Shown: in pieces, positions 1-55,340 of the stretch
Layout: the number at the start of each line of letters is the position of its first letter
Position numbering within the stretch: the first letter of the stretch is position 1
Virus record (IMG/VR): IMGVR_UViG_3300036852_000116
Location: 1 to 55,340 of that record
DNA: 55,340 bases
From: a virus
Taxonomy: Duplodnaviria > Caudoviricetes
Strand: one strand, 5' to 3'
The notes under the pieces: generated by a model
What the model saw: the letters and a program-made list of their open reading frames with translations, nothing else
What the model was told of the DNA's origin: nothing
The model's database searches: none
Made by a program: the position numbers and the translations under genes

Positions 1-2
1 AA

Positions 3-1112
3 GCTAAGGCAATCTCGCAGGCTCCTACTCTGTTTAATCCCAAGACCTTTCTAGAAGTTGAGTCACCTCTACTTTCCAATGCTCCGTCTCTCTTCAATCC
101 AACTACTGTTCCAGGTGCTGTTACGGTAGTAGTGCCACTTCTGGCTCATGGTCATGTAGTTTATAGTTCAGCGGTTGTACCTCCCGTCTCAACTGTGATT
201 GCTCAATTGATTGCAGAAGAGCATACTCTGTTCGATCCTAAGTTACTGCATCAGGTTGCCATACCTCTCTTAGATAATCCGACTAGCTTATTTGATCCAC
301 AGATCACTCAGAAAATAGTTGTAGATTTAGTAAATCAGTCTGGACAACTGTATGATCCTTCAGTAGCCCAGTTGATTACGGCTGAGCTTCTTTCACAGAC
401 TCCACAACTTTTTGATCCAATGGCTTCTCCGGGTGGAGTTACTGTCGTTGCTCAACTCCTCTCTAATGGGAATATTCTATTCGACTTCACTGTTGCTACT
501 GGTATTTCTCTAGTCCAACTGGAACTGCTATCAAATGGGAACAGCTTCTTTGATCCTATTGTCTCTCCCGGTGGAGTTAGTGTAGTAGCACAACTGATCA
601 CTCAAACACCGGTTTTGTTAGACCCACAAGTACTTCAGACCATTGTGGCCCAATTGATTGGTAGCTTGAACACTTTATATGATCCATCAATTTCTGCTGT
701 TGCTCGGGTGGTAACTCAGCTTATCTCACAAGATGGGGTACCATTTGACCCAGAGATCAGCACTACTTCATTCATTGGAGTTGACGACTTAGCTCAGTCA
801 CCAGCGCTCTTATCTCCAATGGTCTTAGCCGGCTCTGTGGTCGTCCAGGCTGGTTCTTTGCAGTCATTGACCAGTCTATATGACCCTACGGTGACCGAGG
901 AACAGTTTGTCCTAGTAGCGATTATAGAGAATCCTGCTTCGTTGGGCAGTCCAAGGGTATTCTTGGGAGTAGTTCCAAGTAACTTCCAGTGGGATTCTAC
1001 TTATGGATTAGCTTCCACAAAGGATGCTGGTCCACCCACTGGCACCTCAGACTTGAAGATTACTGACCAGGCAGAACAGACCGGTCGAGATGATCTGAAG
1101 AGAACTCGCTAG
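3..1112 (+). CDS. Repeat-rich virion protein (5' truncated)
   Basis: Frame is open from base 3 (AKAISQAPTLFNP...); many ~20-25 aa repeats of the form QL(L/I)xxxxxL(F/Y)DP; precedes neck genes. Confidence 0.7.
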   Translation, partial: AKAISQAPTLFNPKTFLEVESPLLSNAPSLFNPTTVPGAVTVVVPLLAHGHVVYSSAVVPPVSTVIAQLIAEEHTLFDPKLLHQVAIPLLDNPTSLFDPQITQKIVVDLVNQSGQLYDPSVAQLITAELLSQTPQLFDPMASPGGVTVVAQLLSNGNILFDFTVATGISLVQLELLSNGNSFFDPIVSPGGVSVVAQLITQTPVLLDPQVLQTIVAQLIGSLNTLYDPSISAVARVVTQLISQDGVPFDPEISTTSFIGVDDLAQSPALLSPMVLAGSVVVQAGSLQSLTSLYDPTVTEEQFVLVAIIENPASLGSPRVFLGVVPSNFQWDSTYGLASTKDAGPPTGTSDLKITDQAEQTGRDDLKRTR

Positions 1113-1120
1113 GAGAACAT

Positions 1121-1723
1121 ATGGCACTCACTCAGATTCAGAGAGTTCGAAATGCGATCTCCGACCGGGCACAACTGCGTCGAGAGAGATTCGATGCAGA
1201 TGGAACGTCGGATAGGTTTAAACTCAAGTATGAACCTGTTAACACAACTCCAGCTCCACAGGTCTGGGCTAACGATGTCTTGCAGACCGAGGGAGTTGAT
1301 TATACAGTAGATTATGAGCACGGGATTATCTCCTTTACCAATGCACCTGCATTGAATGCAAAGCTCATCTTCCAGTACTACGCGGTGGTCTGGACCGATG
1401 TAGAGATTCAAGATTTCCTAGATCAGCATGGAGATGTGGTCAACATCGCGGCCGGACATCTACTCTTCGCATGGTCTGCCGATGTAGCTAAGGTTGCGAA
1501 ACGAGAAACTCTTAGTGGTGGAGGCGGGCTTGGAGCTGTCACTAGAGATACCTCTGTGGCTGCTCGTGAGCTGCGTAATAGCGCACAGGCTCTGCTGGAC
1601 TGGGAGAGAGAATACGGAGCAGAGTCGGGTACTGCGGTTCCAGCTGAGGGCCTGACAGAAGTTCCTTGGACTGAAGCTGCATTTGATGAGATTGAGGAAC
1701 AGCGATGGATTAGGGAGAATTAG
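1121..1723 (+). CDS. Putative head-tail connector/adaptor
   Basis: AGGAG RBS; position; internal beta-rich segment (DYTVDYEHGIISF) followed by a WTDVEIQDFL helix. Confidence 0.55.
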   Translation: MALTQIQRVRNAISDRAQLRRERFDADGTSDRFKLKYEPVNTTPAPQVWANDVLQTEGVDYTVDYEHGIISFTNAPALNAKLIFQYYAVVWTDVEIQDFLDQHGDVVNIAAGHLLFAWSADVAKVAKRETLSGGGGLGAVTRDTSVAARELRNSAQALLDWEREYGAESGTAVPAEGLTEVPWTEAAFDEIEEQRWIREN

Positions 1724-2251
1724 ATGTTCCAAGAATCTATTGCCAGAGAAACAACTGAGCATCTACGTTCTCACTTATCAGCTTATCTGATTGCTGAAGC
1801 CACTAAGTATACTGGATCAGACAGATTGACCTTGAAGGTTCCTACTATAAGCTCAGAAACTCTGGTAGGTGGAATAATGCAGGTTGATCACAAAGAGCTA
1901 CCTGCTATAGGCATTGACTGTGTTGATAAACAAGATATGCCATCTAACGAGAGTCTTTGTTATTATCAGTATTCTGGAGCAATAGTAGGATTGGTTTCAG
2001 CTAGTTCTTCTAATGAGGTTGACAGACTAGCGAAAAGATATGCTTCAGCGATTGAGCTTTTTATAAAAGATCATCAATACCTTCATCTACTAGAGAAGAC
2101 TGATTATACTCTGCGAGAGTTCTTCTTCACTAGTGTCAACTTCTCTGGTGCTATAGAGCTTACACTCGAAGAAGAAGAACCTCTATGGGTTGATGGGTTC
2201 ACTTACAATGTACTCTGGTTCGCTAGTGAAGATCAGTACAGGCAACACTGA
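1724..2251 (+). CDS. Putative tail terminator/completion protein
   Basis: Size, synteny between neck and major tail genes, LPAIGI motif. Confidence 0.5.
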   Translation: MFQESIARETTEHLRSHLSAYLIAEATKYTGSDRLTLKVPTISSETLVGGIMQVDHKELPAIGIDCVDKQDMPSNESLCYYQYSGAIVGLVSASSSNEVDRLAKRYASAIELFIKDHQYLHLLEKTDYTLREFFFTSVNFSGAIELTLEEEEPLWVDGFTYNVLWFASEDQYRQH

Positions 2252-2805
2252 TGGCTAGAACAAGTATTGGTCTTACCATCCACGGGGCTCTGAATGCTAA
2301 AGAAAGTGTCATAAGATTCAGGGAAACTACTGGGCAGAGGATTACTCAGGTTCTTCAGGCAGAACTTCCCTTCGCTGAAGAGGGGATGCGCAATGCAATG
2401 CGCTTAGCATACACGGATGGGAGCGGACAGGCTGGAGAATCTATTCGAGGAGAAGTTACTGCCGAAGGAAACAATGCTCGTGTTTCAATCTCTATAGCTA
2501 ACTTCAGGGAAGTCAAATATCTCACTCGCTTAGTGCCTGATTCTGATTTCAGAGCAGAACCATATGTAATCACTGCTCATAAAGAGAGGATGGTATTTTA
2601 CTGGAAGAAACTAGGTAGAGTAGTTGCTCTTAAACAAGTTACTCACCCAGGATTTGGTAGGAAGGGTGATGTTCTTGCCGATAGTGGAGCAGCAGCGATG
2701 TCTAATTTAGGATGGGCTGTAGAGAGGGAAGTAAGATCAGCTGTGGCTGAGGTAACTGCTGGTGGTAGAACATTTAGAGTTAGTGGTCGTCGAGTTCGTG
2801 GATAG
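2251..2805 (+). CDS. Putative neck protein (HK97 gp10-like)
   Basis: Basic 184 aa protein with VTHPG motif; synteny. Confidence 0.5.
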   Translation: MARTSIGLTIHGALNAKESVIRFRETTGQRITQVLQAELPFAEEGMRNAMRLAYTDGSGQAGESIRGEVTAEGNNARVSISIANFREVKYLTRLVPDSDFRAEPYVITAHKERMVFYWKKLGRVVALKQVTHPGFGRKGDVLADSGAAAMSNLGWAVEREVRSAVAEVTAGGRTFRVSGRRVRG

Positions 2806-2814
2806 GAGTTATAG

Positions 2815-3441
2815 ATGGCACAGAGAAATGTCCTAGAAAATAGCATCGATCTTTTCAAGACCTTGAGAGGTCCAGCTAAGATCCTTTATGCACCTGGAAC
2901 GTTACCCATGCCGATCATGGCGCACCAAGTGCTTGATCCAACCGGTGGTGCTGCTGCCACTGGGTGGAATACCTTCGGCCTAACCCGTGGTGGGATCAAC
3001 GTTGCTAAGAACCTCGACATTGCAGTTCGTGATGACGTAGACCAGATCATCGGTGCATACGATCAGGATGTCACCGACCGTTCTTACCAGCTCACGACTC
3101 AGCTGGCCGAGGTGCTTGATCGAGTACAGATGGGTATCGCCTTCGATATGGGCCTCCCAACTGTGGTTTCTACCGTGGCTCCGACTCAGGTTATGATCCC
3201 GCTTGATAGTGGATCTAACAAGACCACAGAACGGCGGATGGCAGTTGTTTATCCGAAGGCTGAAGCTGGAAAGGTTCTCGCTTTCGTCTTCCGTCGAGCA
3301 GCTATTTCTGGTGGTGAGAAGGTCTTCCGGTTCGACAAGAACGATCCGGCTAGCCCACCGCTTGAGTTCCGTGCATTCCCAGAGATCTCTACGGCCATTG
3401 ATCCAATGGATGCGTACGGTCGCTGGTACGAGATCATCTAG
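2815..3441 (+). CDS. Major tail tube protein
   Basis: GPAKILYAP...FGLTRGGI pattern of siphovirus tube proteins; precedes chaperone and tape measure genes. Confidence 0.75.
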   Translation: MAQRNVLENSIDLFKTLRGPAKILYAPGTLPMPIMAHQVLDPTGGAAATGWNTFGLTRGGINVAKNLDIAVRDDVDQIIGAYDQDVTDRSYQLTTQLAEVLDRVQMGIAFDMGLPTVVSTVAPTQVMIPLDSGSNKTTERRMAVVYPKAEAGKVLAFVFRRAAISGGEKVFRFDKNDPASPPLEFRAFPEISTAIDPMDAYGRWYEII

Positions 3442-3449
3442 GAGGAGAA

Positions 3450-3980
3450 ATGTCAGAGCGGCGGCAAGCTCATCGCAGAGAATCAATTGAAGTTGGAGTT
3501 CGGGAGAGGGTGGTAGAGGCACGCCCTCTTCCGTGGATGAAGCGTAATGATCTTGGTAATGAGATCATGAGGCAATACTCCGACATGTTGAACTCTACGC
3601 TAAGAGCATATGTGGATGATCGGACTGACCAGAAAGATTCTGAGTCACCTGTAGTACCACAGCTTGAGATTTATCTGAATGATAAGATCAGAGACCCAGG
3701 AACTGTAGTTCGTTTGGGTTATCCAGATTACCACAATACAGAAGAGGATACAAAGTTCTTTGAGGAGCTGGAATACCCGGAGATGCTAGAATTGATCTAT
3801 GCATCTTTAGATGTAAATCAGCTTGAATCTCTTCGGGAGCTTGTAGACCCAAACGCGACCGCCCCGGAGAAGAATGGTGGAGCAAATTCTCCGGGGGAGG
3901 ATCAGAACGATACTCCGAGTCAGCCGTCTACTCCAGGCTCATCCTCGCAGGGGTCAGAAGAAGCGACATCCTCGAGCTAA
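3450..3980 (+). CDS. Tail assembly chaperone (G)
   Basis: Between tail tube and tape measure genes; contains in-frame slippery heptamer C CCA AAC at 3848-3854. Confidence 0.8.
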   Translation: MSERRQAHRRESIEVGVRERVVEARPLPWMKRNDLGNEIMRQYSDMLNSTLRAYVDDRTDQKDSESPVVPQLEIYLNDKIRDPGTVVRLGYPDYHNTEEDTKFFEELEYPEMLELIYASLDVNQLESLRELVDPNATAPEKNGGANSPGEDQNDTPSQPSTPGSSSQGSEEATSSS

Positions 3981-4168
3981 CTTTCGGGGAGATTATGGCG
4001 TTAGAGTCAGAATTCGATCGACAGATCTGGGATGAGAGATGGTGGCTCTTTGCTCAGAAATCAGATAAGGTGATGGAAACCTATCAAGAACTCGTGGCTG
4101 AGAAGGGTGAAGCCCCACCGAATCTAGATGAATTACCCGCGGATAGAAAAGCGTGGTATAGAGCATGA
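3450..4168 (+). CDS. Tail assembly chaperone G-T (-1 frameshift product)
   Basis: The -1 frame from 3851 is open (KRDRPGEEWW...RKAWYRA) to TGA 4166-4168, which overlaps the tape measure ATG. Confidence 0.75.
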
Positions 4169-6936
4169 CATTCAGATCACAATATCAGAGGAACGTAACT
4201 GGTCGTGGACCAGTAGATACTGGACCCCCCCGAACTAATACTGGGCTTACTGGCCTCGGTGCAGTTGGTGGTGCTACAGGTGTTGGTGCTGGAGCACTAC
4301 GAGTTATTGTAGAGTTCTTGACCCAGTACGATTCTAAAGAGCTCAAGAGACTAGAAGCTGAACTGGATAAACTCCAGCGACGCGAAGATCGTAATAATAC
4401 TCGGGCTGCTACATTTCGTAAGCAAGAAGCACAAGCTCAAGGTGCACTAACCCGTCTTCAGAACATCCAGGAGAGAGCTCGGTTAAGCTTTACTAGGGAT
4501 CAACAAAAAGAGATTAAAACAATTCGGGACTTAGAAAGATCTAGGGCCCAGAATAGTGTAAGAGATGCTAACATTCAGAAAGGTCTTCTTGCTCAGCAGA
4601 CGGGGTTTCGCAAGGCGGAGATTTCACAGTTAATCAATGCTGATCGTATAGAAGCTAGAGCTGCAGAACGCAAAGCCCGTTCTGGAGAACTCCTTGCACG
4701 AGTCGAATCCAGGATTACTCAGAATCAAAAGCAACAAACCGTATTCCAGCAACAGATTGCTAGGGCCCAAGCTCTTAGAGCAAATCTGGCCCCGAAACTA
4801 GGCGCTCTTGCGTTGGGAGCTGTGGGTGGTGTTTTCGGTGGAGCTGTTGTTGGGTTAGGATTCGTAGCTGCTCAGGCCCTGATCGATGCTATTGGTCAGG
4901 GTCTTAAGGATATGATTGATCCTGCCAACAAGGCTAGAGAAGCTCTGAAGGGTGTTGCTGATAGTATTGATAAGATTGCAGAGAAAGAGGGACTAACAAC
5001 TCTAGAGGCTACAAGGCAGTTCTTGGATGAACTAGGTCCAGCTGCCGCTGGTGTGAGTGATGATTTCCTAGCTCAGGCTCTGGCAACACAGCAACTCACA
5101 GAAGATACTGAGAAATTAGCCGCTGTTCTAGAGATTGTTAGGCAGCTTGAAAATCTACAAACTGGTGCAGTTAAGAAGCTAGTAGAGCAACTAGTAGCCG
5201 CTCAGGTTGCTGGTAGGGCAAGATTTGGCGTAGCAGCTAACATCATGCAAGCTTATGCAGATCCTTCAAGCATCAGGCTTAACGCTCAAGAACAAGCAAT
5301 CCTTGATACTGTACTTAAGCAACTGGGTGCATCTTCTGATCGTGCTGCCAATGCTCAAGCTCGTCTAGCCGCAGAGGAACGTGCAGCTGCAAGTGCTGCG
5401 GCTTTGAATGCCGTGATGCAAGATCGTCTGGTCAGTAAGCTTCAAAGTCTTAGTGGACTACGGGTTACTGGTTTACGAGATCAACTGGATGCTCTATCAA
5501 GTGCTGGACCGGGTCCTAGAACTCGAGCCCTCGAGTCTCAACTAGAGGGCATGGCCGAGGCTCAGGCTCAGATGGCCTATAGTTCTCAGCTCGCTCAAAT
5601 TCAAGAAGAGAGGTCTTTAGTTCTCCTCGAACAGAGAATTAGATTCCAGGGCCAGTCTGTGGCACTTGATCAGCTTTCTGCTCGTGGTCAGCTTGTAGCC
5701 ATTGATGCTCGTATTGAAGCTTTGAATAGGGCGGGAGAAGCTGAAAAAGAACAACTTGAGATTATCAACGGTCGTATAAGCGCTCTACGCAAAGAAGACC
5801 AGGTTCAGGATAAGAGGGATCAAGAAGCTCTATCAGTCTACGATAAGCAGATTGAAGCACTTCGTGAAAGAGCCGATGAACAAGATAGGTTCAATAGACT
5901 TCTTGATCTACAATACAGACTAAGCCAACCTATCAAACGACAAGAAGGTGAGTCAATTGGTGGATTCATCTCTCGTCGCGCGAATGAGACTCGGGCACTG
6001 CTCGCAGAACAAGCAGCTCTAGGTCGTACTAATCAGGTCGATGCAATCCAAGGAGCTAGAGACGAACTAGAGGCCCAGCAGGAAGTTGCTAACGCAACCA
6101 GGGAATCTGCCATCGAGGCAATGGAGCTTGAAGCTGAGCAACTTCAGGCCACTCTGGAGAGGATTGACAAGGCCCGACAAGCAGAGATTCGGGCTCTTAA
6201 TGATCACCGAGAACAGCTACAGCTAGAAGTTAGACTCCAAGAACTGGCCGAGCAAGAGAAGCAACTCGCTGCTCAAGAAACTGCTCGGGTACAAACTAAG
6301 GCTATTCAAACTGCTCTAGCAAAGGCTCAGGAAGCTGACCGGAAGGCTGTAGAGTCTAGACGAAGAGCTATCCAAGAGCAGATAGATGCTGAGGAGAGAA
6401 AACTCGAGCAGTTACTCAAGTGGACTGATGTTGAGAATATAGAAAGATTGAAGGCAGCCATTGCTGGAGCTCATAGTTATGGGGAAGTGCAAGCCATTAT
6501 TGGTGAAGTAGCTGGGGCTAAGAGAGTTCTTGGGGAACTAAGAGCCCTCGTGGCTGCTGGAGTTCTACCCTACAACTTCGTCAGCGATAGGATTGCTAAC
6601 CTTGTTCAACTAATTAGACTCGCCGAGAATCGAATGGCTAGTTTCGTTGGTAGAGGACCTAGAATTCCAACAGCTCCTAGACCTATGGCACAGGGTGGTG
6701 TGTTCATGTTGAGCAACGCAAATAACAATCCATTCAGTGCCAATATCAAAACTGGTGAAGAGGGTCATGAGTTGGGTGTAATCATCCCCAATAGGTTGAC
6801 TAACATGATCACTGGTATGTTGGGCAACAGACCGCCTCCTATGAGCTTTGTGGTTAATCGATCTGATGATCCTTTCAGAGACAAGAGTAGATTTGGACGA
6901 GTGGTTAGACAAGCTCTGAGTGAGGCTTTGGACTGA
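4165..6936 (+). CDS. Tape measure protein
   Basis: 923 aa, Ala/Gln/Glu-rich helical, hydrophobic Gly-rich segment; position. Confidence 0.9.
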   Translation: MTFRSQYQRNVTGRGPVDTGPPRTNTGLTGLGAVGGATGVGAGALRVIVEFLTQYDSKELKRLEAELDKLQRREDRNNTRAATFRKQEAQAQGALTRLQNIQERARLSFTRDQQKEIKTIRDLERSRAQNSVRDANIQKGLLAQQTGFRKAEISQLINADRIEARAAERKARSGELLARVESRITQNQKQQTVFQQQIARAQALRANLAPKLGALALGAVGGVFGGAVVGLGFVAAQALIDAIGQGLKDMIDPANKAREALKGVADSIDKIAEKEGLTTLEATRQFLDELGPAAAGVSDDFLAQALATQQLTEDTEKLAAVLEIVRQLENLQTGAVKKLVEQLVAAQVAGRARFGVAANIMQAYADPSSIRLNAQEQAILDTVLKQLGASSDRAANAQARLAAEERAAASAAALNAVMQDRLVSKLQSLSGLRVTGLRDQLDALSSAGPGPRTRALESQLEGMAEAQAQMAYSSQLAQIQEERSLVLLEQRIRFQGQSVALDQLSARGQLVAIDARIEALNRAGEAEKEQLEIINGRISALRKEDQVQDKRDQEALSVYDKQIEALRERADEQDRFNRLLDLQYRLSQPIKRQEGESIGGFISRRANETRALLAEQAALGRTNQVDAIQGARDELEAQQEVANATRESAIEAMELEAEQLQATLERIDKARQAEIRALNDHREQLQLEVRLQELAEQEKQLAAQETARVQTKAIQTALAKAQEADRKAVESRRRAIQEQIDAEERKLEQLLKWTDVENIERLKAAIAGAHSYGEVQAIIGEVAGAKRVLGELRALVAAGVLPYNFVSDRIANLVQLIRLAENRMASFVGRGPRIPTAPRPMAQGGVFMLSNANNNPFSANIKTGEEGHELGVIIPNRLTNMITGMLGNRPPPMSFVVNRSDDPFRDKSRFGRVVRQALSEALD

Positions 6937-7382
6937 TGGCAGATCAGAATAAGCTTACACTTTCTCACGCTACATATCTTGGTCCATCTGGAGCTACTGC
7001 AGCTGCTACGTATCAGTTCATGACTAAGGGATATAAACCACCTGCGGAAACTCGTCATATAGACTCTGATATTGTTCACAACCAAAATGGTAGATTTAAG
7101 TACGTCTACGATAATGGTGGTGGGTTCCGCAGGTGGAATACATTCCAAGTGAGCTGTCAACAAGCATTCCAAGCTATCCTTGGAGCAAATGCGCAGCAGC
7201 AGTACGATAGACTCAGAGAGATGTGGGTCCACAAGGGCGTTCTAGGCATGACAATTTTGGGGGATACATATAGCGTCCACTGGGCTCAGGATCCTATGGA
7301 GCCAGCGTTTGTTCCACAATTCCCAGTAGAAGTGGGTGGCATAGTTGAGAGAGACATCAGTGTCCAGTTCGAGGAAGCCTGA
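6936..7382 (+). CDS. Putative distal tail protein
   Basis: Immediately follows tape measure; size; beta-rich. Confidence 0.5.
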   Translation: MADQNKLTLSHATYLGPSGATAAATYQFMTKGYKPPAETRHIDSDIVHNQNGRFKYVYDNGGGFRRWNTFQVSCQQAFQAILGANAQQQYDRLREMWVHKGVLGMTILGDTYSVHWAQDPMEPAFVPQFPVEVGGIVERDISVQFEEA

Positions 7383-7999
7383 TGGCTGGTAATACAAACT
7401 TCCCAACTGCTTTAGATGATGACAGTTCACTCCTAGATGTAACTGATGGTGTTAGTAGCCTACAGGCTGTGCACCACAATAATCTGAAAGAAGCTGTCAA
7501 GGCTATTCAAGCTAAGCTAGGTATTCGTCTCACAGACGCACCCACTACGATAGACTTCCGACTTGGTAACGCCACAGCTGGTCATCGACATGATGGAGCT
7601 TCTGGTCAGGGTCCAGTAATCAATGCTACCGTAGTCTCGGGACTAGAACGTAGATTTACTCAAGACATCCAGATTCGTGGCACCTCCGTGGTGGGTAGCA
7701 ATCTTGCTAACCCCATCACCTTTGGTCGAACCATGCAGATTGAGAGTGTTTCTGGAGTTCTACGCCGCGGTCCATCTGGAGCTACAGCTGCATTCATTGC
7801 TAGAGTCGGACCAACTCATGTGTTTGGTGCCTCCGTGGGTTTAGGTATTCGCTTTGCTCCCGGTGCCACAAGATATGGTCAGCCTTCTCCAAACTTGGGA
7901 ACCTATCCGAGTGGTGCGATTATTACCCTGGATGCTGAAGCAGTGGGTAGCAGCGCACCAGGTGAGGATCTGTCAGTAGTCTTCGTTTTCAGGGATTGA
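7382..7999 (+). CDS. Minor tail protein
   Basis: TNFPTALD...HHNNLKEAVKAIQAKLG N-terminus typical of phage fibre anchors; C-terminal beta-rich domain. Confidence 0.6.
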   Translation: MAGNTNFPTALDDDSSLLDVTDGVSSLQAVHHNNLKEAVKAIQAKLGIRLTDAPTTIDFRLGNATAGHRHDGASGQGPVINATVVSGLERRFTQDIQIRGTSVVGSNLANPITFGRTMQIESVSGVLRRGPSGATAAFIARVGPTHVFGASVGLGIRFAPGATRYGQPSPNLGTYPSGAIITLDAEAVGSSAPGEDLSVVFVFRD

Positions 8000-8000
8000 T

Positions 8001-10577
8001 ATGCCAACTACGTACTACGGTGACGGAAGTTTATACGGAGATGCAGACGCGATCTACGGTCGCATCTCATCAGAACTCCTAGCAGCTCAGATTACTTCTG
8101 TTCGTGAGACTGGGCTCAAAGTACGTATTATTGATGAGCGTTCTAATCGATGGGAGTTCCTGGCAGGTGTAGACCAGAATCCTGTTGCATATCATGCAAA
8201 CGAAGAGTTTAGGAACCAGAAGAACCAGAAGTACTATTCTTATCGTGGTCAGTCAGACATCTGCGTCCTCGACAATGGAAACTTCTACCGAGTTAGAGTA
8301 GATGTAGACGACCAGCAGATCTATGATCAGACGATTACTGATCCCACAGTTACTGCTCAGTGGACTTCTTGGAGCTTACTATATTCGGGACTTCATTACT
8401 CAGTAGCAGTTGCAGCTAATGGAAATATTCCAGTCGTCTACACTGCGAAGTCTGATGGAATCTATCGTAACAACTCTCTGGAATGGTCTATTGCTAATGC
8501 GATGGGTATTCAGTGTCATAGGGGTTCTGATGGGCGCCAGGAAGTGGATAAGCTGTGGATTAAAGTAGTGGGAGATGGTGGATGGTCGCCACAGGGTGGG
8601 GGTCGTACACTTCGGAAATTTGACTTCTACTATACTAGTGATATTGAATCCATTACACCAGTAGAAGTTCCCTGGAATCTTGGTTGGTTCAGACATGATG
8701 TTGCTAGTATCGTCAGGGGAGACGGGAAGGCCGTTCGTCTAGTCACCTATCCTCTCTATGCTTCTGAGCTTGCTGGTAATGGTGGTGAGTCCATCACTGC
8801 CGAACTGGTTGCTGATCCAGCCAACATTGGAACCGAACTCAAGGGACCTCGATTGATTCGTGGACTGCCAGGAGAATATGGTCACAATACCGTTTCTGGA
8901 TCAGATATCTTTAAGTTGTCGGATGGATACTACTACATCTTCTACCATGAAGTACATGTCTCTGACGATTGGGAGTTTAGTTCTAACGTAGAGACTCCAC
9001 TGGTTTGGCAGCGTTCTAAGGATTTGCTTGCATGGTCCGAACCAGTTCACTCTGGACACAATGCCTGGGGATTTGCCGGGGTAGTTGAAAGAAATGGAAT
9101 AGTCTATCTCTGTGGAAACGGAGCTGTTCATCAGAGACCTGGTACCTCAGTTGAATATGATATCTCTGATCATGTTCCACAGGTAGGGTGGGAGAGCCCT
9201 CGGGAGAATCAATCTGGTACTGGTCAACTTCTAGTCGCTAATCCAGATGATGTCCATTCAGAAATTCTAGATCTGTCTGATCGTAGGATCATTATAGAGC
9301 CTGGTATCAAAACCGGAGCAGCTTATGAATATGCCAGACTTGATGATCATTGGGTTAAGCAGATTAAGAAGACCTTAGATGGTAATGCCAACCGTCTTAC
9401 TGTGGATTTTGGTAACATCTGGACCCGATTAGAAAACCCCATGAGGGATGTGATTAACTTCATCGGAAGAACAGATTATCATGATTGGGGTGACTCAGAA
9501 CCTAACGAACCATTTGCTTACTACTTCGATACTGGAGAAGGCGTAGCAGCTGGTAATGTTCTAAGTATCACAGAAGGTCTCGTTCTCTGGACTGGTTGGA
9601 AGGGTCACAATCCCAACTTCCAGATTAGTTTCAACACGGTTGCTATAGATCTTTATCTCAGATATAAGGATGAGAACAACTATCTCAAGTTAGCTTATGC
9701 TAGCAACACTGTTACTCTTACCGAGGTTAGGCTCGGAGTTTCTACGGTCATTGGAACAACTGCAGTTGGAGCTACTGGTAGACTTGGTGTCAGAGCTCGA
9801 TGGAAGTCTTTTGACATTTGGGTGAATGGAGCTGTTGCTGTTACCTATACTCATGCATCTCCAAAACTTCTATCACCCGGATATGTTGGTTGGTCCAATG
9901 TTGGAGCCTATGGTGTGTTCGACTTTGACTTCGAAGACCTAGAGTACAACTATACCTCTGAGGATCTAATCCGTCAAGCTTTGGCGATGGGTGACTACCA
10001 TGATGTGAAAGTTGGAAGTGCGTCCGCCAAGCAGTATGCTCTTACCTGGGGTCCACAAACTGACCTCCCAACCCCGGCTGATGGATTACGTCAGGTTTTA
10101 GAAGGTGAAAAGTTAGAACTCATCTGGAGAGATGGTTTCATCGAGGTTGGCCAGTTTAAGGATGTGGGAGTTGTCAAAACTATTGAAAATCGTATCATCA
10201 ATACTGAACTGGCCAATGCAGGTAATCGTCGTATCAACCTAGCCAATGTGGATGGCAACGAACATACTTGGTTTGAGGTTGACATTCCAGATGCTCTTGA
10301 AAGAGATCGTATGATCAATGCATACTTTGACTTGCCCGAGTTGTTGGACAAGGATAAAGTCAGGGAAAGAGCCCAAGAAGAGATTAGACGCAGTGGTCTA
10401 GCGGAGGCTCCTGGTGGACTAGTTCCTCTCTTCTTTGATCTATGGCGTATGGATGTTATAGAGTGGGTTGACAACTCTGGAGATTCTAAGACTGTTAGAA
10501 TCGAGGGTATCAGAGTAGAGATTAACCAGAGCAGTGAGCCATCTCAACGACAGCAGCTGGATACGAGTTTAGTATGA
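8001..10577 (+). CDS. Large minor tail/baseplate hub protein
   Basis: 858 aa, beta-rich; tail module position. Confidence 0.65.
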   Translation: MPTTYYGDGSLYGDADAIYGRISSELLAAQITSVRETGLKVRIIDERSNRWEFLAGVDQNPVAYHANEEFRNQKNQKYYSYRGQSDICVLDNGNFYRVRVDVDDQQIYDQTITDPTVTAQWTSWSLLYSGLHYSVAVAANGNIPVVYTAKSDGIYRNNSLEWSIANAMGIQCHRGSDGRQEVDKLWIKVVGDGGWSPQGGGRTLRKFDFYYTSDIESITPVEVPWNLGWFRHDVASIVRGDGKAVRLVTYPLYASELAGNGGESITAELVADPANIGTELKGPRLIRGLPGEYGHNTVSGSDIFKLSDGYYYIFYHEVHVSDDWEFSSNVETPLVWQRSKDLLAWSEPVHSGHNAWGFAGVVERNGIVYLCGNGAVHQRPGTSVEYDISDHVPQVGWESPRENQSGTGQLLVANPDDVHSEILDLSDRRIIIEPGIKTGAAYEYARLDDHWVKQIKKTLDGNANRLTVDFGNIWTRLENPMRDVINFIGRTDYHDWGDSEPNEPFAYYFDTGEGVAAGNVLSITEGLVLWTGWKGHNPNFQISFNTVAIDLYLRYKDENNYLKLAYASNTVTLTEVRLGVSTVIGTTAVGATGRLGVRARWKSFDIWVNGAVAVTYTHASPKLLSPGYVGWSNVGAYGVFDFDFEDLEYNYTSEDLIRQALAMGDYHDVKVGSASAKQYALTWGPQTDLPTPADGLRQVLEGEKLELIWRDGFIEVGQFKDVGVVKTIENRIINTELANAGNRRINLANVDGNEHTWFEVDIPDALERDRMINAYFDLPELLDKDKVRERAQEEIRRSGLAEAPGGLVPLFFDLWRMDVIEWVDNSGDSKTVRIEGIRVEINQSSEPSQRQQLDTSLV

Positions 10578-10849
10578 GTACTGTTCGTAGAACACCACGT
10601 CAAGCCATCAGAGATATCAGCAAGAGCACTGTACGACAGCGGATTCACCACGGTAGGCTTGCTGAAAACTACGATGGTATTGGACAACATGTTTTGGTTT
10701 CTCTATCACAATCTTCTACATCTGCAGCTTATAGAGCCAAGGTTGCTGCCGGGGATTTTGGAACCGGACAGGTCATCCCTGTGGGTACTAAGGTTTCTGT
10801 TATCTCTATTCGTGGGCAACTTGAGATAGTTTCTATGGGCGCAAAGTGA
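10574..10849 (+). CDS. Small tail-tip protein, paralog of the next gene's N-terminus
   Basis: Shares GRLAExYDGIGQxVxVSLSQSS...VAAGDFG...VISIRGQLE with 10846-11706. Confidence 0.6.
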   Translation: MSTVRRTPRQAIRDISKSTVRQRIHHGRLAENYDGIGQHVLVSLSQSSTSAAYRAKVAAGDFGTGQVIPVGTKVSVISIRGQLEIVSMGAK

Positions 10850-11706
10850 AGAGACTTCACGATCTAGTCAAGCAACCACACAGAGTACATATGGGACGAT
10901 TGGCCGAGGATTATGATGGTATCGGTCAATACGTGATGGTATCTCTATCACAATCCTCAGTTGCTGCTGCTTTCAAGGCGCGAGTAGCTGCTGGTGATTT
11001 TGGTGGTAGACGACGTATTCCTATGGGAACCAGAGTTCCTGTTATCAGTATTCGTGGTCAGTTAGAAGTACTACTAGGGAATAGACCACAACCTGTCGTA
11101 ATTCCTGCACCATTTGTTGTTCGAGATGACGGTAACTTGTCTGGTACCGTGGGAGGATTCACAGTTGTAGCTGGTGACGCTTTCTACGTATTCCTCTCTA
11201 CTCCAACAGAGTTCGCAGTTACATCAGTAGGTTGGTCTATAGGAGGTCAAGCACTTGCTCCAGTAGTTGGTAGTCCCAGAGTTAATGGAGATACCCGTCA
11301 AGAACTCTGGTGGTTGCAGAATCCAAATGCTGGGCTCGGACAGATAGCCGGAAGCAACGGAACTGGTAGCATTCCCCTTATTGTGTGGCAAGTACGGGGG
11401 CGTGGATCAGAAACAGTTGACGTTTATGATGAGTCGAGTGGGAATAGCGCTTCTTCAAGTATATCTTTAATTCCTGCTGCTGGGCAGTTGCGTCTTGACG
11501 CAGCATGTCATCATCATATGGGCGGTGGTGGAGCCCCAGGTTCAGCTCCTCCAACACCAGGAGCAGAGCAGATCCTTGGCACAGCTCTTAATACAGAGGC
11601 TGCTGATGTAGAGTTCGGTAGTACCCAAGGTGGTTCAGGTCCAGCTACATGGGCGTTCACTGGATCAATGACTTGGGTTGCACAGGCGATTCTTATCAAC
11701 GGTTAA
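10846..11706 (+). CDS. Putative tail spike/receptor-binding protein
   Basis: Duplicated N-terminal domain plus a Gly/Ser-rich beta C-terminal domain; last gene of the tail module. Confidence 0.55.
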   Translation: MKRLHDLVKQPHRVHMGRLAEDYDGIGQYVMVSLSQSSVAAAFKARVAAGDFGGRRRIPMGTRVPVISIRGQLEVLLGNRPQPVVIPAPFVVRDDGNLSGTVGGFTVVAGDAFYVFLSTPTEFAVTSVGWSIGGQALAPVVGSPRVNGDTRQELWWLQNPNAGLGQIAGSNGTGSIPLIVWQVRGRGSETVDVYDESSGNSASSSISLIPAAGQLRLDAACHHHMGGGGAPGSAPPTPGAEQILGTALNTEAADVEFGSTQGGSGPATWAFTGSMTWVAQAILING

Positions 11707-11730
11707 ATGAGGAGGCGGCATATAGTGTTG

Positions 11731-12669
11731 ATGACATTTAGGTCACCGGTCACTACTCCGTTGTATAGACGTGGAGAATCTGATGGGGTGGCTGATGATG
11801 ACTTCACAGTAACTCAACGATTTGCTGATCCAGATTTCTACTGGTCTAGCATTGATCCTGTCAAGGCAGCTCTTGGTCATCGAGCAACTGATATTGGTAA
11901 CTTCCGTTGTGGGTATCCCATAGTGGCAATGCATGATGGTGTTGCTAGACGAGTCCAAGATAACGCCACCCAGTACGGTGCTCCCAATAACGCTCTTGGC
12001 ATAGTGATCGATCATGGGTATGGAATCAGTACCGAGTACTGGCACCTAGCTTCATGGACAGCACAGAATGGCCCTGTAGTAGCAGGTCAAGAGATTGGTA
12101 AGCTAGGTAGCACCGGACTGGGACAGGTTTGTCATTGCCATATTGAAGCCAAACGAGATGGCAATAAGTTCGATCCAGAGCCACTAATGTTCGGTGGATC
12201 AATCACAGTAGGACAGGAGGCGGCTGAGACTATGCAGATCAAGGGAACGTGGATTCGTCACGTTCATAACAGAGTGGGGAAGGTAACTTCTGATGCTAAT
12301 ATCAGGGCTGGTGTTCTAGCTGGAGACGATGAAGCTCTATGGGTACTACCCAACGGTGCGCCATTCTATCCTAGTTTTGTGGTGAGTGGCAGGGAGATTG
12401 GAACTTCGGCTGACAAGGCCGAGTGGTATGGTGGAACTTGTAGACCCACTAGTCGATCAGGATGGGTCTTCGGCTATATCCACTCTTCTATTCTACCTAG
12501 GACACCTTCCAATCATGGAGTCAGTCTAGACCCTGTGGAAGTTAATACAGTAGAAGTTATCAAGGAGGTTCCTACTGGAATTACTCAACAGCAGTTGCTA
12601 GATGCTGCGGCGGCCGGGAGGCGAGAAGGCATTGAAGCAGCTCGTCGAGATTTGGACGATACCCAATAG
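11731..12669 (+). CDS. Endolysin, M23 metallopeptidase
   Basis: HxxxD (HRATD), YWHL and HxH (HCH) motifs; precedes holin; start uncertain (11707 or 11731). Confidence 0.8.
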   Translation: MTFRSPVTTPLYRRGESDGVADDDFTVTQRFADPDFYWSSIDPVKAALGHRATDIGNFRCGYPIVAMHDGVARRVQDNATQYGAPNNALGIVIDHGYGISTEYWHLASWTAQNGPVVAGQEIGKLGSTGLGQVCHCHIEAKRDGNKFDPEPLMFGGSITVGQEAAETMQIKGTWIRHVHNRVGKVTSDANIRAGVLAGDDEALWVLPNGAPFYPSFVVSGREIGTSADKAEWYGGTCRPTSRSGWVFGYIHSSILPRTPSNHGVSLDPVEVNTVEVIKEVPTGITQQQLLDAAAAGRREGIEAARRDLDDTQ

Positions 12670-12678
12670 GAGAATCAA

Positions 12679-12912
12679 GTGGATTACAAGTTCGTTGTTA
12701 TTCGTGAGGCAGGATGGGCAGCATTCATTGCAGTTGCTCTTGTCGTTCTTCAGGCTCTAGTTGGAATTCAGCCAGAGCTTATTGAAGATTGGAAGACCTG
12801 GGCAATCGCTTTGGGTGGTGCTGGTCTTCGGGCTGGAGCGGCTGCATTGATTGCCGCCTTCACCAAGGGTTTTGCTGTGACTGAGCCCAGTGTAAGCAAC
12901 CCACAGGGTTGA
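12679..12912 (+). CDS. Putative holin
   Basis: Two hydrophobic helices, 77 aa, directly after the lysin, AGGAG RBS. Confidence 0.65.
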   Translation: MDYKFVVIREAGWAAFIAVALVVLQALVGIQPELIEDWKTWAIALGGAGLRAGAAALIAAFTKGFAVTEPSVSNPQG

Positions 12913-13236
12913 TTAATCCCGTTCTTCCGTGGCCTCCGCGGGAGGTGCGGGCACGGTGTCGAGGAAGGCTACGGCTTCTTCGAAAGAGTGGATAACGGTG
13001 GCGTAGCCGCCCGCCGTCCGGATCTGCTTCATCGTGAAAGCCTGGAGGTCCGTAGCTTTGCCTCCAGGCTTCTTAACCTCCATCGCTACGAAGTAGCCTT
13101 GGTACGTCCCTATTAGATCGGGGAGTCCTCTGATCTGATAGGGATTTCCGTGTATCTTACGCACCCACAGACGAGACGGTCCGTATTTCTCATCAAGCTT
13201 CTTCCTAATTTTCTTAGTTAGAGCAGATTCTTGCAT
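12913..13236 (-). CDS. VRR-NUC nuclease / Holliday junction resolvase
   Basis: ESAL...GLPDLI...MEVKKPGG...Q PD-(D/E)XK motif. Confidence 0.85.
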   Translation of the reverse strand: MQESALTKKIRKKLDEKYGPSRLWVRKIHGNPYQIRGLPDLIGTYQGYFVAMEVKKPGGKATDLQAFTMKQIRTAGGYATVIHSFEEAVAFLDTVPAPPAEATEERD

Positions 13237-13254
13237 CAGTAATCATTCTCCTAT

Positions 13255-13461
13255 TATGCCGGCCTAGTCCAGACAAGGGACGGCATACCAAAGATTACTA
13301 GGCGGATGGCCCAGAGCCACAAGATGGTGGTCCAGATGCCTGGTCTGTGGTCGTCTGACCATCGGTATCCCAAGCTTCCCGATGGTGGTGGGTGGTGCCA
13401 TACAGATGCCGCGGGCAATACCTGCACTTGAGCACCCGACGCTTAACTATCTCCAAGCGTC
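13255..13461. other. Structured intergenic region (candidate RNA element)
   Basis: Complementary pairs TATGCCG/CGGCATA, GCCTAGT/ACTAGGC, ACCATCGG/CCGATGGT, GACGCTT/AAGCGTC. Confidence 0.4.
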
Positions 13462-13470
13462 TTCATCACT

Positions 13471-14058
13471 TCAGATATCGTCGTCGTCCACCTCGATTTC
13501 CTCGTCTTCATCTTCGTCGGTTTCTTCGGTCAGGTCCGCGTCCTCGTCTTCTTCCTCTTCTTCGTCCTCATCTTCATCCTCGTCGTCATCTTCGTCGATG
13601 GTTCCTGCGGCTAGAGCTTCATACTCATCCTTGGGGAACCAATCTTGAATCTGAGACTTGGTCTTGTTATCGTAGGTGTGATCGGCGATGCTCGCTGCAT
13701 AGGACCGACCAACGATCTTTTCAAGTGGAACCTTGGTAACCGAAGATGGTACCTTCAGCCCGATGGCTTCAAAAAAGTTCCTCAGACGGAACAGAGCCTT
13801 CTGGCTTAGAGAATACATCTCCGAGTAGTCACCATCTGTCGGTCCCTTCTTGATGGTGTTCTCGATTCTGATCCACCCCGGATCATCGTCAGCCGGCGAG
13901 ACGGCGTAATCCTTCACCTTCAGAAGGTAGTCGCCCTCTGGAACTCGACGGCCCCGCTTTCCCTCAACTCCCGTGAAGTCGATTTGTAGGTTCTTTGGCT
14001 TGCGAGTAGTTTTCTCGCTGCTAGAGCCCTTCTTGGACTTCTTAATCTTCTTCGCCAT
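13471..14058 (-). CDS. Single-stranded DNA-binding protein (DUF669-like)
   Basis: VPEGDY motif, ALFRLRNFFEAIG, long acidic tail; follows AAA ATPase. Confidence 0.75.
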   Translation of the reverse strand: MAKKIKKSKKGSSSEKTTRKPKNLQIDFTGVEGKRGRRVPEGDYLLKVKDYAVSPADDDPGWIRIENTIKKGPTDGDYSEMYSLSQKALFRLRNFFEAIGLKVPSSVTKVPLEKIVGRSYAASIADHTYDNKTKSQIQDWFPKDEYEALAAGTIDEDDDEDEDEDEEEEEDEDADLTEETDEDEDEEIEVDDDDI

Positions 14059-14902
14059 TTGTCTTCTCCAACGTTGGTAGGATTGTGTCTATGAAGTATT
14101 GTAAGGTGGGATTTCTTACGACTCGAGGTACGAGAACATCTGACGTCGGATCCTGACGTAGCTTGGTAACGTACCTGTCATCATCCCCAACGAGTAGTCT
14201 CCATTCCCAGGTCTTCTTAGCTTTCCCGTCCTTTCCCTTCTTAGTGATGGGCTTCTTGTAGAGTCGTCCCACGATATGTACTAGGTTGATCAATGCGTCT
14301 CGCGGGGCGGGTGAGAGAGCCGGGTGGGTTTCTACAAGAGTTGTTCCCTCCTCTTCGTCATCATATTCTGTGTCCCGCTCGTGAGCATTGAAGATAACGT
14401 GCATATCCAAGTTGCGCCAGTTATCAAATGAGGTTGTTAGCAATTGTGCTAGCTTTCCCCAGCTACGCTTATCAGGCATAAGTGGATCACGATTGGCATC
14501 TCTCGTAGCATCGTCACCAAGTACCCACTTCATCCCGATCTTGGCCATGCTGGTTGTGGTATCTAGAACTGCTACCTTGAAGTCGTGTTTAGCATTCTTC
14601 AAATACCAATAGATGAGATCTAGCTCACTCCAATGAGTTACTCGATATACTTTTACGTTTTTACGCTTCTTGATTGAGATTGTACCCTTCTCATTGAAGT
14701 CAATTACGATTGTCTTCAAATTAGAAGAAGTAGATAAAGATGTCTTTCCCTTACCTCCTTTAGAATAGATCAACATATAAAGATAGTCTTTGACATCACC
14801 TACTGGAATGATTAGGTCTTTGGCTAAAACTACTTTTTCTTTACGCGATAGCTTCTTCCCCTTCATCTTCTTGATCTGATTCGGGGTCAAAGCCGATGCC
14901 AT
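14042..14902 (-). CDS. AAA ATPase (Sak4-like recombinase)
   Basis: Walker A SKGGKGKT, VLDTTT, WGKL and AHE motifs; between exonuclease and SSB. Confidence 0.8.
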   Translation of the reverse strand: MASALTPNQIKKMKGKKLSRKEKVVLAKDLIIPVGDVKDYLYMLIYSKGGKGKTSLSTSSNLKTIVIDFNEKGTISIKKRKNVKVYRVTHWSELDLIYWYLKNAKHDFKVAVLDTTTSMAKIGMKWVLGDDATRDANRDPLMPDKRSWGKLAQLLTTSFDNWRNLDMHVIFNAHERDTEYDDEEEGTTLVETHPALSPAPRDALINLVHIVGRLYKKPITKKGKDGKAKKTWEWRLLVGDDDRYVTKLRQDPTSDVLVPRVVRNPTLQYFIDTILPTLEKTNGEED

Positions 14903-15884
14903 GTTTCTTCCTCGGTTCGAAGCGTGTCTTTCTTAGGTGGCTCATATCAAACCCATTCAATTCACCTCTACATAGATCATGGAAGTCACACATGGTCGCA
15001 CAGTCTTTCGTGATGTTTCTTACGTGTGACTTACGTTGACGAGATAGATGGATTTCTCGAGCGGTAGCAATGAAGTCCTTGAGGATCTGCTCGGTAACCT
15101 TTCGCTCGCGCGGGAGTCTATACCGTTTGAGAAGTCTGGATTCTCTTCTCAGTGGCCTGAGGAAATCGCTGTAGTCAGCAGGATCATATCCATTATCCTT
15201 CAAGAACTTGAGAGCGGTTGGGTAGTCTGTGACGATTTTACGCCTGGAGATTTGCCCGGTCTTCTTTGTGAGTTGTGGAATGGTAGGTGGACGAGACTTC
15301 ATGTAATTGTAGATGATACCAGCGATCCGTCCGAACTTTGGCTTAGCACCCACAGGATATAGCATGAGCTGTGGGTCCATCGCGTGAAAGGCATTCTGGT
15401 CAGGAATCTGACTCGTAGACTTGTGGTCAATAACCCAGCGGTTGCCTTCATCATCTTCGATTACTAGATCGATCTTGCCCTTAGCTTGGACGATTACCTT
15501 GACGCCGTTGACCTTGAAGAAGCCAATCTCAATTTCGAACTCATACTCAGCGGCGAGAACTTTCCACCCGTCGTGTTTCCAGTACCACAGGTAAGACTTG
15601 ATGATCCTTCTGACAGCCTGCGGGAGAGGACCATACTTCTTACTGAGTTCTTCTCGTTCTTCTTCGAATAGAGAGTTCCATTCCTTCAGGTATTCCTTGT
15701 GGCCAATCTTCCAGTCGCCCTGAGCATAGTGAGTTTCTAAGGCTCTGTGAAGCCAGTTTCCCAGATATGGAGCTCGCTTCTTGGCTTTGGGTTCCAAGCC
15801 TTCTAAATACTTGTAAGCCCATTGCTTCTCGCATCGTTGGCGAGTTTTAGCCTCACTCCAACTAACGCTGATCGTGTCCGTCAT
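14841..15884 (-). CDS. Cas4/RecB-like PD-(D/E)XK exonuclease
   Basis: SWS...C, GNWLH, GKIDLV, IDHKS, QLMLY and C-terminal Cys residues (CATMCDFHDLC). Confidence 0.85.
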   Translation of the reverse strand: MTDTISVSWSEAKTRQRCEKQWAYKYLEGLEPKAKKRAPYLGNWLHRALETHYAQGDWKIGHKEYLKEWNSLFEEEREELSKKYGPLPQAVRRIIKSYLWYWKHDGWKVLAAEYEFEIEIGFFKVNGVKVIVQAKGKIDLVIEDDEGNRWVIDHKSTSQIPDQNAFHAMDPQLMLYPVGAKPKFGRIAGIIYNYMKSRPPTIPQLTKKTGQISRRKIVTDYPTALKFLKDNGYDPADYSDFLRPLRRESRLLKRYRLPRERKVTEQILKDFIATAREIHLSRQRKSHVRNITKDCATMCDFHDLCRGELNGFDMSHLRKTRFEPRKKHGIGFDPESDQEDEGEEAIA

Positions 15885-15890
15885 AGTACT

Positions 15891-15919
15891 ATTATATTAC
15901 ACATGATTTTCCTTGTCAA
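15891..15919 (-). promoter_or_regulatory. Sigma70-type promoter giving a leaderless exonuclease mRNA
   Basis: TTGACA-17-TATAAT, then 6 nt, then the ATG at 15884. Confidence 0.85.
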
Positions 15920-15989
15920 GCCCAAGTTTTCTCCATATTCTACGAGGAAGTTATTTCTCTTCTTGAGTCATAGAGATCCAATCAATAGG

Positions 15990-16283
15990 CTAATAAGGGA
16001 TCATACTCTTTAACATCCAATCGGCATTATCTAATCCTAGCCTTATCTCACCACCTCTACCGTATAGAACTCCTGACCCACCACCTCTACCACCGTGACC
16101 TTGTACTTCATCTAATGAAACAAATTTCCAGGTTTCTAGATCTGGGTTTTCTCTGAGCAAGCGCATAGCTTCTTGTTGAGTTGCACTTACGCAAACTCTA
16201 TGTTCCCCATCAGGTGCGTTTCTCATCCACTCCAACATCTGAGTTGTTTTGCCGCCCCGTCTGGGAGCTGTGATGATTTTCAT
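15990..16283 (-). CDS. Small P-loop-like protein
   Basis: MKIITAPRRGGKTT Walker-A-like start; may be cut short by a TAG. Confidence 0.5.
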   Translation of the reverse strand: MKIITAPRRGGKTTQMLEWMRNAPDGEHRVCVSATQQEAMRLLRENPDLETWKFVSLDEVQGHGGRGGGSGVLYGRGGEIRLGLDNADWMLKSMIPY

Positions 16284-16578
16284 CTCGACTCTTCCTTGTG
16301 ATTTGTAAGATTCTTTGTTTGGTAACTCCAAACACCTTACCAAGAGTATCACTACCAGTTCCAGCCCAATACAACATAATCACTATCTCATCCCTACTCA
16401 GGAGTTGTCCACAGTGAGGGCAAGATAGTTTAATCAACCCTTTCTTGGGCTTGTAGTGAGCACAAGATAAGCAGAACTGACTATAGCTCTGACCTTTCTT
16501 CTTACCACATCTGGAACAGTTAGGATAATAGTAGTTTCTAGTTCCCGGCTTACGTAGTTTTAGTGGCCTTCTCCCCAA
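16210..16578 (-). CDS. Zn-finger/HTH hypothetical protein
   Basis: Three CxxC pairs followed by an HTH-like LGKVFGVTKQRILQI. Confidence 0.5.
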   Translation of the reverse strand: MGRRPLKLRKPGTRNYYYPNCSRCGKKKGQSYSQFCLSCAHYKPKKGLIKLSCPHCGQLLSRDEIVIMLYWAGTGSDTLGKVFGVTKQRILQITRKSRDENHHSSQTGRQNNSDVGVDEKRT

Positions 16579-19019
16579 TGATCACCTACCGTTATATCTA
16601 CTTGAATCGGGATGGTTGGTGTGTATCCGAAGTAGCTCTTTAAGGGCAGATTCTCCATTGTGGATTTAATTATCTCTGTGGCCGTCTGGACATAATCATC
16701 ATCAATTTCAAACAGCACAGCATCATGGACGTTGCCGATTATGCTCGCGCGTGATGTATCCAATTTCTGATTGAGGAGTACCATCGAAAGAACCGTGAGG
16801 TCCGAAGCAAATCCCTGAACCGGTGCATTGATAGCTTCTCTTTCGGCTTGACCTTGGAGGAACTCGTCTCCAGAATTGATTGAAGGAAGGTGTCGAACCC
16901 TTCCGATGGGCGAAGAGACATGTTGAAGGTTACGGACGAGCCGCCTTTGACGATCGTGCCACGGAAGTAAGGCTTTGAACTGGTTAAAGAAAGCCTTTCG
17001 ATACTCTTTGGCTTCCTCTTCAGAAACTTTGGTTTGGAATTTTTCATCAGCATATACCCTAAACTTCTTTGGTCCCATCCCATACAGGAAACCGAAGTTG
17101 ACTGCCTTCGCTAGCTTGCGTTCTTCCTTGGTGATGTCCTTCGGATCCTTACCAGTTATCTTTACCGCCGTTTCCAGATGGGCGTCTCGTCCTGATCTAA
17201 ATATTTCTGTAAGTTCTCTATCTCGAGACACCATTGCGGCAATTCTAAGTTCGATTTGGCTAAAGTCAGCCTCGACAAACCTCCTCTCACGTTTCCCTTG
17301 TGCAACCCGAACAGCGTTGGTTTTTCGATTGATACCGATGATTCCTCGAATAAGAACGTTCCTGGGCACCTGTTGCATGTTAGAACTAAGTCTTCCAGTA
17401 ACAGTACCCGAGAGATTGTATGAGGTGAAAAGTCGTGGTTTACCAGCAGCTGCAGTGCGGGCCAGCCAAGAACGACTGTAGGTCGATTCATACTTCTGCC
17501 ATTTCCTGAGCTCCATGAGAAGTCCCACAGCTCTGTGCTTCGTCTTGAGTTTCAGTAAGACTGCTTCCTTAGTAGATGGTTTTCCACTCTTCGGAGTATA
17601 TTCGATAACTGGCAGCTCAAGAATTTCAAAGAAGAACTTGCCTAGGAAGTTACCTGAGAACTTAATTGCTGGTGATCTTATATCCTCGGGAACATATTGC
17701 AACATCTTCTGTCTGGTCCGCTCGATGCGTTCTAAAATCTTCTCGTGCCTCGCGCGTAAGCGCCTCATATCTACTGGGAAGCCATTCGCTTCTATCTCAA
17801 CAAACTCGTTGCACGCTGGCATTACCAAGAGTTTGAAGATTCTTAGAAGTCGTGGTCGTTCCTTAAGCTGAGACCTAAAGAGATGGTAGAGTCGGAGGGT
17901 ATAATCAGTATCTTTCCCGTTGTAAGTTGCCAGAGGACCGAGGGGGTGCGGTCTTCTGAAGTCAATATCATCTTCATATGCGTCGGCACCCAAGAAAGTA
18001 CGCGCAAGGGGTTTAAGCCCGTTTGGTCGGTTCTCATCAAGAAGATGTGCTGCGAGTAGTGTATCGAAGGAGGCACGTAGATTCACTCCCTTCCTGCGCA
18101 TTCCTGACATATCAAACTTAGCGTTATGACCGATCATCTTCTTGCCTTCTAGAGCGACATTCAGAGCTGAGTAGACTTCCTTGATAGGAATGTCCCACTT
18201 CACCTCTGGATGTTCTAGGGCCACAACATAACTAGTTCCGGGTTCCCACGTGAAGGAACAGGTGAGAATGATCCACTTGGGATGCCAGACATGAAGTCCA
18301 CCTTTCTTCGCTTCCTTCCCGGATGCTTGATATCCTGGTCCCCATGACTCGATGTCGAAGGAAATTGGAGTATCCACAGACTCGATCAATTTTAAGAACT
18401 TGGCAAGGCTCTTACTAGATCGGATGATATAACTCTTGGTCTGTGGTCGTGTTTCTTCTCCCGATACTATCCGCGCAAGCGTGCGTAGGTCAGATCTAAA
18501 CATCTCCTCCCATGCTGGTGTACGAATAACCGCAGCTGGGTGGATGGTGGGGAAGTAAGAGATGCCATTCTTCTTGACTAAGGCTCCTCTCCTCCTCATG
18601 ATTCCTTTTACGCCTAGCGTTGCCTGTAGCGCGGCATTTCCAAGTGGAACCACGAACTCAGGCTGAACGGCCCCAATTTCATCCAGTAGGTAATGATTGC
18701 ATGTTCTGATTTCAGTCCTGGTAGGTGTTCGATTGTCCGGAGGTCTACACCTACAAGCATTTGTAACGTAAACACTCTCGCGGGGTAAGCCCACTTCGGA
18801 TAGTACAGCATCCAGATACTTGCCCGCCTTCCCTGCAAACGGCTTGGCTTCATCATCTTCCCTGTACCCGGGAGCTTCACCCACGAGCATAACCCTGCTG
18901 GGAACAGGCCCATCTCCCATAACGCAGACCGACTGCGCGGATAGATGGAGAGGGCATTCCTCGCAATTGGGATTGCGGTATGGCTCCCAAACTTTAAGTC
19001 GCGCATCTTCAGTTACCAT
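16560..19019 (-). CDS. Family A DNA polymerase with N-terminal family-4 uracil-DNA glycosylase and 3'-5' exonuclease domains
   Basis: UDG: CEECPL, GEAPG, CRPPDNR, HPAA. Exonuclease: FDIE, HNAKFD, YNGKD. Polymerase: TGRLSS, ADFSQIELR, RKLAKAVNFG, VHDA. Confidence 0.95.
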   Translation of the reverse strand: MVTEDARLKVWEPYRNPNCEECPLHLSAQSVCVMGDGPVPSRVMLVGEAPGYREDDEAKPFAGKAGKYLDAVLSEVGLPRESVYVTNACRCRPPDNRTPTRTEIRTCNHYLLDEIGAVQPEFVVPLGNAALQATLGVKGIMRRRGALVKKNGISYFPTIHPAAVIRTPAWEEMFRSDLRTLARIVSGEETRPQTKSYIIRSSKSLAKFLKLIESVDTPISFDIESWGPGYQASGKEAKKGGLHVWHPKWIILTCSFTWEPGTSYVVALEHPEVKWDIPIKEVYSALNVALEGKKMIGHNAKFDMSGMRRKGVNLRASFDTLLAAHLLDENRPNGLKPLARTFLGADAYEDDIDFRRPHPLGPLATYNGKDTDYTLRLYHLFRSQLKERPRLLRIFKLLVMPACNEFVEIEANGFPVDMRRLRARHEKILERIERTRQKMLQYVPEDIRSPAIKFSGNFLGKFFFEILELPVIEYTPKSGKPSTKEAVLLKLKTKHRAVGLLMELRKWQKYESTYSRSWLARTAAAGKPRLFTSYNLSGTVTGRLSSNMQQVPRNVLIRGIIGINRKTNAVRVAQGKRERRFVEADFSQIELRIAAMVSRDRELTEIFRSGRDAHLETAVKITGKDPKDITKEERKLAKAVNFGFLYGMGPKKFRVYADEKFQTKVSEEEAKEYRKAFFNQFKALLPWHDRQRRLVRNLQHVSSPIGRVRHLPSINSGDEFLQGQAEREAINAPVQGFASDLTVLSMVLLNQKLDTSRASIIGNVHDAVLFEIDDDYVQTATEIIKSTMENLPLKSYFGYTPTIPIQVDITVGDHWGEGH

Positions 19020-19458
19020 CTACGGTCCTGACATCACTAGGAAACTGGTGTACTATAATCCCGGCATCCACCATCAATCGCAGACCTCTAGGATCACGAT
19101 AAGAGTGATGATAAACTACTCGGGTGATACCTGCTTCGATGATAAGTGAAGCGCAATTTCCACAGGGAGCGATAGTTGTATAGAGAGTTGTCCCACAACT
19201 TCCTCCTGATATGCCCTGTGAATATCGAATAGCGTTGTCTTCAGCATGAATTGTTCGAGTGCATCCTCCGTGAGTTCCAATAATACACCCGGCCACGTCA
19301 CAGTGAGCTTCTCCGGGCCGTGAACCAACGTAGCCCGAACTAATGATCCGTGAGTCGAGACATAGAATTGCACCGACCTCAGCTCGTGGACATGTTCCTC
19401 GTTTGGCAACAACATGGGCAATCTCCATTAGCATATGATCACGGCTGATTCGAGCCAT
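19009..19458 (-). CDS. dCMP deaminase
   Basis: HAEDNAI and PCGNC zinc motifs, RGTCPRAEVGA; start moved to MARISRD. Confidence 0.92.
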   Translation of the reverse strand: MARISRDHMLMEIAHVVAKRGTCPRAEVGAILCLDSRIISSGYVGSRPGEAHCDVAGCIIGTHGGCTRTIHAEDNAIRYSQGISGGSCGTTLYTTIAPCGNCASLIIEAGITRVVYHHSYRDPRGLRLMVDAGIIVHQFPSDVRTVDGN

Positions 19459-19459
19459 A

Positions 19460-20128
19460 TCAGAATACTCCAGCCACGTCCTTCTGGTAAACATGGAGAG
19501 ATCCGATCCAGTGGGTAAATCGACCTGCTGGGATTCCAGTCTCTGCCGCCACGTATTCCTGAAGTTTCCGTGAGAGGTATTGGTCATTCTCAAAGTGTGT
19601 TGCGAAGTCTGCCGATCGTTGCATATATCTCATATGCAATTGCCCGCCACGATTGATGAAGAAGTATCCTAGTGAACATGGAACTCTCTTCTTTCCCAAT
19701 CTGAGTGGGTCCGTGAAACTCTCCCATACAGATAAGAAAAGCTGTCGACTTTCGGGATGAACTTTAAGTTCTTTAATGATGTAAGGTAATGTGTCTGAGT
19801 AGCGTTCTCCATAAGAATATCCAAACCCACGATCAGCAAATTCTTGCCATACTTCTGGTCTGAGTTTCCAAGCCTCAGCTGCACCTGGCCAGACGAAGTT
19901 TATCCTCTCTTTAAACTCAACATCTGCCCACGGTTGGTTGGGATTGAGATCTTCCAATCTTGGGGCCAGAATCATGTATTCATAGTCTAGAAGTTCACGA
20001 GTATCGTAATCTGGATCATTGGAGATATCCTTATCCTGCATAGTCTGTGGATGTACACTAACACCAAGCTCTGCCAGGTCCCGCTTGATCTCGTTGTTAG
20101 CCTGCTTGAAGTCCGAGAAGGATCTCAT
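19460..20128 (-). CDS. Thymidylate-synthase-fold enzyme, likely dCMP (hydroxy)methylase
   Basis: SRQ, catalytic PC, QRSADFATHFEND with Asp at the E. coli ThyA N177 position (as in T4 gp42), GSLHVY. Confidence 0.8.
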   Translation of the reverse strand: MRSFSDFKQANNEIKRDLAELGVSVHPQTMQDKDISNDPDYDTRELLDYEYMILAPRLEDLNPNQPWADVEFKERINFVWPGAAEAWKLRPEVWQEFADRGFGYSYGERYSDTLPYIIKELKVHPESRQLFLSVWESFTDPLRLGKKRVPCSLGYFFINRGGQLHMRYMQRSADFATHFENDQYLSRKLQEYVAAETGIPAGRFTHWIGSLHVYQKDVAGVF

Positions 20129-21011
20129 CTTCTTCGACGTCCTGTTCTGATTCAGTAACGATATCTAGTGATCGCTTGCCCTTACCCGTGAGAACAAGTT
20201 CGCTTGCCTCCCGAGAAGTCAGCCTACGGTTGATTTTCTTGCGTGCTTCCCATCCTTTCAATGTAAGATTGTCCACAGGGAGCGATCTGTAGATGCCCTG
20301 CTCTACTCGATCTAGTTTTTGCTTCCATCTCCTGGCTGCTCTCCACGGAATATCATCTGCCGGACGATTCATGTAGTCGATGTAGTATTGGATTGACTCT
20401 GCGATCCTGTCCTCGCGCGCGAGATATTTATCGACTAAGTTCCACCTGGTCAGTGGTACTAGAACCTCTACCATCTTAATGATGAAGTTAGCACAGTGTA
20501 CTTCTAAAGCTATCTCTTCTTGTGGGATTTTGAGTCTCTCAGCAATTCTTCGAGCAACGAAGTCCGAGAGAGCGTAGTCAGCAACTCCTGAGAAGCCAAG
20601 AGATTGGGCGCGAGTATATAGAGAGAGGACGGGTTTCGGCTTGCGACGGAAGCTAAAACCCATAAGGCAATTTCCCCACTGGTGTACGGCCTTCTTCCCA
20701 GTAAAATTAGGTGGGACGATCTTGAAGGTCCAGAGTGCATCATATGTTTTCACATTCCCAGCATTGTTGATCCACGCATGGAGACTCTCAACATCTACGT
20801 ACTGTCCGGTGAACTTCGACCACTTGGTGATTGTAAGGTCAATATCGCCCAGATCAAAATCGAATACAGCACTATCAGCACGCAGGAGATTACCAAACGA
20901 ATGGACGATGTTTCGCTGATAGAAATCGATAACACCAGGCTTGTCGTCAAGCATACTGAAGTAAGCAGATTTCCAAGCAGTTTTGATATCTGGATGTGTC
21001 TCAATGATCAC
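20097..21011 (-). CDS. Divergent second thymidylate-synthase-fold protein
   Basis: GNCLMGFSF followed by LSLYTRAQSLGFSGVADY matches the TS core spacing; lacks RSxD and HxY; GTG start overlaps the upstream TGA. Confidence 0.55.
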   Translation of the reverse strand: MIIETHPDIKTAWKSAYFSMLDDKPGVIDFYQRNIVHSFGNLLRADSAVFDFDLGDIDLTITKWSKFTGQYVDVESLHAWINNAGNVKTYDALWTFKIVPPNFTGKKAVHQWGNCLMGFSFRRKPKPVLSLYTRAQSLGFSGVADYALSDFVARRIAERLKIPQEEIALEVHCANFIIKMVEVLVPLTRWNLVDKYLAREDRIAESIQYYIDYMNRPADDIPWRAARRWKQKLDRVEQGIYRSLPVDNLTLKGWEARKKINRRLTSREASELVLTGKGKRSLDIVTESEQDVEEDEILLGLQAG

Positions 21012-21280
21012 CTGCCACTCTCCGCTTGACGCTGACGACGAAGATCGGCGGCTGCCAGAGCCTGAGTTACTAACTCTAAGAATTCGCTTTTCTTGAGGAT
21101 TCCTAGCTGAATCAGCACGGTAAGACAAACCGAGACTTCTGCATGCATCACGCTAGGTTCACCATACTGCCTGATCAGTCTATCCCTGAATGGCATCTTA
21201 TCATCAGCTGGTATTCCATACGCCATATCACTCTGTGGGAATGGGACATAGATGTGGGGTTTGGGTCGATTGGGTGCCAT
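21008..21280 (-). CDS. Hypothetical protein in the nucleotide operon
   Basis: Translationally coupled on both sides. Confidence 0.65.
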   Translation of the reverse strand: MAPNRPKPHIYVPFPQSDMAYGIPADDKMPFRDRLIRQYGEPSVMHAEVSVCLTVLIQLGILKKSEFLELVTQALAAADLRRQRQAESGR

Positions 21281-21693
21281 CAGTAGTTGCTCTCCTGTCT
21301 AAAAAGATTTACTTCAGATTTCTTGAAATATAGCTTGTAGAGATCCTCTGCAGTCAACCCAGATTTGATAGCCCATCTGATGTAAAAGTGGAAACCATCA
21401 GCCATCTCTTCGAAGTAGTGATCCTCATCCGTGATCACTGGAGTTTGTTTCCATGGTTTATTCTTCAAGCAGTTGGTGGCTTCGGAGATTTCTTCAACAA
21501 TACGGTAAGCAGCGTCCTTGAGATACCGCTGGAATCCATAATCGTTGAGATCTCTACTAGGTGGGCTTGGGAACCCGTTGGCGGTTTCAATGGATTCGTA
21601 CTGATCCTCAAGCTCTTGTTGTCGGTTAAAAATGTTTTGGAGCCAGTCGCCATCTTCGGGCGCCTCTGTGTCAATATCTTTGATGTTAACCAT
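21280..21693 (-). CDS. All-alpha dimeric dUTPase/dCTPase (MazG superfamily)
   Basis: EEISEA...KPWK...EEMADGFHF...K..VN..RQ motifs; start coupled to the kinase stop. Confidence 0.85.
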   Translation of the reverse strand: MVNIKDIDTEAPEDGDWLQNIFNRQQELEDQYESIETANGFPSPPSRDLNDYGFQRYLKDAAYRIVEEISEATNCLKNKPWKQTPVITDEDHYFEEMADGFHFYIRWAIKSGLTAEDLYKLYFKKSEVNLFRQESNY

Positions 21694-22232
21694 TATACGT
21701 AGATATACCTCATCACTCGCTTCAGGAGAGGTTGTATTCCTTCGGTCCAATCATACTTCATAAAGTTTCCATTGTAGTGAGGTGCTTCTTCTAACATAAG
21801 TTTGTCATAGGCAATCAATAGATCTTTAAACTTCTCATGTACTCCTATCATCTGGTCATTGGTCTTAGAATCTCTGTCGATAATTTGTGCGGGCGGGCGA
21901 CAGTAGATCAAGAAGGCATATTTCCTCAAGAACTCTTGCACATACTTTCGAACTGCTACTGGCATATCCATCTTGTTACGAAGCACAGGACCGTAAACAA
22001 ACTCAGGGTAGAAGAACCTATCGTGAACCACCACCTTTTCCATAGGGTTCTCAGCTAGTTTCTCCATCCACCATGTGGGCATGGGTGATTTACCTGGAGT
22101 GTGATCTCGGTTGTACCCAACTATTAGATGTCCATTATCTCCCAGGAATTCCATCAGTTGGTCAGCGAGAGTTGTCTTCCCAGAACCATCCATCCCATCG
22201 ATCAAGATTCTAGCATAAGGTCTAAATTTCAT
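21693..22232 (-). CDS. Deoxynucleoside monophosphate kinase (TMK-like)
   Basis: IDGMDGSGKTT P-loop, HDRF motif; AGGAGG RBS before ATG 22232. Confidence 0.85.
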   Translation of the reverse strand: MKFRPYARILIDGMDGSGKTTLADQLMEFLGDNGHLIVGYNRDHTPGKSPMPTWWMEKLAENPMEKVVVHDRFFYPEFVYGPVLRNKMDMPVAVRKYVQEFLRKYAFLIYCRPPAQIIDRDSKTNDQMIGVHEKFKDLLIAYDKLMLEEAPHYNGNFMKYDWTEGIQPLLKRVMRYIYV

Positions 22233-22250
22233 GGCGCCTCCTGTGGTTCC

Positions 22251-22279
22251 ATTATAATACATCTAAGATCATTTGTCAA
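22251..22279 (-). promoter_or_regulatory. Sigma70-type promoter heading the nucleotide/polymerase operon
   Basis: TTGACA-17-TATAAT on the minus strand. Confidence 0.85.
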
Positions 22280-23709
22280 TGTCCATTGGGACGGAGAATC
22301 CTTGGATCATGAACGATAGCGTGAGCTAAATCACCTTTATCTTTCAGGATGGTAAGTGTAAGTGCATCGATAGTTCTGGGTACGACCAAGTGATAGTAAG
22401 TAACCTTATTCCTCTGACCGTGACGATGGAGTCTATCCTGTGCCTGAACGTAATTGGCGTAGGCATAGTCCAAGCTGTAAAAGATAGCCACAGAAGACGC
22501 AGTGAGATCAATCCCAAGGCTGCCCGCCTGAATCTGCGCAATGAACACTTTAGTTCTATCATCATTCTGGAACCTCTCAATTAAACTGTCGCGTTGGTTG
22601 TGCGGGACACTTCCGGACAGTATTAAGGGCTCAATCTTGAACTTCTTCTTGATCGCCTCTTCTATCCGTTCAATATCCTTGCGAAACCTAACGAAGATGA
22701 CAACTTTCTTCTGCTGTGCGATAATATCATCTAACAGGTCCATGCAAACGTTAAGCTTGCTGTTATCAAATACGCGGATCTGATCGTTAACGTCTTTGAT
22801 GAAGCCCGAGGTGATCTGTGAGAGGCGGAGAATCTTGACCAGTACGATAGCTGCTGTGGCATGAGTCTCCTCGATCTCAATGATCATCTCTTTCGCCATC
22901 TTCCGGTAATAGTCCATAGCTTTCTGTCCAAGTTCGACCGGGACAGTTACGAACACTTTCTCTGGGAGGTCGATGGCCTGCTCTTTCTTGATGCGGAAAG
23001 TATTGCCCCGTACCTTCCCCACAAGTTCGTCTAGGTGTTTGTATCCTTTGAGCTGGTACCTTCCCCACCCGCCCCAAATCCCAAACCGGTTCTTGAAGCG
23101 ATACCAGTTACTCCCAAAGATCGCTGAGTCTATGAACCGAAATTGCCCAAATATGTCGAGAGGGCTCTTTGTAATTGGAGTACCAGTGAGAACAAGACGT
23201 TGTTCGGCGAATCCTCCAATTCTAGCAGCCGCTTTAGACTGCTTCGCTGTTGAAGACTTAATTCGATGTCCTTCGTCACAGATAACGAGGTCTGGTCCCC
23301 ACTTCTCCAAGAGATCTTCAATTCTATTTCTACCGTCTCCACGCCATATGCCTTCATAGTTAATGATCAACCAATCTTGTGTAGGCTGTGGGCTCCTGAT
23401 CATGCGTCTTATAGAGGCAGCACGTTCAGGAGTTGAACCTGTCAGGACTCTCACTCGTGCGAAGAATGGAAGGTGTTGCTTGATCTGTCTCTGCCACACT
23501 CCGATCACAGATAATGGGCAGATTACTAGCACCCGCTTGACTTCGTAGTTGTGATAACCTATGCCAGCCCAGTCGATCGCTACCTTCGTCTTGCCCGTGC
23601 CCATCTCCATGAAGAGCCCGGCCTTACCATCTAGTGTCTGGATCTTGTTGAGTGCCCTGAGTTGATATCTGTATGGCTTAGTCTTGAACTTATACTTAAC
23701 TTTCGACAC
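22276..23709 (-). CDS. SNF2-family helicase
   Basis: MGTGKT, DEGH, LTGTP, GIDL, QAQDRLHRHGQ. Confidence 0.92.
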   Translation of the reverse strand: MSKVKYKFKTKPYRYQLRALNKIQTLDGKAGLFMEMGTGKTKVAIDWAGIGYHNYEVKRVLVICPLSVIGVWQRQIKQHLPFFARVRVLTGSTPERAASIRRMIRSPQPTQDWLIINYEGIWRGDGRNRIEDLLEKWGPDLVICDEGHRIKSSTAKQSKAAARIGGFAEQRLVLTGTPITKSPLDIFGQFRFIDSAIFGSNWYRFKNRFGIWGGWGRYQLKGYKHLDELVGKVRGNTFRIKKEQAIDLPEKVFVTVPVELGQKAMDYYRKMAKEMIIEIEETHATAAIVLVKILRLSQITSGFIKDVNDQIRVFDNSKLNVCMDLLDDIIAQQKKVVIFVRFRKDIERIEEAIKKKFKIEPLILSGSVPHNQRDSLIERFQNDDRTKVFIAQIQAGSLGIDLTASSVAIFYSLDYAYANYVQAQDRLHRHGQRNKVTYYHLVVPRTIDALTLTILKDKGDLAHAIVHDPRILRPNGH

Positions 23710-24133
23710 GTGGGAATACCTTAACTCTCACTCCTGCATATCTAGATATCTTGATCATATCAACTGTACCACGAGAGACAGACAAGTCACGATGGAAAGC
23801 AAGAACCATGCCATCTTCACCTGTCTTCTCCATCCATTTCAGCATTAGTCTCAGTTGTTTACGGTTGCGTCTTGGACCGGCAGGCTTTCCATACTTTTCC
23901 CATTCTGCGGGAGTAGACTTCATTGGTGTACTACTAATCCATGCCCAATATCTACTACACTGATCAGCACCTGGTGCTTCACCTTGATAAAGTTTGGTGA
24001 TTCCATATTTCTGATCTACTTTGGCAAGTATTGCCATCATATAGTTGAAGTCACGTTTACCCTCTCGAGTAGGACCAACTTCAAATAAGAAATCATTAGC
24101 CCAATGACGATCACCACAGACTAAGACAATCAA
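23696..24133 (-). CDS. SLOG/DUF2493-like protein
   Basis: VLVCGDR, GEAPGAD, AGPRRN, SRGT motifs. Confidence 0.75.
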   Translation of the reverse strand: MIVLVCGDRHWANDFLFEVGPTREGKRDFNYMMAILAKVDQKYGITKLYQGEAPGADQCSRYWAWISSTPMKSTPAEWEKYGKPAGPRRNRKQLRLMLKWMEKTGEDGMVLAFHRDLSVSRGTVDMIKISRYAGVRVKVFPRVES

Positions 24134-24327
24134 GTTGCTTCCTCGTCTACGACCTCAACATCCTCATCCATAATAGGATTAACTGAGCAAACTGGATATG
24201 GACGTGGATATCCATGACGGAAGACGTTCTCCACAGCTCCCGCTCTTGTCGCTGTTTGTTGTTTGCCATAGTTGATCCTCACCACGGGATTCTTGCAATG
24301 AGTACAGATCTCTTTCTCAGACATCAA
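24130..24327 (-). CDS. Hypothetical Zn-binding protein
   Basis: CxxC motif; coupled overlaps with neighbours. Confidence 0.55.
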   Translation of the reverse strand: MMSEKEICTHCKNPVVRINYGKQQTATRAGAVENVFRHGYPRPYPVCSVNPIMDEDVEVVDEEAT

Positions 24328-24721
24328 TTCCCTCGTACTTCATGAGTTTTTTCAAGATATCCATCTCCGTCATATGATCTAAGAACCCATTGTACTTCTT
24401 AACCCAGAATTCGTTAGTAGAGATAAGGCAGACTGGACACCTCATGAATGCTTCGCTAGTGTAGGTGGGGTGCTTGATAGCAATCAATCTGAAGTGACGG
24501 AATTTAACACAGTAGGGACACCACAACATTCCAGGTCTTCGTTTAAGTTCTTGCTTGGCACCCGGAGGAAAAGCGTGACCAGTACTGATGATGTTTGGCT
24601 TCAGACCATCCCGCTTCAGGTCTTTAGCATATAAGATAGCCTCTGTGGGTTTTGGTCCGTTGAAGAGTTTGCGGAATTTCTTCCCTTCCTGGTTTCTCCA
24701 TAGTACCATCCACTTCTGCAT
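24317..24721 (-). CDS. Hypothetical Zn-ribbon protein
   Basis: CPYC...CPVC; first gene after the leftward promoter. Confidence 0.65.
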   Translation of the reverse strand: MQKWMVLWRNQEGKKFRKLFNGPKPTEAILYAKDLKRDGLKPNIISTGHAFPPGAKQELKRRPGMLWCPYCVKFRHFRLIAIKHPTYTSEAFMRCPVCLISTNEFWVKKYNGFLDHMTEMDILKKLMKYEGIDV

Positions 24722-24756
24722 TGGGCTAATCTGTCCCCTGTCTATATGGCCCTGTC

Positions 24757-24785
24757 ATAATATACCATCACAGTTCCTTTGTCAA
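24757..24785 (-). promoter_or_regulatory. Leftward sigma70-type promoter
   Basis: TTGACA-17-TATTAT. Confidence 0.75.
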
Positions 24786-24814
24786 GGACCAAGTTTAACT
24801 AGTTCACCTTAGGT

Positions 24815-24843
24815 TTGACAAAGTGTCTCAAGAATATTATAAT
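24815..24843 (+). promoter_or_regulatory. Rightward sigma70-type promoter (divergent pair)
   Basis: TTGACA-17-TATAAT. Confidence 0.85.
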
Positions 24844-24850
24844 GACCAGA

Positions 24851-24902
24851 CCGTCGGGGTGGTGATCGCTGGGCACGCGATCTGGGCAATCCGCCCCGAC
24901 GG
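24851..24902 (+). promoter_or_regulatory. 5' leader hairpin
   Basis: CCGTCGGGGTGG/CCGCCCCGACGG stem enclosing GATCGC/GCGATC. Confidence 0.55.
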
Positions 24903-24926
24903 AAACCAACAGCGAGGAGAACATGA

Positions 24927-25127
24927 ATGTCAAAACTCTTATCACCACGCCAGGCAGGCGAGCGAATGAACCTCCCCCACCGGGAAGTCATTCGTCGCAT
25001 TAGAAAGGGGGATCTTAAAGCAACTAAGATTGGCGACGATGGTTGGAATTGGATTCTTAAAGAAGAATGGGTGAAAGAAGCCATGCAATCCGACTGGTAC
25101 AAAAAGATTCAAATCAATCATAAGTAA
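24927..25127 (+). CDS. Excisionase/MerR-like HTH protein
   Basis: LLSPRQAGERMNL...IRKGDLKATKIG...W pattern. Confidence 0.8.
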   Translation: MSKLLSPRQAGERMNLPHREVIRRIRKGDLKATKIGDDGWNWILKEEWVKEAMQSDWYKKIQINHK

Positions 25128-27058
25128 TGGCAGAGAGCAGCACAAACAGGCTGCTTGAAGCTGTATGGGGTGACCGCAAGGGTTTCGTTTTCCTACCTCA
25201 TAAAGATGCTAACCGGCGATGGCATGAAACCCCGGGTATTCCATTCGATGGAGAGTTGCCTGATTTACACGTTCCTGAACGTAGTGATGTGTATTTCTGT
25301 CCCGTGGTATTTTCAAAACCAAAGAGGAAGAAGGAGAATGCGCTTCCTACGAATCTGTTATGGGCTGACCTTGATCCCGTCCATCCTAACGACTGCCGAG
25401 TTCGTCCATCAATTGCGTGGGAGTCAAGCCCTGGAAGATTCCAAGCTCTTTGGTTTCTTAATAGAGAAATCCCACCTGATGAGGCTGCATCCCTATCAAA
25501 GAGAATTGCTTATGCGGATGGGGCAGACAAAGGCGGATGGGACCTTACCCAAGTTCTACGTTTACCAGGGACGAAGAACTACAAGTATAAGAGAGCACCT
25601 GAAGTAAAGCTACTGTGGGCTAAGCGTTCTGCTTATAGTCCTGAGGAAATTAAGAAGACATACCCACCTGTCAACGGTGCTGAGAAGGTAGCAGTTGCTG
25701 ATTGGCCTACTGTTGATGAAGGGCGGATTCAGGCTGCGATCCAGGGACTCTCCATTGGTCTACGCTCGCGCGTAAAGCGTGAGAAGGTCACTGACCGCTC
25801 TGCTGAGATGCAGAAGCTGGCTCGTGACCTCTTGAAGGCTAATGTTCAACCTGAAGTTGTAGTTCACATTCTTCAACGAGTACCATATAACAAGTTCGCT
25901 GGTCGATCAGACGAACATCGCCAACTCCTCTTGCAAGTATCCAGTGCTCAGGAAGCTGTGGTAGTACAGAAAACACAAAAAGAGAAGAAGGTAACAACCA
26001 CAGAAGACACTGGCGATTTCGAGGAGATGGAAGTTCATAAGTGGAATGACTTCCTTGCTCATCCGGTCAAACTCCAGTGGGTGGTAGAAGATAGTTGGGT
26101 AGATGGCAGCGTAGGTTTCATATCAGGACCATCGAAATCATACAAGACTTGGATTGCATTTGATCTTGCTCTGTCACTTGTATCTGGTAAGTCATTTCTG
26201 GGCGTATTCAACGTTATGCGGACAGGTCCGGTAATCATTGTTCAAGAAGAGGATCCTAAAGCTGTCCTGCAGGAACGCTTAAAGCTGATTGGTGATTCTA
26301 AGGATATGCTTCCATCTGCCAAGATCATGGATGATGGGAAGTCTATCGTACTCAACTTTCCAGACTGGCCTCTGTACATCATTAACTTGCAAGGATTCAA
26401 TCTACAGGGTGAGTCTAAGGTTGATCAGCTCAGGAAACTCATAGCCCAGATCAACCCGGTTATGGTTATCCTTGATCCACTGGTAGTTATGTTAGGCAGT
26501 GTTGATGAGTATAGAGCCTCGGAGGTGTCCAGTCTGCTTCAGACGATTAAGTTCTGGAGAGAAGAGTTTGGCTGTTCTATTGCTGTCGTTCATCACTGGA
26601 ACAAATCTGGAGGGGGAGGAGATAACGGTGAACGCGGTGGTGCACATATGTATGGATCCTTTGCATTTCACGCGTGGTTGGAATCAGCCCTCCACGTGGC
26701 GCCAATTATTGAAGATACCGGAGATAGGATTGACACTGTACTCATCGAACGAGAATTCAAAGCTGCTCCATCTGGACGTCCCCTCAAGATTAGATTCAAT
26801 ATCGACTCCGTAGACAAGTATATCTACGAGCCCATAATTGAGGAAGGTAAGGCCACAGCAGGTCATGCCGGAACCCTACTCGATCTCATCATCAGTCATC
26901 CAGAGGGGATGTCAACCAAGGATCTCATCGAAGAGACTGGCTTCTCTCGTTCTAACGTCATCGAGAATATGGGTAAGTTGATCAAGTCTAAGAAGGCACG
27001 CCGGCAGAAGGGCGGAGGAAGAGGGATCCCAACCATGTACTTCCCAATTAGTACCTAA
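25127..27058 (+). CDS. Primase-helicase (RepB-like primase plus RecA-type AAA domain)
   Basis: LWADLD, ESSPGRFQALW, VLRLPGTKNYKY; Walker A GPSKSYKT, ILDPL, VHHWNK. Confidence 0.88.
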   Translation: MAESSTNRLLEAVWGDRKGFVFLPHKDANRRWHETPGIPFDGELPDLHVPERSDVYFCPVVFSKPKRKKENALPTNLLWADLDPVHPNDCRVRPSIAWESSPGRFQALWFLNREIPPDEAASLSKRIAYADGADKGGWDLTQVLRLPGTKNYKYKRAPEVKLLWAKRSAYSPEEIKKTYPPVNGAEKVAVADWPTVDEGRIQAAIQGLSIGLRSRVKREKVTDRSAEMQKLARDLLKANVQPEVVVHILQRVPYNKFAGRSDEHRQLLLQVSSAQEAVVVQKTQKEKKVTTTEDTGDFEEMEVHKWNDFLAHPVKLQWVVEDSWVDGSVGFISGPSKSYKTWIAFDLALSLVSGKSFLGVFNVMRTGPVIIVQEEDPKAVLQERLKLIGDSKDMLPSAKIMDDGKSIVLNFPDWPLYIINLQGFNLQGESKVDQLRKLIAQINPVMVILDPLVVMLGSVDEYRASEVSSLLQTIKFWREEFGCSIAVVHHWNKSGGGGDNGERGGAHMYGSFAFHAWLESALHVAPIIEDTGDRIDTVLIEREFKAAPSGRPLKIRFNIDSVDKYIYEPIIEEGKATAGHAGTLLDLIISHPEGMSTKDLIEETGFSRSNVIENMGKLIKSKKARRQKGGGRGIPTMYFPIST

Positions 27059-27076
27059 TGGAGATTTACGGGATTA

Positions 27077-27105
27077 TTGACTGTAAGATTATAATGGTCT
27101 ATAAT
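27077..27105 (+). promoter_or_regulatory. Sigma70-type promoter
   Basis: TTGACT-17-TATAAT. Confidence 0.75.
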
Positions 27106-27115
27106 AATCTCATAT

Positions 27116-27430
27116 ATGGACGGACCATATAGACAGGACAGAGAAAGGGAAAAGTTTATGGCGAACCTGAACCAGGTCGGGATAGTCCGAGAGGAATATC
27201 GCGACCTTCTTCGTAGTGAAGTCGGTACTGGTGGACCGACTCTGGATGAAGAGACACTACAGGGAGCTCCTAAACGTTATAGAGAAGATGTAATCATTAA
27301 TGTTTGTATGTCATTACACGAGAGGCTCTATGGAGGTATTGGCATGCAACCATCTGAGGTATTGATTACGTCTGTTGAGATCCTTGATCATTTGGACACA
27401 CTCGGCATGGAGGTTCGTCACAAGCAATGA
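27116..27430 (+). CDS. Hypothetical protein
   Basis: ORF after promoter; start may be 27158. Confidence 0.55.
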   Translation: MDGPYRQDREREKFMANLNQVGIVREEYRDLLRSEVGTGGPTLDEETLQGAPKRYREDVIINVCMSLHERLYGGIGMQPSEVLITSVEILDHLDTLGMEVRHKQ

Positions 27431-27576
27431 GAACTAGAACTATTAGAGTGGATCTAGAAGTTAGGAAAGTCATTGAGCTGAGACAAGATGAACTTCAATT
27501 GGATTCCAAGAAGAAAGTTACGGTGAATGCAGCTCTGAAGGATTTACTTCACGCTCCAGAGAGATATGAAAGCTAA
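27427..27576 (+). CDS. Putative ribbon-helix-helix DNA-binding protein (not in ORF track)
   Basis: MRTRTIRVDLEVRKVIE...VTVNAALKDLL; ATGA overlap with upstream gene. Confidence 0.55.
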   Translation: MRTRTIRVDLEVRKVIELRQDELQLDSKKKVTVNAALKDLLHAPERYES

Positions 27577-28483
27577 GGTCGTTACCCGGCTCCGTCCACA
27601 GCTCGCGCACCGCGGGACGTGGGAAGACAAGATCGGTAACCCTCTGTGGGTAGGAGAAGAGAAATTTGATGGAACTCGATACCTGGCAGCGTTCACCAGA
27701 TCAGGCGTTCGTATCTTATCTCGAAGAGGCATTGAGAAAACAGATCGTCTGCCCAAATTGGTCGCTGAGCTTTCAGGGTGGTGGGATAGGGGTGACATCC
27801 TTACTGGAACGGTTCTTGACGGAGAGGTCGTCGCTGGGTCGTTCTCTGAAACGATTAGCCTTGTCAACTCACTCGGATCACGGGGAGTGGACACCCGCTC
27901 ACGTTATCGTTACATGGTTTTCGACATCCTTAGAGATGGAAGGGATTGGTGTACCGAACAAGAATTTAGAGTTCGAAGACTTCGGCTTGACAGATTATTT
28001 GATGTACTACAATTTAGCGAAGGAGACGGAATTGCCCAGTTGACTCCCCAGTTCAATAGTGATGATTTTGACGAAACTCTAGGTACCATCTGGGAAGCAG
28101 GTGGTGAGGGGATGATCATCAAAGACCTAGACGGGAGGTATGAACAGGGCAAACGTTCACGATCATGGATCAAAGTCAAGGCTGTACAGACTGCGGATGG
28201 CGTCATCACCGGGTTCACTCCTGGAGAAGGGAAGTACTCTGGTACGATCGGTGCTATCGTCATAGGGCAGTATCGCAACGGAGAGTTCGTCAAGAGGATG
28301 TGTCACGCCAGCGGTATGACCGACCAGCTCCGCTACGAACTCGGCTCGAATCAGGAAAAGTACGTTGGCCGCGTAATCGAGTTCGCCTTTCAGAACAAGA
28401 CCGACGAGTCCTACAGGCATCCGCGGTTCAAACGCTTCAGAGACGATAAGAGCGGTAAGGAATGCACATGGGAGGATAGCTGA
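27566..28483 (+). CDS. ATP-dependent DNA ligase
   Basis: EKFDG, LDGE, FDIL, EGMIIK, WIKVK, HPRF motifs. Confidence 0.93.
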   Translation: MKAKVVTRLRPQLAHRGTWEDKIGNPLWVGEEKFDGTRYLAAFTRSGVRILSRRGIEKTDRLPKLVAELSGWWDRGDILTGTVLDGEVVAGSFSETISLVNSLGSRGVDTRSRYRYMVFDILRDGRDWCTEQEFRVRRLRLDRLFDVLQFSEGDGIAQLTPQFNSDDFDETLGTIWEAGGEGMIIKDLDGRYEQGKRSRSWIKVKAVQTADGVITGFTPGEGKYSGTIGAIVIGQYRNGEFVKRMCHASGMTDQLRYELGSNQEKYVGRVIEFAFQNKTDESYRHPRFKRFRDDKSGKECTWEDS

Positions 28484-28662
28484 TGGAGAGCCTAGCTCAT
28501 AAGATGATCCCAGGTATGGTACCTGACGATGACAGAACACTACAGTGTGAAGCATGTGGTTCTGTCCGCTCGGTCAGGAGAATCTCAATCATTGATGGTG
28601 TTCGCTGTGTTAATCGAGAATCCTGCCAGTCTAGGATAAGGAAGCAACGTGCGGGTCAGTAA
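28483..28662 (+). CDS. Small Cys-rich protein (not in ORF track)
   Basis: MESLAH...CEAC...CVNRESC; coupled to the ligase stop. Confidence 0.45.
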   Translation: MESLAHKMIPGMVPDDDRTLQCEACGSVRSVRRISIIDGVRCVNRESCQSRIRKQRAGQ

Positions 28663-29281
28663 GTTCATCCGTTTGATGCTGGGCTCCGAACGACCAGAAG
28701 AACCGGATGGACAAGACCACAGGGCTATCAAGATCGAGGGACTGTCTAACTACGTGGTGAAAGGGATCAAAGAGTACAATAACGCAGTTGTCATCCGAGT
28801 TAAGAAGAAGGAGAAGTACGACAATGACCGTCGCTGAGCTGGTTGAGAAGCTTGAGAGTATTGCTGGGTGGAGAGATAATGCTGTGGTTGTGATAGAGGG
28901 GCGCCTCTCAGATCCGAACGATGTCATCCAAATCCATGATGTGCAGATGGCAATCGGTGTGAATGGTGCTGAAGAGATTCATCTCCTCGCCGCAGATGGT
29001 ATTCGTGATCGTGTCTAATTTCATCCGAGGTTTCGGATTACAATCCAAAGATTCGTTTACCATGCACGTAATCCATGGATCATTCGGCAGCTTTGGTTTC
29101 GCCCTCTGTGGTACTACTAATGCACCAGCAAATGGTTGGATCAAACCTAAGCAAGAAGTTGAAAATCAACACCTTTACTGCTCTACATGCATGCTTCGAA
29201 TCCGTCTCATGTATGAAGATAAAGATCCTCGACTAACTCCATCAGATCGGGAGAAGTTTTCAAAGATTTTGAGGATAGTTA

Positions 29282-29707
29282 ATGCTCGTACTCCGATTAA
29301 GTCTAGTTCTACTTTTACTCGCACTACCGACGACGACAGTGGAGGCAACTCATGAGCGAGAAGCTTTCGAAGTCAGTGGAACAGCAAGCAACTATCCCTG
29401 TACCGCAGGATGGTGTGACGGTACAGCAACTGTCGCATTACCTCTCGATCTTGGCGGAAGATATAATGGTTCCGTCCATGGATATGTTGAAGTCTGCGCC
29501 GACCGATGTGCAACACTTGCGGTTGTCGATTACTGTGAGTGCTATTGGGGAACACCAGATCAGAGAGTCGTTGATCTTAGCCACGCCGCGTGGTATCTGG
29601 TCACAGATCAGCCCCTTAGCACGGGACTCATCCAGGTTCGCGTACAAAGCGCCGACGGAAACGAAATCATCCAACTCCCCAACACAGCGGTCCCGAGCGG
29701 GAGGTGA
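29282..29707 (+). CDS. Secreted RlpA-like double-psi beta-barrel protein
   Basis: Signal peptide, [30 protein letters not shown]. Confidence 0.65.
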
Positions 29708-30113
29708 GTATCACGAATTCGTACCGGGATACCACAGACAAGACGGTAATTGCCTTGTTTGTGATATGCCTCGTACTGCATTCCAGCACCAGAGGGCAAG
29801 TGATTGACACAGAAGGGTAGCAACTCGAGGGCTCAACATAGGAGGAACCTGAAGAGTTATCAACGTAAGAATAATCCGTGGCGTCGCGTGTCTATTGACG
29901 TGGACGAGAATGCCCCACGTCGAGCCAGGCTGATCAATAAGGCCCTTCAACGGTCTGCCCGGCGTTGGGACCTGTATGGTCAGGTGGTGAAGGAGAATGA
30001 GATGCCTTGGGAGGAGTCGAAGAGGACACAGGAATGGAGGTTGGTTATTCAGAATGGTAGATTAGTCCGTGGTCTGAGGAAACTAGAATTCGTAGAAGAA
30101 AGGAAGGACAGGC

Positions 30114-30293
30114 TTGATAGAAGAAACACTCACTCAGAGCAGATGCCCGAGGTGTGGGTACATAGTGACGCGCAAAGAAGCGACACTTTCGGAGAGTAAG
30201 GATTTGAAGTGCCCAGCCTGTGGTTATCCTGATCCACCTCACCAAGGCTGGACTACTAGCCAAGAAGATGTAGTAGACCCGGAGATGGAATGA
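30114..30293 (+). CDS. Zn-ribbon protein (not in ORF track)
   Basis: CPRCG...CPACG; TTG start. Confidence 0.5.
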   Translation: MIEETLTQSRCPRCGYIVTRKEATLSESKDLKCPACGYPDPPHQGWTTSQEDVVDPEME

Positions 30294-30618
30294 GGATTCG
30301 CTACACCACAGCTGGTTATCTAGTGATCGCTGCTTGGTCGTTCTTCTGGGCAGCAGTTGGGTTCTTTATCGGGAGGTTAACATGAGCAACATCGGTAGCT
30401 GGTTTAGGCGAGCCTATCGGCGAAGTCAGTATGAAACCACGAAGTGGCACTTCATCGAGTCGGAGATTGATACTCGGCTGATCACTCGCTGTGGTCGTCA
30501 GATGGAAAGAGACACAGGGAATGCTGGTGGACAGCAGTTAGAGTTCTTGCCATATGTAGAGGATCAAGTAGATACTGGTGAGATTTGTGAAGTCTGTTAC
30601 CGAAGGAGTCATACTTAG

Positions 30619-30978
30619 ATGCACGGTACGGGTTTTCTCGGGCTTGATGCAATTATTAGAGAAAGAGAACGTCAGTGGTATGAAGAAAGATTCAACGACG
30701 AACATGATGATCTGTGGAAGGAGAATGAATTAGTTAGGGCTGCTTACTGTTATATGTTGGCTGCAGTTGCTCCGGGTGTACTGAGAGAGGGAGAAACCCT
30801 TCCATCTCAAGCACCAGAACTTTGGCCTTGGGATGAGAGATGGTGGAAGCCGACCTATGAGAATCCACAAAGGATGCTAGTGAAGGCTGGTGCTCTGATT
30901 GCTGCAGAAATAGATCGTCTAGGAAGGATAGAAAATTTTTCTGGTAATTCCGAAAATCCGGCAGATGCTCCAATTTAG
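30619..30978 (+). CDS. Conserved phage protein (all-alpha, possibly MazG-like fold)
   Basis: ERERQ...HDD...AAYCY...WPW..WWKP...LVKAGALIAAEIDRL pattern. Confidence 0.65.
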   Translation: MHGTGFLGLDAIIRERERQWYEERFNDEHDDLWKENELVRAAYCYMLAAVAPGVLREGETLPSQAPELWPWDERWWKPTYENPQRMLVKAGALIAAEIDRLGRIENFSGNSENPADAPI

Positions 30979-31015
30979 TTTGCAGAAGATGTAGTACGGA
31001 AATGGTGAAGCTTAC

Positions 31016-31285
31016 ATGATTCCTGTCAAGACAGTATCAAGCAATTTCGTTTATGGAGGTCCTACCGGAGATATCTCAGATGCTTGGGTTGAGCGTAGAC
31101 CGCAAGAACGAGTTGTGTATCTTGTCTGGGAGCTGGATGATGAAGACAGACGAGCTATAGCCGCCGGAGCGCAACTTAAGATGGGAATCCACCATATGGA
31201 ACCCATTCCCCCTGTTTCTCTATTTACTGTGATAGAGGAGAAGATTGTGGACCACGATCCCGGTCATAGGATTAGAAATGGATAA
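31016..31285 (+). CDS. Hypothetical protein
   Basis: WELDDEDRRAIAAGA...PPVSL pattern. Confidence 0.6.
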   Translation: MIPVKTVSSNFVYGGPTGDISDAWVERRPQERVVYLVWELDDEDRRAIAAGAQLKMGIHHMEPIPPVSLFTVIEEKIVDHDPGHRIRNG

Positions 31286-31667
31286 TCGCGGTCACCATCC
31301 AGATAGGGATGCCGGAGTACATGATAGAGCTTATTGGAGGAAGAGAGCATTAGATGTGCTTCACGAAGTAGCAGCTCTCCAGGCTGGTGAACAGATCCCG
31401 CCGGGTTTCTGGAACATCTCAGATGATGTGTGGCAGGATCTAAATACCACAGCAGCATTCGATTCTATGGAGCGCCAGACAGTTCCACTTCTGCACGGTC
31501 GACCAATGATCCGCTGTGGGAATGGACCAACGTGTTGTATTGATCTAATGATCTTTCAAGCACGTGTAGGAGGCAGATACGCATGATTGAAGATGTAGCT
31601 GTTTGGGTTTTAATGTTCCTTTCTGGAGTGGGAGCTGGATTCGGATTACGCGCTTGGCAGGAAAGAA

Positions 31668-32678
31668 ATGACTAAGGTGAGACACGATCGCATGTTGTGG
31701 TTCGATATCGAAACGTCGGACTCGGACGAGAATGCACCACACGCCGCGCTGCTTGAAGTCGGTATCACTATCACGGATGACTCTGGTAAGATCATTAGCG
31801 AGAAGAACTTCGTTAACCAGCTCAACAGTGCACAACTTGAAAAAGTGAGTCAATGGCCCTATGAAGTATTGAATATGCATATGCAGAACGGACTTTATAG
31901 GGAGGTTATGGAGAAGAGATACTTTTCGAGAAGTTTTCAAGATGAGATCCTTTTCTGGCTGCATCAAAAGAACTCATTAGATGGTCCACCACTTCGAGAA
32001 GGCGAACTCTTGCTTCTAGCTGGTTCTGGCGTCTCGCATTTTGATCGTCGGTGGGTTAAGAAATTACTACCAAGACTAGATCAATATCTGACCCATTATG
32101 CGATCGACGTCGGCGTCATGCGACGAATGCTGGAAATGCACGCGCCGCAGCTTGCGGCTCGCGCCCGCCACGTCGCGTCGCGCGGGATTTCCGCGGGTAC
32201 GCCTGCGCACCGCGCGCTCACGTGTAATCGTCAGTCTATTCAAGCATACCAGTACTATGTCAACTTGATACGGGATCTCAGTAATCAGGAAGCTGATAAG
32301 CGAGCGATGGGGCGTGAGATGAATATGATGTTAGCAGCTGCTAATCATTCAACGACGTCGCCATTCGCCGAAGCTTCACCGTTCGGGCCGTGGGTGCATA
32401 GACTCGATGATCGTGGACAGTGGGAGCACATTCATCCGGATGGATATAATTATTCACATGCAGAAAGATATTGTGATTTACAAGTGGATATGTTCGCGTA
32501 TGATGATTCAACAGCAGAAACAGCAACACCAACCGCCGACGTTCGACCCCGAGCGCAGCACCAGCCTGGTGCGCGCGCCTTCTCTGGCGTAGCCGCGGGC
32601 TTGTGCGGTCTTATCGGGCCGCGCGACACTTGCACTTACGAGCCGCATCCGGAAGGGACAGCACACTCATGGGAATAG
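31668..32678 (+). CDS. Oligoribonuclease-like DEDD exonuclease with C-terminal extension
   Basis: WFDIETS, LLEVG, MHMQNGL, HFDRRW, IDV, HRAL. Confidence 0.8.
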   Translation: MTKVRHDRMLWFDIETSDSDENAPHAALLEVGITITDDSGKIISEKNFVNQLNSAQLEKVSQWPYEVLNMHMQNGLYREVMEKRYFSRSFQDEILFWLHQKNSLDGPPLREGELLLLAGSGVSHFDRRWVKKLLPRLDQYLTHYAIDVGVMRRMLEMHAPQLAARARHVASRGISAGTPAHRALTCNRQSIQAYQYYVNLIRDLSNQEADKRAMGREMNMMLAAANHSTTSPFAEASPFGPWVHRLDDRGQWEHIHPDGYNYSHAERYCDLQVDMFAYDDSTAETATPTADVRPRAQHQPGARAFSGVAAGLCGLIGPRDTCTYEPHPEGTAHSWE

Positions 32679-32927
32679 AGAAGTACACATCACGCGGATT
32701 CCGTATCTTCGCCACCCGAGAGCGACCAGACAATGAGGTGATCTTTGGAGCACGAGGCAACGTCCAGGTTCTTGAATCCAGCCTGGCCGGGCATGGTCCG
32801 CACGTACGCATATATGAACCATCCGGAGAGTGCGCTCACATCAACGTAGAGGAAGCACGTATCGTAGCAGCTGCATTAGATCGCTTCATCCAGGAAGCAG
32901 AGGCTGGAGAATTGACCGAGAAGATCA

Positions 32928-33329
32928 ATGGCTGATCATCGACCTAATTGGCAAGAAGATCGTCGTGGACCACGTGACTTCCCTGATCTACCAGATGAGA
33001 TGCCACCAGATCGTGTAGCTCCTGGACCTTATCCAGACCGCACCAAGCTTCCACGCAGAGCGCCAGGTAGAAGTCCAGAAGCTGCCGAACTAGATCGAAT
33101 GGATATAGTTATCAGGGATGTATATGACGAACTCCGACACGCCGTGGGCAAGTTTGAACCATTCAATTCACCACACGAGGGCTATGCCGTGATCAAGGAA
33201 GAACTAGACGAGTTGTGGGACGACGTTAGGAAGAAGAATCGAGGACGTTCAACAGCAGCCAGAGGCGAGGCCATTCAGGTCGCCGCGATGGCGGTGCGGT
33301 ATGTTGTGGATCTTTGTGATGAAGCTTAA
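32928..33329 (+). CDS. MazG-like nucleotide pyrophosphohydrolase
   Basis: HEGYAVIKEELDELWD...EAIQVAAMA. Confidence 0.65.
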   Translation: MADHRPNWQEDRRGPRDFPDLPDEMPPDRVAPGPYPDRTKLPRRAPGRSPEAAELDRMDIVIRDVYDELRHAVGKFEPFNSPHEGYAVIKEELDELWDDVRKKNRGRSTAARGEAIQVAAMAVRYVVDLCDEA

Positions 33330-33494
33330 GTCTCTTCCACCAAAACCCTACGTGTGCATCTTAGACGGTCAGCGGTTCGTATCTCTTGGAGACTTGGATT
33401 ACCATCTCAAGGAGGATCACAATACAACATTGAGTGAGATGAAAAATATGGCACCATCTACTACCGGCCCACAGGGTCCAGAGCAGAGGAAGAG

Positions 33495-34178
33495 ATGAAT
33501 AGACACGGCGTGAGCATGGTAGATCGTATAGGCATTACCTGTCTCTGTGAGTGGACGACAACGTTCGACGCTGGTGGTTGGATTCGATTTAACGAGCACC
33601 TGAGACACTTTCAACTTGATGAGCCAAAGTTAACTAGCATCCTCAGTCGATTAGCACCGATGATCGGCGGCGACCTCCTTCAACTCCCCTATCGCGTGGG
33701 GTTGGCATCCGCCATCCTCGATGCTCTCTCATCCGAGTCGGACCGACCCACGACCTGCCTTGAAGGAGCATGGCCTTGTCTGGCCCACGACCGACACGTT
33801 CTCAAGATGGGGCGCTTCTATCCGGGCGCCACTCCCGAGGAATACGGAGCGGGAGACTGGGAGCCGGACCCTACTCTCAATGAAGGTTCGGTCGCATCCG
33901 AGTCGGAGCCACAGCCCATGACTGAGAAGAAAAGCAGATGTCTATGCCCGGCACCACATGATAGCAAGACAGGGAGATGTTACAAGTTCAATAGGTATGG
34001 AGATTACTGTGATCCTTGTCGTGTTCGTGGGTTTGAGTGGGCCGTTCGACTGAAGCCCATGAACGAACGCAATAGATTTGACTGGCCCAAGTGGGTGAGG
34101 AAGTCGGCGAGACACTTGCTAAACACCCCCCCTAGTACTATTAGCGCATACGAAGAGCATTTGATGGATATACCATGA
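33495..34178 (+). CDS. Hypothetical Cys/His-rich protein
   Basis: ORF in tandem + strand cluster. Confidence 0.5.
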   Translation: MNRHGVSMVDRIGITCLCEWTTTFDAGGWIRFNEHLRHFQLDEPKLTSILSRLAPMIGGDLLQLPYRVGLASAILDALSSESDRPTTCLEGAWPCLAHDRHVLKMGRFYPGATPEEYGAGDWEPDPTLNEGSVASESEPQPMTEKKSRCLCPAPHDSKTGRCYKFNRYGDYCDPCRVRGFEWAVRLKPMNERNRFDWPKWVRKSARHLLNTPPSTISAYEEHLMDIP

Positions 34179-34444
34179 TGCCGAGCAAACGAACGGCTCA
34201 ACGCAAACCCAAGCGCGAGAAGAAGTACCAGGACCGTCCAGACAGGACCAGTCGGGGACCACAAGAAGACCATCACGAGGCTACTCAGAGGTCATCCCGG
34301 GCAATCTCGAGTCCGGGTGACAGTCCTGACCAGTCTAGTATAGTTGGAGATGATGAGTGGTATAAACATGATAAAGATATGTACACTCATTTACCGTGTG
34401 GAGCACTTGTTTATTCATCAAACTTAAGGTATCATTTGTGTGAT

Positions 34445-34590
34445 TTATAAAGTGTCCTGTCATGAGGAGACAGTAAGTCCACAGAGGAGACAGAAAGTGT
34501 CTTCCGTCACAATCACTGTAATGATTATAAAGTGTCTTCCCACCCCCATACATACCCCTAAAGGGGGTATGGGGTGGAAGGACACTTTTA
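34445..34590. repeat. Direct repeats plus long inverted repeat (candidate origin or control site)
   Basis: AAAGTGTC x3, GAGGAGACAG x2, imperfect palindrome 34529-34588. Confidence 0.55.
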
Positions 34591-34896
34591 ATCTTACTAT
34601 GTGATAAGCGTGGAACGGTTAAAGCAGGTCAAGGCTACAGTAAGTCGGAGCACAGTTAATTAGAAAGCTCCTTAAGGGATGTTTGGTGGACTTCGCAAAT
34701 TTATGGTCCCCACAAACCTTGGCAGTTCGATGATGGAGCCCTGTGGTACCCCCGGATAGTTCCCAGGATCTTCAAATCTGGAAACTACCCTCATTTCTGC
34801 AAATCGAGCGGTGATCAAGGAAATCTCGCAGCTTACTAGGGATCCACTGGAACTTAGTTTGGGGGGGTGCCTTCGGTACCGGAGTTTATCCGTCCC

Positions 34897-34959
34897 CTAT
34901 TAGTCTTGTCCGCGAGACGGCCAGACCGGACCAGACGGTCAACCTAGGATCCACTGGAA
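34897..34959 (+). repeat. Left copy of a ~55-60 bp imperfect inverted repeat
   Basis: Aligns with the reverse complement of 44648-44699. Confidence 0.65.
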
Positions 34960-34974
34960 GATTCAAGAACCGAT

Positions 34975-35003
34975 TTGACACGGTTGACAGGATGATATAT
35001 AAT
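34975..35003 (+). promoter_or_regulatory. Sigma70-type promoter of the early-type cluster
   Basis: TTGACA-17-TATAAT. Confidence 0.85.
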
Positions 35004-35046
35004 AGACTGGACCGTCGGACTGGACGGACGGACCAAAGTAGAGGAG

Positions 35047-38000
35047 GTGACCAATATGGACAACGAGAAATATTGGGAACGCCAGATTGACCCGAAGCAC
35101 GTGAAGGTGGTCAATTGGTCAAGGAAGAGGAAGAGATCGAAGAAGATATGGAGTCCCTTCCCGAACCGGCGGTATGGGGCTGGGGCCGGGAAAGCAGCGG
35201 CGGTAAATAGGGCCAACGAGTTGAGGGAGAGGGCCAGCTGATGAGGTGCCGATGCCGATGCGGGTGCCCGATCTGGGTATCGAAGAAGTCTGGGAGACTA
35301 CTCTGCAGTGGGTGTGATCCGGATACAACTGTCTTCGGGAGGCCGGCAAAGGAAAAGCACGCGAACGATCCTGTAGAAGACAAGAAGCCGTGGATCCAAG
35401 CTTGGAAGGAGCAGAAGGTCGAAGAGGAAATGGCGGGGGAAGAGAAGCCGTTGAGAAGGTGGAACACAGATCCTGAACGAGGATGGATGAACGAGAGGCA
35501 GCGGGAGAAGGTAGCAGACGCTAAGAACGCGGATGAACTCCGAGGAAGGGCGAGATAGATGGAACTACCCTGTATTGGGTTGGATACTTGTCTCGGAAGT
35601 GGGTGTCTAAATTGCCGAGATGATGAGGAAGCCTGTTTATTGTGAAGAACTGAAGAGGCAACATCTCGAAGAGGTCCGCGAGGAGGAGAGGGCGAAGTCG
35701 TATGGAGAGGACGTAGATGGATGATCAAGGATGGATCGAGGCGCTGAAGGACACTGAGGAATGTCCAACCTGTTTCGGGAATGGACAGGTCTTCGGATTT
35801 ACCTGTGGTGGATGTGATGGGAATGGGTTCATAGATATAGGAGGTCGTGGAAATGGCGAAGCGACGGTACGCAATCGGACGATTCAGCACGTACGAAGAA
35901 GCGGCTCGGTTCAAGGATAATGAGCTGTCGATGAGGCATGCGTTTGATCCGAATGATGAGACGGAGATCCAGATCCGGAAGATGGCGAATGGGTTCAACG
36001 TGGTGCGACGAGTAGAGGTGAAGTGATGCCAGCATTCGATGGAAGGCTTACCGATCCTGTGGAGGTGCCAGAACCAATTGTCTTGGTCTTGACGCAGATT
36101 GAGGCGCATGCTTCTCAGATCATGGAATTGGTTGGGGATGAAGATTCCGAGATCTACCGAGAAGCTAATGAGATAGAGTCGAAGGCGGGTTACATCAACA
36201 TGGTTTTGGCAGGAGAGGAGATCTGATGGAGCGGTGGGTGGATGCTGAGATTTTGGCTTACAACGATCCGCGTAATTGCGAGTGTGGAAACCGGTGTTAT
36301 AAGATCGTAGGAGGTTGGCCAGGAAACTTCATGGTGGAGTGGGCACACGATCCGAAGGAATGCCCACACGGTTGCGAAGACTGCGAACAGGAGGCACAGT
36401 AATGGAACTTACTGAAGCGGCTATTGATGCGATTCAAGATAATCACGCAGTTAGTCTTGAGAATGGTAATCTTGTGGTTAGCTCAGAATGGTTCGAGGTG
36501 GATGCATATGGTGCAGCCGTGGCCGGAATTCTGGGCGCGATTAAGCTGGGATTGGCTTCTGGGTCGCTGGGGCAAGGAGCGGAGGAGGATACACTGAGGC
36601 GAGTACTTGCTGTCCTGCGGATAGAAGATCCTGCGATCATGGAAGAAGGATGGATGGGATGATCAATTTTGGGGAACGAGATCCAGAAGAAGTCGGTCCA
36701 GAACATCCAGATGACACTGAGCTTAGGATGGATGTGGCAGCGTCCACTCACGAGTTCGATCCAGGTCCAGACGGTCGGTGTCGAGGATACCTGATCAGGC
36801 ACGGAGTACAAGGTGCTGTCTGTGGTAGTACTCAGTCGTACAGCGTACTGCACTACGATGAGGAGGCTGACTTCCGGGAACGACATGATCATGGTGGTGG
36901 CGACTGCATGTGCTTTGAAGGAGAGGGCTACTGATGACTGAGTGGTGGCAGGTTCCGCATGGTCAGTTCCAGCAGGCAAAGGTTGAACAGACTGAGAGGA
37001 TGAGGCAAGTTTTCGAATCTAATCAAGCTGCTAAGTTAGTGCTGGAAAAGGTCTTGGAATGGTATGGGGGGTTCGAGGATGATAATCTGGAATGGGAAAT
37101 CAGGCTAGAAGATTATCTTCCCTTCTCCGGGATTGAACTCGATCAGGTAATCAATGGTCGGAGGATTCTCGCTCTTAGTGTGAGTAGTGGGGATGAGGGT
37201 GGTCCAGCTTCGGTGTATTCGTTCTTCGATGGGGATGAAGATGGACAATGGTGGTTGGAGTTGATACTTCAAGAGTTTGATACCGGCTGGAGTTTGATTT
37301 GGGGTGGTGAATATGCAAGTGGAAAGGTTGGGTTTATTCACCAGGATATCCAAGTTGATAGGCAGGAGGCACAGACTACCAAGCTTGGTTTACAGGAATA
37401 CTCTGAGGAAGAGCAGAAGCTCATGGAGAAGCGGCCGGTGGTAGTCTGATGTGCAGTAGGCATCAATCAGCTGAAGGTGCTGACTCGATTCAGGTGAGAT
37501 ACTGTTCGCACCCGGATGGTCATGCTCCGAAGGATTGTCCAGATTTCTGTATCCAGTGCCAGAAGTGGATGAATCCAGTAGAGCGGATGATGGGACGAGC
37601 CTGTGGTGACTGCGTGCGGAAGAACCACAGGGAGGTGACCGGTGGAAAAGGTTCCTGAATCTCTACGAGTGATGGTACCTTATCAGGAAGTTCCGACGAT
37701 GGAGCAGATCCAAGAATGGAATGACGAAGATGGAGGGTGCGAAGCGACAGACGGATGCTGGGTAGAGGTGGATGGAACATGTGAACACGGTAAGCGAAGT
37801 TGGTTACTAGTTCTGGGATTAGCGTAAGAGGTGCGAAATGGCAACTCCAGTGAAGTCGAAGACTACGGCAACTTCTCCTCCGATGGAAGGATTTGATGTC
37901 ACGGCCACGATCGGGCATGTGTCCTTCAGTGAGATGGGGAACATGAGTGGAATGGAAGCGGCAATGCTTCTGATTGCTCAGCATGGTAAGGAATCAGTAT

Positions 38001-40181
38001 ATCACTTCCCACATGAGGATGGTGGGTTCGTTACAGTTCACGTGGAATTCGAACGGCCAATTACGGAAAGTAGTGGGAATGGGCGAGATGAGCCGGAGTG
38101 GTAGAGGCGGGTACTACCGAGGTGAGAATATCCCTCCTGTGTCAGATTATGCTCACTGGAACGAAGATGCACAGAGGATTTGGTACGAAGAGAATAAGTA
38201 TGACATGGAACACGCGGACGAGTGGATAGACGATCCAGATGACTATGAGTACTACGAGGATGAATAAGGTAGACAAGGAGCTGATTGAAAGGGTAGTTAA
38301 CAGCCAGGAGGCTGTAGACATAGTTGGTGGTGAGAACCCGTTTCATGACAATTGGCCAAGATTGAGTGGGTTGATCCAAGAAAAATTGGGTCGGCAATTG
38401 ACTGAAGATGAAGATGATAACTTGTACTCAGATTTACGAGATTGGTGGAAGAATGGAAATTTCCAGGTCTGGGAAGAAGGCCAGGATCATGGATTGGGGT
38501 TTGTCTTTGGTCCTTGGGAACTAGGTGATCTAGATTTTTGGGAGGCAGAGAATGAGAAATAGAAGTTTTGCTCCCGAGGTATTCCTGGAAGGCAAGTGGT
38601 CAGGGAATGGCGTGAGGTTTGAAACCGAGGAAGAAGCATTCCTTTGGGGTTCAGATCTCTTGACCAGGTGGTTTGTTCCCACTGACCACAGGGCAGTTCC
38701 TTCAGAGGATCCTGTCAATTATCGGAGGCTGGAGGGTGGACAGATTATCCCGGCAGATGACTAGAGAACGAGAAGAGTATGGTAATAACTGGCAAGCGTA
38801 CGTAGATAATGAACTGGATGAGATTGGCGATGCGATATCAGAAGAGTGGCCAGAAGTCAGTGCCGAGGCTTATACTGAGTATCTCAAGCGAGTTGTTGGT
38901 TATACTCAACCTGAGGCCGTGGAAGGAGTATAAGGCTTATGTTCCCACCGAATGCAACTGATCAGGATGAATGGGACTACCATGATTCCGAGGCAGATTA
39001 TCATATTTCTGCGAGCAAAGTGTGTACTGAGAGGTCTGAAGAACTGATAGTCAAAGCCTCGTACGGGATCAACGTATTTGGGGGTTGGAGAGCTTTGGTA
39101 GATAGGGCAAGTCGATCAACTGAATTGGCTAGGCATCACAACACGATGGCTAAGTTTCACATCACACGCATGAATGCTATTGGAGAGGTGATGGACCAGT
39201 GACCATGGAATGGGGTTCAGTTCAGTACGATGCTAGCAAGCGGATCTATGACCAGTACTTTGAGGCTCGAGGAAATGGCAAGAGCCGAGAAGAGGCACTG
39301 ACAGAGTTGGGTGTGAAGGTTACTTGGAAGAGGGTTAGGTCTTTAGAGGAGGCCAAGGAGAGCTTAGTAAACTGGTTATCTCACCGAGAAAGTGATCCAG
39401 CTTACAAGATCTCTGAAGAGGATTTAGAGGATGATAGACAATTCGCTGAAGAGTTGAACCAGGCAGACTCTGGGGATGAACTCTTGGGAGCGATGTCAGA
39501 GGCGGCATGGGATTTATGGTCAGCAGCTCCAGCACTATGTGAAGAATTCCTAGAGGGAGTGGAATTCGAACAGTTGGAAGAGAGGCCAGTGCCAGAAGCT
39601 GAGGGATGGCCGATTATTAACCAGATGATTATCGGTGGTGAAAGTACAAGTACGGGAGTAGCCTGTGCTTTATTGAAGGAGTTGGGTATTGTGCAGAATG
39701 AGGAGTCTTTCAGTGGATTCTCAACTTGATGGAATTCAAGAAGCAGCAGATGCAATTAGAAGAGGCAGAGAACGAGAAGAGTCTGGTGAGGAGATCGTGG
39801 TTACTCCGTATTGGCCCAACATGATCAGGTGGCATGCGAATGCGCTGATGACACACAGTTTTGATTTCGGAGCTAGAGGTCCACTTGGTTCTTTCATGCA
39901 GATGGTGGGGCATCTTGCACAGACAGATGCAGCTGAGTTGAATAGGATTATTGCTGAGTTCGAAGAGCTGAGGGTGGAAGATGACTCTGCTGGCGATCCG
40001 AGTTAACCGAGTAAGTGGTGATCCTTTTACCGAAGATGGTGATATTAAGGATGATGGTTGGGAGATAGAAGATGGAGAGGAATCAATCACGTTCTGCGAT
40101 GCTAATGACATCTGGGATGTAGAGAACGCTATAGCAGATGTGAAGGATACTCTCAAGAGTTGGTTTAAGTACCATGCATGA
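35047..40181 (+). other. Cluster of ~20 small coupled ORFs (putative early/host-takeover genes)
   Basis: Tightly overlapping 55-180 aa ORFs, many acidic or CxxC-containing, GGAGG RBSs, purine-rich sense strand. Confidence 0.7.
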
Positions 40182-40315
40182 GGTAGTCTTCAGGCTTAGG
40201 GTTCAAGGCTCAGACAATGAGCAGGAAGCAGTGGATATGGCGACAGATTACTTCTGTGGAGGTGACTACTATAGACAAGTGACTCAGATGGAAACAGAAG
40301 TCATTGAGGTGCGAA

Positions 40316-41248
40316 GTGTCCAAGAATCTGAGGCCACAGAGGCTCGATGATTTTATTGGGCAGGAGCATATCAAGGATGTTCTCCGAGTCTCCATCGAGG
40401 CGGCAAGGAAACAGAATCGGGTTCTGGATCATGTTCTGCTCAATGGCCCACCGGGATTGGGTAAGACAACTTTAGCGAGGATTATTGCTCGGGAGATGCA
40501 GTGGCGGATGCGGACCACAATCGGTTCGTCACTGAAGACGGCGAAAGATATAAAGTTCTTGGCATTGACTATATTGTCAGTGAAGAAGTCTATTATCTTC
40601 ATTGATGAAGTCCACAGGGTGGGCAAGCCAGCACAGGAGGTACTCTATCCGATACTGGAAGATGGAATCTGGTACTACAAGGTGGGCCAGTCAGTGACGG
40701 AAGCTGATCTAGGCCCATTAACTGTGGTTGGGGCTACTACTAACGCGGGTAGATTGGAACAGCCATTTGTGGATAGATTTGGTCTCCAGTTCCAGATGGA
40801 GTATTACACAGATGAGGAGATGTGCCGGGTAGTTCAGACTTCAGTGAGTAAGATAGGGATGGACATCGGGATGGAAGGTATGATGGAGGTGGTCAAGAGA
40901 TGCAGGGCTACTCCCAGAATAGCGAACCATCTGCTGATGAGGCTTAGAGATTACAATGTGGTCAGAGGTATGGAGCTCAACCGTGAGAATGTAGCAGGGA
41001 TACTGTGGAAGCGGTTCCATATTGACAGTATGGGATTGAATAGCCTCGATAGGCGGGTTCTTCGGGTATTGGACCAGGCTGTGGGTCCAGTCGGTGTCCA
41101 TACGATTGCCGACTTGGTGAATGAGGAAGCAGATTCTATCGAGTCTAGGGTTGAGCCATATCTCATGAGAATGGGAATGGTAGTAAGAGAGAGTAGAGGA
41201 AGGATGATTACTGATACCGGAAGGGCACACTTGGAGGCAGTAACTTGA
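40316..41248 (+). CDS. ruvB: RuvB-like Holliday junction branch-migration ATPase
   Basis: LRPQRLDDFIGQ, DHVLLNGPPGLGKTTLA, FIDEVHR, GATT, DRFG, TPRIANHLL, EPYL, RGR. Confidence 0.92.
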   Translation: MSKNLRPQRLDDFIGQEHIKDVLRVSIEAARKQNRVLDHVLLNGPPGLGKTTLARIIAREMQWRMRTTIGSSLKTAKDIKFLALTILSVKKSIIFIDEVHRVGKPAQEVLYPILEDGIWYYKVGQSVTEADLGPLTVVGATTNAGRLEQPFVDRFGLQFQMEYYTDEEMCRVVQTSVSKIGMDIGMEGMMEVVKRCRATPRIANHLLMRLRDYNVVRGMELNRENVAGILWKRFHIDSMGLNSLDRRVLRVLDQAVGPVGVHTIADLVNEEADSIESRVEPYLMRMGMVVRESRGRMITDTGRAHLEAVT

Positions 41249-41251
41249 GCC

Positions 41252-41280
41252 TTGACAAGGTTGGTGAGATGTAATATAAT
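41252..41280 (+). promoter_or_regulatory. Sigma70-type promoter
   Basis: TTGACA-17-TATAAT ending TGTAATATAAT. Confidence 0.85.
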
Positions 41281-41307
41281 GGGTATATCACATTCCTTGG
41301 AGGTACG

Positions 41308-41532
41308 ATGGCGGATGAACTCCCAAGGCGGTTACTCCGAACAGAGACCTGGATGGCTCCGAAGATTGCCAGTCTCTACGAGGTTCAACTCCCAGATGGT
41401 AGGATAAAGTACAACGTGCAAGTTCGGGATGCTGGAAGGATAAAACCGTTTATTGATCAGATCTTCGGTAAGTTGAGCCAGGCCGAGGATTTTCTGGATA
41501 ATAAACTATTGAAGAAGGAGGTACGAACTTAG
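41308..41532 (+). CDS. Hypothetical protein
   Basis: GGAGG RBS, own promoter. Confidence 0.65.
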   Translation: MADELPRRLLRTETWMAPKIASLYEVQLPDGRIKYNVQVRDAGRIKPFIDQIFGKLSQAEDFLDNKLLKKEVRT

Positions 41533-41556
41533 ATTACCGAGCCCGAAGGCAACTCC

Positions 41557-41585
41557 TTGACAATATCGTGTGGATGTAATATAAT
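41557..41585 (+). promoter_or_regulatory. Sigma70-type promoter
   Basis: TTGACA-17-TATAAT ending TGTAATATAAT. Confidence 0.85.
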
Positions 41586-41638
41586 GTCTGTAATGGTCAA
41601 GATGGACCACAATCATTCAGTAGGAGGCAATCTCTATC

Positions 41639-42121
41639 ATGGCTAAGAAGGCGGCTACCAAAACCAAGAAGACTCGGAAGGCAGCGGCAGCTCCGGCTCC
41701 AGCAGCTTCTACGAAGAAGGCAGCGAAGGCTGAACGACCGGCTCGCAAGTACCAGTCCACCGCGGAAGTAGCTGCCGAGCTGAACGTGACTCCGGTTAGA
41801 CTTCGCCGAATCCTGCGGACGGATGATTTTGTCAACGATGGTGGCTATACTCGGTATGACATTGATCCGGCTACCAAAGCTCGGCTAGCTCAGGCTGTGG
41901 CTGCAGGAGCTGACGGTCGAACCGCGAAGAAGGGTAAGAAGGCTAAGGCCAAGAAGGCCAAGGTCGAAGAGGCCGAGTCTGAAGAGGTCCAGGAGGAGCT
42001 CGAAGACCTAGAGTCTGACGAGGACGAAGAGGAGGAACTGGAATTGGACGACGAAGAGGACGAGGACGAGGAAGAGGAGGAAGAGGAGGAAGAGGACGAG
42101 GATGAGGACGAGGAGGAGTAA
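41639..42121 (+). CDS. Lys/Ala-rich HTH-like protein with poly-acidic tail
   Basis: K/A-rich N-terminus, STAEVAAELNVTPVRLRRILR core, ~45-residue D/E tail. Confidence 0.75.
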   Translation: MAKKAATKTKKTRKAAAAPAPAASTKKAAKAERPARKYQSTAEVAAELNVTPVRLRRILRTDDFVNDGGYTRYDIDPATKARLAQAVAAGADGRTAKKGKKAKAKKAKVEEAESEEVQEELEDLESDEDEEEELELDDEEDEDEEEEEEEEEDEDEDEEE

Positions 42122-42133
42122 CTCCTAGTTCTC

Positions 42134-42177
42134 TGCCCGGTAGGTAGTCGAAGTGATTGCCTGCCGGGCATCTTTGT
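42134..42177 (+). terminator. Intrinsic terminator
   Basis: TGCCCGGTAGGTAGTC/GATTGCCTGCCGGGCA stem followed by TCTTT. Confidence 0.65.
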
Positions 42178-42189
42178 ATGAGGTGCGAA

Positions 42190-43028
42190 GTGGATAGCCA
42201 GTGTTCGTACTGTGCTGAGAATGGGCTGACAGAAGATCAGTGTGTCAGAGGTGACTGCCACGATGGATGTGGTGATTGTCGGGAGACGGCTATCTCTGTG
42301 ACGGGCAGTATTCTTGCTGGGCATGTGAAGTGTAAGATCTGTAATAGGCAAATGAACATGGATGAGATCAGGCGCGGAGAGGGTGATTGTGATAGGTGTG
42401 CTGATGAGGGCGATATGATCGCATTGGGAAATGCCTAGAAGGCGTAGTGAGATCGGGCTTCCCCCAGATATGAGCAGAGATGATGCTTACGTGGCTGGAG
42501 TAGCCGATGGTGAGAAGTCTAAGCAGAATAGGATGAGCCTCTCTGATGATGAATTGGGGCAAATCTCGAGGCTGATCTCTCAAGAGGCGGATCGAGTTAC
42601 TAACCTTGCGTTCATGGAACCGGTTACTCCCGAGAGGATTGAGGCTGCTAGATGGTGGAGAACATTGGCGAATAGGTTTCGGGCTAGGTTAGATACCCGG
42701 TAGATGTTTTAGTTTGGGAGATTCAGAAATGGCGAATTTAGATCCGCACCTGCTCGATGCATTGGCCGAGATGATCACTCTAGCTCTTGATAGAGATGAT
42801 ATCATTGATACGATCGATAATGCATTTGGTGAGATGTATATGAATGCTGAGCAGGAAGCATTAGGTTCTGAGGGAATGATTCGTATCCAGCATCAGTGGT
42901 TGGGTAGGGCTTTACTTCGAGTAGCTGAGCAGCAGTTCATCCTGTCCTATGGTGGGGCAGATGATATACAGACCCCTAGTAGTGATCAGCCAGAAGGAGA
43001 GGTTCTAGCAAACGCTATGGGGGGCTAA
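42190..43028 (+). other. Three small hypothetical genes (Cys-rich 42190-42438; 42431-42703; 42714-43028)
   Basis: Tandem ORFs ending before a terminator. Confidence 0.55.
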
Positions 43029-43056
43029 TAGGTGGATCAGGCTTAGTTCCAGGCTT

Positions 43057-43098
43057 AGGCAGGTAGGCTTAGTACCAAGAGCTTGCCTGCCTTTTCTT
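43057..43098 (+). terminator. Intrinsic terminator
   Basis: AGGCAGGTAGGCT/AGCTTGCCTGCCT stem followed by a T-rich tract. Confidence 0.75.
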
Positions 43099-43358
43099 GT
43101 AACTTACTAAAACTTCTCATACCCGGAATCACATCCTACATCATCTCTAGAGCCACGTTCCAGCGGTACAGCGGGCGCCAAACTAAATCCGCCGAATACG
43201 AGCTTACCTAACCTACTGGCTTAATATACCAAAGCTTCCTTAAGGGAACCGGCGGATCAACCTGAACTATAGCCAAGTTGTTTGGGTTCTGATGGGCTAG
43301 ATTGGGATGTGATTGGTGAGGCTCCCACTGTGGTTCTGCTGGTTTCGTGTTCCTGTAG

Positions 43359-43450
43359 AACCACTGGAACCTTCAGGTTATAGGTCGGTGGGATAATGAT
43401 CCACTGGAACCACTGGAACCGGAGTACTATCATGTGGATCCAGTGGAACC
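43359..43450 (+). repeat. Cluster of CCACTGGAACC motif copies
   Basis: Copies at 43361, 43398-43420 (tandem) and a variant GATCCAGTGGAACC at 43437. Confidence 0.7.
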
Positions 43451-43750
43451 GTACATCATCATTACATCCGCGCAAACAGTTCATCATCTACTACATCATC
43501 AACATCTTAAAATCATCCTTAAGGGAACCTCCCAAACTTCTCAAAAATGTCGTCATGGTCGGTCAGGGTCGCCAAAGTCGCGGACGTAGGGTCGCCTGAC
43601 GTGCAATGTTGCGCCTGGTTGAACGGCGGACGTTAGGCGGACCATAGACATTGGCCCTTGACGGTCGGTCGCTGGCATGAGACAGTCCGCGTACGTCGAG
43701 TGTCCGGCACACGTCCGGATGGCGACGGTACGAACGGGAGGTCACGCGAA

Positions 43751-44149
43751 GTGACTGCACAGGACGCGACTCCGGTCGCGAGCGGCCCCACGGCCGCACA
43801 GGACGGCCCACAGGCGGCCCCGGCGCGCAAGCGCAAGGCATCGGCCCCCACGGTCAAGCGCATTGTGCTGGCGGCCGGAGAGACGGTCAACGCGGGCACG
43901 CTCGCTGCGCTGATCGGCGACAAGGCGGGAGCGCACCAGTGGGCGCTCGGGCGCAAGGTGAATGACAAGCGCGTCCGGAGCGTAGCGCGCGAGTCGATTG
44001 AGCGGCTCATGGCCGAAAACCGGACGGGTTACACCGCGCACGCTTACTCGGCCGCTGAGGCCGATGCCATCGTCGCGGTCATGCGGAGCGCCGGACGCGG
44101 AGCGCCGACCGTGAACGCGAACGCGCTGCGAGAGCGGGCGTCGAAGTGA
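43751..44149 (+). CDS. Hypothetical DNA-binding-like protein in the GC-rich island
   Basis: GGGAGG RBS and GTG start; basic; weak resemblance to the core of 41639-42121 (R-x-R motif and GYT). Confidence 0.55.
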   Translation: MTAQDATPVASGPTAAQDGPQAAPARKRKASAPTVKRIVLAAGETVNAGTLAALIGDKAGAHQWALGRKVNDKRVRSVARESIERLMAENRTGYTAHAYSAAEADAIVAVMRSAGRGAPTVNANALRERASK

Positions 44150-44322
44150 CCGCGGTCTGCATTGTGTGGGCATGCCCACGGTCCGCCGTTGATGGTCAGT
44201 GGTGCGAGCGCCACCAGCCACACGCGGACCCCATGAACGCGCCAGCGCTGGAGTTGGCGCAGGACACCGCGTACTTGCTCGCTGAGGGCATGACACTCGC
44301 GGAGATCGCGGCGCTCACGTGA
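44146..44322 (+). CDS. Small Cys/His protein in the island (not in ORF track)
   Basis: C-x4-C...WCERH; GTGA overlaps at both ends. Confidence 0.5.
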   Translation: MTAVCIVWACPRSAVDGQWCERHQPHADPMNAPALELAQDTAYLLAEGMTLAEIAALT

Positions 44323-44522
44323 GCACGCTCACGCTCGTTATGCGGTCATTCGTGCGGCACGGTGCGCGCGGCGGACTCGCCCGCGTGCTGTTCGCCTTGC
44401 GAGCGTGGGCCGAACACGAAGCGGCGCACGTGCCAACGGGCGAGCACGGAGACACCGCGTTCGCGTGCTGGCCGCCAGACTGCGCAGCGCTCGACCGGGC
44501 GTACGATTGGTTGGACGCCTGA
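44319..44522 (+). CDS. Hypothetical protein in the island
   Basis: GTGA coupling; followed by a hairpin. Confidence 0.5.
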   Translation: MSTLTLVMRSFVRHGARGGLARVLFALRAWAEHEAAHVPTGEHGDTAFACWPPDCAALDRAYDWLDA

Positions 44523-44541
44523 CGGCGGCCTAGCAGACTCG

Positions 44542-44573
44542 GGGCGGGACTTGGCCTAGCGCTAGTCCCGCCC
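44542..44573 (+). terminator. Hairpin closing the island operon
   Basis: GGGCGGGACT/AGTCCCGCCC; no U-tract. Confidence 0.5.
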
Positions 44574-44647
44574 ACACTTGCCAGACAAGGGGATGTTTCG
44601 AACTCGGCAGTAGTAAGAAGTTTCCCGGTTGATCTGATCATTTCGGG

Positions 44648-44699
44648 TTCCAGTGGATCACCTAGGTGCCGTCTGGCCTGTCTGGACAGGTACTAATGG
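44648..44699 (-). repeat. Right copy of the imperfect inverted repeat
   Basis: Reverse complement reads CCATTAGTACCTGTCCAGACAGGCCAGACGGCACCTAGGTGATCCACTGGAA. Confidence 0.65.
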
Positions 44700-44767
44700 C
44701 ATCACGAGGCTCTAGATCGGGCCTTAAAGGAGCCCAGTGGTGCCCGCCGGTGTCTGGACCCACTATG

Positions 44768-44953
44768 ACTAAGTTCTGATTATACAGGGCGTCCTGGAGC
44801 CTCGTAGATGTATATACGATGAAGTGTATCAGAAATAGTGAAGCTTACTGCCTAAACATCAGTCAAACAGCGCTGAGGGTAATTTCAGTTTTGTAAACTG
44901 AATCTTGATCGACCCACAAAGGGTTAGCGGTGATGAGTTTAGAGGCAGTAAGT
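44768..44953 (+). ncRNA. Candidate structured ncRNA
   Basis: Two long bulged stems (44768-44839 and 44843-44953) with nested hairpins; G-U pairs favour the + strand. Confidence 0.35.
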
Positions 44954-44962
44954 TCTGGAACC

Positions 44963-44991
44963 TTGACAGGGATTCTGAGATGTAATATAAT
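44963..44991 (+). promoter_or_regulatory. Sigma70-type promoter upstream of the packaging/virion genes
   Basis: TTGACA-17-TATAAT ending TGTAATATAAT. Confidence 0.85.
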
Positions 44992-45020
44992 GCAACCAGA
45001 TCAACTTCACAATTCCATAC

Positions 45021-45118
45021 CAAACTGGATCCACCCACGAGGGTGAGAATCGGCGAGTTTCTGGGTATAGCTTGCCTAACTTCTGGTTTCCAGGCCAGTA
45101 CAGGGTAATTCCAGTTTG
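45021..45118 (+). ncRNA. Cloverleaf-like 5' leader RNA
   Basis: Closing stem CAAACTGGA/TCCAGTTTG enclosing three hairpins. Confidence 0.4.
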
Positions 45119-45151
45119 CTGGGATAAGCTTAGGAAGAGTTTGGAGGCAAA

Positions 45152-45652
45152 ATGGACCCGAGCTTAAGACGTAAGCTTTATCTCGATCAACCGAGCTGCT
45201 TACACTTGGAAGGATACCGCATCCGCAACAAGTTCAGCTCGGTTGTCCTCTGTGGTCCATGCTACTTCCGCGATGGGTTTGAGGCCGAATATCCTACCCG
45301 TTTAAATACGCGTACGCGCGAGGGCATACTTGGTGGTCCATCACTGGATCCACAACTTTTAAACCATATCGGCGTTTCGGTGGGGCTGGTTCCACCTGAA
45401 CCTGGGCAATCGCTCAGAGAGTTCAGGACGCAGCGTTCCGTCCGCTCCCAGCCTTCACCGAAACGATTTCCATTCTCATCCGCACTCTGGCTTCTCATGG
45501 GAGTTCAACCTCCACTTGCTACGGTGTTAGTTCAGTTCTGTGAGGGTTACAACGAAGTGGAGATAGGGATGAAGATGGACCTCTCGCTCTACAACGTCAG
45601 TGATCGTCTGGGGAAAGCGGTTCGTACCGGGCAGAAGTTTCTGAAGGTGTAA
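45152..45652 (+). CDS. Protein with sigma region-4-like HTH (possible late regulator)
   Basis: C-terminal EGYNEVEIGMKMDLSLYNVSDRLGKA; N-terminal Cys/His residues. Confidence 0.6.
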   Translation: MDPSLRRKLYLDQPSCLHLEGYRIRNKFSSVVLCGPCYFRDGFEAEYPTRLNTRTREGILGGPSLDPQLLNHIGVSVGLVPPEPGQSLREFRTQRSVRSQPSPKRFPFSSALWLLMGVQPPLATVLVQFCEGYNEVEIGMKMDLSLYNVSDRLGKAVRTGQKFLKV

Positions 45653-45654
45653 GA

Positions 45655-46368
45655 ATGGTTCTATCAGCCGAACAGAGAAAGAAGAAGCAAGACAGGGCTT
45701 TTGCTCGTCGAGAGCGAGCGAAGCTGAACGGATCTGCAGTTGATGTAGACACTGGAGAACGATACGAGGTCGCAATTCTCGATAGCGATTCAAAGCGTAC
45801 GAAGCGCCTCGCTCCTGTGGTCAGTCAAAACCTGAAGACTCTTCGAGCACCCGTTCCTAGTAAGGTGCGTGAGAAGCTGGTTGTCAAGCGCGCTCGCTAT
45901 GCTGCGATGAAGACGCATATGGAGATAGCGGCTATTGCGATCGCTGCTGGAGCAACTCCTCGCATGGCCGCGCGGAAGGCTGGAGTCAACAAGCGACAGA
46001 TCAGCAAGTATATGCAGAACGCAGATTTTCGTGAGCGTGTGCATGAGTTTCAGGAACTACTGGGTAATCGCATCCTTGGGCGAGTGCTTAAGGAAGTTAA
46101 TCGACGGACGGAACCAGAAGTCATCAAGAAGATGGAGCTTCTCGACCTCCTACGCGTTGGAGATCGTGTGGGGCTAGGGAGAGGCAGTGGTAGTACAATC
46201 ATCAACAATGAGGGAACCATTAACAACTACGAGGCGAACTTCAACGCGCTCTTCCATGAGGGTGCCGAGGACTCGGAGCAGCTTTCTGACCCCTCGGAGG
46301 AAGGCGCTGATTTTCCGGAATTCAAACCTACGAGTCTTGCACTATCAGGCGGCGATTCACAAGAGTAG
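45655..46368 (+). CDS. Putative terminase small subunit
   Basis: HTH (GATPRMAARKAGVNKRQISKY); directly upstream of and overlapping TerL. Confidence 0.65.
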   Translation: MVLSAEQRKKKQDRAFARRERAKLNGSAVDVDTGERYEVAILDSDSKRTKRLAPVVSQNLKTLRAPVPSKVREKLVVKRARYAAMKTHMEIAAIAIAAGATPRMAARKAGVNKRQISKYMQNADFRERVHEFQELLGNRILGRVLKEVNRRTEPEVIKKMELLDLLRVGDRVGLGRGSGSTIINNEGTINNYEANFNALFHEGAEDSEQLSDPSEEGADFPEFKPTSLALSGGDSQE

Positions 46369-47689
46369 AGCTCGCTTTCGGATCGTAGATGGTGGACGGA
46401 GAATTGGTAAATCTGTCATAGGTGGACGAGAAGCCTATGCACAGATGGTTGTTCCTGGTTCATACGTATGGATCGTCGGACCAACGATGGACCTTGCCGA
46501 GAAGGAGTTTCGTGTTGCTTGGAAGCTTATCGTTGATAAGGGCCTCATCCCTGTTAGACGCAAGTCTGAACGAGAACTATTTATCCAGTGTGAAAATGGT
46601 TCATTCCTCGAGTGCCGTTCTGAGGAAAATCCAGATCAGCTCGTTGGGGAAGGTTTGGATCTGGTTGTTCTTGCGGAAGCGGCCCGCCTCAAGCTACGCA
46701 CATTTGATCAGTACATCCGCCCAGCCATAGCCGACCGCAAGGGGAAGATCCTAGCGACTAGCACTCCTCGTGGGTTCAACTGGTTCTACGACTTCTACGA
46801 GCGTGGTCAGTCGGAAGAGGGAACATATCACGACTGGGAATCGTGGATGATCCCAACGTCGGAGAATCCTATCATTGGAGCTGAAGAAATTGCTGCTGCG
46901 AAAGCTACTTCGTCTCCTGAGGCGTTTGCACAAGAATGGGAAGCGAAATTCATCGCTTATGGTGGTCTTGTATTCCCCGAATTCTCGTACGAAACCCACG
47001 TCCGTGCAATCTCTTACGTCGGTGGGCTCGATACGGAACTATGGATCGACCCCGGTCACACAGCGCCATACTGCGTCCTGCTTGTCCAGATTACACCTGA
47101 CGAACAGGTGCTCGTGCTAGATGAGATCTACAAGACTGGTTTGACCAGTGATCGTATCATCTCTATTGCTGAAAAGAAGTGGAAGTCATTCATCCTCGAC
47201 GACTATGATCATCCCAAGGTGAAGGTCACAATCGACAGAGCAGCAGCGGAAGCTGCCGCCACCTGGCGCCTGCGCGGGTATGATGCTGGCGGAGACAAGC
47301 CGAAGATTGAACAGGGCATCGAAGTCTACCATATGTTCCTGAGAGATCCGATGCAGAGTCAGGAAGCCATCATCCTTCCGAACGGTGAAGTTGTTAGAGA
47401 TGCTTTGATTGTACCGAGGGTCTTCTACGATCCTAAGTGCAAGAACGTCATTAAGGAACACGGACTCTATCATTATCCTGATGAGACTCGTAAGAGAATT
47501 GATACTAATCCTACCAATAAGCCTGTGGACGTAGATAACCACGGGATGGATGCTGTTAGGTACGGGTTGAGAAATAGGTTCCCGACTCTGTTTAATGAAA
47601 GCCCCGAGAGTGAGAACGTCGTTTACTTAACTCCAGATGAGATGGGCATGGATATGGATTCCATCATAATCGAATCGAGTGAATACTAA
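46187..47689 (+). CDS. terL: Terminase large subunit (start uncertain)
   Basis: GRRIGKS, VLAEAA, STPRGFNWFY, QEWEA, IDPG, DNHGMDAVRY. Confidence 0.93.
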   Translation: MVVQSSTMREPLTTTRRTSTRSSMRVPRTRSSFLTPRRKALIFRNSNLRVLHYQAAIHKSRARFRIVDGGRRIGKSVIGGREAYAQMVVPGSYVWIVGPTMDLAEKEFRVAWKLIVDKGLIPVRRKSERELFIQCENGSFLECRSEENPDQLVGEGLDLVVLAEAARLKLRTFDQYIRPAIADRKGKILATSTPRGFNWFYDFYERGQSEEGTYHDWESWMIPTSENPIIGAEEIAAAKATSSPEAFAQEWEAKFIAYGGLVFPEFSYETHVRAISYVGGLDTELWIDPGHTAPYCVLLVQITPDEQVLVLDEIYKTGLTSDRIISIAEKKWKSFILDDYDHPKVKVTIDRAAAEAAATWRLRGYDAGGDKPKIEQGIEVYHMFLRDPMQSQEAIILPNGEVVRDALIVPRVFYDPKCKNVIKEHGLYHYPDETRKRIDTNPTNKPVDVDNHGMDAVRYGLRNRFPTLFNESPESENVVYLTPDEMGMDMDSIIIESSEY

Positions 47690-49602
47690 TGAACAGAGTT
47701 CAAGAAGCTGTTGCAGAGTTCTTAGGGATCGATCAAGTTATCGAGAACGAACGCCAGAGCTTTGCAACAGAAAGAACTGAGATCCAAACTGAGTTAGCGG
47801 AGACTCAGCGAGGTTATGAGGCCGTCGTAAATGAACAGCGCATGCTTCAGCGTGCTCTTGAGGATTTGGATTACCTCAATCTGTTCGATACGACGAAGAT
47901 GCACGAAATCCTACCTAATGCGAATAACAAGAACACAATTCTTCGACTTCGTAGGTTGCGGCATGATAATCCTCTCGCCAAGCAGGGTATCAGGCTTATT
48001 GTTAGATTCACTCTGGGTAAAGGCATCACCTGGATCTGTAAGAATGATCAGATCCGTGAAACCCTGATGGATTTCTGGACTGATGAAGATAATAAGGTGA
48101 TCCTTACCAGTCCTGAAGCTATGAAGGAGTTTGTAGATGAGGCGGCGACAGACGGCGAGAAGTTCCTTGCATGTTTCGAGGCGCCTCAAGCAAAGCCTTA
48201 TCTCAAACTGGCCGAAGTGCCGATGGAGGAGATTGCTGACATCGTCTACGATCCCGACAATCGACGAGTTCCCGTCTGGTACAAGCGGAAGTTCAAAGAA
48301 CTCGTCTACAACGGAAAAGATGAGCGATATGAACCCAAGCAAAGTAAGGGTAGGAAAGATAAGGTTCTATTCTATCAGGATTACCGAGTCACAGAAGAGC
48401 GGTTAAAGGAAGTCTCAGATCGAGTAAAGATTCCAGAAGAGAAGATTGCCAAGTCCGAAGGCAAGGTCATCAAGATGATGCACGTTTACGTGAATCCTCT
48501 GTGGACTAAGAACGGACGACGAGGCATTAGCGAACTTTTCGCGTCGCGCGAATGGTTCCGCGTCTTCAAGGAGTTCATGCAAGACAGGGCCATCATCAAC
48601 CGTGCGGCGACTTCTATCGCCTACCGACGGAAGGTGAAGGGTGGACCTGCTGCTGTAGCCCAGCTCACTGGCAAGCTCGGTGGGATTCCCGTAGGACAGA
48701 CCGATCGGGAGCTTGGTGATATTGGAACTCTGACACGTCCTGTAGCTGGTGGGATTTATGATTCCAATGATCCAGTAGACCTCGACTGGATGAAGACTGA
48801 TACCGGAGCTGCCAACGCCAAGGAAGATGGTCGTATGCTTCTGATGGTGGGTGGTGCTGGTATCGGAACCAATATCCACTACTTTGGAGAGGGTGGAGAT
48901 GCTAACCTCGCAACTGCTCAGGCCATGGAACTCCCGATGGTCAAGAACTACGAAGACTGGCAGATCTGGCTTGCAGCTTTCCTCATGGCTGTCATGGAGT
49001 ACGTTCTACGTCTGGCATACGGGGATAGCATTCCATTCGAGGAAAGAACCACAGAAGCTGTTGGAGATACGCTCTCCCAAGTCGCTCCGGGCACGGCTGA
49101 CATCAAGCTCCGACCCGGAGATAAGAACGGGAAACCAGCTAAACTCGAGATCAAGGAACCGCGGAAGACCACAATCGAAGACGTAGTGAGTTGGGACTTC
49201 CCGCCAATCATCACCAAGGACGTTGTGAAGCACATGACGGCCTGGGCACAGCTCACTAACCAAGTTGCTCCTGGCGACATCATCGTCAAGGAAGAGGCAA
49301 TTAAGGGAGCTCTTACTGTTCTGGGTGTTCCTAATGTTGATCAGCTTATGGATCGTATTAAGTTCGAGGAAGAGAGACTTCAAATCGAACGAGATGCCAT
49401 GCGGCAAGCAACAATGGACAATCTTGCTAATGGCGGGCCGGGTCCAGACATAGGTAGCAACGGTAAAGATAAGGCCAATGTTCCGGGTTGGGTGAATGCC
49501 GGCTCTGGTGCTGATGCTAATACCAAAAGATTGGCGAAGGGGAAGCCAGAGGGGGCGAAGGTAGGGAGAGTATCTGCGGATAAGCGACCTGGGAGGAGTT
49601 AA
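47689..49602 (+). CDS. Portal protein
   Basis: Follows TerL; NPLAKQ, DGE, RGISEL, ANLATA motifs. Confidence 0.85.
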   Translation: MNRVQEAVAEFLGIDQVIENERQSFATERTEIQTELAETQRGYEAVVNEQRMLQRALEDLDYLNLFDTTKMHEILPNANNKNTILRLRRLRHDNPLAKQGIRLIVRFTLGKGITWICKNDQIRETLMDFWTDEDNKVILTSPEAMKEFVDEAATDGEKFLACFEAPQAKPYLKLAEVPMEEIADIVYDPDNRRVPVWYKRKFKELVYNGKDERYEPKQSKGRKDKVLFYQDYRVTEERLKEVSDRVKIPEEKIAKSEGKVIKMMHVYVNPLWTKNGRRGISELFASREWFRVFKEFMQDRAIINRAATSIAYRRKVKGGPAAVAQLTGKLGGIPVGQTDRELGDIGTLTRPVAGGIYDSNDPVDLDWMKTDTGAANAKEDGRMLLMVGGAGIGTNIHYFGEGGDANLATAQAMELPMVKNYEDWQIWLAAFLMAVMEYVLRLAYGDSIPFEERTTEAVGDTLSQVAPGTADIKLRPGDKNGKPAKLEIKEPRKTTIEDVVSWDFPPIITKDVVKHMTAWAQLTNQVAPGDIIVKEEAIKGALTVLGVPNVDQLMDRIKFEEERLQIERDAMRQATMDNLANGGPGPDIGSNGKDKANVPGWVNAGSGADANTKRLAKGKPEGAKVGRVSADKRPGRS

Positions 49603-49627
49603 TGGAGCTTGAGGGAGCTCTGGGCTA

Positions 49628-50893
49628 ATGGACTTCAAGACGATCGTCGAGGCCGTTTCAGCTCTCGGCGTACTCGGCTTCGCTCTAGTGGCGGTGTACG
49701 CTCTCGGTACTCGCAAGCTAGTCACTATTGGTGAACTCCGGGAAGCTCAGGAGGTCATCGTCTACGAACGTGCGCAGAAGGAAAAAGCTCAGGATCTAGC
49801 TCGTGACTCGATTGCCGAAGGCAAGAGGCTGGCGGACGCGGCCGAGGAGAACAACCGACTCCATGAAGCGTTGCTGCAGATAGAGCGCGAGAGGAAGGCG
49901 ATGCCATGAAGTGGATCGAGAACCTTTTGTTCCCCGGTCGACGGCATGGCTTCAACGGAGAGGATCGAGCTAAGGACGCGCGGGCGCTCAACGAGTTGAG
50001 GGTTGCAGCCGGTGAACTACGCACCGCCCAGAAGAACGTCCGGCGTCGAACGAAGCGGCTCTTCGAGGAGTACGACGAGGCGGCTAAGCAACTGCGAATG
50101 ATGCGCGGAGGGAAGCCCTGATGCCATTTCCTAATCTCTTGGCATGGGTTGTTCTGGTGGCAGTGCCGCTCAATCTAGTTTCTGTGCTGATACTAGTGCT
50201 TGGTACTCGGCAGAATCCTAAGAACAGGGTCCTGCGCCACGATGCGATTACTGCGGTGGTGGTGCTTCTGCAAGTGATCGTATTTGGGCTGATCTTCGTA
50301 AACAACGATACTGTGCCACCGCCACTCCCAACCGAGTGGACCAAACTCATCACTCGGCTGACCCTAGCCGTCCTAGCCTATGTACCAGCTCTGCTGTTCA
50401 TCGGGTGGTATCTGTTCAACGGCCATGATGAACCATGAGCGAGGTGCTAGTAGTCCGCGCTCTGGTAGGGCTGGCCGCGTTGATTATCGTCTCGACCGCT
50501 GTCTCATTGACCATCCCCGAGGAGGTACCGCCATCTCACGTTCCACAAACGCAAGTTCCAACAGTGGTAGAACCCTCGCAGAGGCCACCATCACCACTAC
50601 CAGTGCCAAGTCCAAGCCCAGGCCCAAGCCCATCAAGCTCACTGATGCCGAGTGGAACTCCTTCGCCCGAGCCGTCCAGGGTGATCTTTACAACTCCCAT
50701 CGACCCCACTGCATCACCTGTGCCTGTTTTGCCGCTCCCAACTCTACTGATCCCGACACCCGTTCCAACACTAACGCCGACAATTCTGCCCATTCCTAGC
50801 CTCGCTCCACTGCCAACTCTCTTACCCTGTCCACTGCCCTGTGGGGTAGCCGTTCCAAAACAGTGTTTACCAATTCAGCCGCCATGCCCGTGA
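49628..50893 (+). other. Membrane-gene cluster (49628-49909, 49906-50121, 50121-50438, Pro-rich 50435-50893)
   Basis: Coupled ORFs: one TM plus coiled coil; a basic protein; three TM helices; signal anchor plus Pro/Thr/Ser stalk. Confidence 0.65.
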
Positions 50894-50899
50894 GAATCG

Positions 50900-51109
50900 A
50901 TGAAGAACCGCAGGCATATGCCCGAATCAGTTAATCGAACATGTGCTGATCTAATTAGCAACAACGGAACTGGTACTAGGAGCTCTAAAACTCGTATTGA
51001 GCAACCTTGTGGAATGGATGCATCTGGTTATTGTATGGATTGCTCTCAGTACGTATGTTCTACTCATGAAGTAGCTAATCATAGTCTACATCGAGTGGCT
51101 CGACGATAG
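50900..51109 (+). CDS. Small Zn-finger (B-box-like) protein
   Basis: CMDC...CSTH...HSLH. Confidence 0.5.
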   Translation: MKNRRHMPESVNRTCADLISNNGTGTRSSKTRIEQPCGMDASGYCMDCSQYVCSTHEVANHSLHRVARR

Positions 51110-51117
51110 GAGAGTAG

Positions 51118-51219
51118 ATGCCTTACAAAAGTAAGAAACAAAGAGCTTGGATGCACAAGAACAAACCTAAGCTAGCTAAGAAATGGGATAAGAAATATGG
51201 AGGAAAGATTAAGAAGTGA
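51118..51219 (+). CDS. 33 aa basic peptide (not in ORF track)
   Basis: MPYKSKKQRAWMHKNKPKLAKKWDKKYGGKIKK with AGGAG RBS. Confidence 0.6.
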   Translation: MPYKSKKQRAWMHKNKPKLAKKWDKKYGGKIKK

Positions 51220-51353
51220 ATGTTAGAACACTTCTAGTAGTGCTTGCTTTGCTCTTGGCAGTAGCTTCATTCGTAGTAACGGGTTATCCACTTATTGCTG
51301 TGGCTGTGATTCTTCTTTGTATTGCGGCTCTTGTGGGTGCTGGTGATCTATGA
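51216..51353 (+). CDS. 45 aa two-TM peptide (not in ORF track)
   Basis: MNVRTLLVVLALLLAV...; GTGA and ATGA coupling. Confidence 0.55.
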   Translation: MNVRTLLVVLALLLAVASFVVTGYPLIAVAVILLCIAALVGAGDL

Positions 51354-52063
51354 CCTTCCGCCCTCCTATCATCGAGGTAGAGGGAGAGATTTTCCTAACT
51401 CCTGTATCTGATCACTTCGGAATAGTGGACGATAACTTCATTCGTACCACATTCCGGAATAGAGCACGGATGCTCGCTGGAAATCTTGCTCACCTCATTA
51501 GTTCATTGCAAGATGGGAATATCCAACAGAGAGCATTCGTTCGTCAATCGATGAGGGCACTTCAGCAAGCGTACTATGTTGTATTCTCGCTGGGTGCCCT
51601 CTCGGTTGACTCTTTCCACGTAATCACCGTTCGAGATACAGAGGTACTAGATGCAGAACTCTTCGGAGAACGACGATTCTTACAGAGCTTTGCACGGGAC
51701 ATCCGAAGAGATTCACTTGAGCTGGCTCCAGAATCTAGAGCTCGTCTCTACCTCGCAGCGCTTCGCGGTGTCTTTGAACTGGGTCGTGTATCAGCTCTCC
51801 CCGCTGGCCCTTACGATTGGATTCTCGGTGATACTGATCATTGTATTGATTGCTCTTTCGCCGAACTAGGCGGTCCATACAAACGAGATGCTCTGTCACG
51901 AATGTCACTTCCTGTGGTTCCAGGAATTCCAGGGAGTGGGGAGGTTTGCCAAGGATTAACGAGATGTGGTTGTACCTTAAGGTTACGTAACTTCCCACGG
52001 AATGAAGAATTACAGCTTGATCTACGAGATATCTTGAACCAAATCACACTGGAGATTGCATGA
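51350..52063 (+). CDS. Head morphogenesis (Mu gpF-like) protein
   Basis: W...HCIDC and PG...C...CGC motifs; between portal and protease. Confidence 0.65.
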   Translation: MTFRPPIIEVEGEIFLTPVSDHFGIVDDNFIRTTFRNRARMLAGNLAHLISSLQDGNIQQRAFVRQSMRALQQAYYVVFSLGALSVDSFHVITVRDTEVLDAELFGERRFLQSFARDIRRDSLELAPESRARLYLAALRGVFELGRVSALPAGPYDWILGDTDHCIDCSFAELGGPYKRDALSRMSLPVVPGIPGSGEVCQGLTRCGCTLRLRNFPRNEELQLDLRDILNQITLEIA

Positions 52064-53005
52064 CTTACAGCGTTAGTATTCAGGGTCACGGAGATGAACC
52101 TTACGAAGAGAGAGCAGCTGCTGAACGGCGTTTACTTGGTGCTCTAGTGGGAGCATTGGACGAACATGGTGGGAATGTTACAACGTTTAGTTTTAGTGGT
52201 AATGAAGTAAATGCTAGTAGCCTAGATGAGGCACGATCAGCTGCGGAGGCTGCGAATGACGATAGCGGTTGAGCGGCGAAGCAAGTTGCTAGATTTCCTC
52301 GAGGAAACCGGATACTCTGAGAGTGATGTTCTAGCATACAATCCTATTACGGGGAAGGTTCAGACTAAGAACGGTGGGCTCTATGAATTCACTGCCGATG
52401 GTGAGATAGAGCACTATTCTGGTCCGTCGCCCGATCCCACAGAACGAGACTAGGAGAACCAAATGGCTGAGAATGAGTCTGCAACCGCAACTGAGGCACG
52501 TCCTCGTCGAGGAGCAACTGCTCCATCGACTAGTGATACAGCCGCTAGCTCTGATGATGGTGGGGGTTTCGATCGAGCGATTACTCGAACGGACAATCTG
52601 GGTGTTGCCGAGCCCACTAGAGTTCGTAGGGAAGGCAAGTCTGGTGGAGAGATTCCGGACATCTTCACTAAGCTTACTAAGGCACTTCACCTTAAGTCTA
52701 GCGATATCCTTTCTTACAACGAGCGCACTCGGGTTATTGTTTATTCGAATGGAGCGAAGTATCAGGTTAGCCGGAATGGTAAAGGACTTCGTCATCACTC
52801 GGGTCCACTTCCACCGTCCGACTTGAACCTGGACGTTGAGGATGCTCGACAGCGCTCACCGTCGGTTGGAACGGCCGCACAGATTAACGGCCCTTCTGTG
52901 GTTACGGAAACTGATCCCAATAGCCTCCGCGATGAGAGGGCTGCTCTTCGAGCTCGGATCAAGGAGATCAATTCCGAGCTTAAGGGTGATGAAGACGAGG
53001 AGTAG
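52060..53005 (+). other. Three hypothetical head-module genes (52060-52272; ~52256-52453; 52463-53005)
   Basis: Tandem ORFs; the last two share a SD(V/I)LxYNxxT...NGxxY...HxSGP domain. Confidence 0.6.
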
Positions 53006-53008
53006 TCC

Positions 53009-54154
53009 ATGACTGAACGCCTCGCAGGTCGAGATATCATTCGAGCTACAGAAGCGGCTACGGATGATAATGGAACACAATGGATCACAATTATCAAGGA
53101 GGGTGTTTCAGAGAACAATCGTAGGTACCATAAATCTACTTTGCAGAAGGCTGTTGACGAACGCGTGTATGAGAATATGCGTATGTTCGTAGATCATAGT
53201 GATGGACCTCCTCTCAAGCGTTCGATGCGAGATCTCGTCTCCGCGATTACTACTACCAAGCTCGACACTTCTTTCCCGGATAAGAAGGCGCGCGTGCGTG
53301 GGGCGGTAGAGTGGATTGACGATGACTGGCAAAAGAAGATTGAGAAGGGGAAGGACCACGTTGGTGTTTCTCACGACGCTCTTCTTCGTGGTACTCGTTC
53401 CATGAAGAATGGACGTCGATACGAGGACATCGACGAGATTCCCAGGGTCAATTCTGTGGACTGGGTGATTTATCCTTCCGCAGGTGGAGGTTTTGAGAAC
53501 AGTTTTCTAGCTCAAGAAGGAGTCGACATGAAGGATGCCATCGATTGGGATGCCATCGATGAGGATATGCTGAAGGAGCACAAGCCAGATCTCTATAAGT
53601 CTCTCACTGCTCGTGGTTCAGAAGCCGAAGAGGGCGATGAAGACGAGGAAGAGACTGAGGAAGACGAGGAAGAGACTCCAGCTCAGGAATCCAAGAAGTC
53701 GAAGGGTTCCAAGAAGGTTGTGAAGATCAAGAAGAGCAAGGTTCAGCGACAGGTGGAAGACATTGTCCGACGTTCCTTTGAAGCTGTGGAGCAGGAACGA
53801 CAGACCAAGCAGGAAGTTCACTCCAAGGTCGAGGAACTTGTCAACAAGTCTACTCTTCCCGATCTGACGAAGAAGCGAGTTATTGCTTCATTCGATGGGA
53901 AGGAATCATTCGAAGAGGACCGAGTCAAGGAAGCAATCACTGCTGCTAAGGCAGAAGTTGCTGCTATTGCTGGTCCACGCATCCGCGGCATGGGTCCGTC
54001 GGGTGGAACTACCAAAAGCACCAAGAGCTTCGGTCGAGCCCATGAGGCTGTGGAAAAGGCTTTCGGTCGCGGTCTTCGACCTAAGAAGACTATTGCTGTG
54101 AAGCCCACAGGCAAGAAGGGTGAGGACGAAGACGAAGATGAGGAGGACGACTAG
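53009..54154 (+). CDS. Prohead protease/scaffold fusion
   Basis: GVSENNRRY, FVDH, GVS, SVDWVIYPSAGG; charged helical C-terminus. Confidence 0.8.
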   Translation: MTERLAGRDIIRATEAATDDNGTQWITIIKEGVSENNRRYHKSTLQKAVDERVYENMRMFVDHSDGPPLKRSMRDLVSAITTTKLDTSFPDKKARVRGAVEWIDDDWQKKIEKGKDHVGVSHDALLRGTRSMKNGRRYEDIDEIPRVNSVDWVIYPSAGGGFENSFLAQEGVDMKDAIDWDAIDEDMLKEHKPDLYKSLTARGSEAEEGDEDEEETEEDEEETPAQESKKSKGSKKVVKIKKSKVQRQVEDIVRRSFEAVEQERQTKQEVHSKVEELVNKSTLPDLTKKRVIASFDGKESFEEDRVKEAITAAKAEVAAIAGPRIRGMGPSGGTTKSTKSFGRAHEAVEKAFGRGLRPKKTIAVKPTGKKGEDEDEDEEDD

Positions 54155-54529
54155 ATGGCGCGAAATCTGGTCATCAAGGCTCCTGATGCCTATCGTCTAC
54201 GACTCCAGTTCTCAGTAGATCACCTTGCTGGTGATTTCGTTTGGGAACGCGGATTCTATGGTTGGGTTCAGGACGACATTGATGTTAGCGAGAATGCTTG
54301 GGGCGTTCTCTTCATGGAAGGAGTTTATGAGCTGGCTCGGACTCCGGCTACCATTGCTCAGGGTCTGAAGGTTCATGCTCCAGCAACTGCACAGGCGACC
54401 ACGCTGCCACTGATTGCAGCAGCTACCAATGGACAGGCAACTGCTGGTTGGAATGCTGTCGGGCGCACTACTGCAACTGGTAATGCTACGGTTGGCCGAG
54501 TTCGCCTCTTTGGCGATCAGAACTACTAG
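54155..54529 (+). CDS. Head decoration/capsid cement protein
   Basis: Small beta-rich protein (EGVYEL) between scaffold and capsid genes. Confidence 0.6.
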   Translation: MARNLVIKAPDAYRLRLQFSVDHLAGDFVWERGFYGWVQDDIDVSENAWGVLFMEGVYELARTPATIAQGLKVHAPATAQATTLPLIAAATNGQATAGWNAVGRTTATGNATVGRVRLFGDQNY

Positions 54530-54539
54530 GAGAAGATAG

Positions 54540-55340
54540 ATGGAACATGCTCTCCTTGACAATCCGATGGGCTTCGCGCCCGGTAAGCGCAATCGTCTAT
54601 ACGATGCGTATATCGATGCGAGGGAAGCAGTCGAGAGTGGAGACTTCGAGGAAGATAGCCAGGAAGCGATGTCTGTGTCGGATTTCCCGACATACATCGG
54701 GGTTTTCCTCCGACATCGATTTATTGAGAAGTTTGAAGAGATCCAGGGTGCTTGGCCTCAGTATTCTTTCGAGTTCGACGTTGAGGACTTTGAGGATTAC
54801 GAGTGGAGCACTTGGGGCCGGTTCCCGGACATCCCCGAGCGATCTCCTAACGGTCCATACGAGCAGCTTGCAGTTAAGGAGCTGCCTGGTGGGCTAGTCA
54901 ACATCCGCGAGTTCGGTGCTGGGTTCGCACTTACCCGGCGTCTGATCCTCTCGGATCGTCTGAACAAGATCTCTCAGCTCCCGGATGACTTCGCAGACGC
55001 CCTCGCGCGTACGATGTCGAAGGAAGCGGCGATCAACAAGTTCCAGGCGAATCCGACGATGTGGGACGGCAATGCGCTGTTCTCAGCCGCACACGGTAAT
55101 ATCGGTTCTACAGCTCTGACTGCGAATGAGGCTGGAATGAACGCCCTCATCGCAGCTGAGCAGGCTTTGGATGATCAGGAGGATGACGAGGGTTATCCGA
55201 TTACGATTCCTGGTCGTGAACGAACTCTGATCTACCCGGTCGAGCTGAAATGGATCGTTGGAGTTCTGAACGAGCATGAGCAGATTCCCAATACGGGAAA
55301 TACTCTCATGATCCCCAACCAGGTCCGTGGTCGTTATCAG
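54540..55340 (+). CDS. Major capsid protein, Mu gpT-like (3' truncated; not in ORF track)
   Basis: Open frame MEHALLDNPM...SVSDFP...FGAGFALTRRLILSD...DGNALFSAAHGN. Confidence 0.88.
   Translation, partial: MEHALLDNPMGFAPGKRNRLYDAYIDAREAVESGDFEEDSQEAMSVSDFPTYIGVFLRHRFIEKFEEIQGAWPQYSFEFDVEDFEDYEWSTWGRFPDIPERSPNGPYEQLAVKELPGGLVNIREFGAGFALTRRLILSDRLNKISQLPDDFADALARTMSKEAAINKFQANPTMWDGNALFSAAHGNIGSTALTANEAGMNALIAAEQALDDQEDDEGYPITIPGRERTLIYPVELKWIVGVLNEHEQIPNTGNTLMIPNQVRGRYQ

Follow-up and report, generated by a model that had tools for sequence, protein, structure and literature searches.

We propose that TS2, a divergent thymidylate synthase (TS)-fold protein of a tailed phage (Caudoviricetes), is catalytically active as a second, cysteine-dependent enzyme in a pathway that modifies cytosine nucleotides, and we put the probability of this reading at roughly 40%. 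Its gene lies in the window, that is, the whole 55,340-nt stretch of DNA analysed here (IMG/VR record IMGVR_UViG_3300036852_000116), where it precedes a second TS-fold gene, TS1. The two proteins probably work together on DNA building blocks, because TS2 has kept the catalytic cysteine and is always encoded just before a cytosine-type TS relative. The fold of TS2, its conserved residues and its strict linkage to a TS1-type gene within the module are observed; catalysis, the substrate and the order of the steps we infer. The module, in the order in which its genes are read, is as follows.

22276..23709, minus strand: SNF2-family helicase, first gene of the conserved module (PF00176 8e-29, PF00271 7.5e-19)
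21693..22262, minus strand: P-loop nucleotide kinase, thymidylate-kinase-like (PF02223 1.6e-6; phrog_761 6.8e-15)
21280..21750, minus strand: all-alpha NTP pyrophosphohydrolase, dUTPase_2/MazG-like (PF08761 7.9e-11; phrog_12184 2.7e-31)
21008..21280, minus strand: 90-aa open reading frame (ORF) that immediately precedes TS2 (unmatched in Pfam, PHROG and NCBIfam)
20097..21011, minus strand: TS2, 304 aa, GTG start; TS-like core at residues ~1–192, conserved helical region at 193–251 (with R228 and K232), non-conserved tail at 252–304
20667..20669, minus strand: codon of TS2 Cys115, aligned with the TS catalytic cysteine (GNCL, residues 113–116)
20577..20612, minus strand: TS2 segment Arg134–Asp145, TRAQSLGFSGVAD, counterpart of R166...N177 in TS
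19460..20128, minus strand: TS1, 222 aa, non-canonical TS homologue (PF00303 1.4e-14)
19009..19593, minus strand: dCMP/cytidine deaminase-family gene (PF00383 1.7e-19)
16560..19019, minus strand: fusion of a UDG domain, a 3′–5′ exonuclease and a family A DNA polymerase at the module end (PF00476 6.6e-81, PF03167 1.4e-30, PF01612 4.2e-13)

TS2 has a TS fold with invariant Cys, Arg and Tyr residues

Sequence searches with TS2 returned no Pfam family at E ≤ 0.01, no NCBIfam match and no PDB sequence at E ≤ 10, either by phmmer or with the family profile; the TS family PF00303 matched 0 of 119 TS2 family members at E ≤ 0.1. PHROGs offered only phrog_13667, of 'unknown function'. BLASTP of TS2 against TS1 was also empty, so the term paralog, used in the initial annotation, is valid only at the level of fold and profile. 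The family is uncharacterised and, among the rows carrying taxa, is found in viruses only. Eight of nine phage records annotate the protein as hypothetical, the ninth (CPAS-15) mislabels it a glycosyltransferase, and the name 'pyrimidine hmase synthase' appears in a few further records. The GTG start, which overlaps the stop codon of the 90-aa ORF, is supported by the lengths of 120 listed homologues (275–326 aa).

As the initial annotation had anticipated, the AlphaFold (AF2) model of TS2 (pLDDT 92.7) has a clear TS fold. Its top Foldseek match is 9iqu, the dCMP hydroxylase AfhB of phage HY126 (E 1.7e-5), followed by MilA, T4 dCMP hydroxymethylase (1.8e-4 to 5.8e-4) and TS; all 11 matches at E ≤ 0.001 are TS-family chains. 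VIA comparison aligned 183 of 217 residues with 9iqu (Z 15.2, rmsd 3.5 Å) and gave Z 14.4 for MilA and about 11 for classical TS, with 396 of 1,000 chains at Z ≥ 8. Judged from the predicted structure and from the profile comparison that follows, the resemblance to TS is not due to chance.

Profile comparison (hhalign) of the TS2 and TS1 families (E 9.7e-5) pairs C115, R134 and D145 of TS2 with C151, R171 and D182 of TS1. The Cys/Arg/Asp register is identical with the sub-family profiles A5 and A4, at probabilities that are modest (58% for the TS2 family, 19% and 24% for the two sub-family comparisons), and all three comparisons set Cys115 against the Pro-Cys found in TS1-family proteins. TS2 thus keeps the counterpart of the TS nucleophile (Escherichia coli Cys146, on the strand after Pro/Gly), and the phosphate-binding Arg166 corresponds to Arg134. 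At the position of E. coli Asn177, exactly 11 residues past Arg134, it carries Asp145; an Asp there is a trait of cytosine-specific TS homologues, and the specificity rule may carry over to the divergent TS2 pocket.

The RSxD and HxY nucleotide-binding residues of TS have gone, as first reported for this gene. TS2 has no counterparts of Ser167, Asp169, His207 and Tyr209: the RSxD site reads T133-R134-A135-Q136-S137 (S-R-T-x-Y in the family consensus), and the HxY site is I177/K179 (Q-x-H in the consensus). The residue three before Cys115 is Trp rather than an acidic one, and the position aligned with the invariant interface residue Arg128 of TS1 holds no conserved Arg in the TS2 family.

Calling the protein degenerate is nevertheless misleading. 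Among 119 diverse homologues, with a mean column identity of 16%, Y71, C115 and R134 are invariant, and such invariance at that divergence is unlike a dead paralog. Position 145 is Asp in 110 of the 119 and Glu in the other nine, at least 90% of the sequences share each of G113, D145 and R228, and R/K63, W64, R122, S/T133 and R/K232 are conserved too.

TS1 is a cytosine-type TS homologue

TS1, whose start overlaps the end of TS2 by 32 nt in the window, is the more conventional of the two. Its best PDB sequence match is again 9iqu (9e-15), and its model (pLDDT 93.5) has 9iqu as the best Foldseek match (2.7e-16). Asp182 occupies the Asn177 position, as in enzymes of the dCMP type, and an Asp there is a dCMP-specificity switch (PMC13326640; likewise in the available text of PMC8670742). 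With this residue, TS1 is neither a canonical ThyA nor an ordinary thymidylate synthase. We also considered TS1 as a 5-hydroxy-dCMP synthase and rejected this assignment because it keeps Asp174 where Asn is expected, an Asn at the Asp169 position being diagnostic of these enzymes (PMC13326640). Microbacterium phage Huwbert encodes a canonical ThyA besides its TS1-type and TS2 genes, which means that the pair cannot just be the thymidylate synthase.

TS2 is tied to TS1-type genes but has exchanged partners

We gathered related loci using the single TS2 protein and the sub-families A2 and A5 as queries. A recurrent gene order (kinase, NTP pyrophosphatase, TS2, TS1, deaminase, PolA) occurs in phages of Actinobacteria, Clostridium, Serratia and Pseudomonas, that is, of hosts from at least three bacterial phyla. 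Among 161 fetched loci, homologues of the NTP pyrophosphohydrolase were found in 123, of the deaminase in 105 and of the nucleotide kinase in 92. A functional tie between TS2 and the neighbouring TS gene, proposed at the outset, is borne out by this survey: a TS1-type gene lies just downstream of TS2 on the same strand in 70 of 70 testable loci (71 in all, one of which is cut at a contig end and was left out), and the same arrangement is present in all nine phage records examined.

This linkage is also what would be expected if TS1 and TS2 formed an asymmetric heterodimer with TS2 as its non-catalytic or half-catalytic member, TS1 donating Arg128 (the equivalent of Arg126′) to the pocket of TS2, or TS2 tuning the activity or product of TS1. 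Classical TS active sites use arginines from the partner subunit. As the TS2 family has no conserved Arg at the Arg128 position, a TS2 homodimer would miss the donated arginine; moreover, every testable TS2 locus has a TS1-type gene, TS2 comes first in each case, and the stop and start codons often overlap (by 4 nt in KimJongPhill, SheckWes and BillDoor). TS2 as a partner subunit would, to our knowledge, make the first heteromeric TS-family enzyme.

The dependence may, however, be one-sided. TS2 accompanies 68 of 79 testable TS1-type loci (63 found by HMM, four by motif and one by weak hhalign), whereas the other 11 lack it within 4 kb; these fall into two clades nested among paired ones, so that TS1 probably does not depend on TS2. 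The partners have also been exchanged: across 94 loci, identity to the window's TS2 and identity to the window's TS1 correlate with r = 0.31. Five distinct loci have a TS2 59–63% identical to that of the window and a TS1 only 28–32% identical; where TS2 is about 60% identical, the partner TS1 is either about 55% or about 30% identical, and conversely some loci combine a TS1 of about 50% with a TS2 of about 30%. Clear swaps separate loci L005 and L007–L011 from L006, L020, L023 and L028. These sequence comparisons indicate that the TS2 and TS1 lineages have reassorted. An invariant Cys, Arg and Tyr would likewise be unexpected in a purely structural subunit. The obligate heterodimer put forward in the initial annotation is thus possible but not favoured, and we regard a subunit role for TS2 as a doubtful, if the next best, explanation. 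Complex prediction for TS1 with TS2(1–262), run without controls, scored 0.00 in both runs (mark, 0.32) and bears neither way on binding.

A proposed second reaction on cytosine nucleotides

According to the reading we prefer, TS2 would be a catalytically competent second enzyme in a phage pre-replicative pyrimidine module rather than a dead copy. Cys115 would add to C6 of a cytosine nucleotide, the N3/N4 face of which may be read by Asp145, as it is by the Asp that dCMP-specific TS homologues carry in place of Asn177; Arg134 would hold the phosphate, and Tyr71 would take the position that Tyr94, the general base, has in TS. The pocket for sugar and cofactor appears to have been rebuilt, with new conserved basic residues at positions 63, 122, 228 and 232. 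Given these new residues and the absence of counterparts of Ser167, Asp169, His207 and Tyr209, TS2 probably takes a nucleotide form or co-substrate different from that of TS1. The most economical candidate substrate would be the product of the adjacent TS1, 5-methyl- or 5-hydroxymethyl-dCMP.

An Asp177-type TS gene in the company of genes for a deaminase, a pyrophosphohydrolase and PolA is a mark of phages with modified cytosine, according to the available text of a preprint (bioRxiv 10.1101/2024.12.05.627091). Searches of the openly available literature yielded no report of non-canonical bases in any phage carrying the TS2/TS1 pair and no description of a paired or second TS-like phage protein; one genome announcement, in its available text, interprets the module simply as thymine synthesis (PMC10353413). 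In Xp12 and PaMx74, a single TS homologue suffices to make 5-methyl-dCMP, so the simplest cytosine modification does not require a second enzyme. In the window itself, a Pfam search of 55 further ORFs found no glycosyltransferase, carbamoyltransferase, aGPT-Pplase or 5-hmdU DNA kinase.

Almost all phage pyrimidine modifications known so far (5hmC, 5mC, 5hmU and, recently, 5-hydroxycytosine) begin with a TS homologue. In the present case, a second TS-fold gene that is invisible to Pfam is tied to a cytosine-type TS homologue, in phages whose hosts belong to at least three bacterial phyla. Should TS2 be active, the module read as 'thymine synthesis' in genome announcements does more than that; chemistry with a bearing on restriction evasion, sequencing bias and enzyme discovery may then be present in phages already put to practical use, Muddy among them. 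A bolder extension, which we consider unlikely, is that TS2 founds a large TS-fold family performing a second, undescribed cysteine-dependent reaction on cytosine nucleotides, and that hundreds of pair-carrying phages contain or pass through an undescribed pyrimidine. One such reaction would start from what the neighbouring Asp177-type enzyme would make, a 5-hydroxymethyl or 5-methyl product, and convert it via a C6 adduct. The phages concerned would include the therapeutic mycobacteriophage Muddy (gp47/gp46) and many Gordonia phages, as well as phages of Clostridium, Serratia and Pseudomonas.

Binding without turnover and action on nucleic acid are improbable

A TS2 that binds a pyrimidine nucleotide without turning it over could serve as a sensor, an allosteric regulator, a scaffold of a dNTP-synthesis complex or a decoy against host thymidylate metabolism. 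Such a role would be consistent with TS2 having lost the RSxD and HxY residues and any Pfam-level similarity, with the virus-restricted family (among rows carrying taxa) and with the position of the gene mid-operon among nucleotide-metabolism genes. Yet the nucleophile is invariant (119 of 119), as are the Tyr and Arg whose counterparts are catalytic in TS, and a host-specific decoy fits poorly with hosts spanning Actinobacteria, Clostridium and Proteobacteria; a purely binding function seems to us quite unlikely.

An enzyme acting on DNA rather than on nucleotides had also been suggested, together with a basic C-terminal extension. The extension is basic at residues 252–283 only (10 K/R, 4 D/E); residues 284–304 are acidic (0 K/R, 7 D/E), for a net tail charge of −1. 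In TS, His207 and Tyr209 hold the deoxyribose 3′-OH. Although the loss of these residues and the basic stretch could suit an enzyme of DNA or RNA cytosines whose C-terminal segment holds the nucleic acid, we judge this very improbable: the tail is not conserved, being present in only about 17–29% of family alignment rows, and is modelled at pLDDT 56–63; every structural neighbour is a mononucleotide enzyme; Arg134, the counterpart of the phosphate-binding Arg166, is invariant; and we know of no TS-fold enzyme that acts on DNA.

Comparison with known systems

The nearest known system to TS2 is AfhB of E. coli phage HY126 (9iqu, 9iqc), with the 5-hydroxy-dCMP synthases RB69 gp48 and DLP3 gp80. 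AfhB, the best structural match of both TS2 and TS1, is a small TS-fold phage enzyme with a catalytic Cys and an Asp at the Asn177 position that acts on dCMP; it is, however, only 10–11% identical to TS2 in sequence. The Asp169-to-Asn signature of 5-hydroxy-dCMP synthases is absent from both proteins of the pair, the residue being Ser137 in TS2 (Tyr in the family consensus) and Asp174 in TS1. The available description of AfhB-type enzymes mentions no paired second TS-fold gene.

T4 gp42 dCMP hydroxymethylase and the CMP hydroxymethylase MilA share with TS2 the fold, the Cys nucleophile and an Asp at the specificity position. They keep RSxD and HxY, whereas TS2 has neither, carries Trp three residues before the Cys and is missed by PF00303. 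The T4 set of dCTPase, dCMP hydroxymethylase, dNMP kinase and dCMP deaminase, with its established roles, mirrors the module of the window. Part of these roles is set out in PMC13326640.

ThyA (PF00303) has the same fold as TS2 (Z ~11) and has equivalents of its Cys146, Arg166 and probably Tyr94 conserved there. It differs in that TS2 has no sequence-level match to it, lacks Ser167, Asp169, His207, Tyr209 and the conserved interface Arg, and has Asp in place of Asn177.

Dead paralogs can activate enzymes by hetero-oligomerisation, as in trypanosomatid deoxyhypusine synthase (PMC3663545, available text). There too, a divergent paralog depends on a more conventional copy that is encoded along with it; TS2, by contrast, has not lost the nucleophile and key binding residues, which are invariant.

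The 90-aa ORF is conserved only in 11 close-relative loci, each time immediately upstream of TS2. The gene at the SNF2 position is kept in six actinophage records and is annotated as an ASCE ATPase in Curtobacterium phage Shrew. A tRNA scan of the window found none, and megablast of 16000–24200 against phage records gave no match.

The 5mC phages Xp12 and PaMx74 carry a dCMP methyltransferase module (bioRxiv 10.1101/2024.12.05.627091, available text) in which, as in the window, an Asp177-type TS homologue stands beside a deaminase and a nucleotide pyrophosphohydrolase. Neither of the TS neighbours in Xp12, a 339-aa ORF and a HAD hydrolase, is related to TS2 (hhalign probability 0.1–0.3%), and in PaMx74, at the level of annotation, the region under the TS match gives only thyA and a pyrophosphohydrolase, with no TS2 neighbour. 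The TS of Xp12 and TS1 share only 29% identity across 160 residues. The pair of a TS1-type gene and TS2 is a lineage separate from the Xp12/PaMx74 module.

Operon and gene context

The window is apparently a whole phage genome, or close to one, with genes for a terminase, a capsid protein, a primase-helicase, a ligase and a family A polymerase. The divergent thymidylate synthase (TS)-like gene, TS2, and the neighbouring TS homologue, TS1, lie inside a tight minus-strand operon that spans an SNF2 helicase through a UDG/exonuclease/PolA fusion:

22276-23709 (-), SNF2 helicase, operon head
21693-22262 (-), P-loop kinase, thymidylate-kinase-like
21280-21750 (-), all-alpha NTP pyrophosphohydrolase (dUTPase_2/MazG-like)
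21008-21280 (-), 90-aa ORF with no family match, between the pyrophosphohydrolase and TS2
20097-21011 (-), TS2, 304 aa
19460-20128 (-), TS1, TS homologue of 222 aa
19009-19593 (-), dCMP-deaminase-family gene
16560-19019 (-), UDG/exonuclease/PolA fusion

TS2 begins with a GTG codon that overlaps the upstream stop, and its length agrees with that of 120 homologues among the matches listed (275–326 aa). Its final 32 nt (20097–20128) double as the opening 32 nt of TS1, read in a different frame; in relatives from actinophages the overlap is 4 nt, or one gene adjoins the other. The 90-aa ORF is conserved in 11 close-relative loci only, always immediately upstream of TS2, and small unnamed ORFs occupy the equivalent position in Gordonia phages BillDoor and SheckWes.

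Fold and family of TS2

The TS2 sequence has no match in Pfam, NCBIfam or the PDB, its sole PHROGs match is phrog_13667 (‘unknown function’), and BLASTP detects no match between TS2 and TS1. An exhaustive HMMER search recovered 130 representative clusters, and the 119-sequence family alignment (mean column identity 16%) yielded an AlphaFold2 model with a pLDDT of 92.7 and a pTM of 0.90. Every Foldseek match of this model to the PDB at E ≤ 0.001 is a TS-family chain, led by 9iqu (1.7e-5) and followed by MilA and T4 dCMP hydroxymethylase. The first of these is AfhB, the dCMP hydroxylase of phage HY126, which TS2 resembles most (VIA-align Z 15.2, r.m.s.d. 3.5 Å over 183 residues), ahead of MilA (Z 14.4) and classical TS (Z about 11). 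Comparison of the TS2-family and TS1-family profiles (E 9.7e-5, probability 58%) places C115, R134 and D145 of TS2 on C151, R171 and D182 of TS1, a register that two independent TS2 sub-family profiles repeat at lower probability (19% and 24%).

Given the structure matches, the profile register and the motif alignments, the TS-like fold supposed in the initial annotation is borne out, as are its residue observations: G113-N114-C115-L116, R134 and D145 are present, and profile alignments with the TS1 family confirm that RSxD (T-R-A-Q-S in TS2) and HxY (I/K in TS2, Q/H in its family) have been lost. The C-terminal extension, described there as basic, exists in TS2 and is basic over residues 252–283; residues 284–304 are acidic, and the extension is poorly modelled and missing from most of the family, the alignment of which in effect stops near residue 251. 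None of the 119 sequences departs from Y71, C115 or R134, and at least 90% of them keep each of G113, D145 and R228; other conserved positions are D53, R/K63, W64, D73, W112, R122, P127, S/T133, R/K232 and L249. hhalign pairs Tyr71 with TS1 Tyr104, which lies two residues before TS1 Tyr106, the probable equivalent of Tyr94, whose role in TS is described in PMC8670742.

TS1 resembles cytosine-type homologues

TS1 matches PF00303 (1.4e-14) and retains the Cys, RSxD and HxY motifs; an Arg lies three residues before the catalytic Cys. AfhB is its best solved relative too (9e-15 by sequence; Foldseek 2.7e-16). The invariant Asp182 occupies the Asn177 position of ThyA (E. coli numbering) in alignments with Enterococcus TS, AfhB and the canonical ThyA of Microbacterium phage Huwbert, and Asn177-to-Asp is the switch from dUMP to dCMP (PMC13326640; PMC8670742). 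Judged by these residues, TS1 departs from ordinary thymidylate synthases and canonical ThyA and probably modifies dCMP rather than converting dUMP to dTMP; we infer that its product would be 5-methyl- or 5-hydroxymethyl-dCMP. The 5-hydroxy-dCMP synthases carry an Asn signature at position 169 (PMC13326640), which TS1 lacks, because it keeps Asp there. According to a preprint (bioRxiv 10.1101/2024.12.05.627091), Asp177-type TS genes adjoin deaminase, pyrophosphohydrolase and PolA genes, a neighbourhood typical of modified-cytosine phages, in which the deaminase can yield dTTP from 5-methyl-dCTP. The window's module fits this picture.

Spread and pairing of TS2 and TS1

By tblastn, TS2 relatives occur in 81 records of Gordonia, Mycobacterium, Streptomyces, Microbacterium and Curtobacterium phages, including gp47 of Mycobacterium phage Muddy, in which the gene between TS and Pol I is likewise annotated as hypothetical. 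All six actinophage records examined share the order helicase, kinase, dUTPase/MazG, TS2, TS, (deaminase), Pol I; TS2 is labelled ‘hypothetical’ in each, and the TS beside it is always TS1-type (RVPC[ST]LGY, and [ND]D at position 177). Huwbert carries three consecutive TS-fold genes (L003:4869-7913, its fetched locus): TS2-type gp65, TS1-type gp67 and canonical ThyA gp68. The same module is found in Clostridium phage CPAS-15, Serratia phage Opt-155 and Pseudomonas phage PMBT14. CPAS-15 gp21 (5208-5957 of its fetched locus, L015) is a full-length match to the TS2 family profile (probability 98.4% by hhalign), so its label, ‘colanic acid biosynthesis glycosyltransferase WcaC’, is probably wrong. 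The Opt-155 and PMBT14 proteins are more divergent (profile probabilities 46% and 28%) and keep the Y...C...R...D pattern; the latter is the third-best BFVD structural match of TS2 (1.7e-9). Some annotators have already spotted the fold relation, since a few GenBank records name such proteins ‘pyrimidine hmase synthase’.

Starting from TS2, we surveyed 71 IMG/VR loci, of which 8 are close relatives and 63 belong to the actinophage-like sub-family: a TS1-type gene lies downstream on the same strand in 70, and the last ends at a contig edge. Starting from 80 TS1-type loci, 79 of them testable and one without upstream sequence, we found a TS2 HMM match upstream in 63, a divergent, motif-recognised TS2-like ORF in four more and a weak hhalign match in another, and no TS2 within 4 kb in 11; these counts are not independent events, because some loci are near-duplicates or share a contig. 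At three of the 11, a kinase, MazG or deaminase gene directly abuts TS1, and at one (L094:2549-3433, an IMG/VR contig) a different PF00303 homologue (6.4e-15) takes the TS2 slot. In four near-identical contigs (L084, L086, L087 and L088), a 512-aa ORF without a Pfam match (2373-3908) fills that slot directly upstream of the TS1-type gene. A tree built from 135 TS1-type sequences places the unpaired members in two small clusters embedded among paired sequences. Where TS2 is 59–63% identical to the window's, TS1 is either 53–59% or only 28–32% identical; where TS1 is about 50% identical, TS2 is about 30% identical. TS2 and TS1 have not co-diverged (r = 0.31 between their identities to the window's pair, 94 loci). 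Both this reassortment and the TS1 genes with no TS2 within 4 kb weigh against the obligate TS1/TS2 heterodimer put forward as plausible in the initial annotation.

A proposed second enzyme

We tentatively propose (probability about 0.4) that TS2 is an active second enzyme that acts on a cytosine nucleotide and depends on the reaction of TS1. This reading is preferred to a dead paralog, or to a heterodimer that is obligate and co-evolved, because, in the testable loci, TS2 is always with TS1 and TS1 can stand without TS2, because partners have reassorted, and because the nucleophile is invariant. In TS, Arg166, Ser167, His207, Tyr209 and the interface arginines have known roles. In TS2, Cys115 would attack C6 of the cytosine nucleotide, Asp145 would recognise it, Arg134 would hold it and Tyr71 would replace the TS general base. 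The sugar-phosphate and cofactor site has probably been rebuilt, given that counterparts of Ser167, Asp169, His207 and Tyr209 are missing and new conserved basic residues appear at 63, 122, 228 and 232.

Several observations count against a second enzyme. The TS2/TS1 profile probabilities are modest, and the window contains no further recognisable modification enzyme. The known 5-methylcytosine phages Xp12 and PaMx74 have a single TS homologue with no TS2 neighbour (PaMx74 by annotation), and we found no literature report of non-canonical bases in phages with the TS2/TS1 pair. A genome announcement interprets the module as thymine synthesis and does not name the two genes that separate TS from dUTPase (PMC10353413). 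Among the alternatives, a role as heterodimer partner of TS1 is less likely but a real prospect; the loci with TS1 alone and the exchanged partners count against an obligate association. That TS2 merely binds a nucleotide non-catalytically is unlikely, and the invariance of Cys115 in 119 sequences speaks against a dead paralog. A polynucleotide substrate, also raised in the initial annotation as an enzyme acting on DNA, is the least probable.

The TS2 family is a new, large variant inside a well-known fold, with a testable role; the main texts of the non-subscription papers searched nowhere describe a second, paired TS-fold protein in phages.

Other features of the window

In the product of the operon's last gene, an N-terminal uracil-DNA-glycosylase domain and a 3′–5′ exonuclease are joined to a family A DNA polymerase; a 2026 paper ties some UDG–PolA fusions to phages with modified thymidine (PMC13697223). 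Just upstream of the SNF2 helicase lies a SLOG-family gene (23696-24133 (-); YAcAr/YspA-like; PF10686, 6.7e-7; phrog_289), with homologues in none of the 161 fetched loci. Long ORFs are scarce in the region 34450-45150 and lie on mixed strands, and GC skew there reaches the window's maximum (0.2–0.3); the region's sole recognised gene encodes a RuvB-like ATPase (40304-41248).
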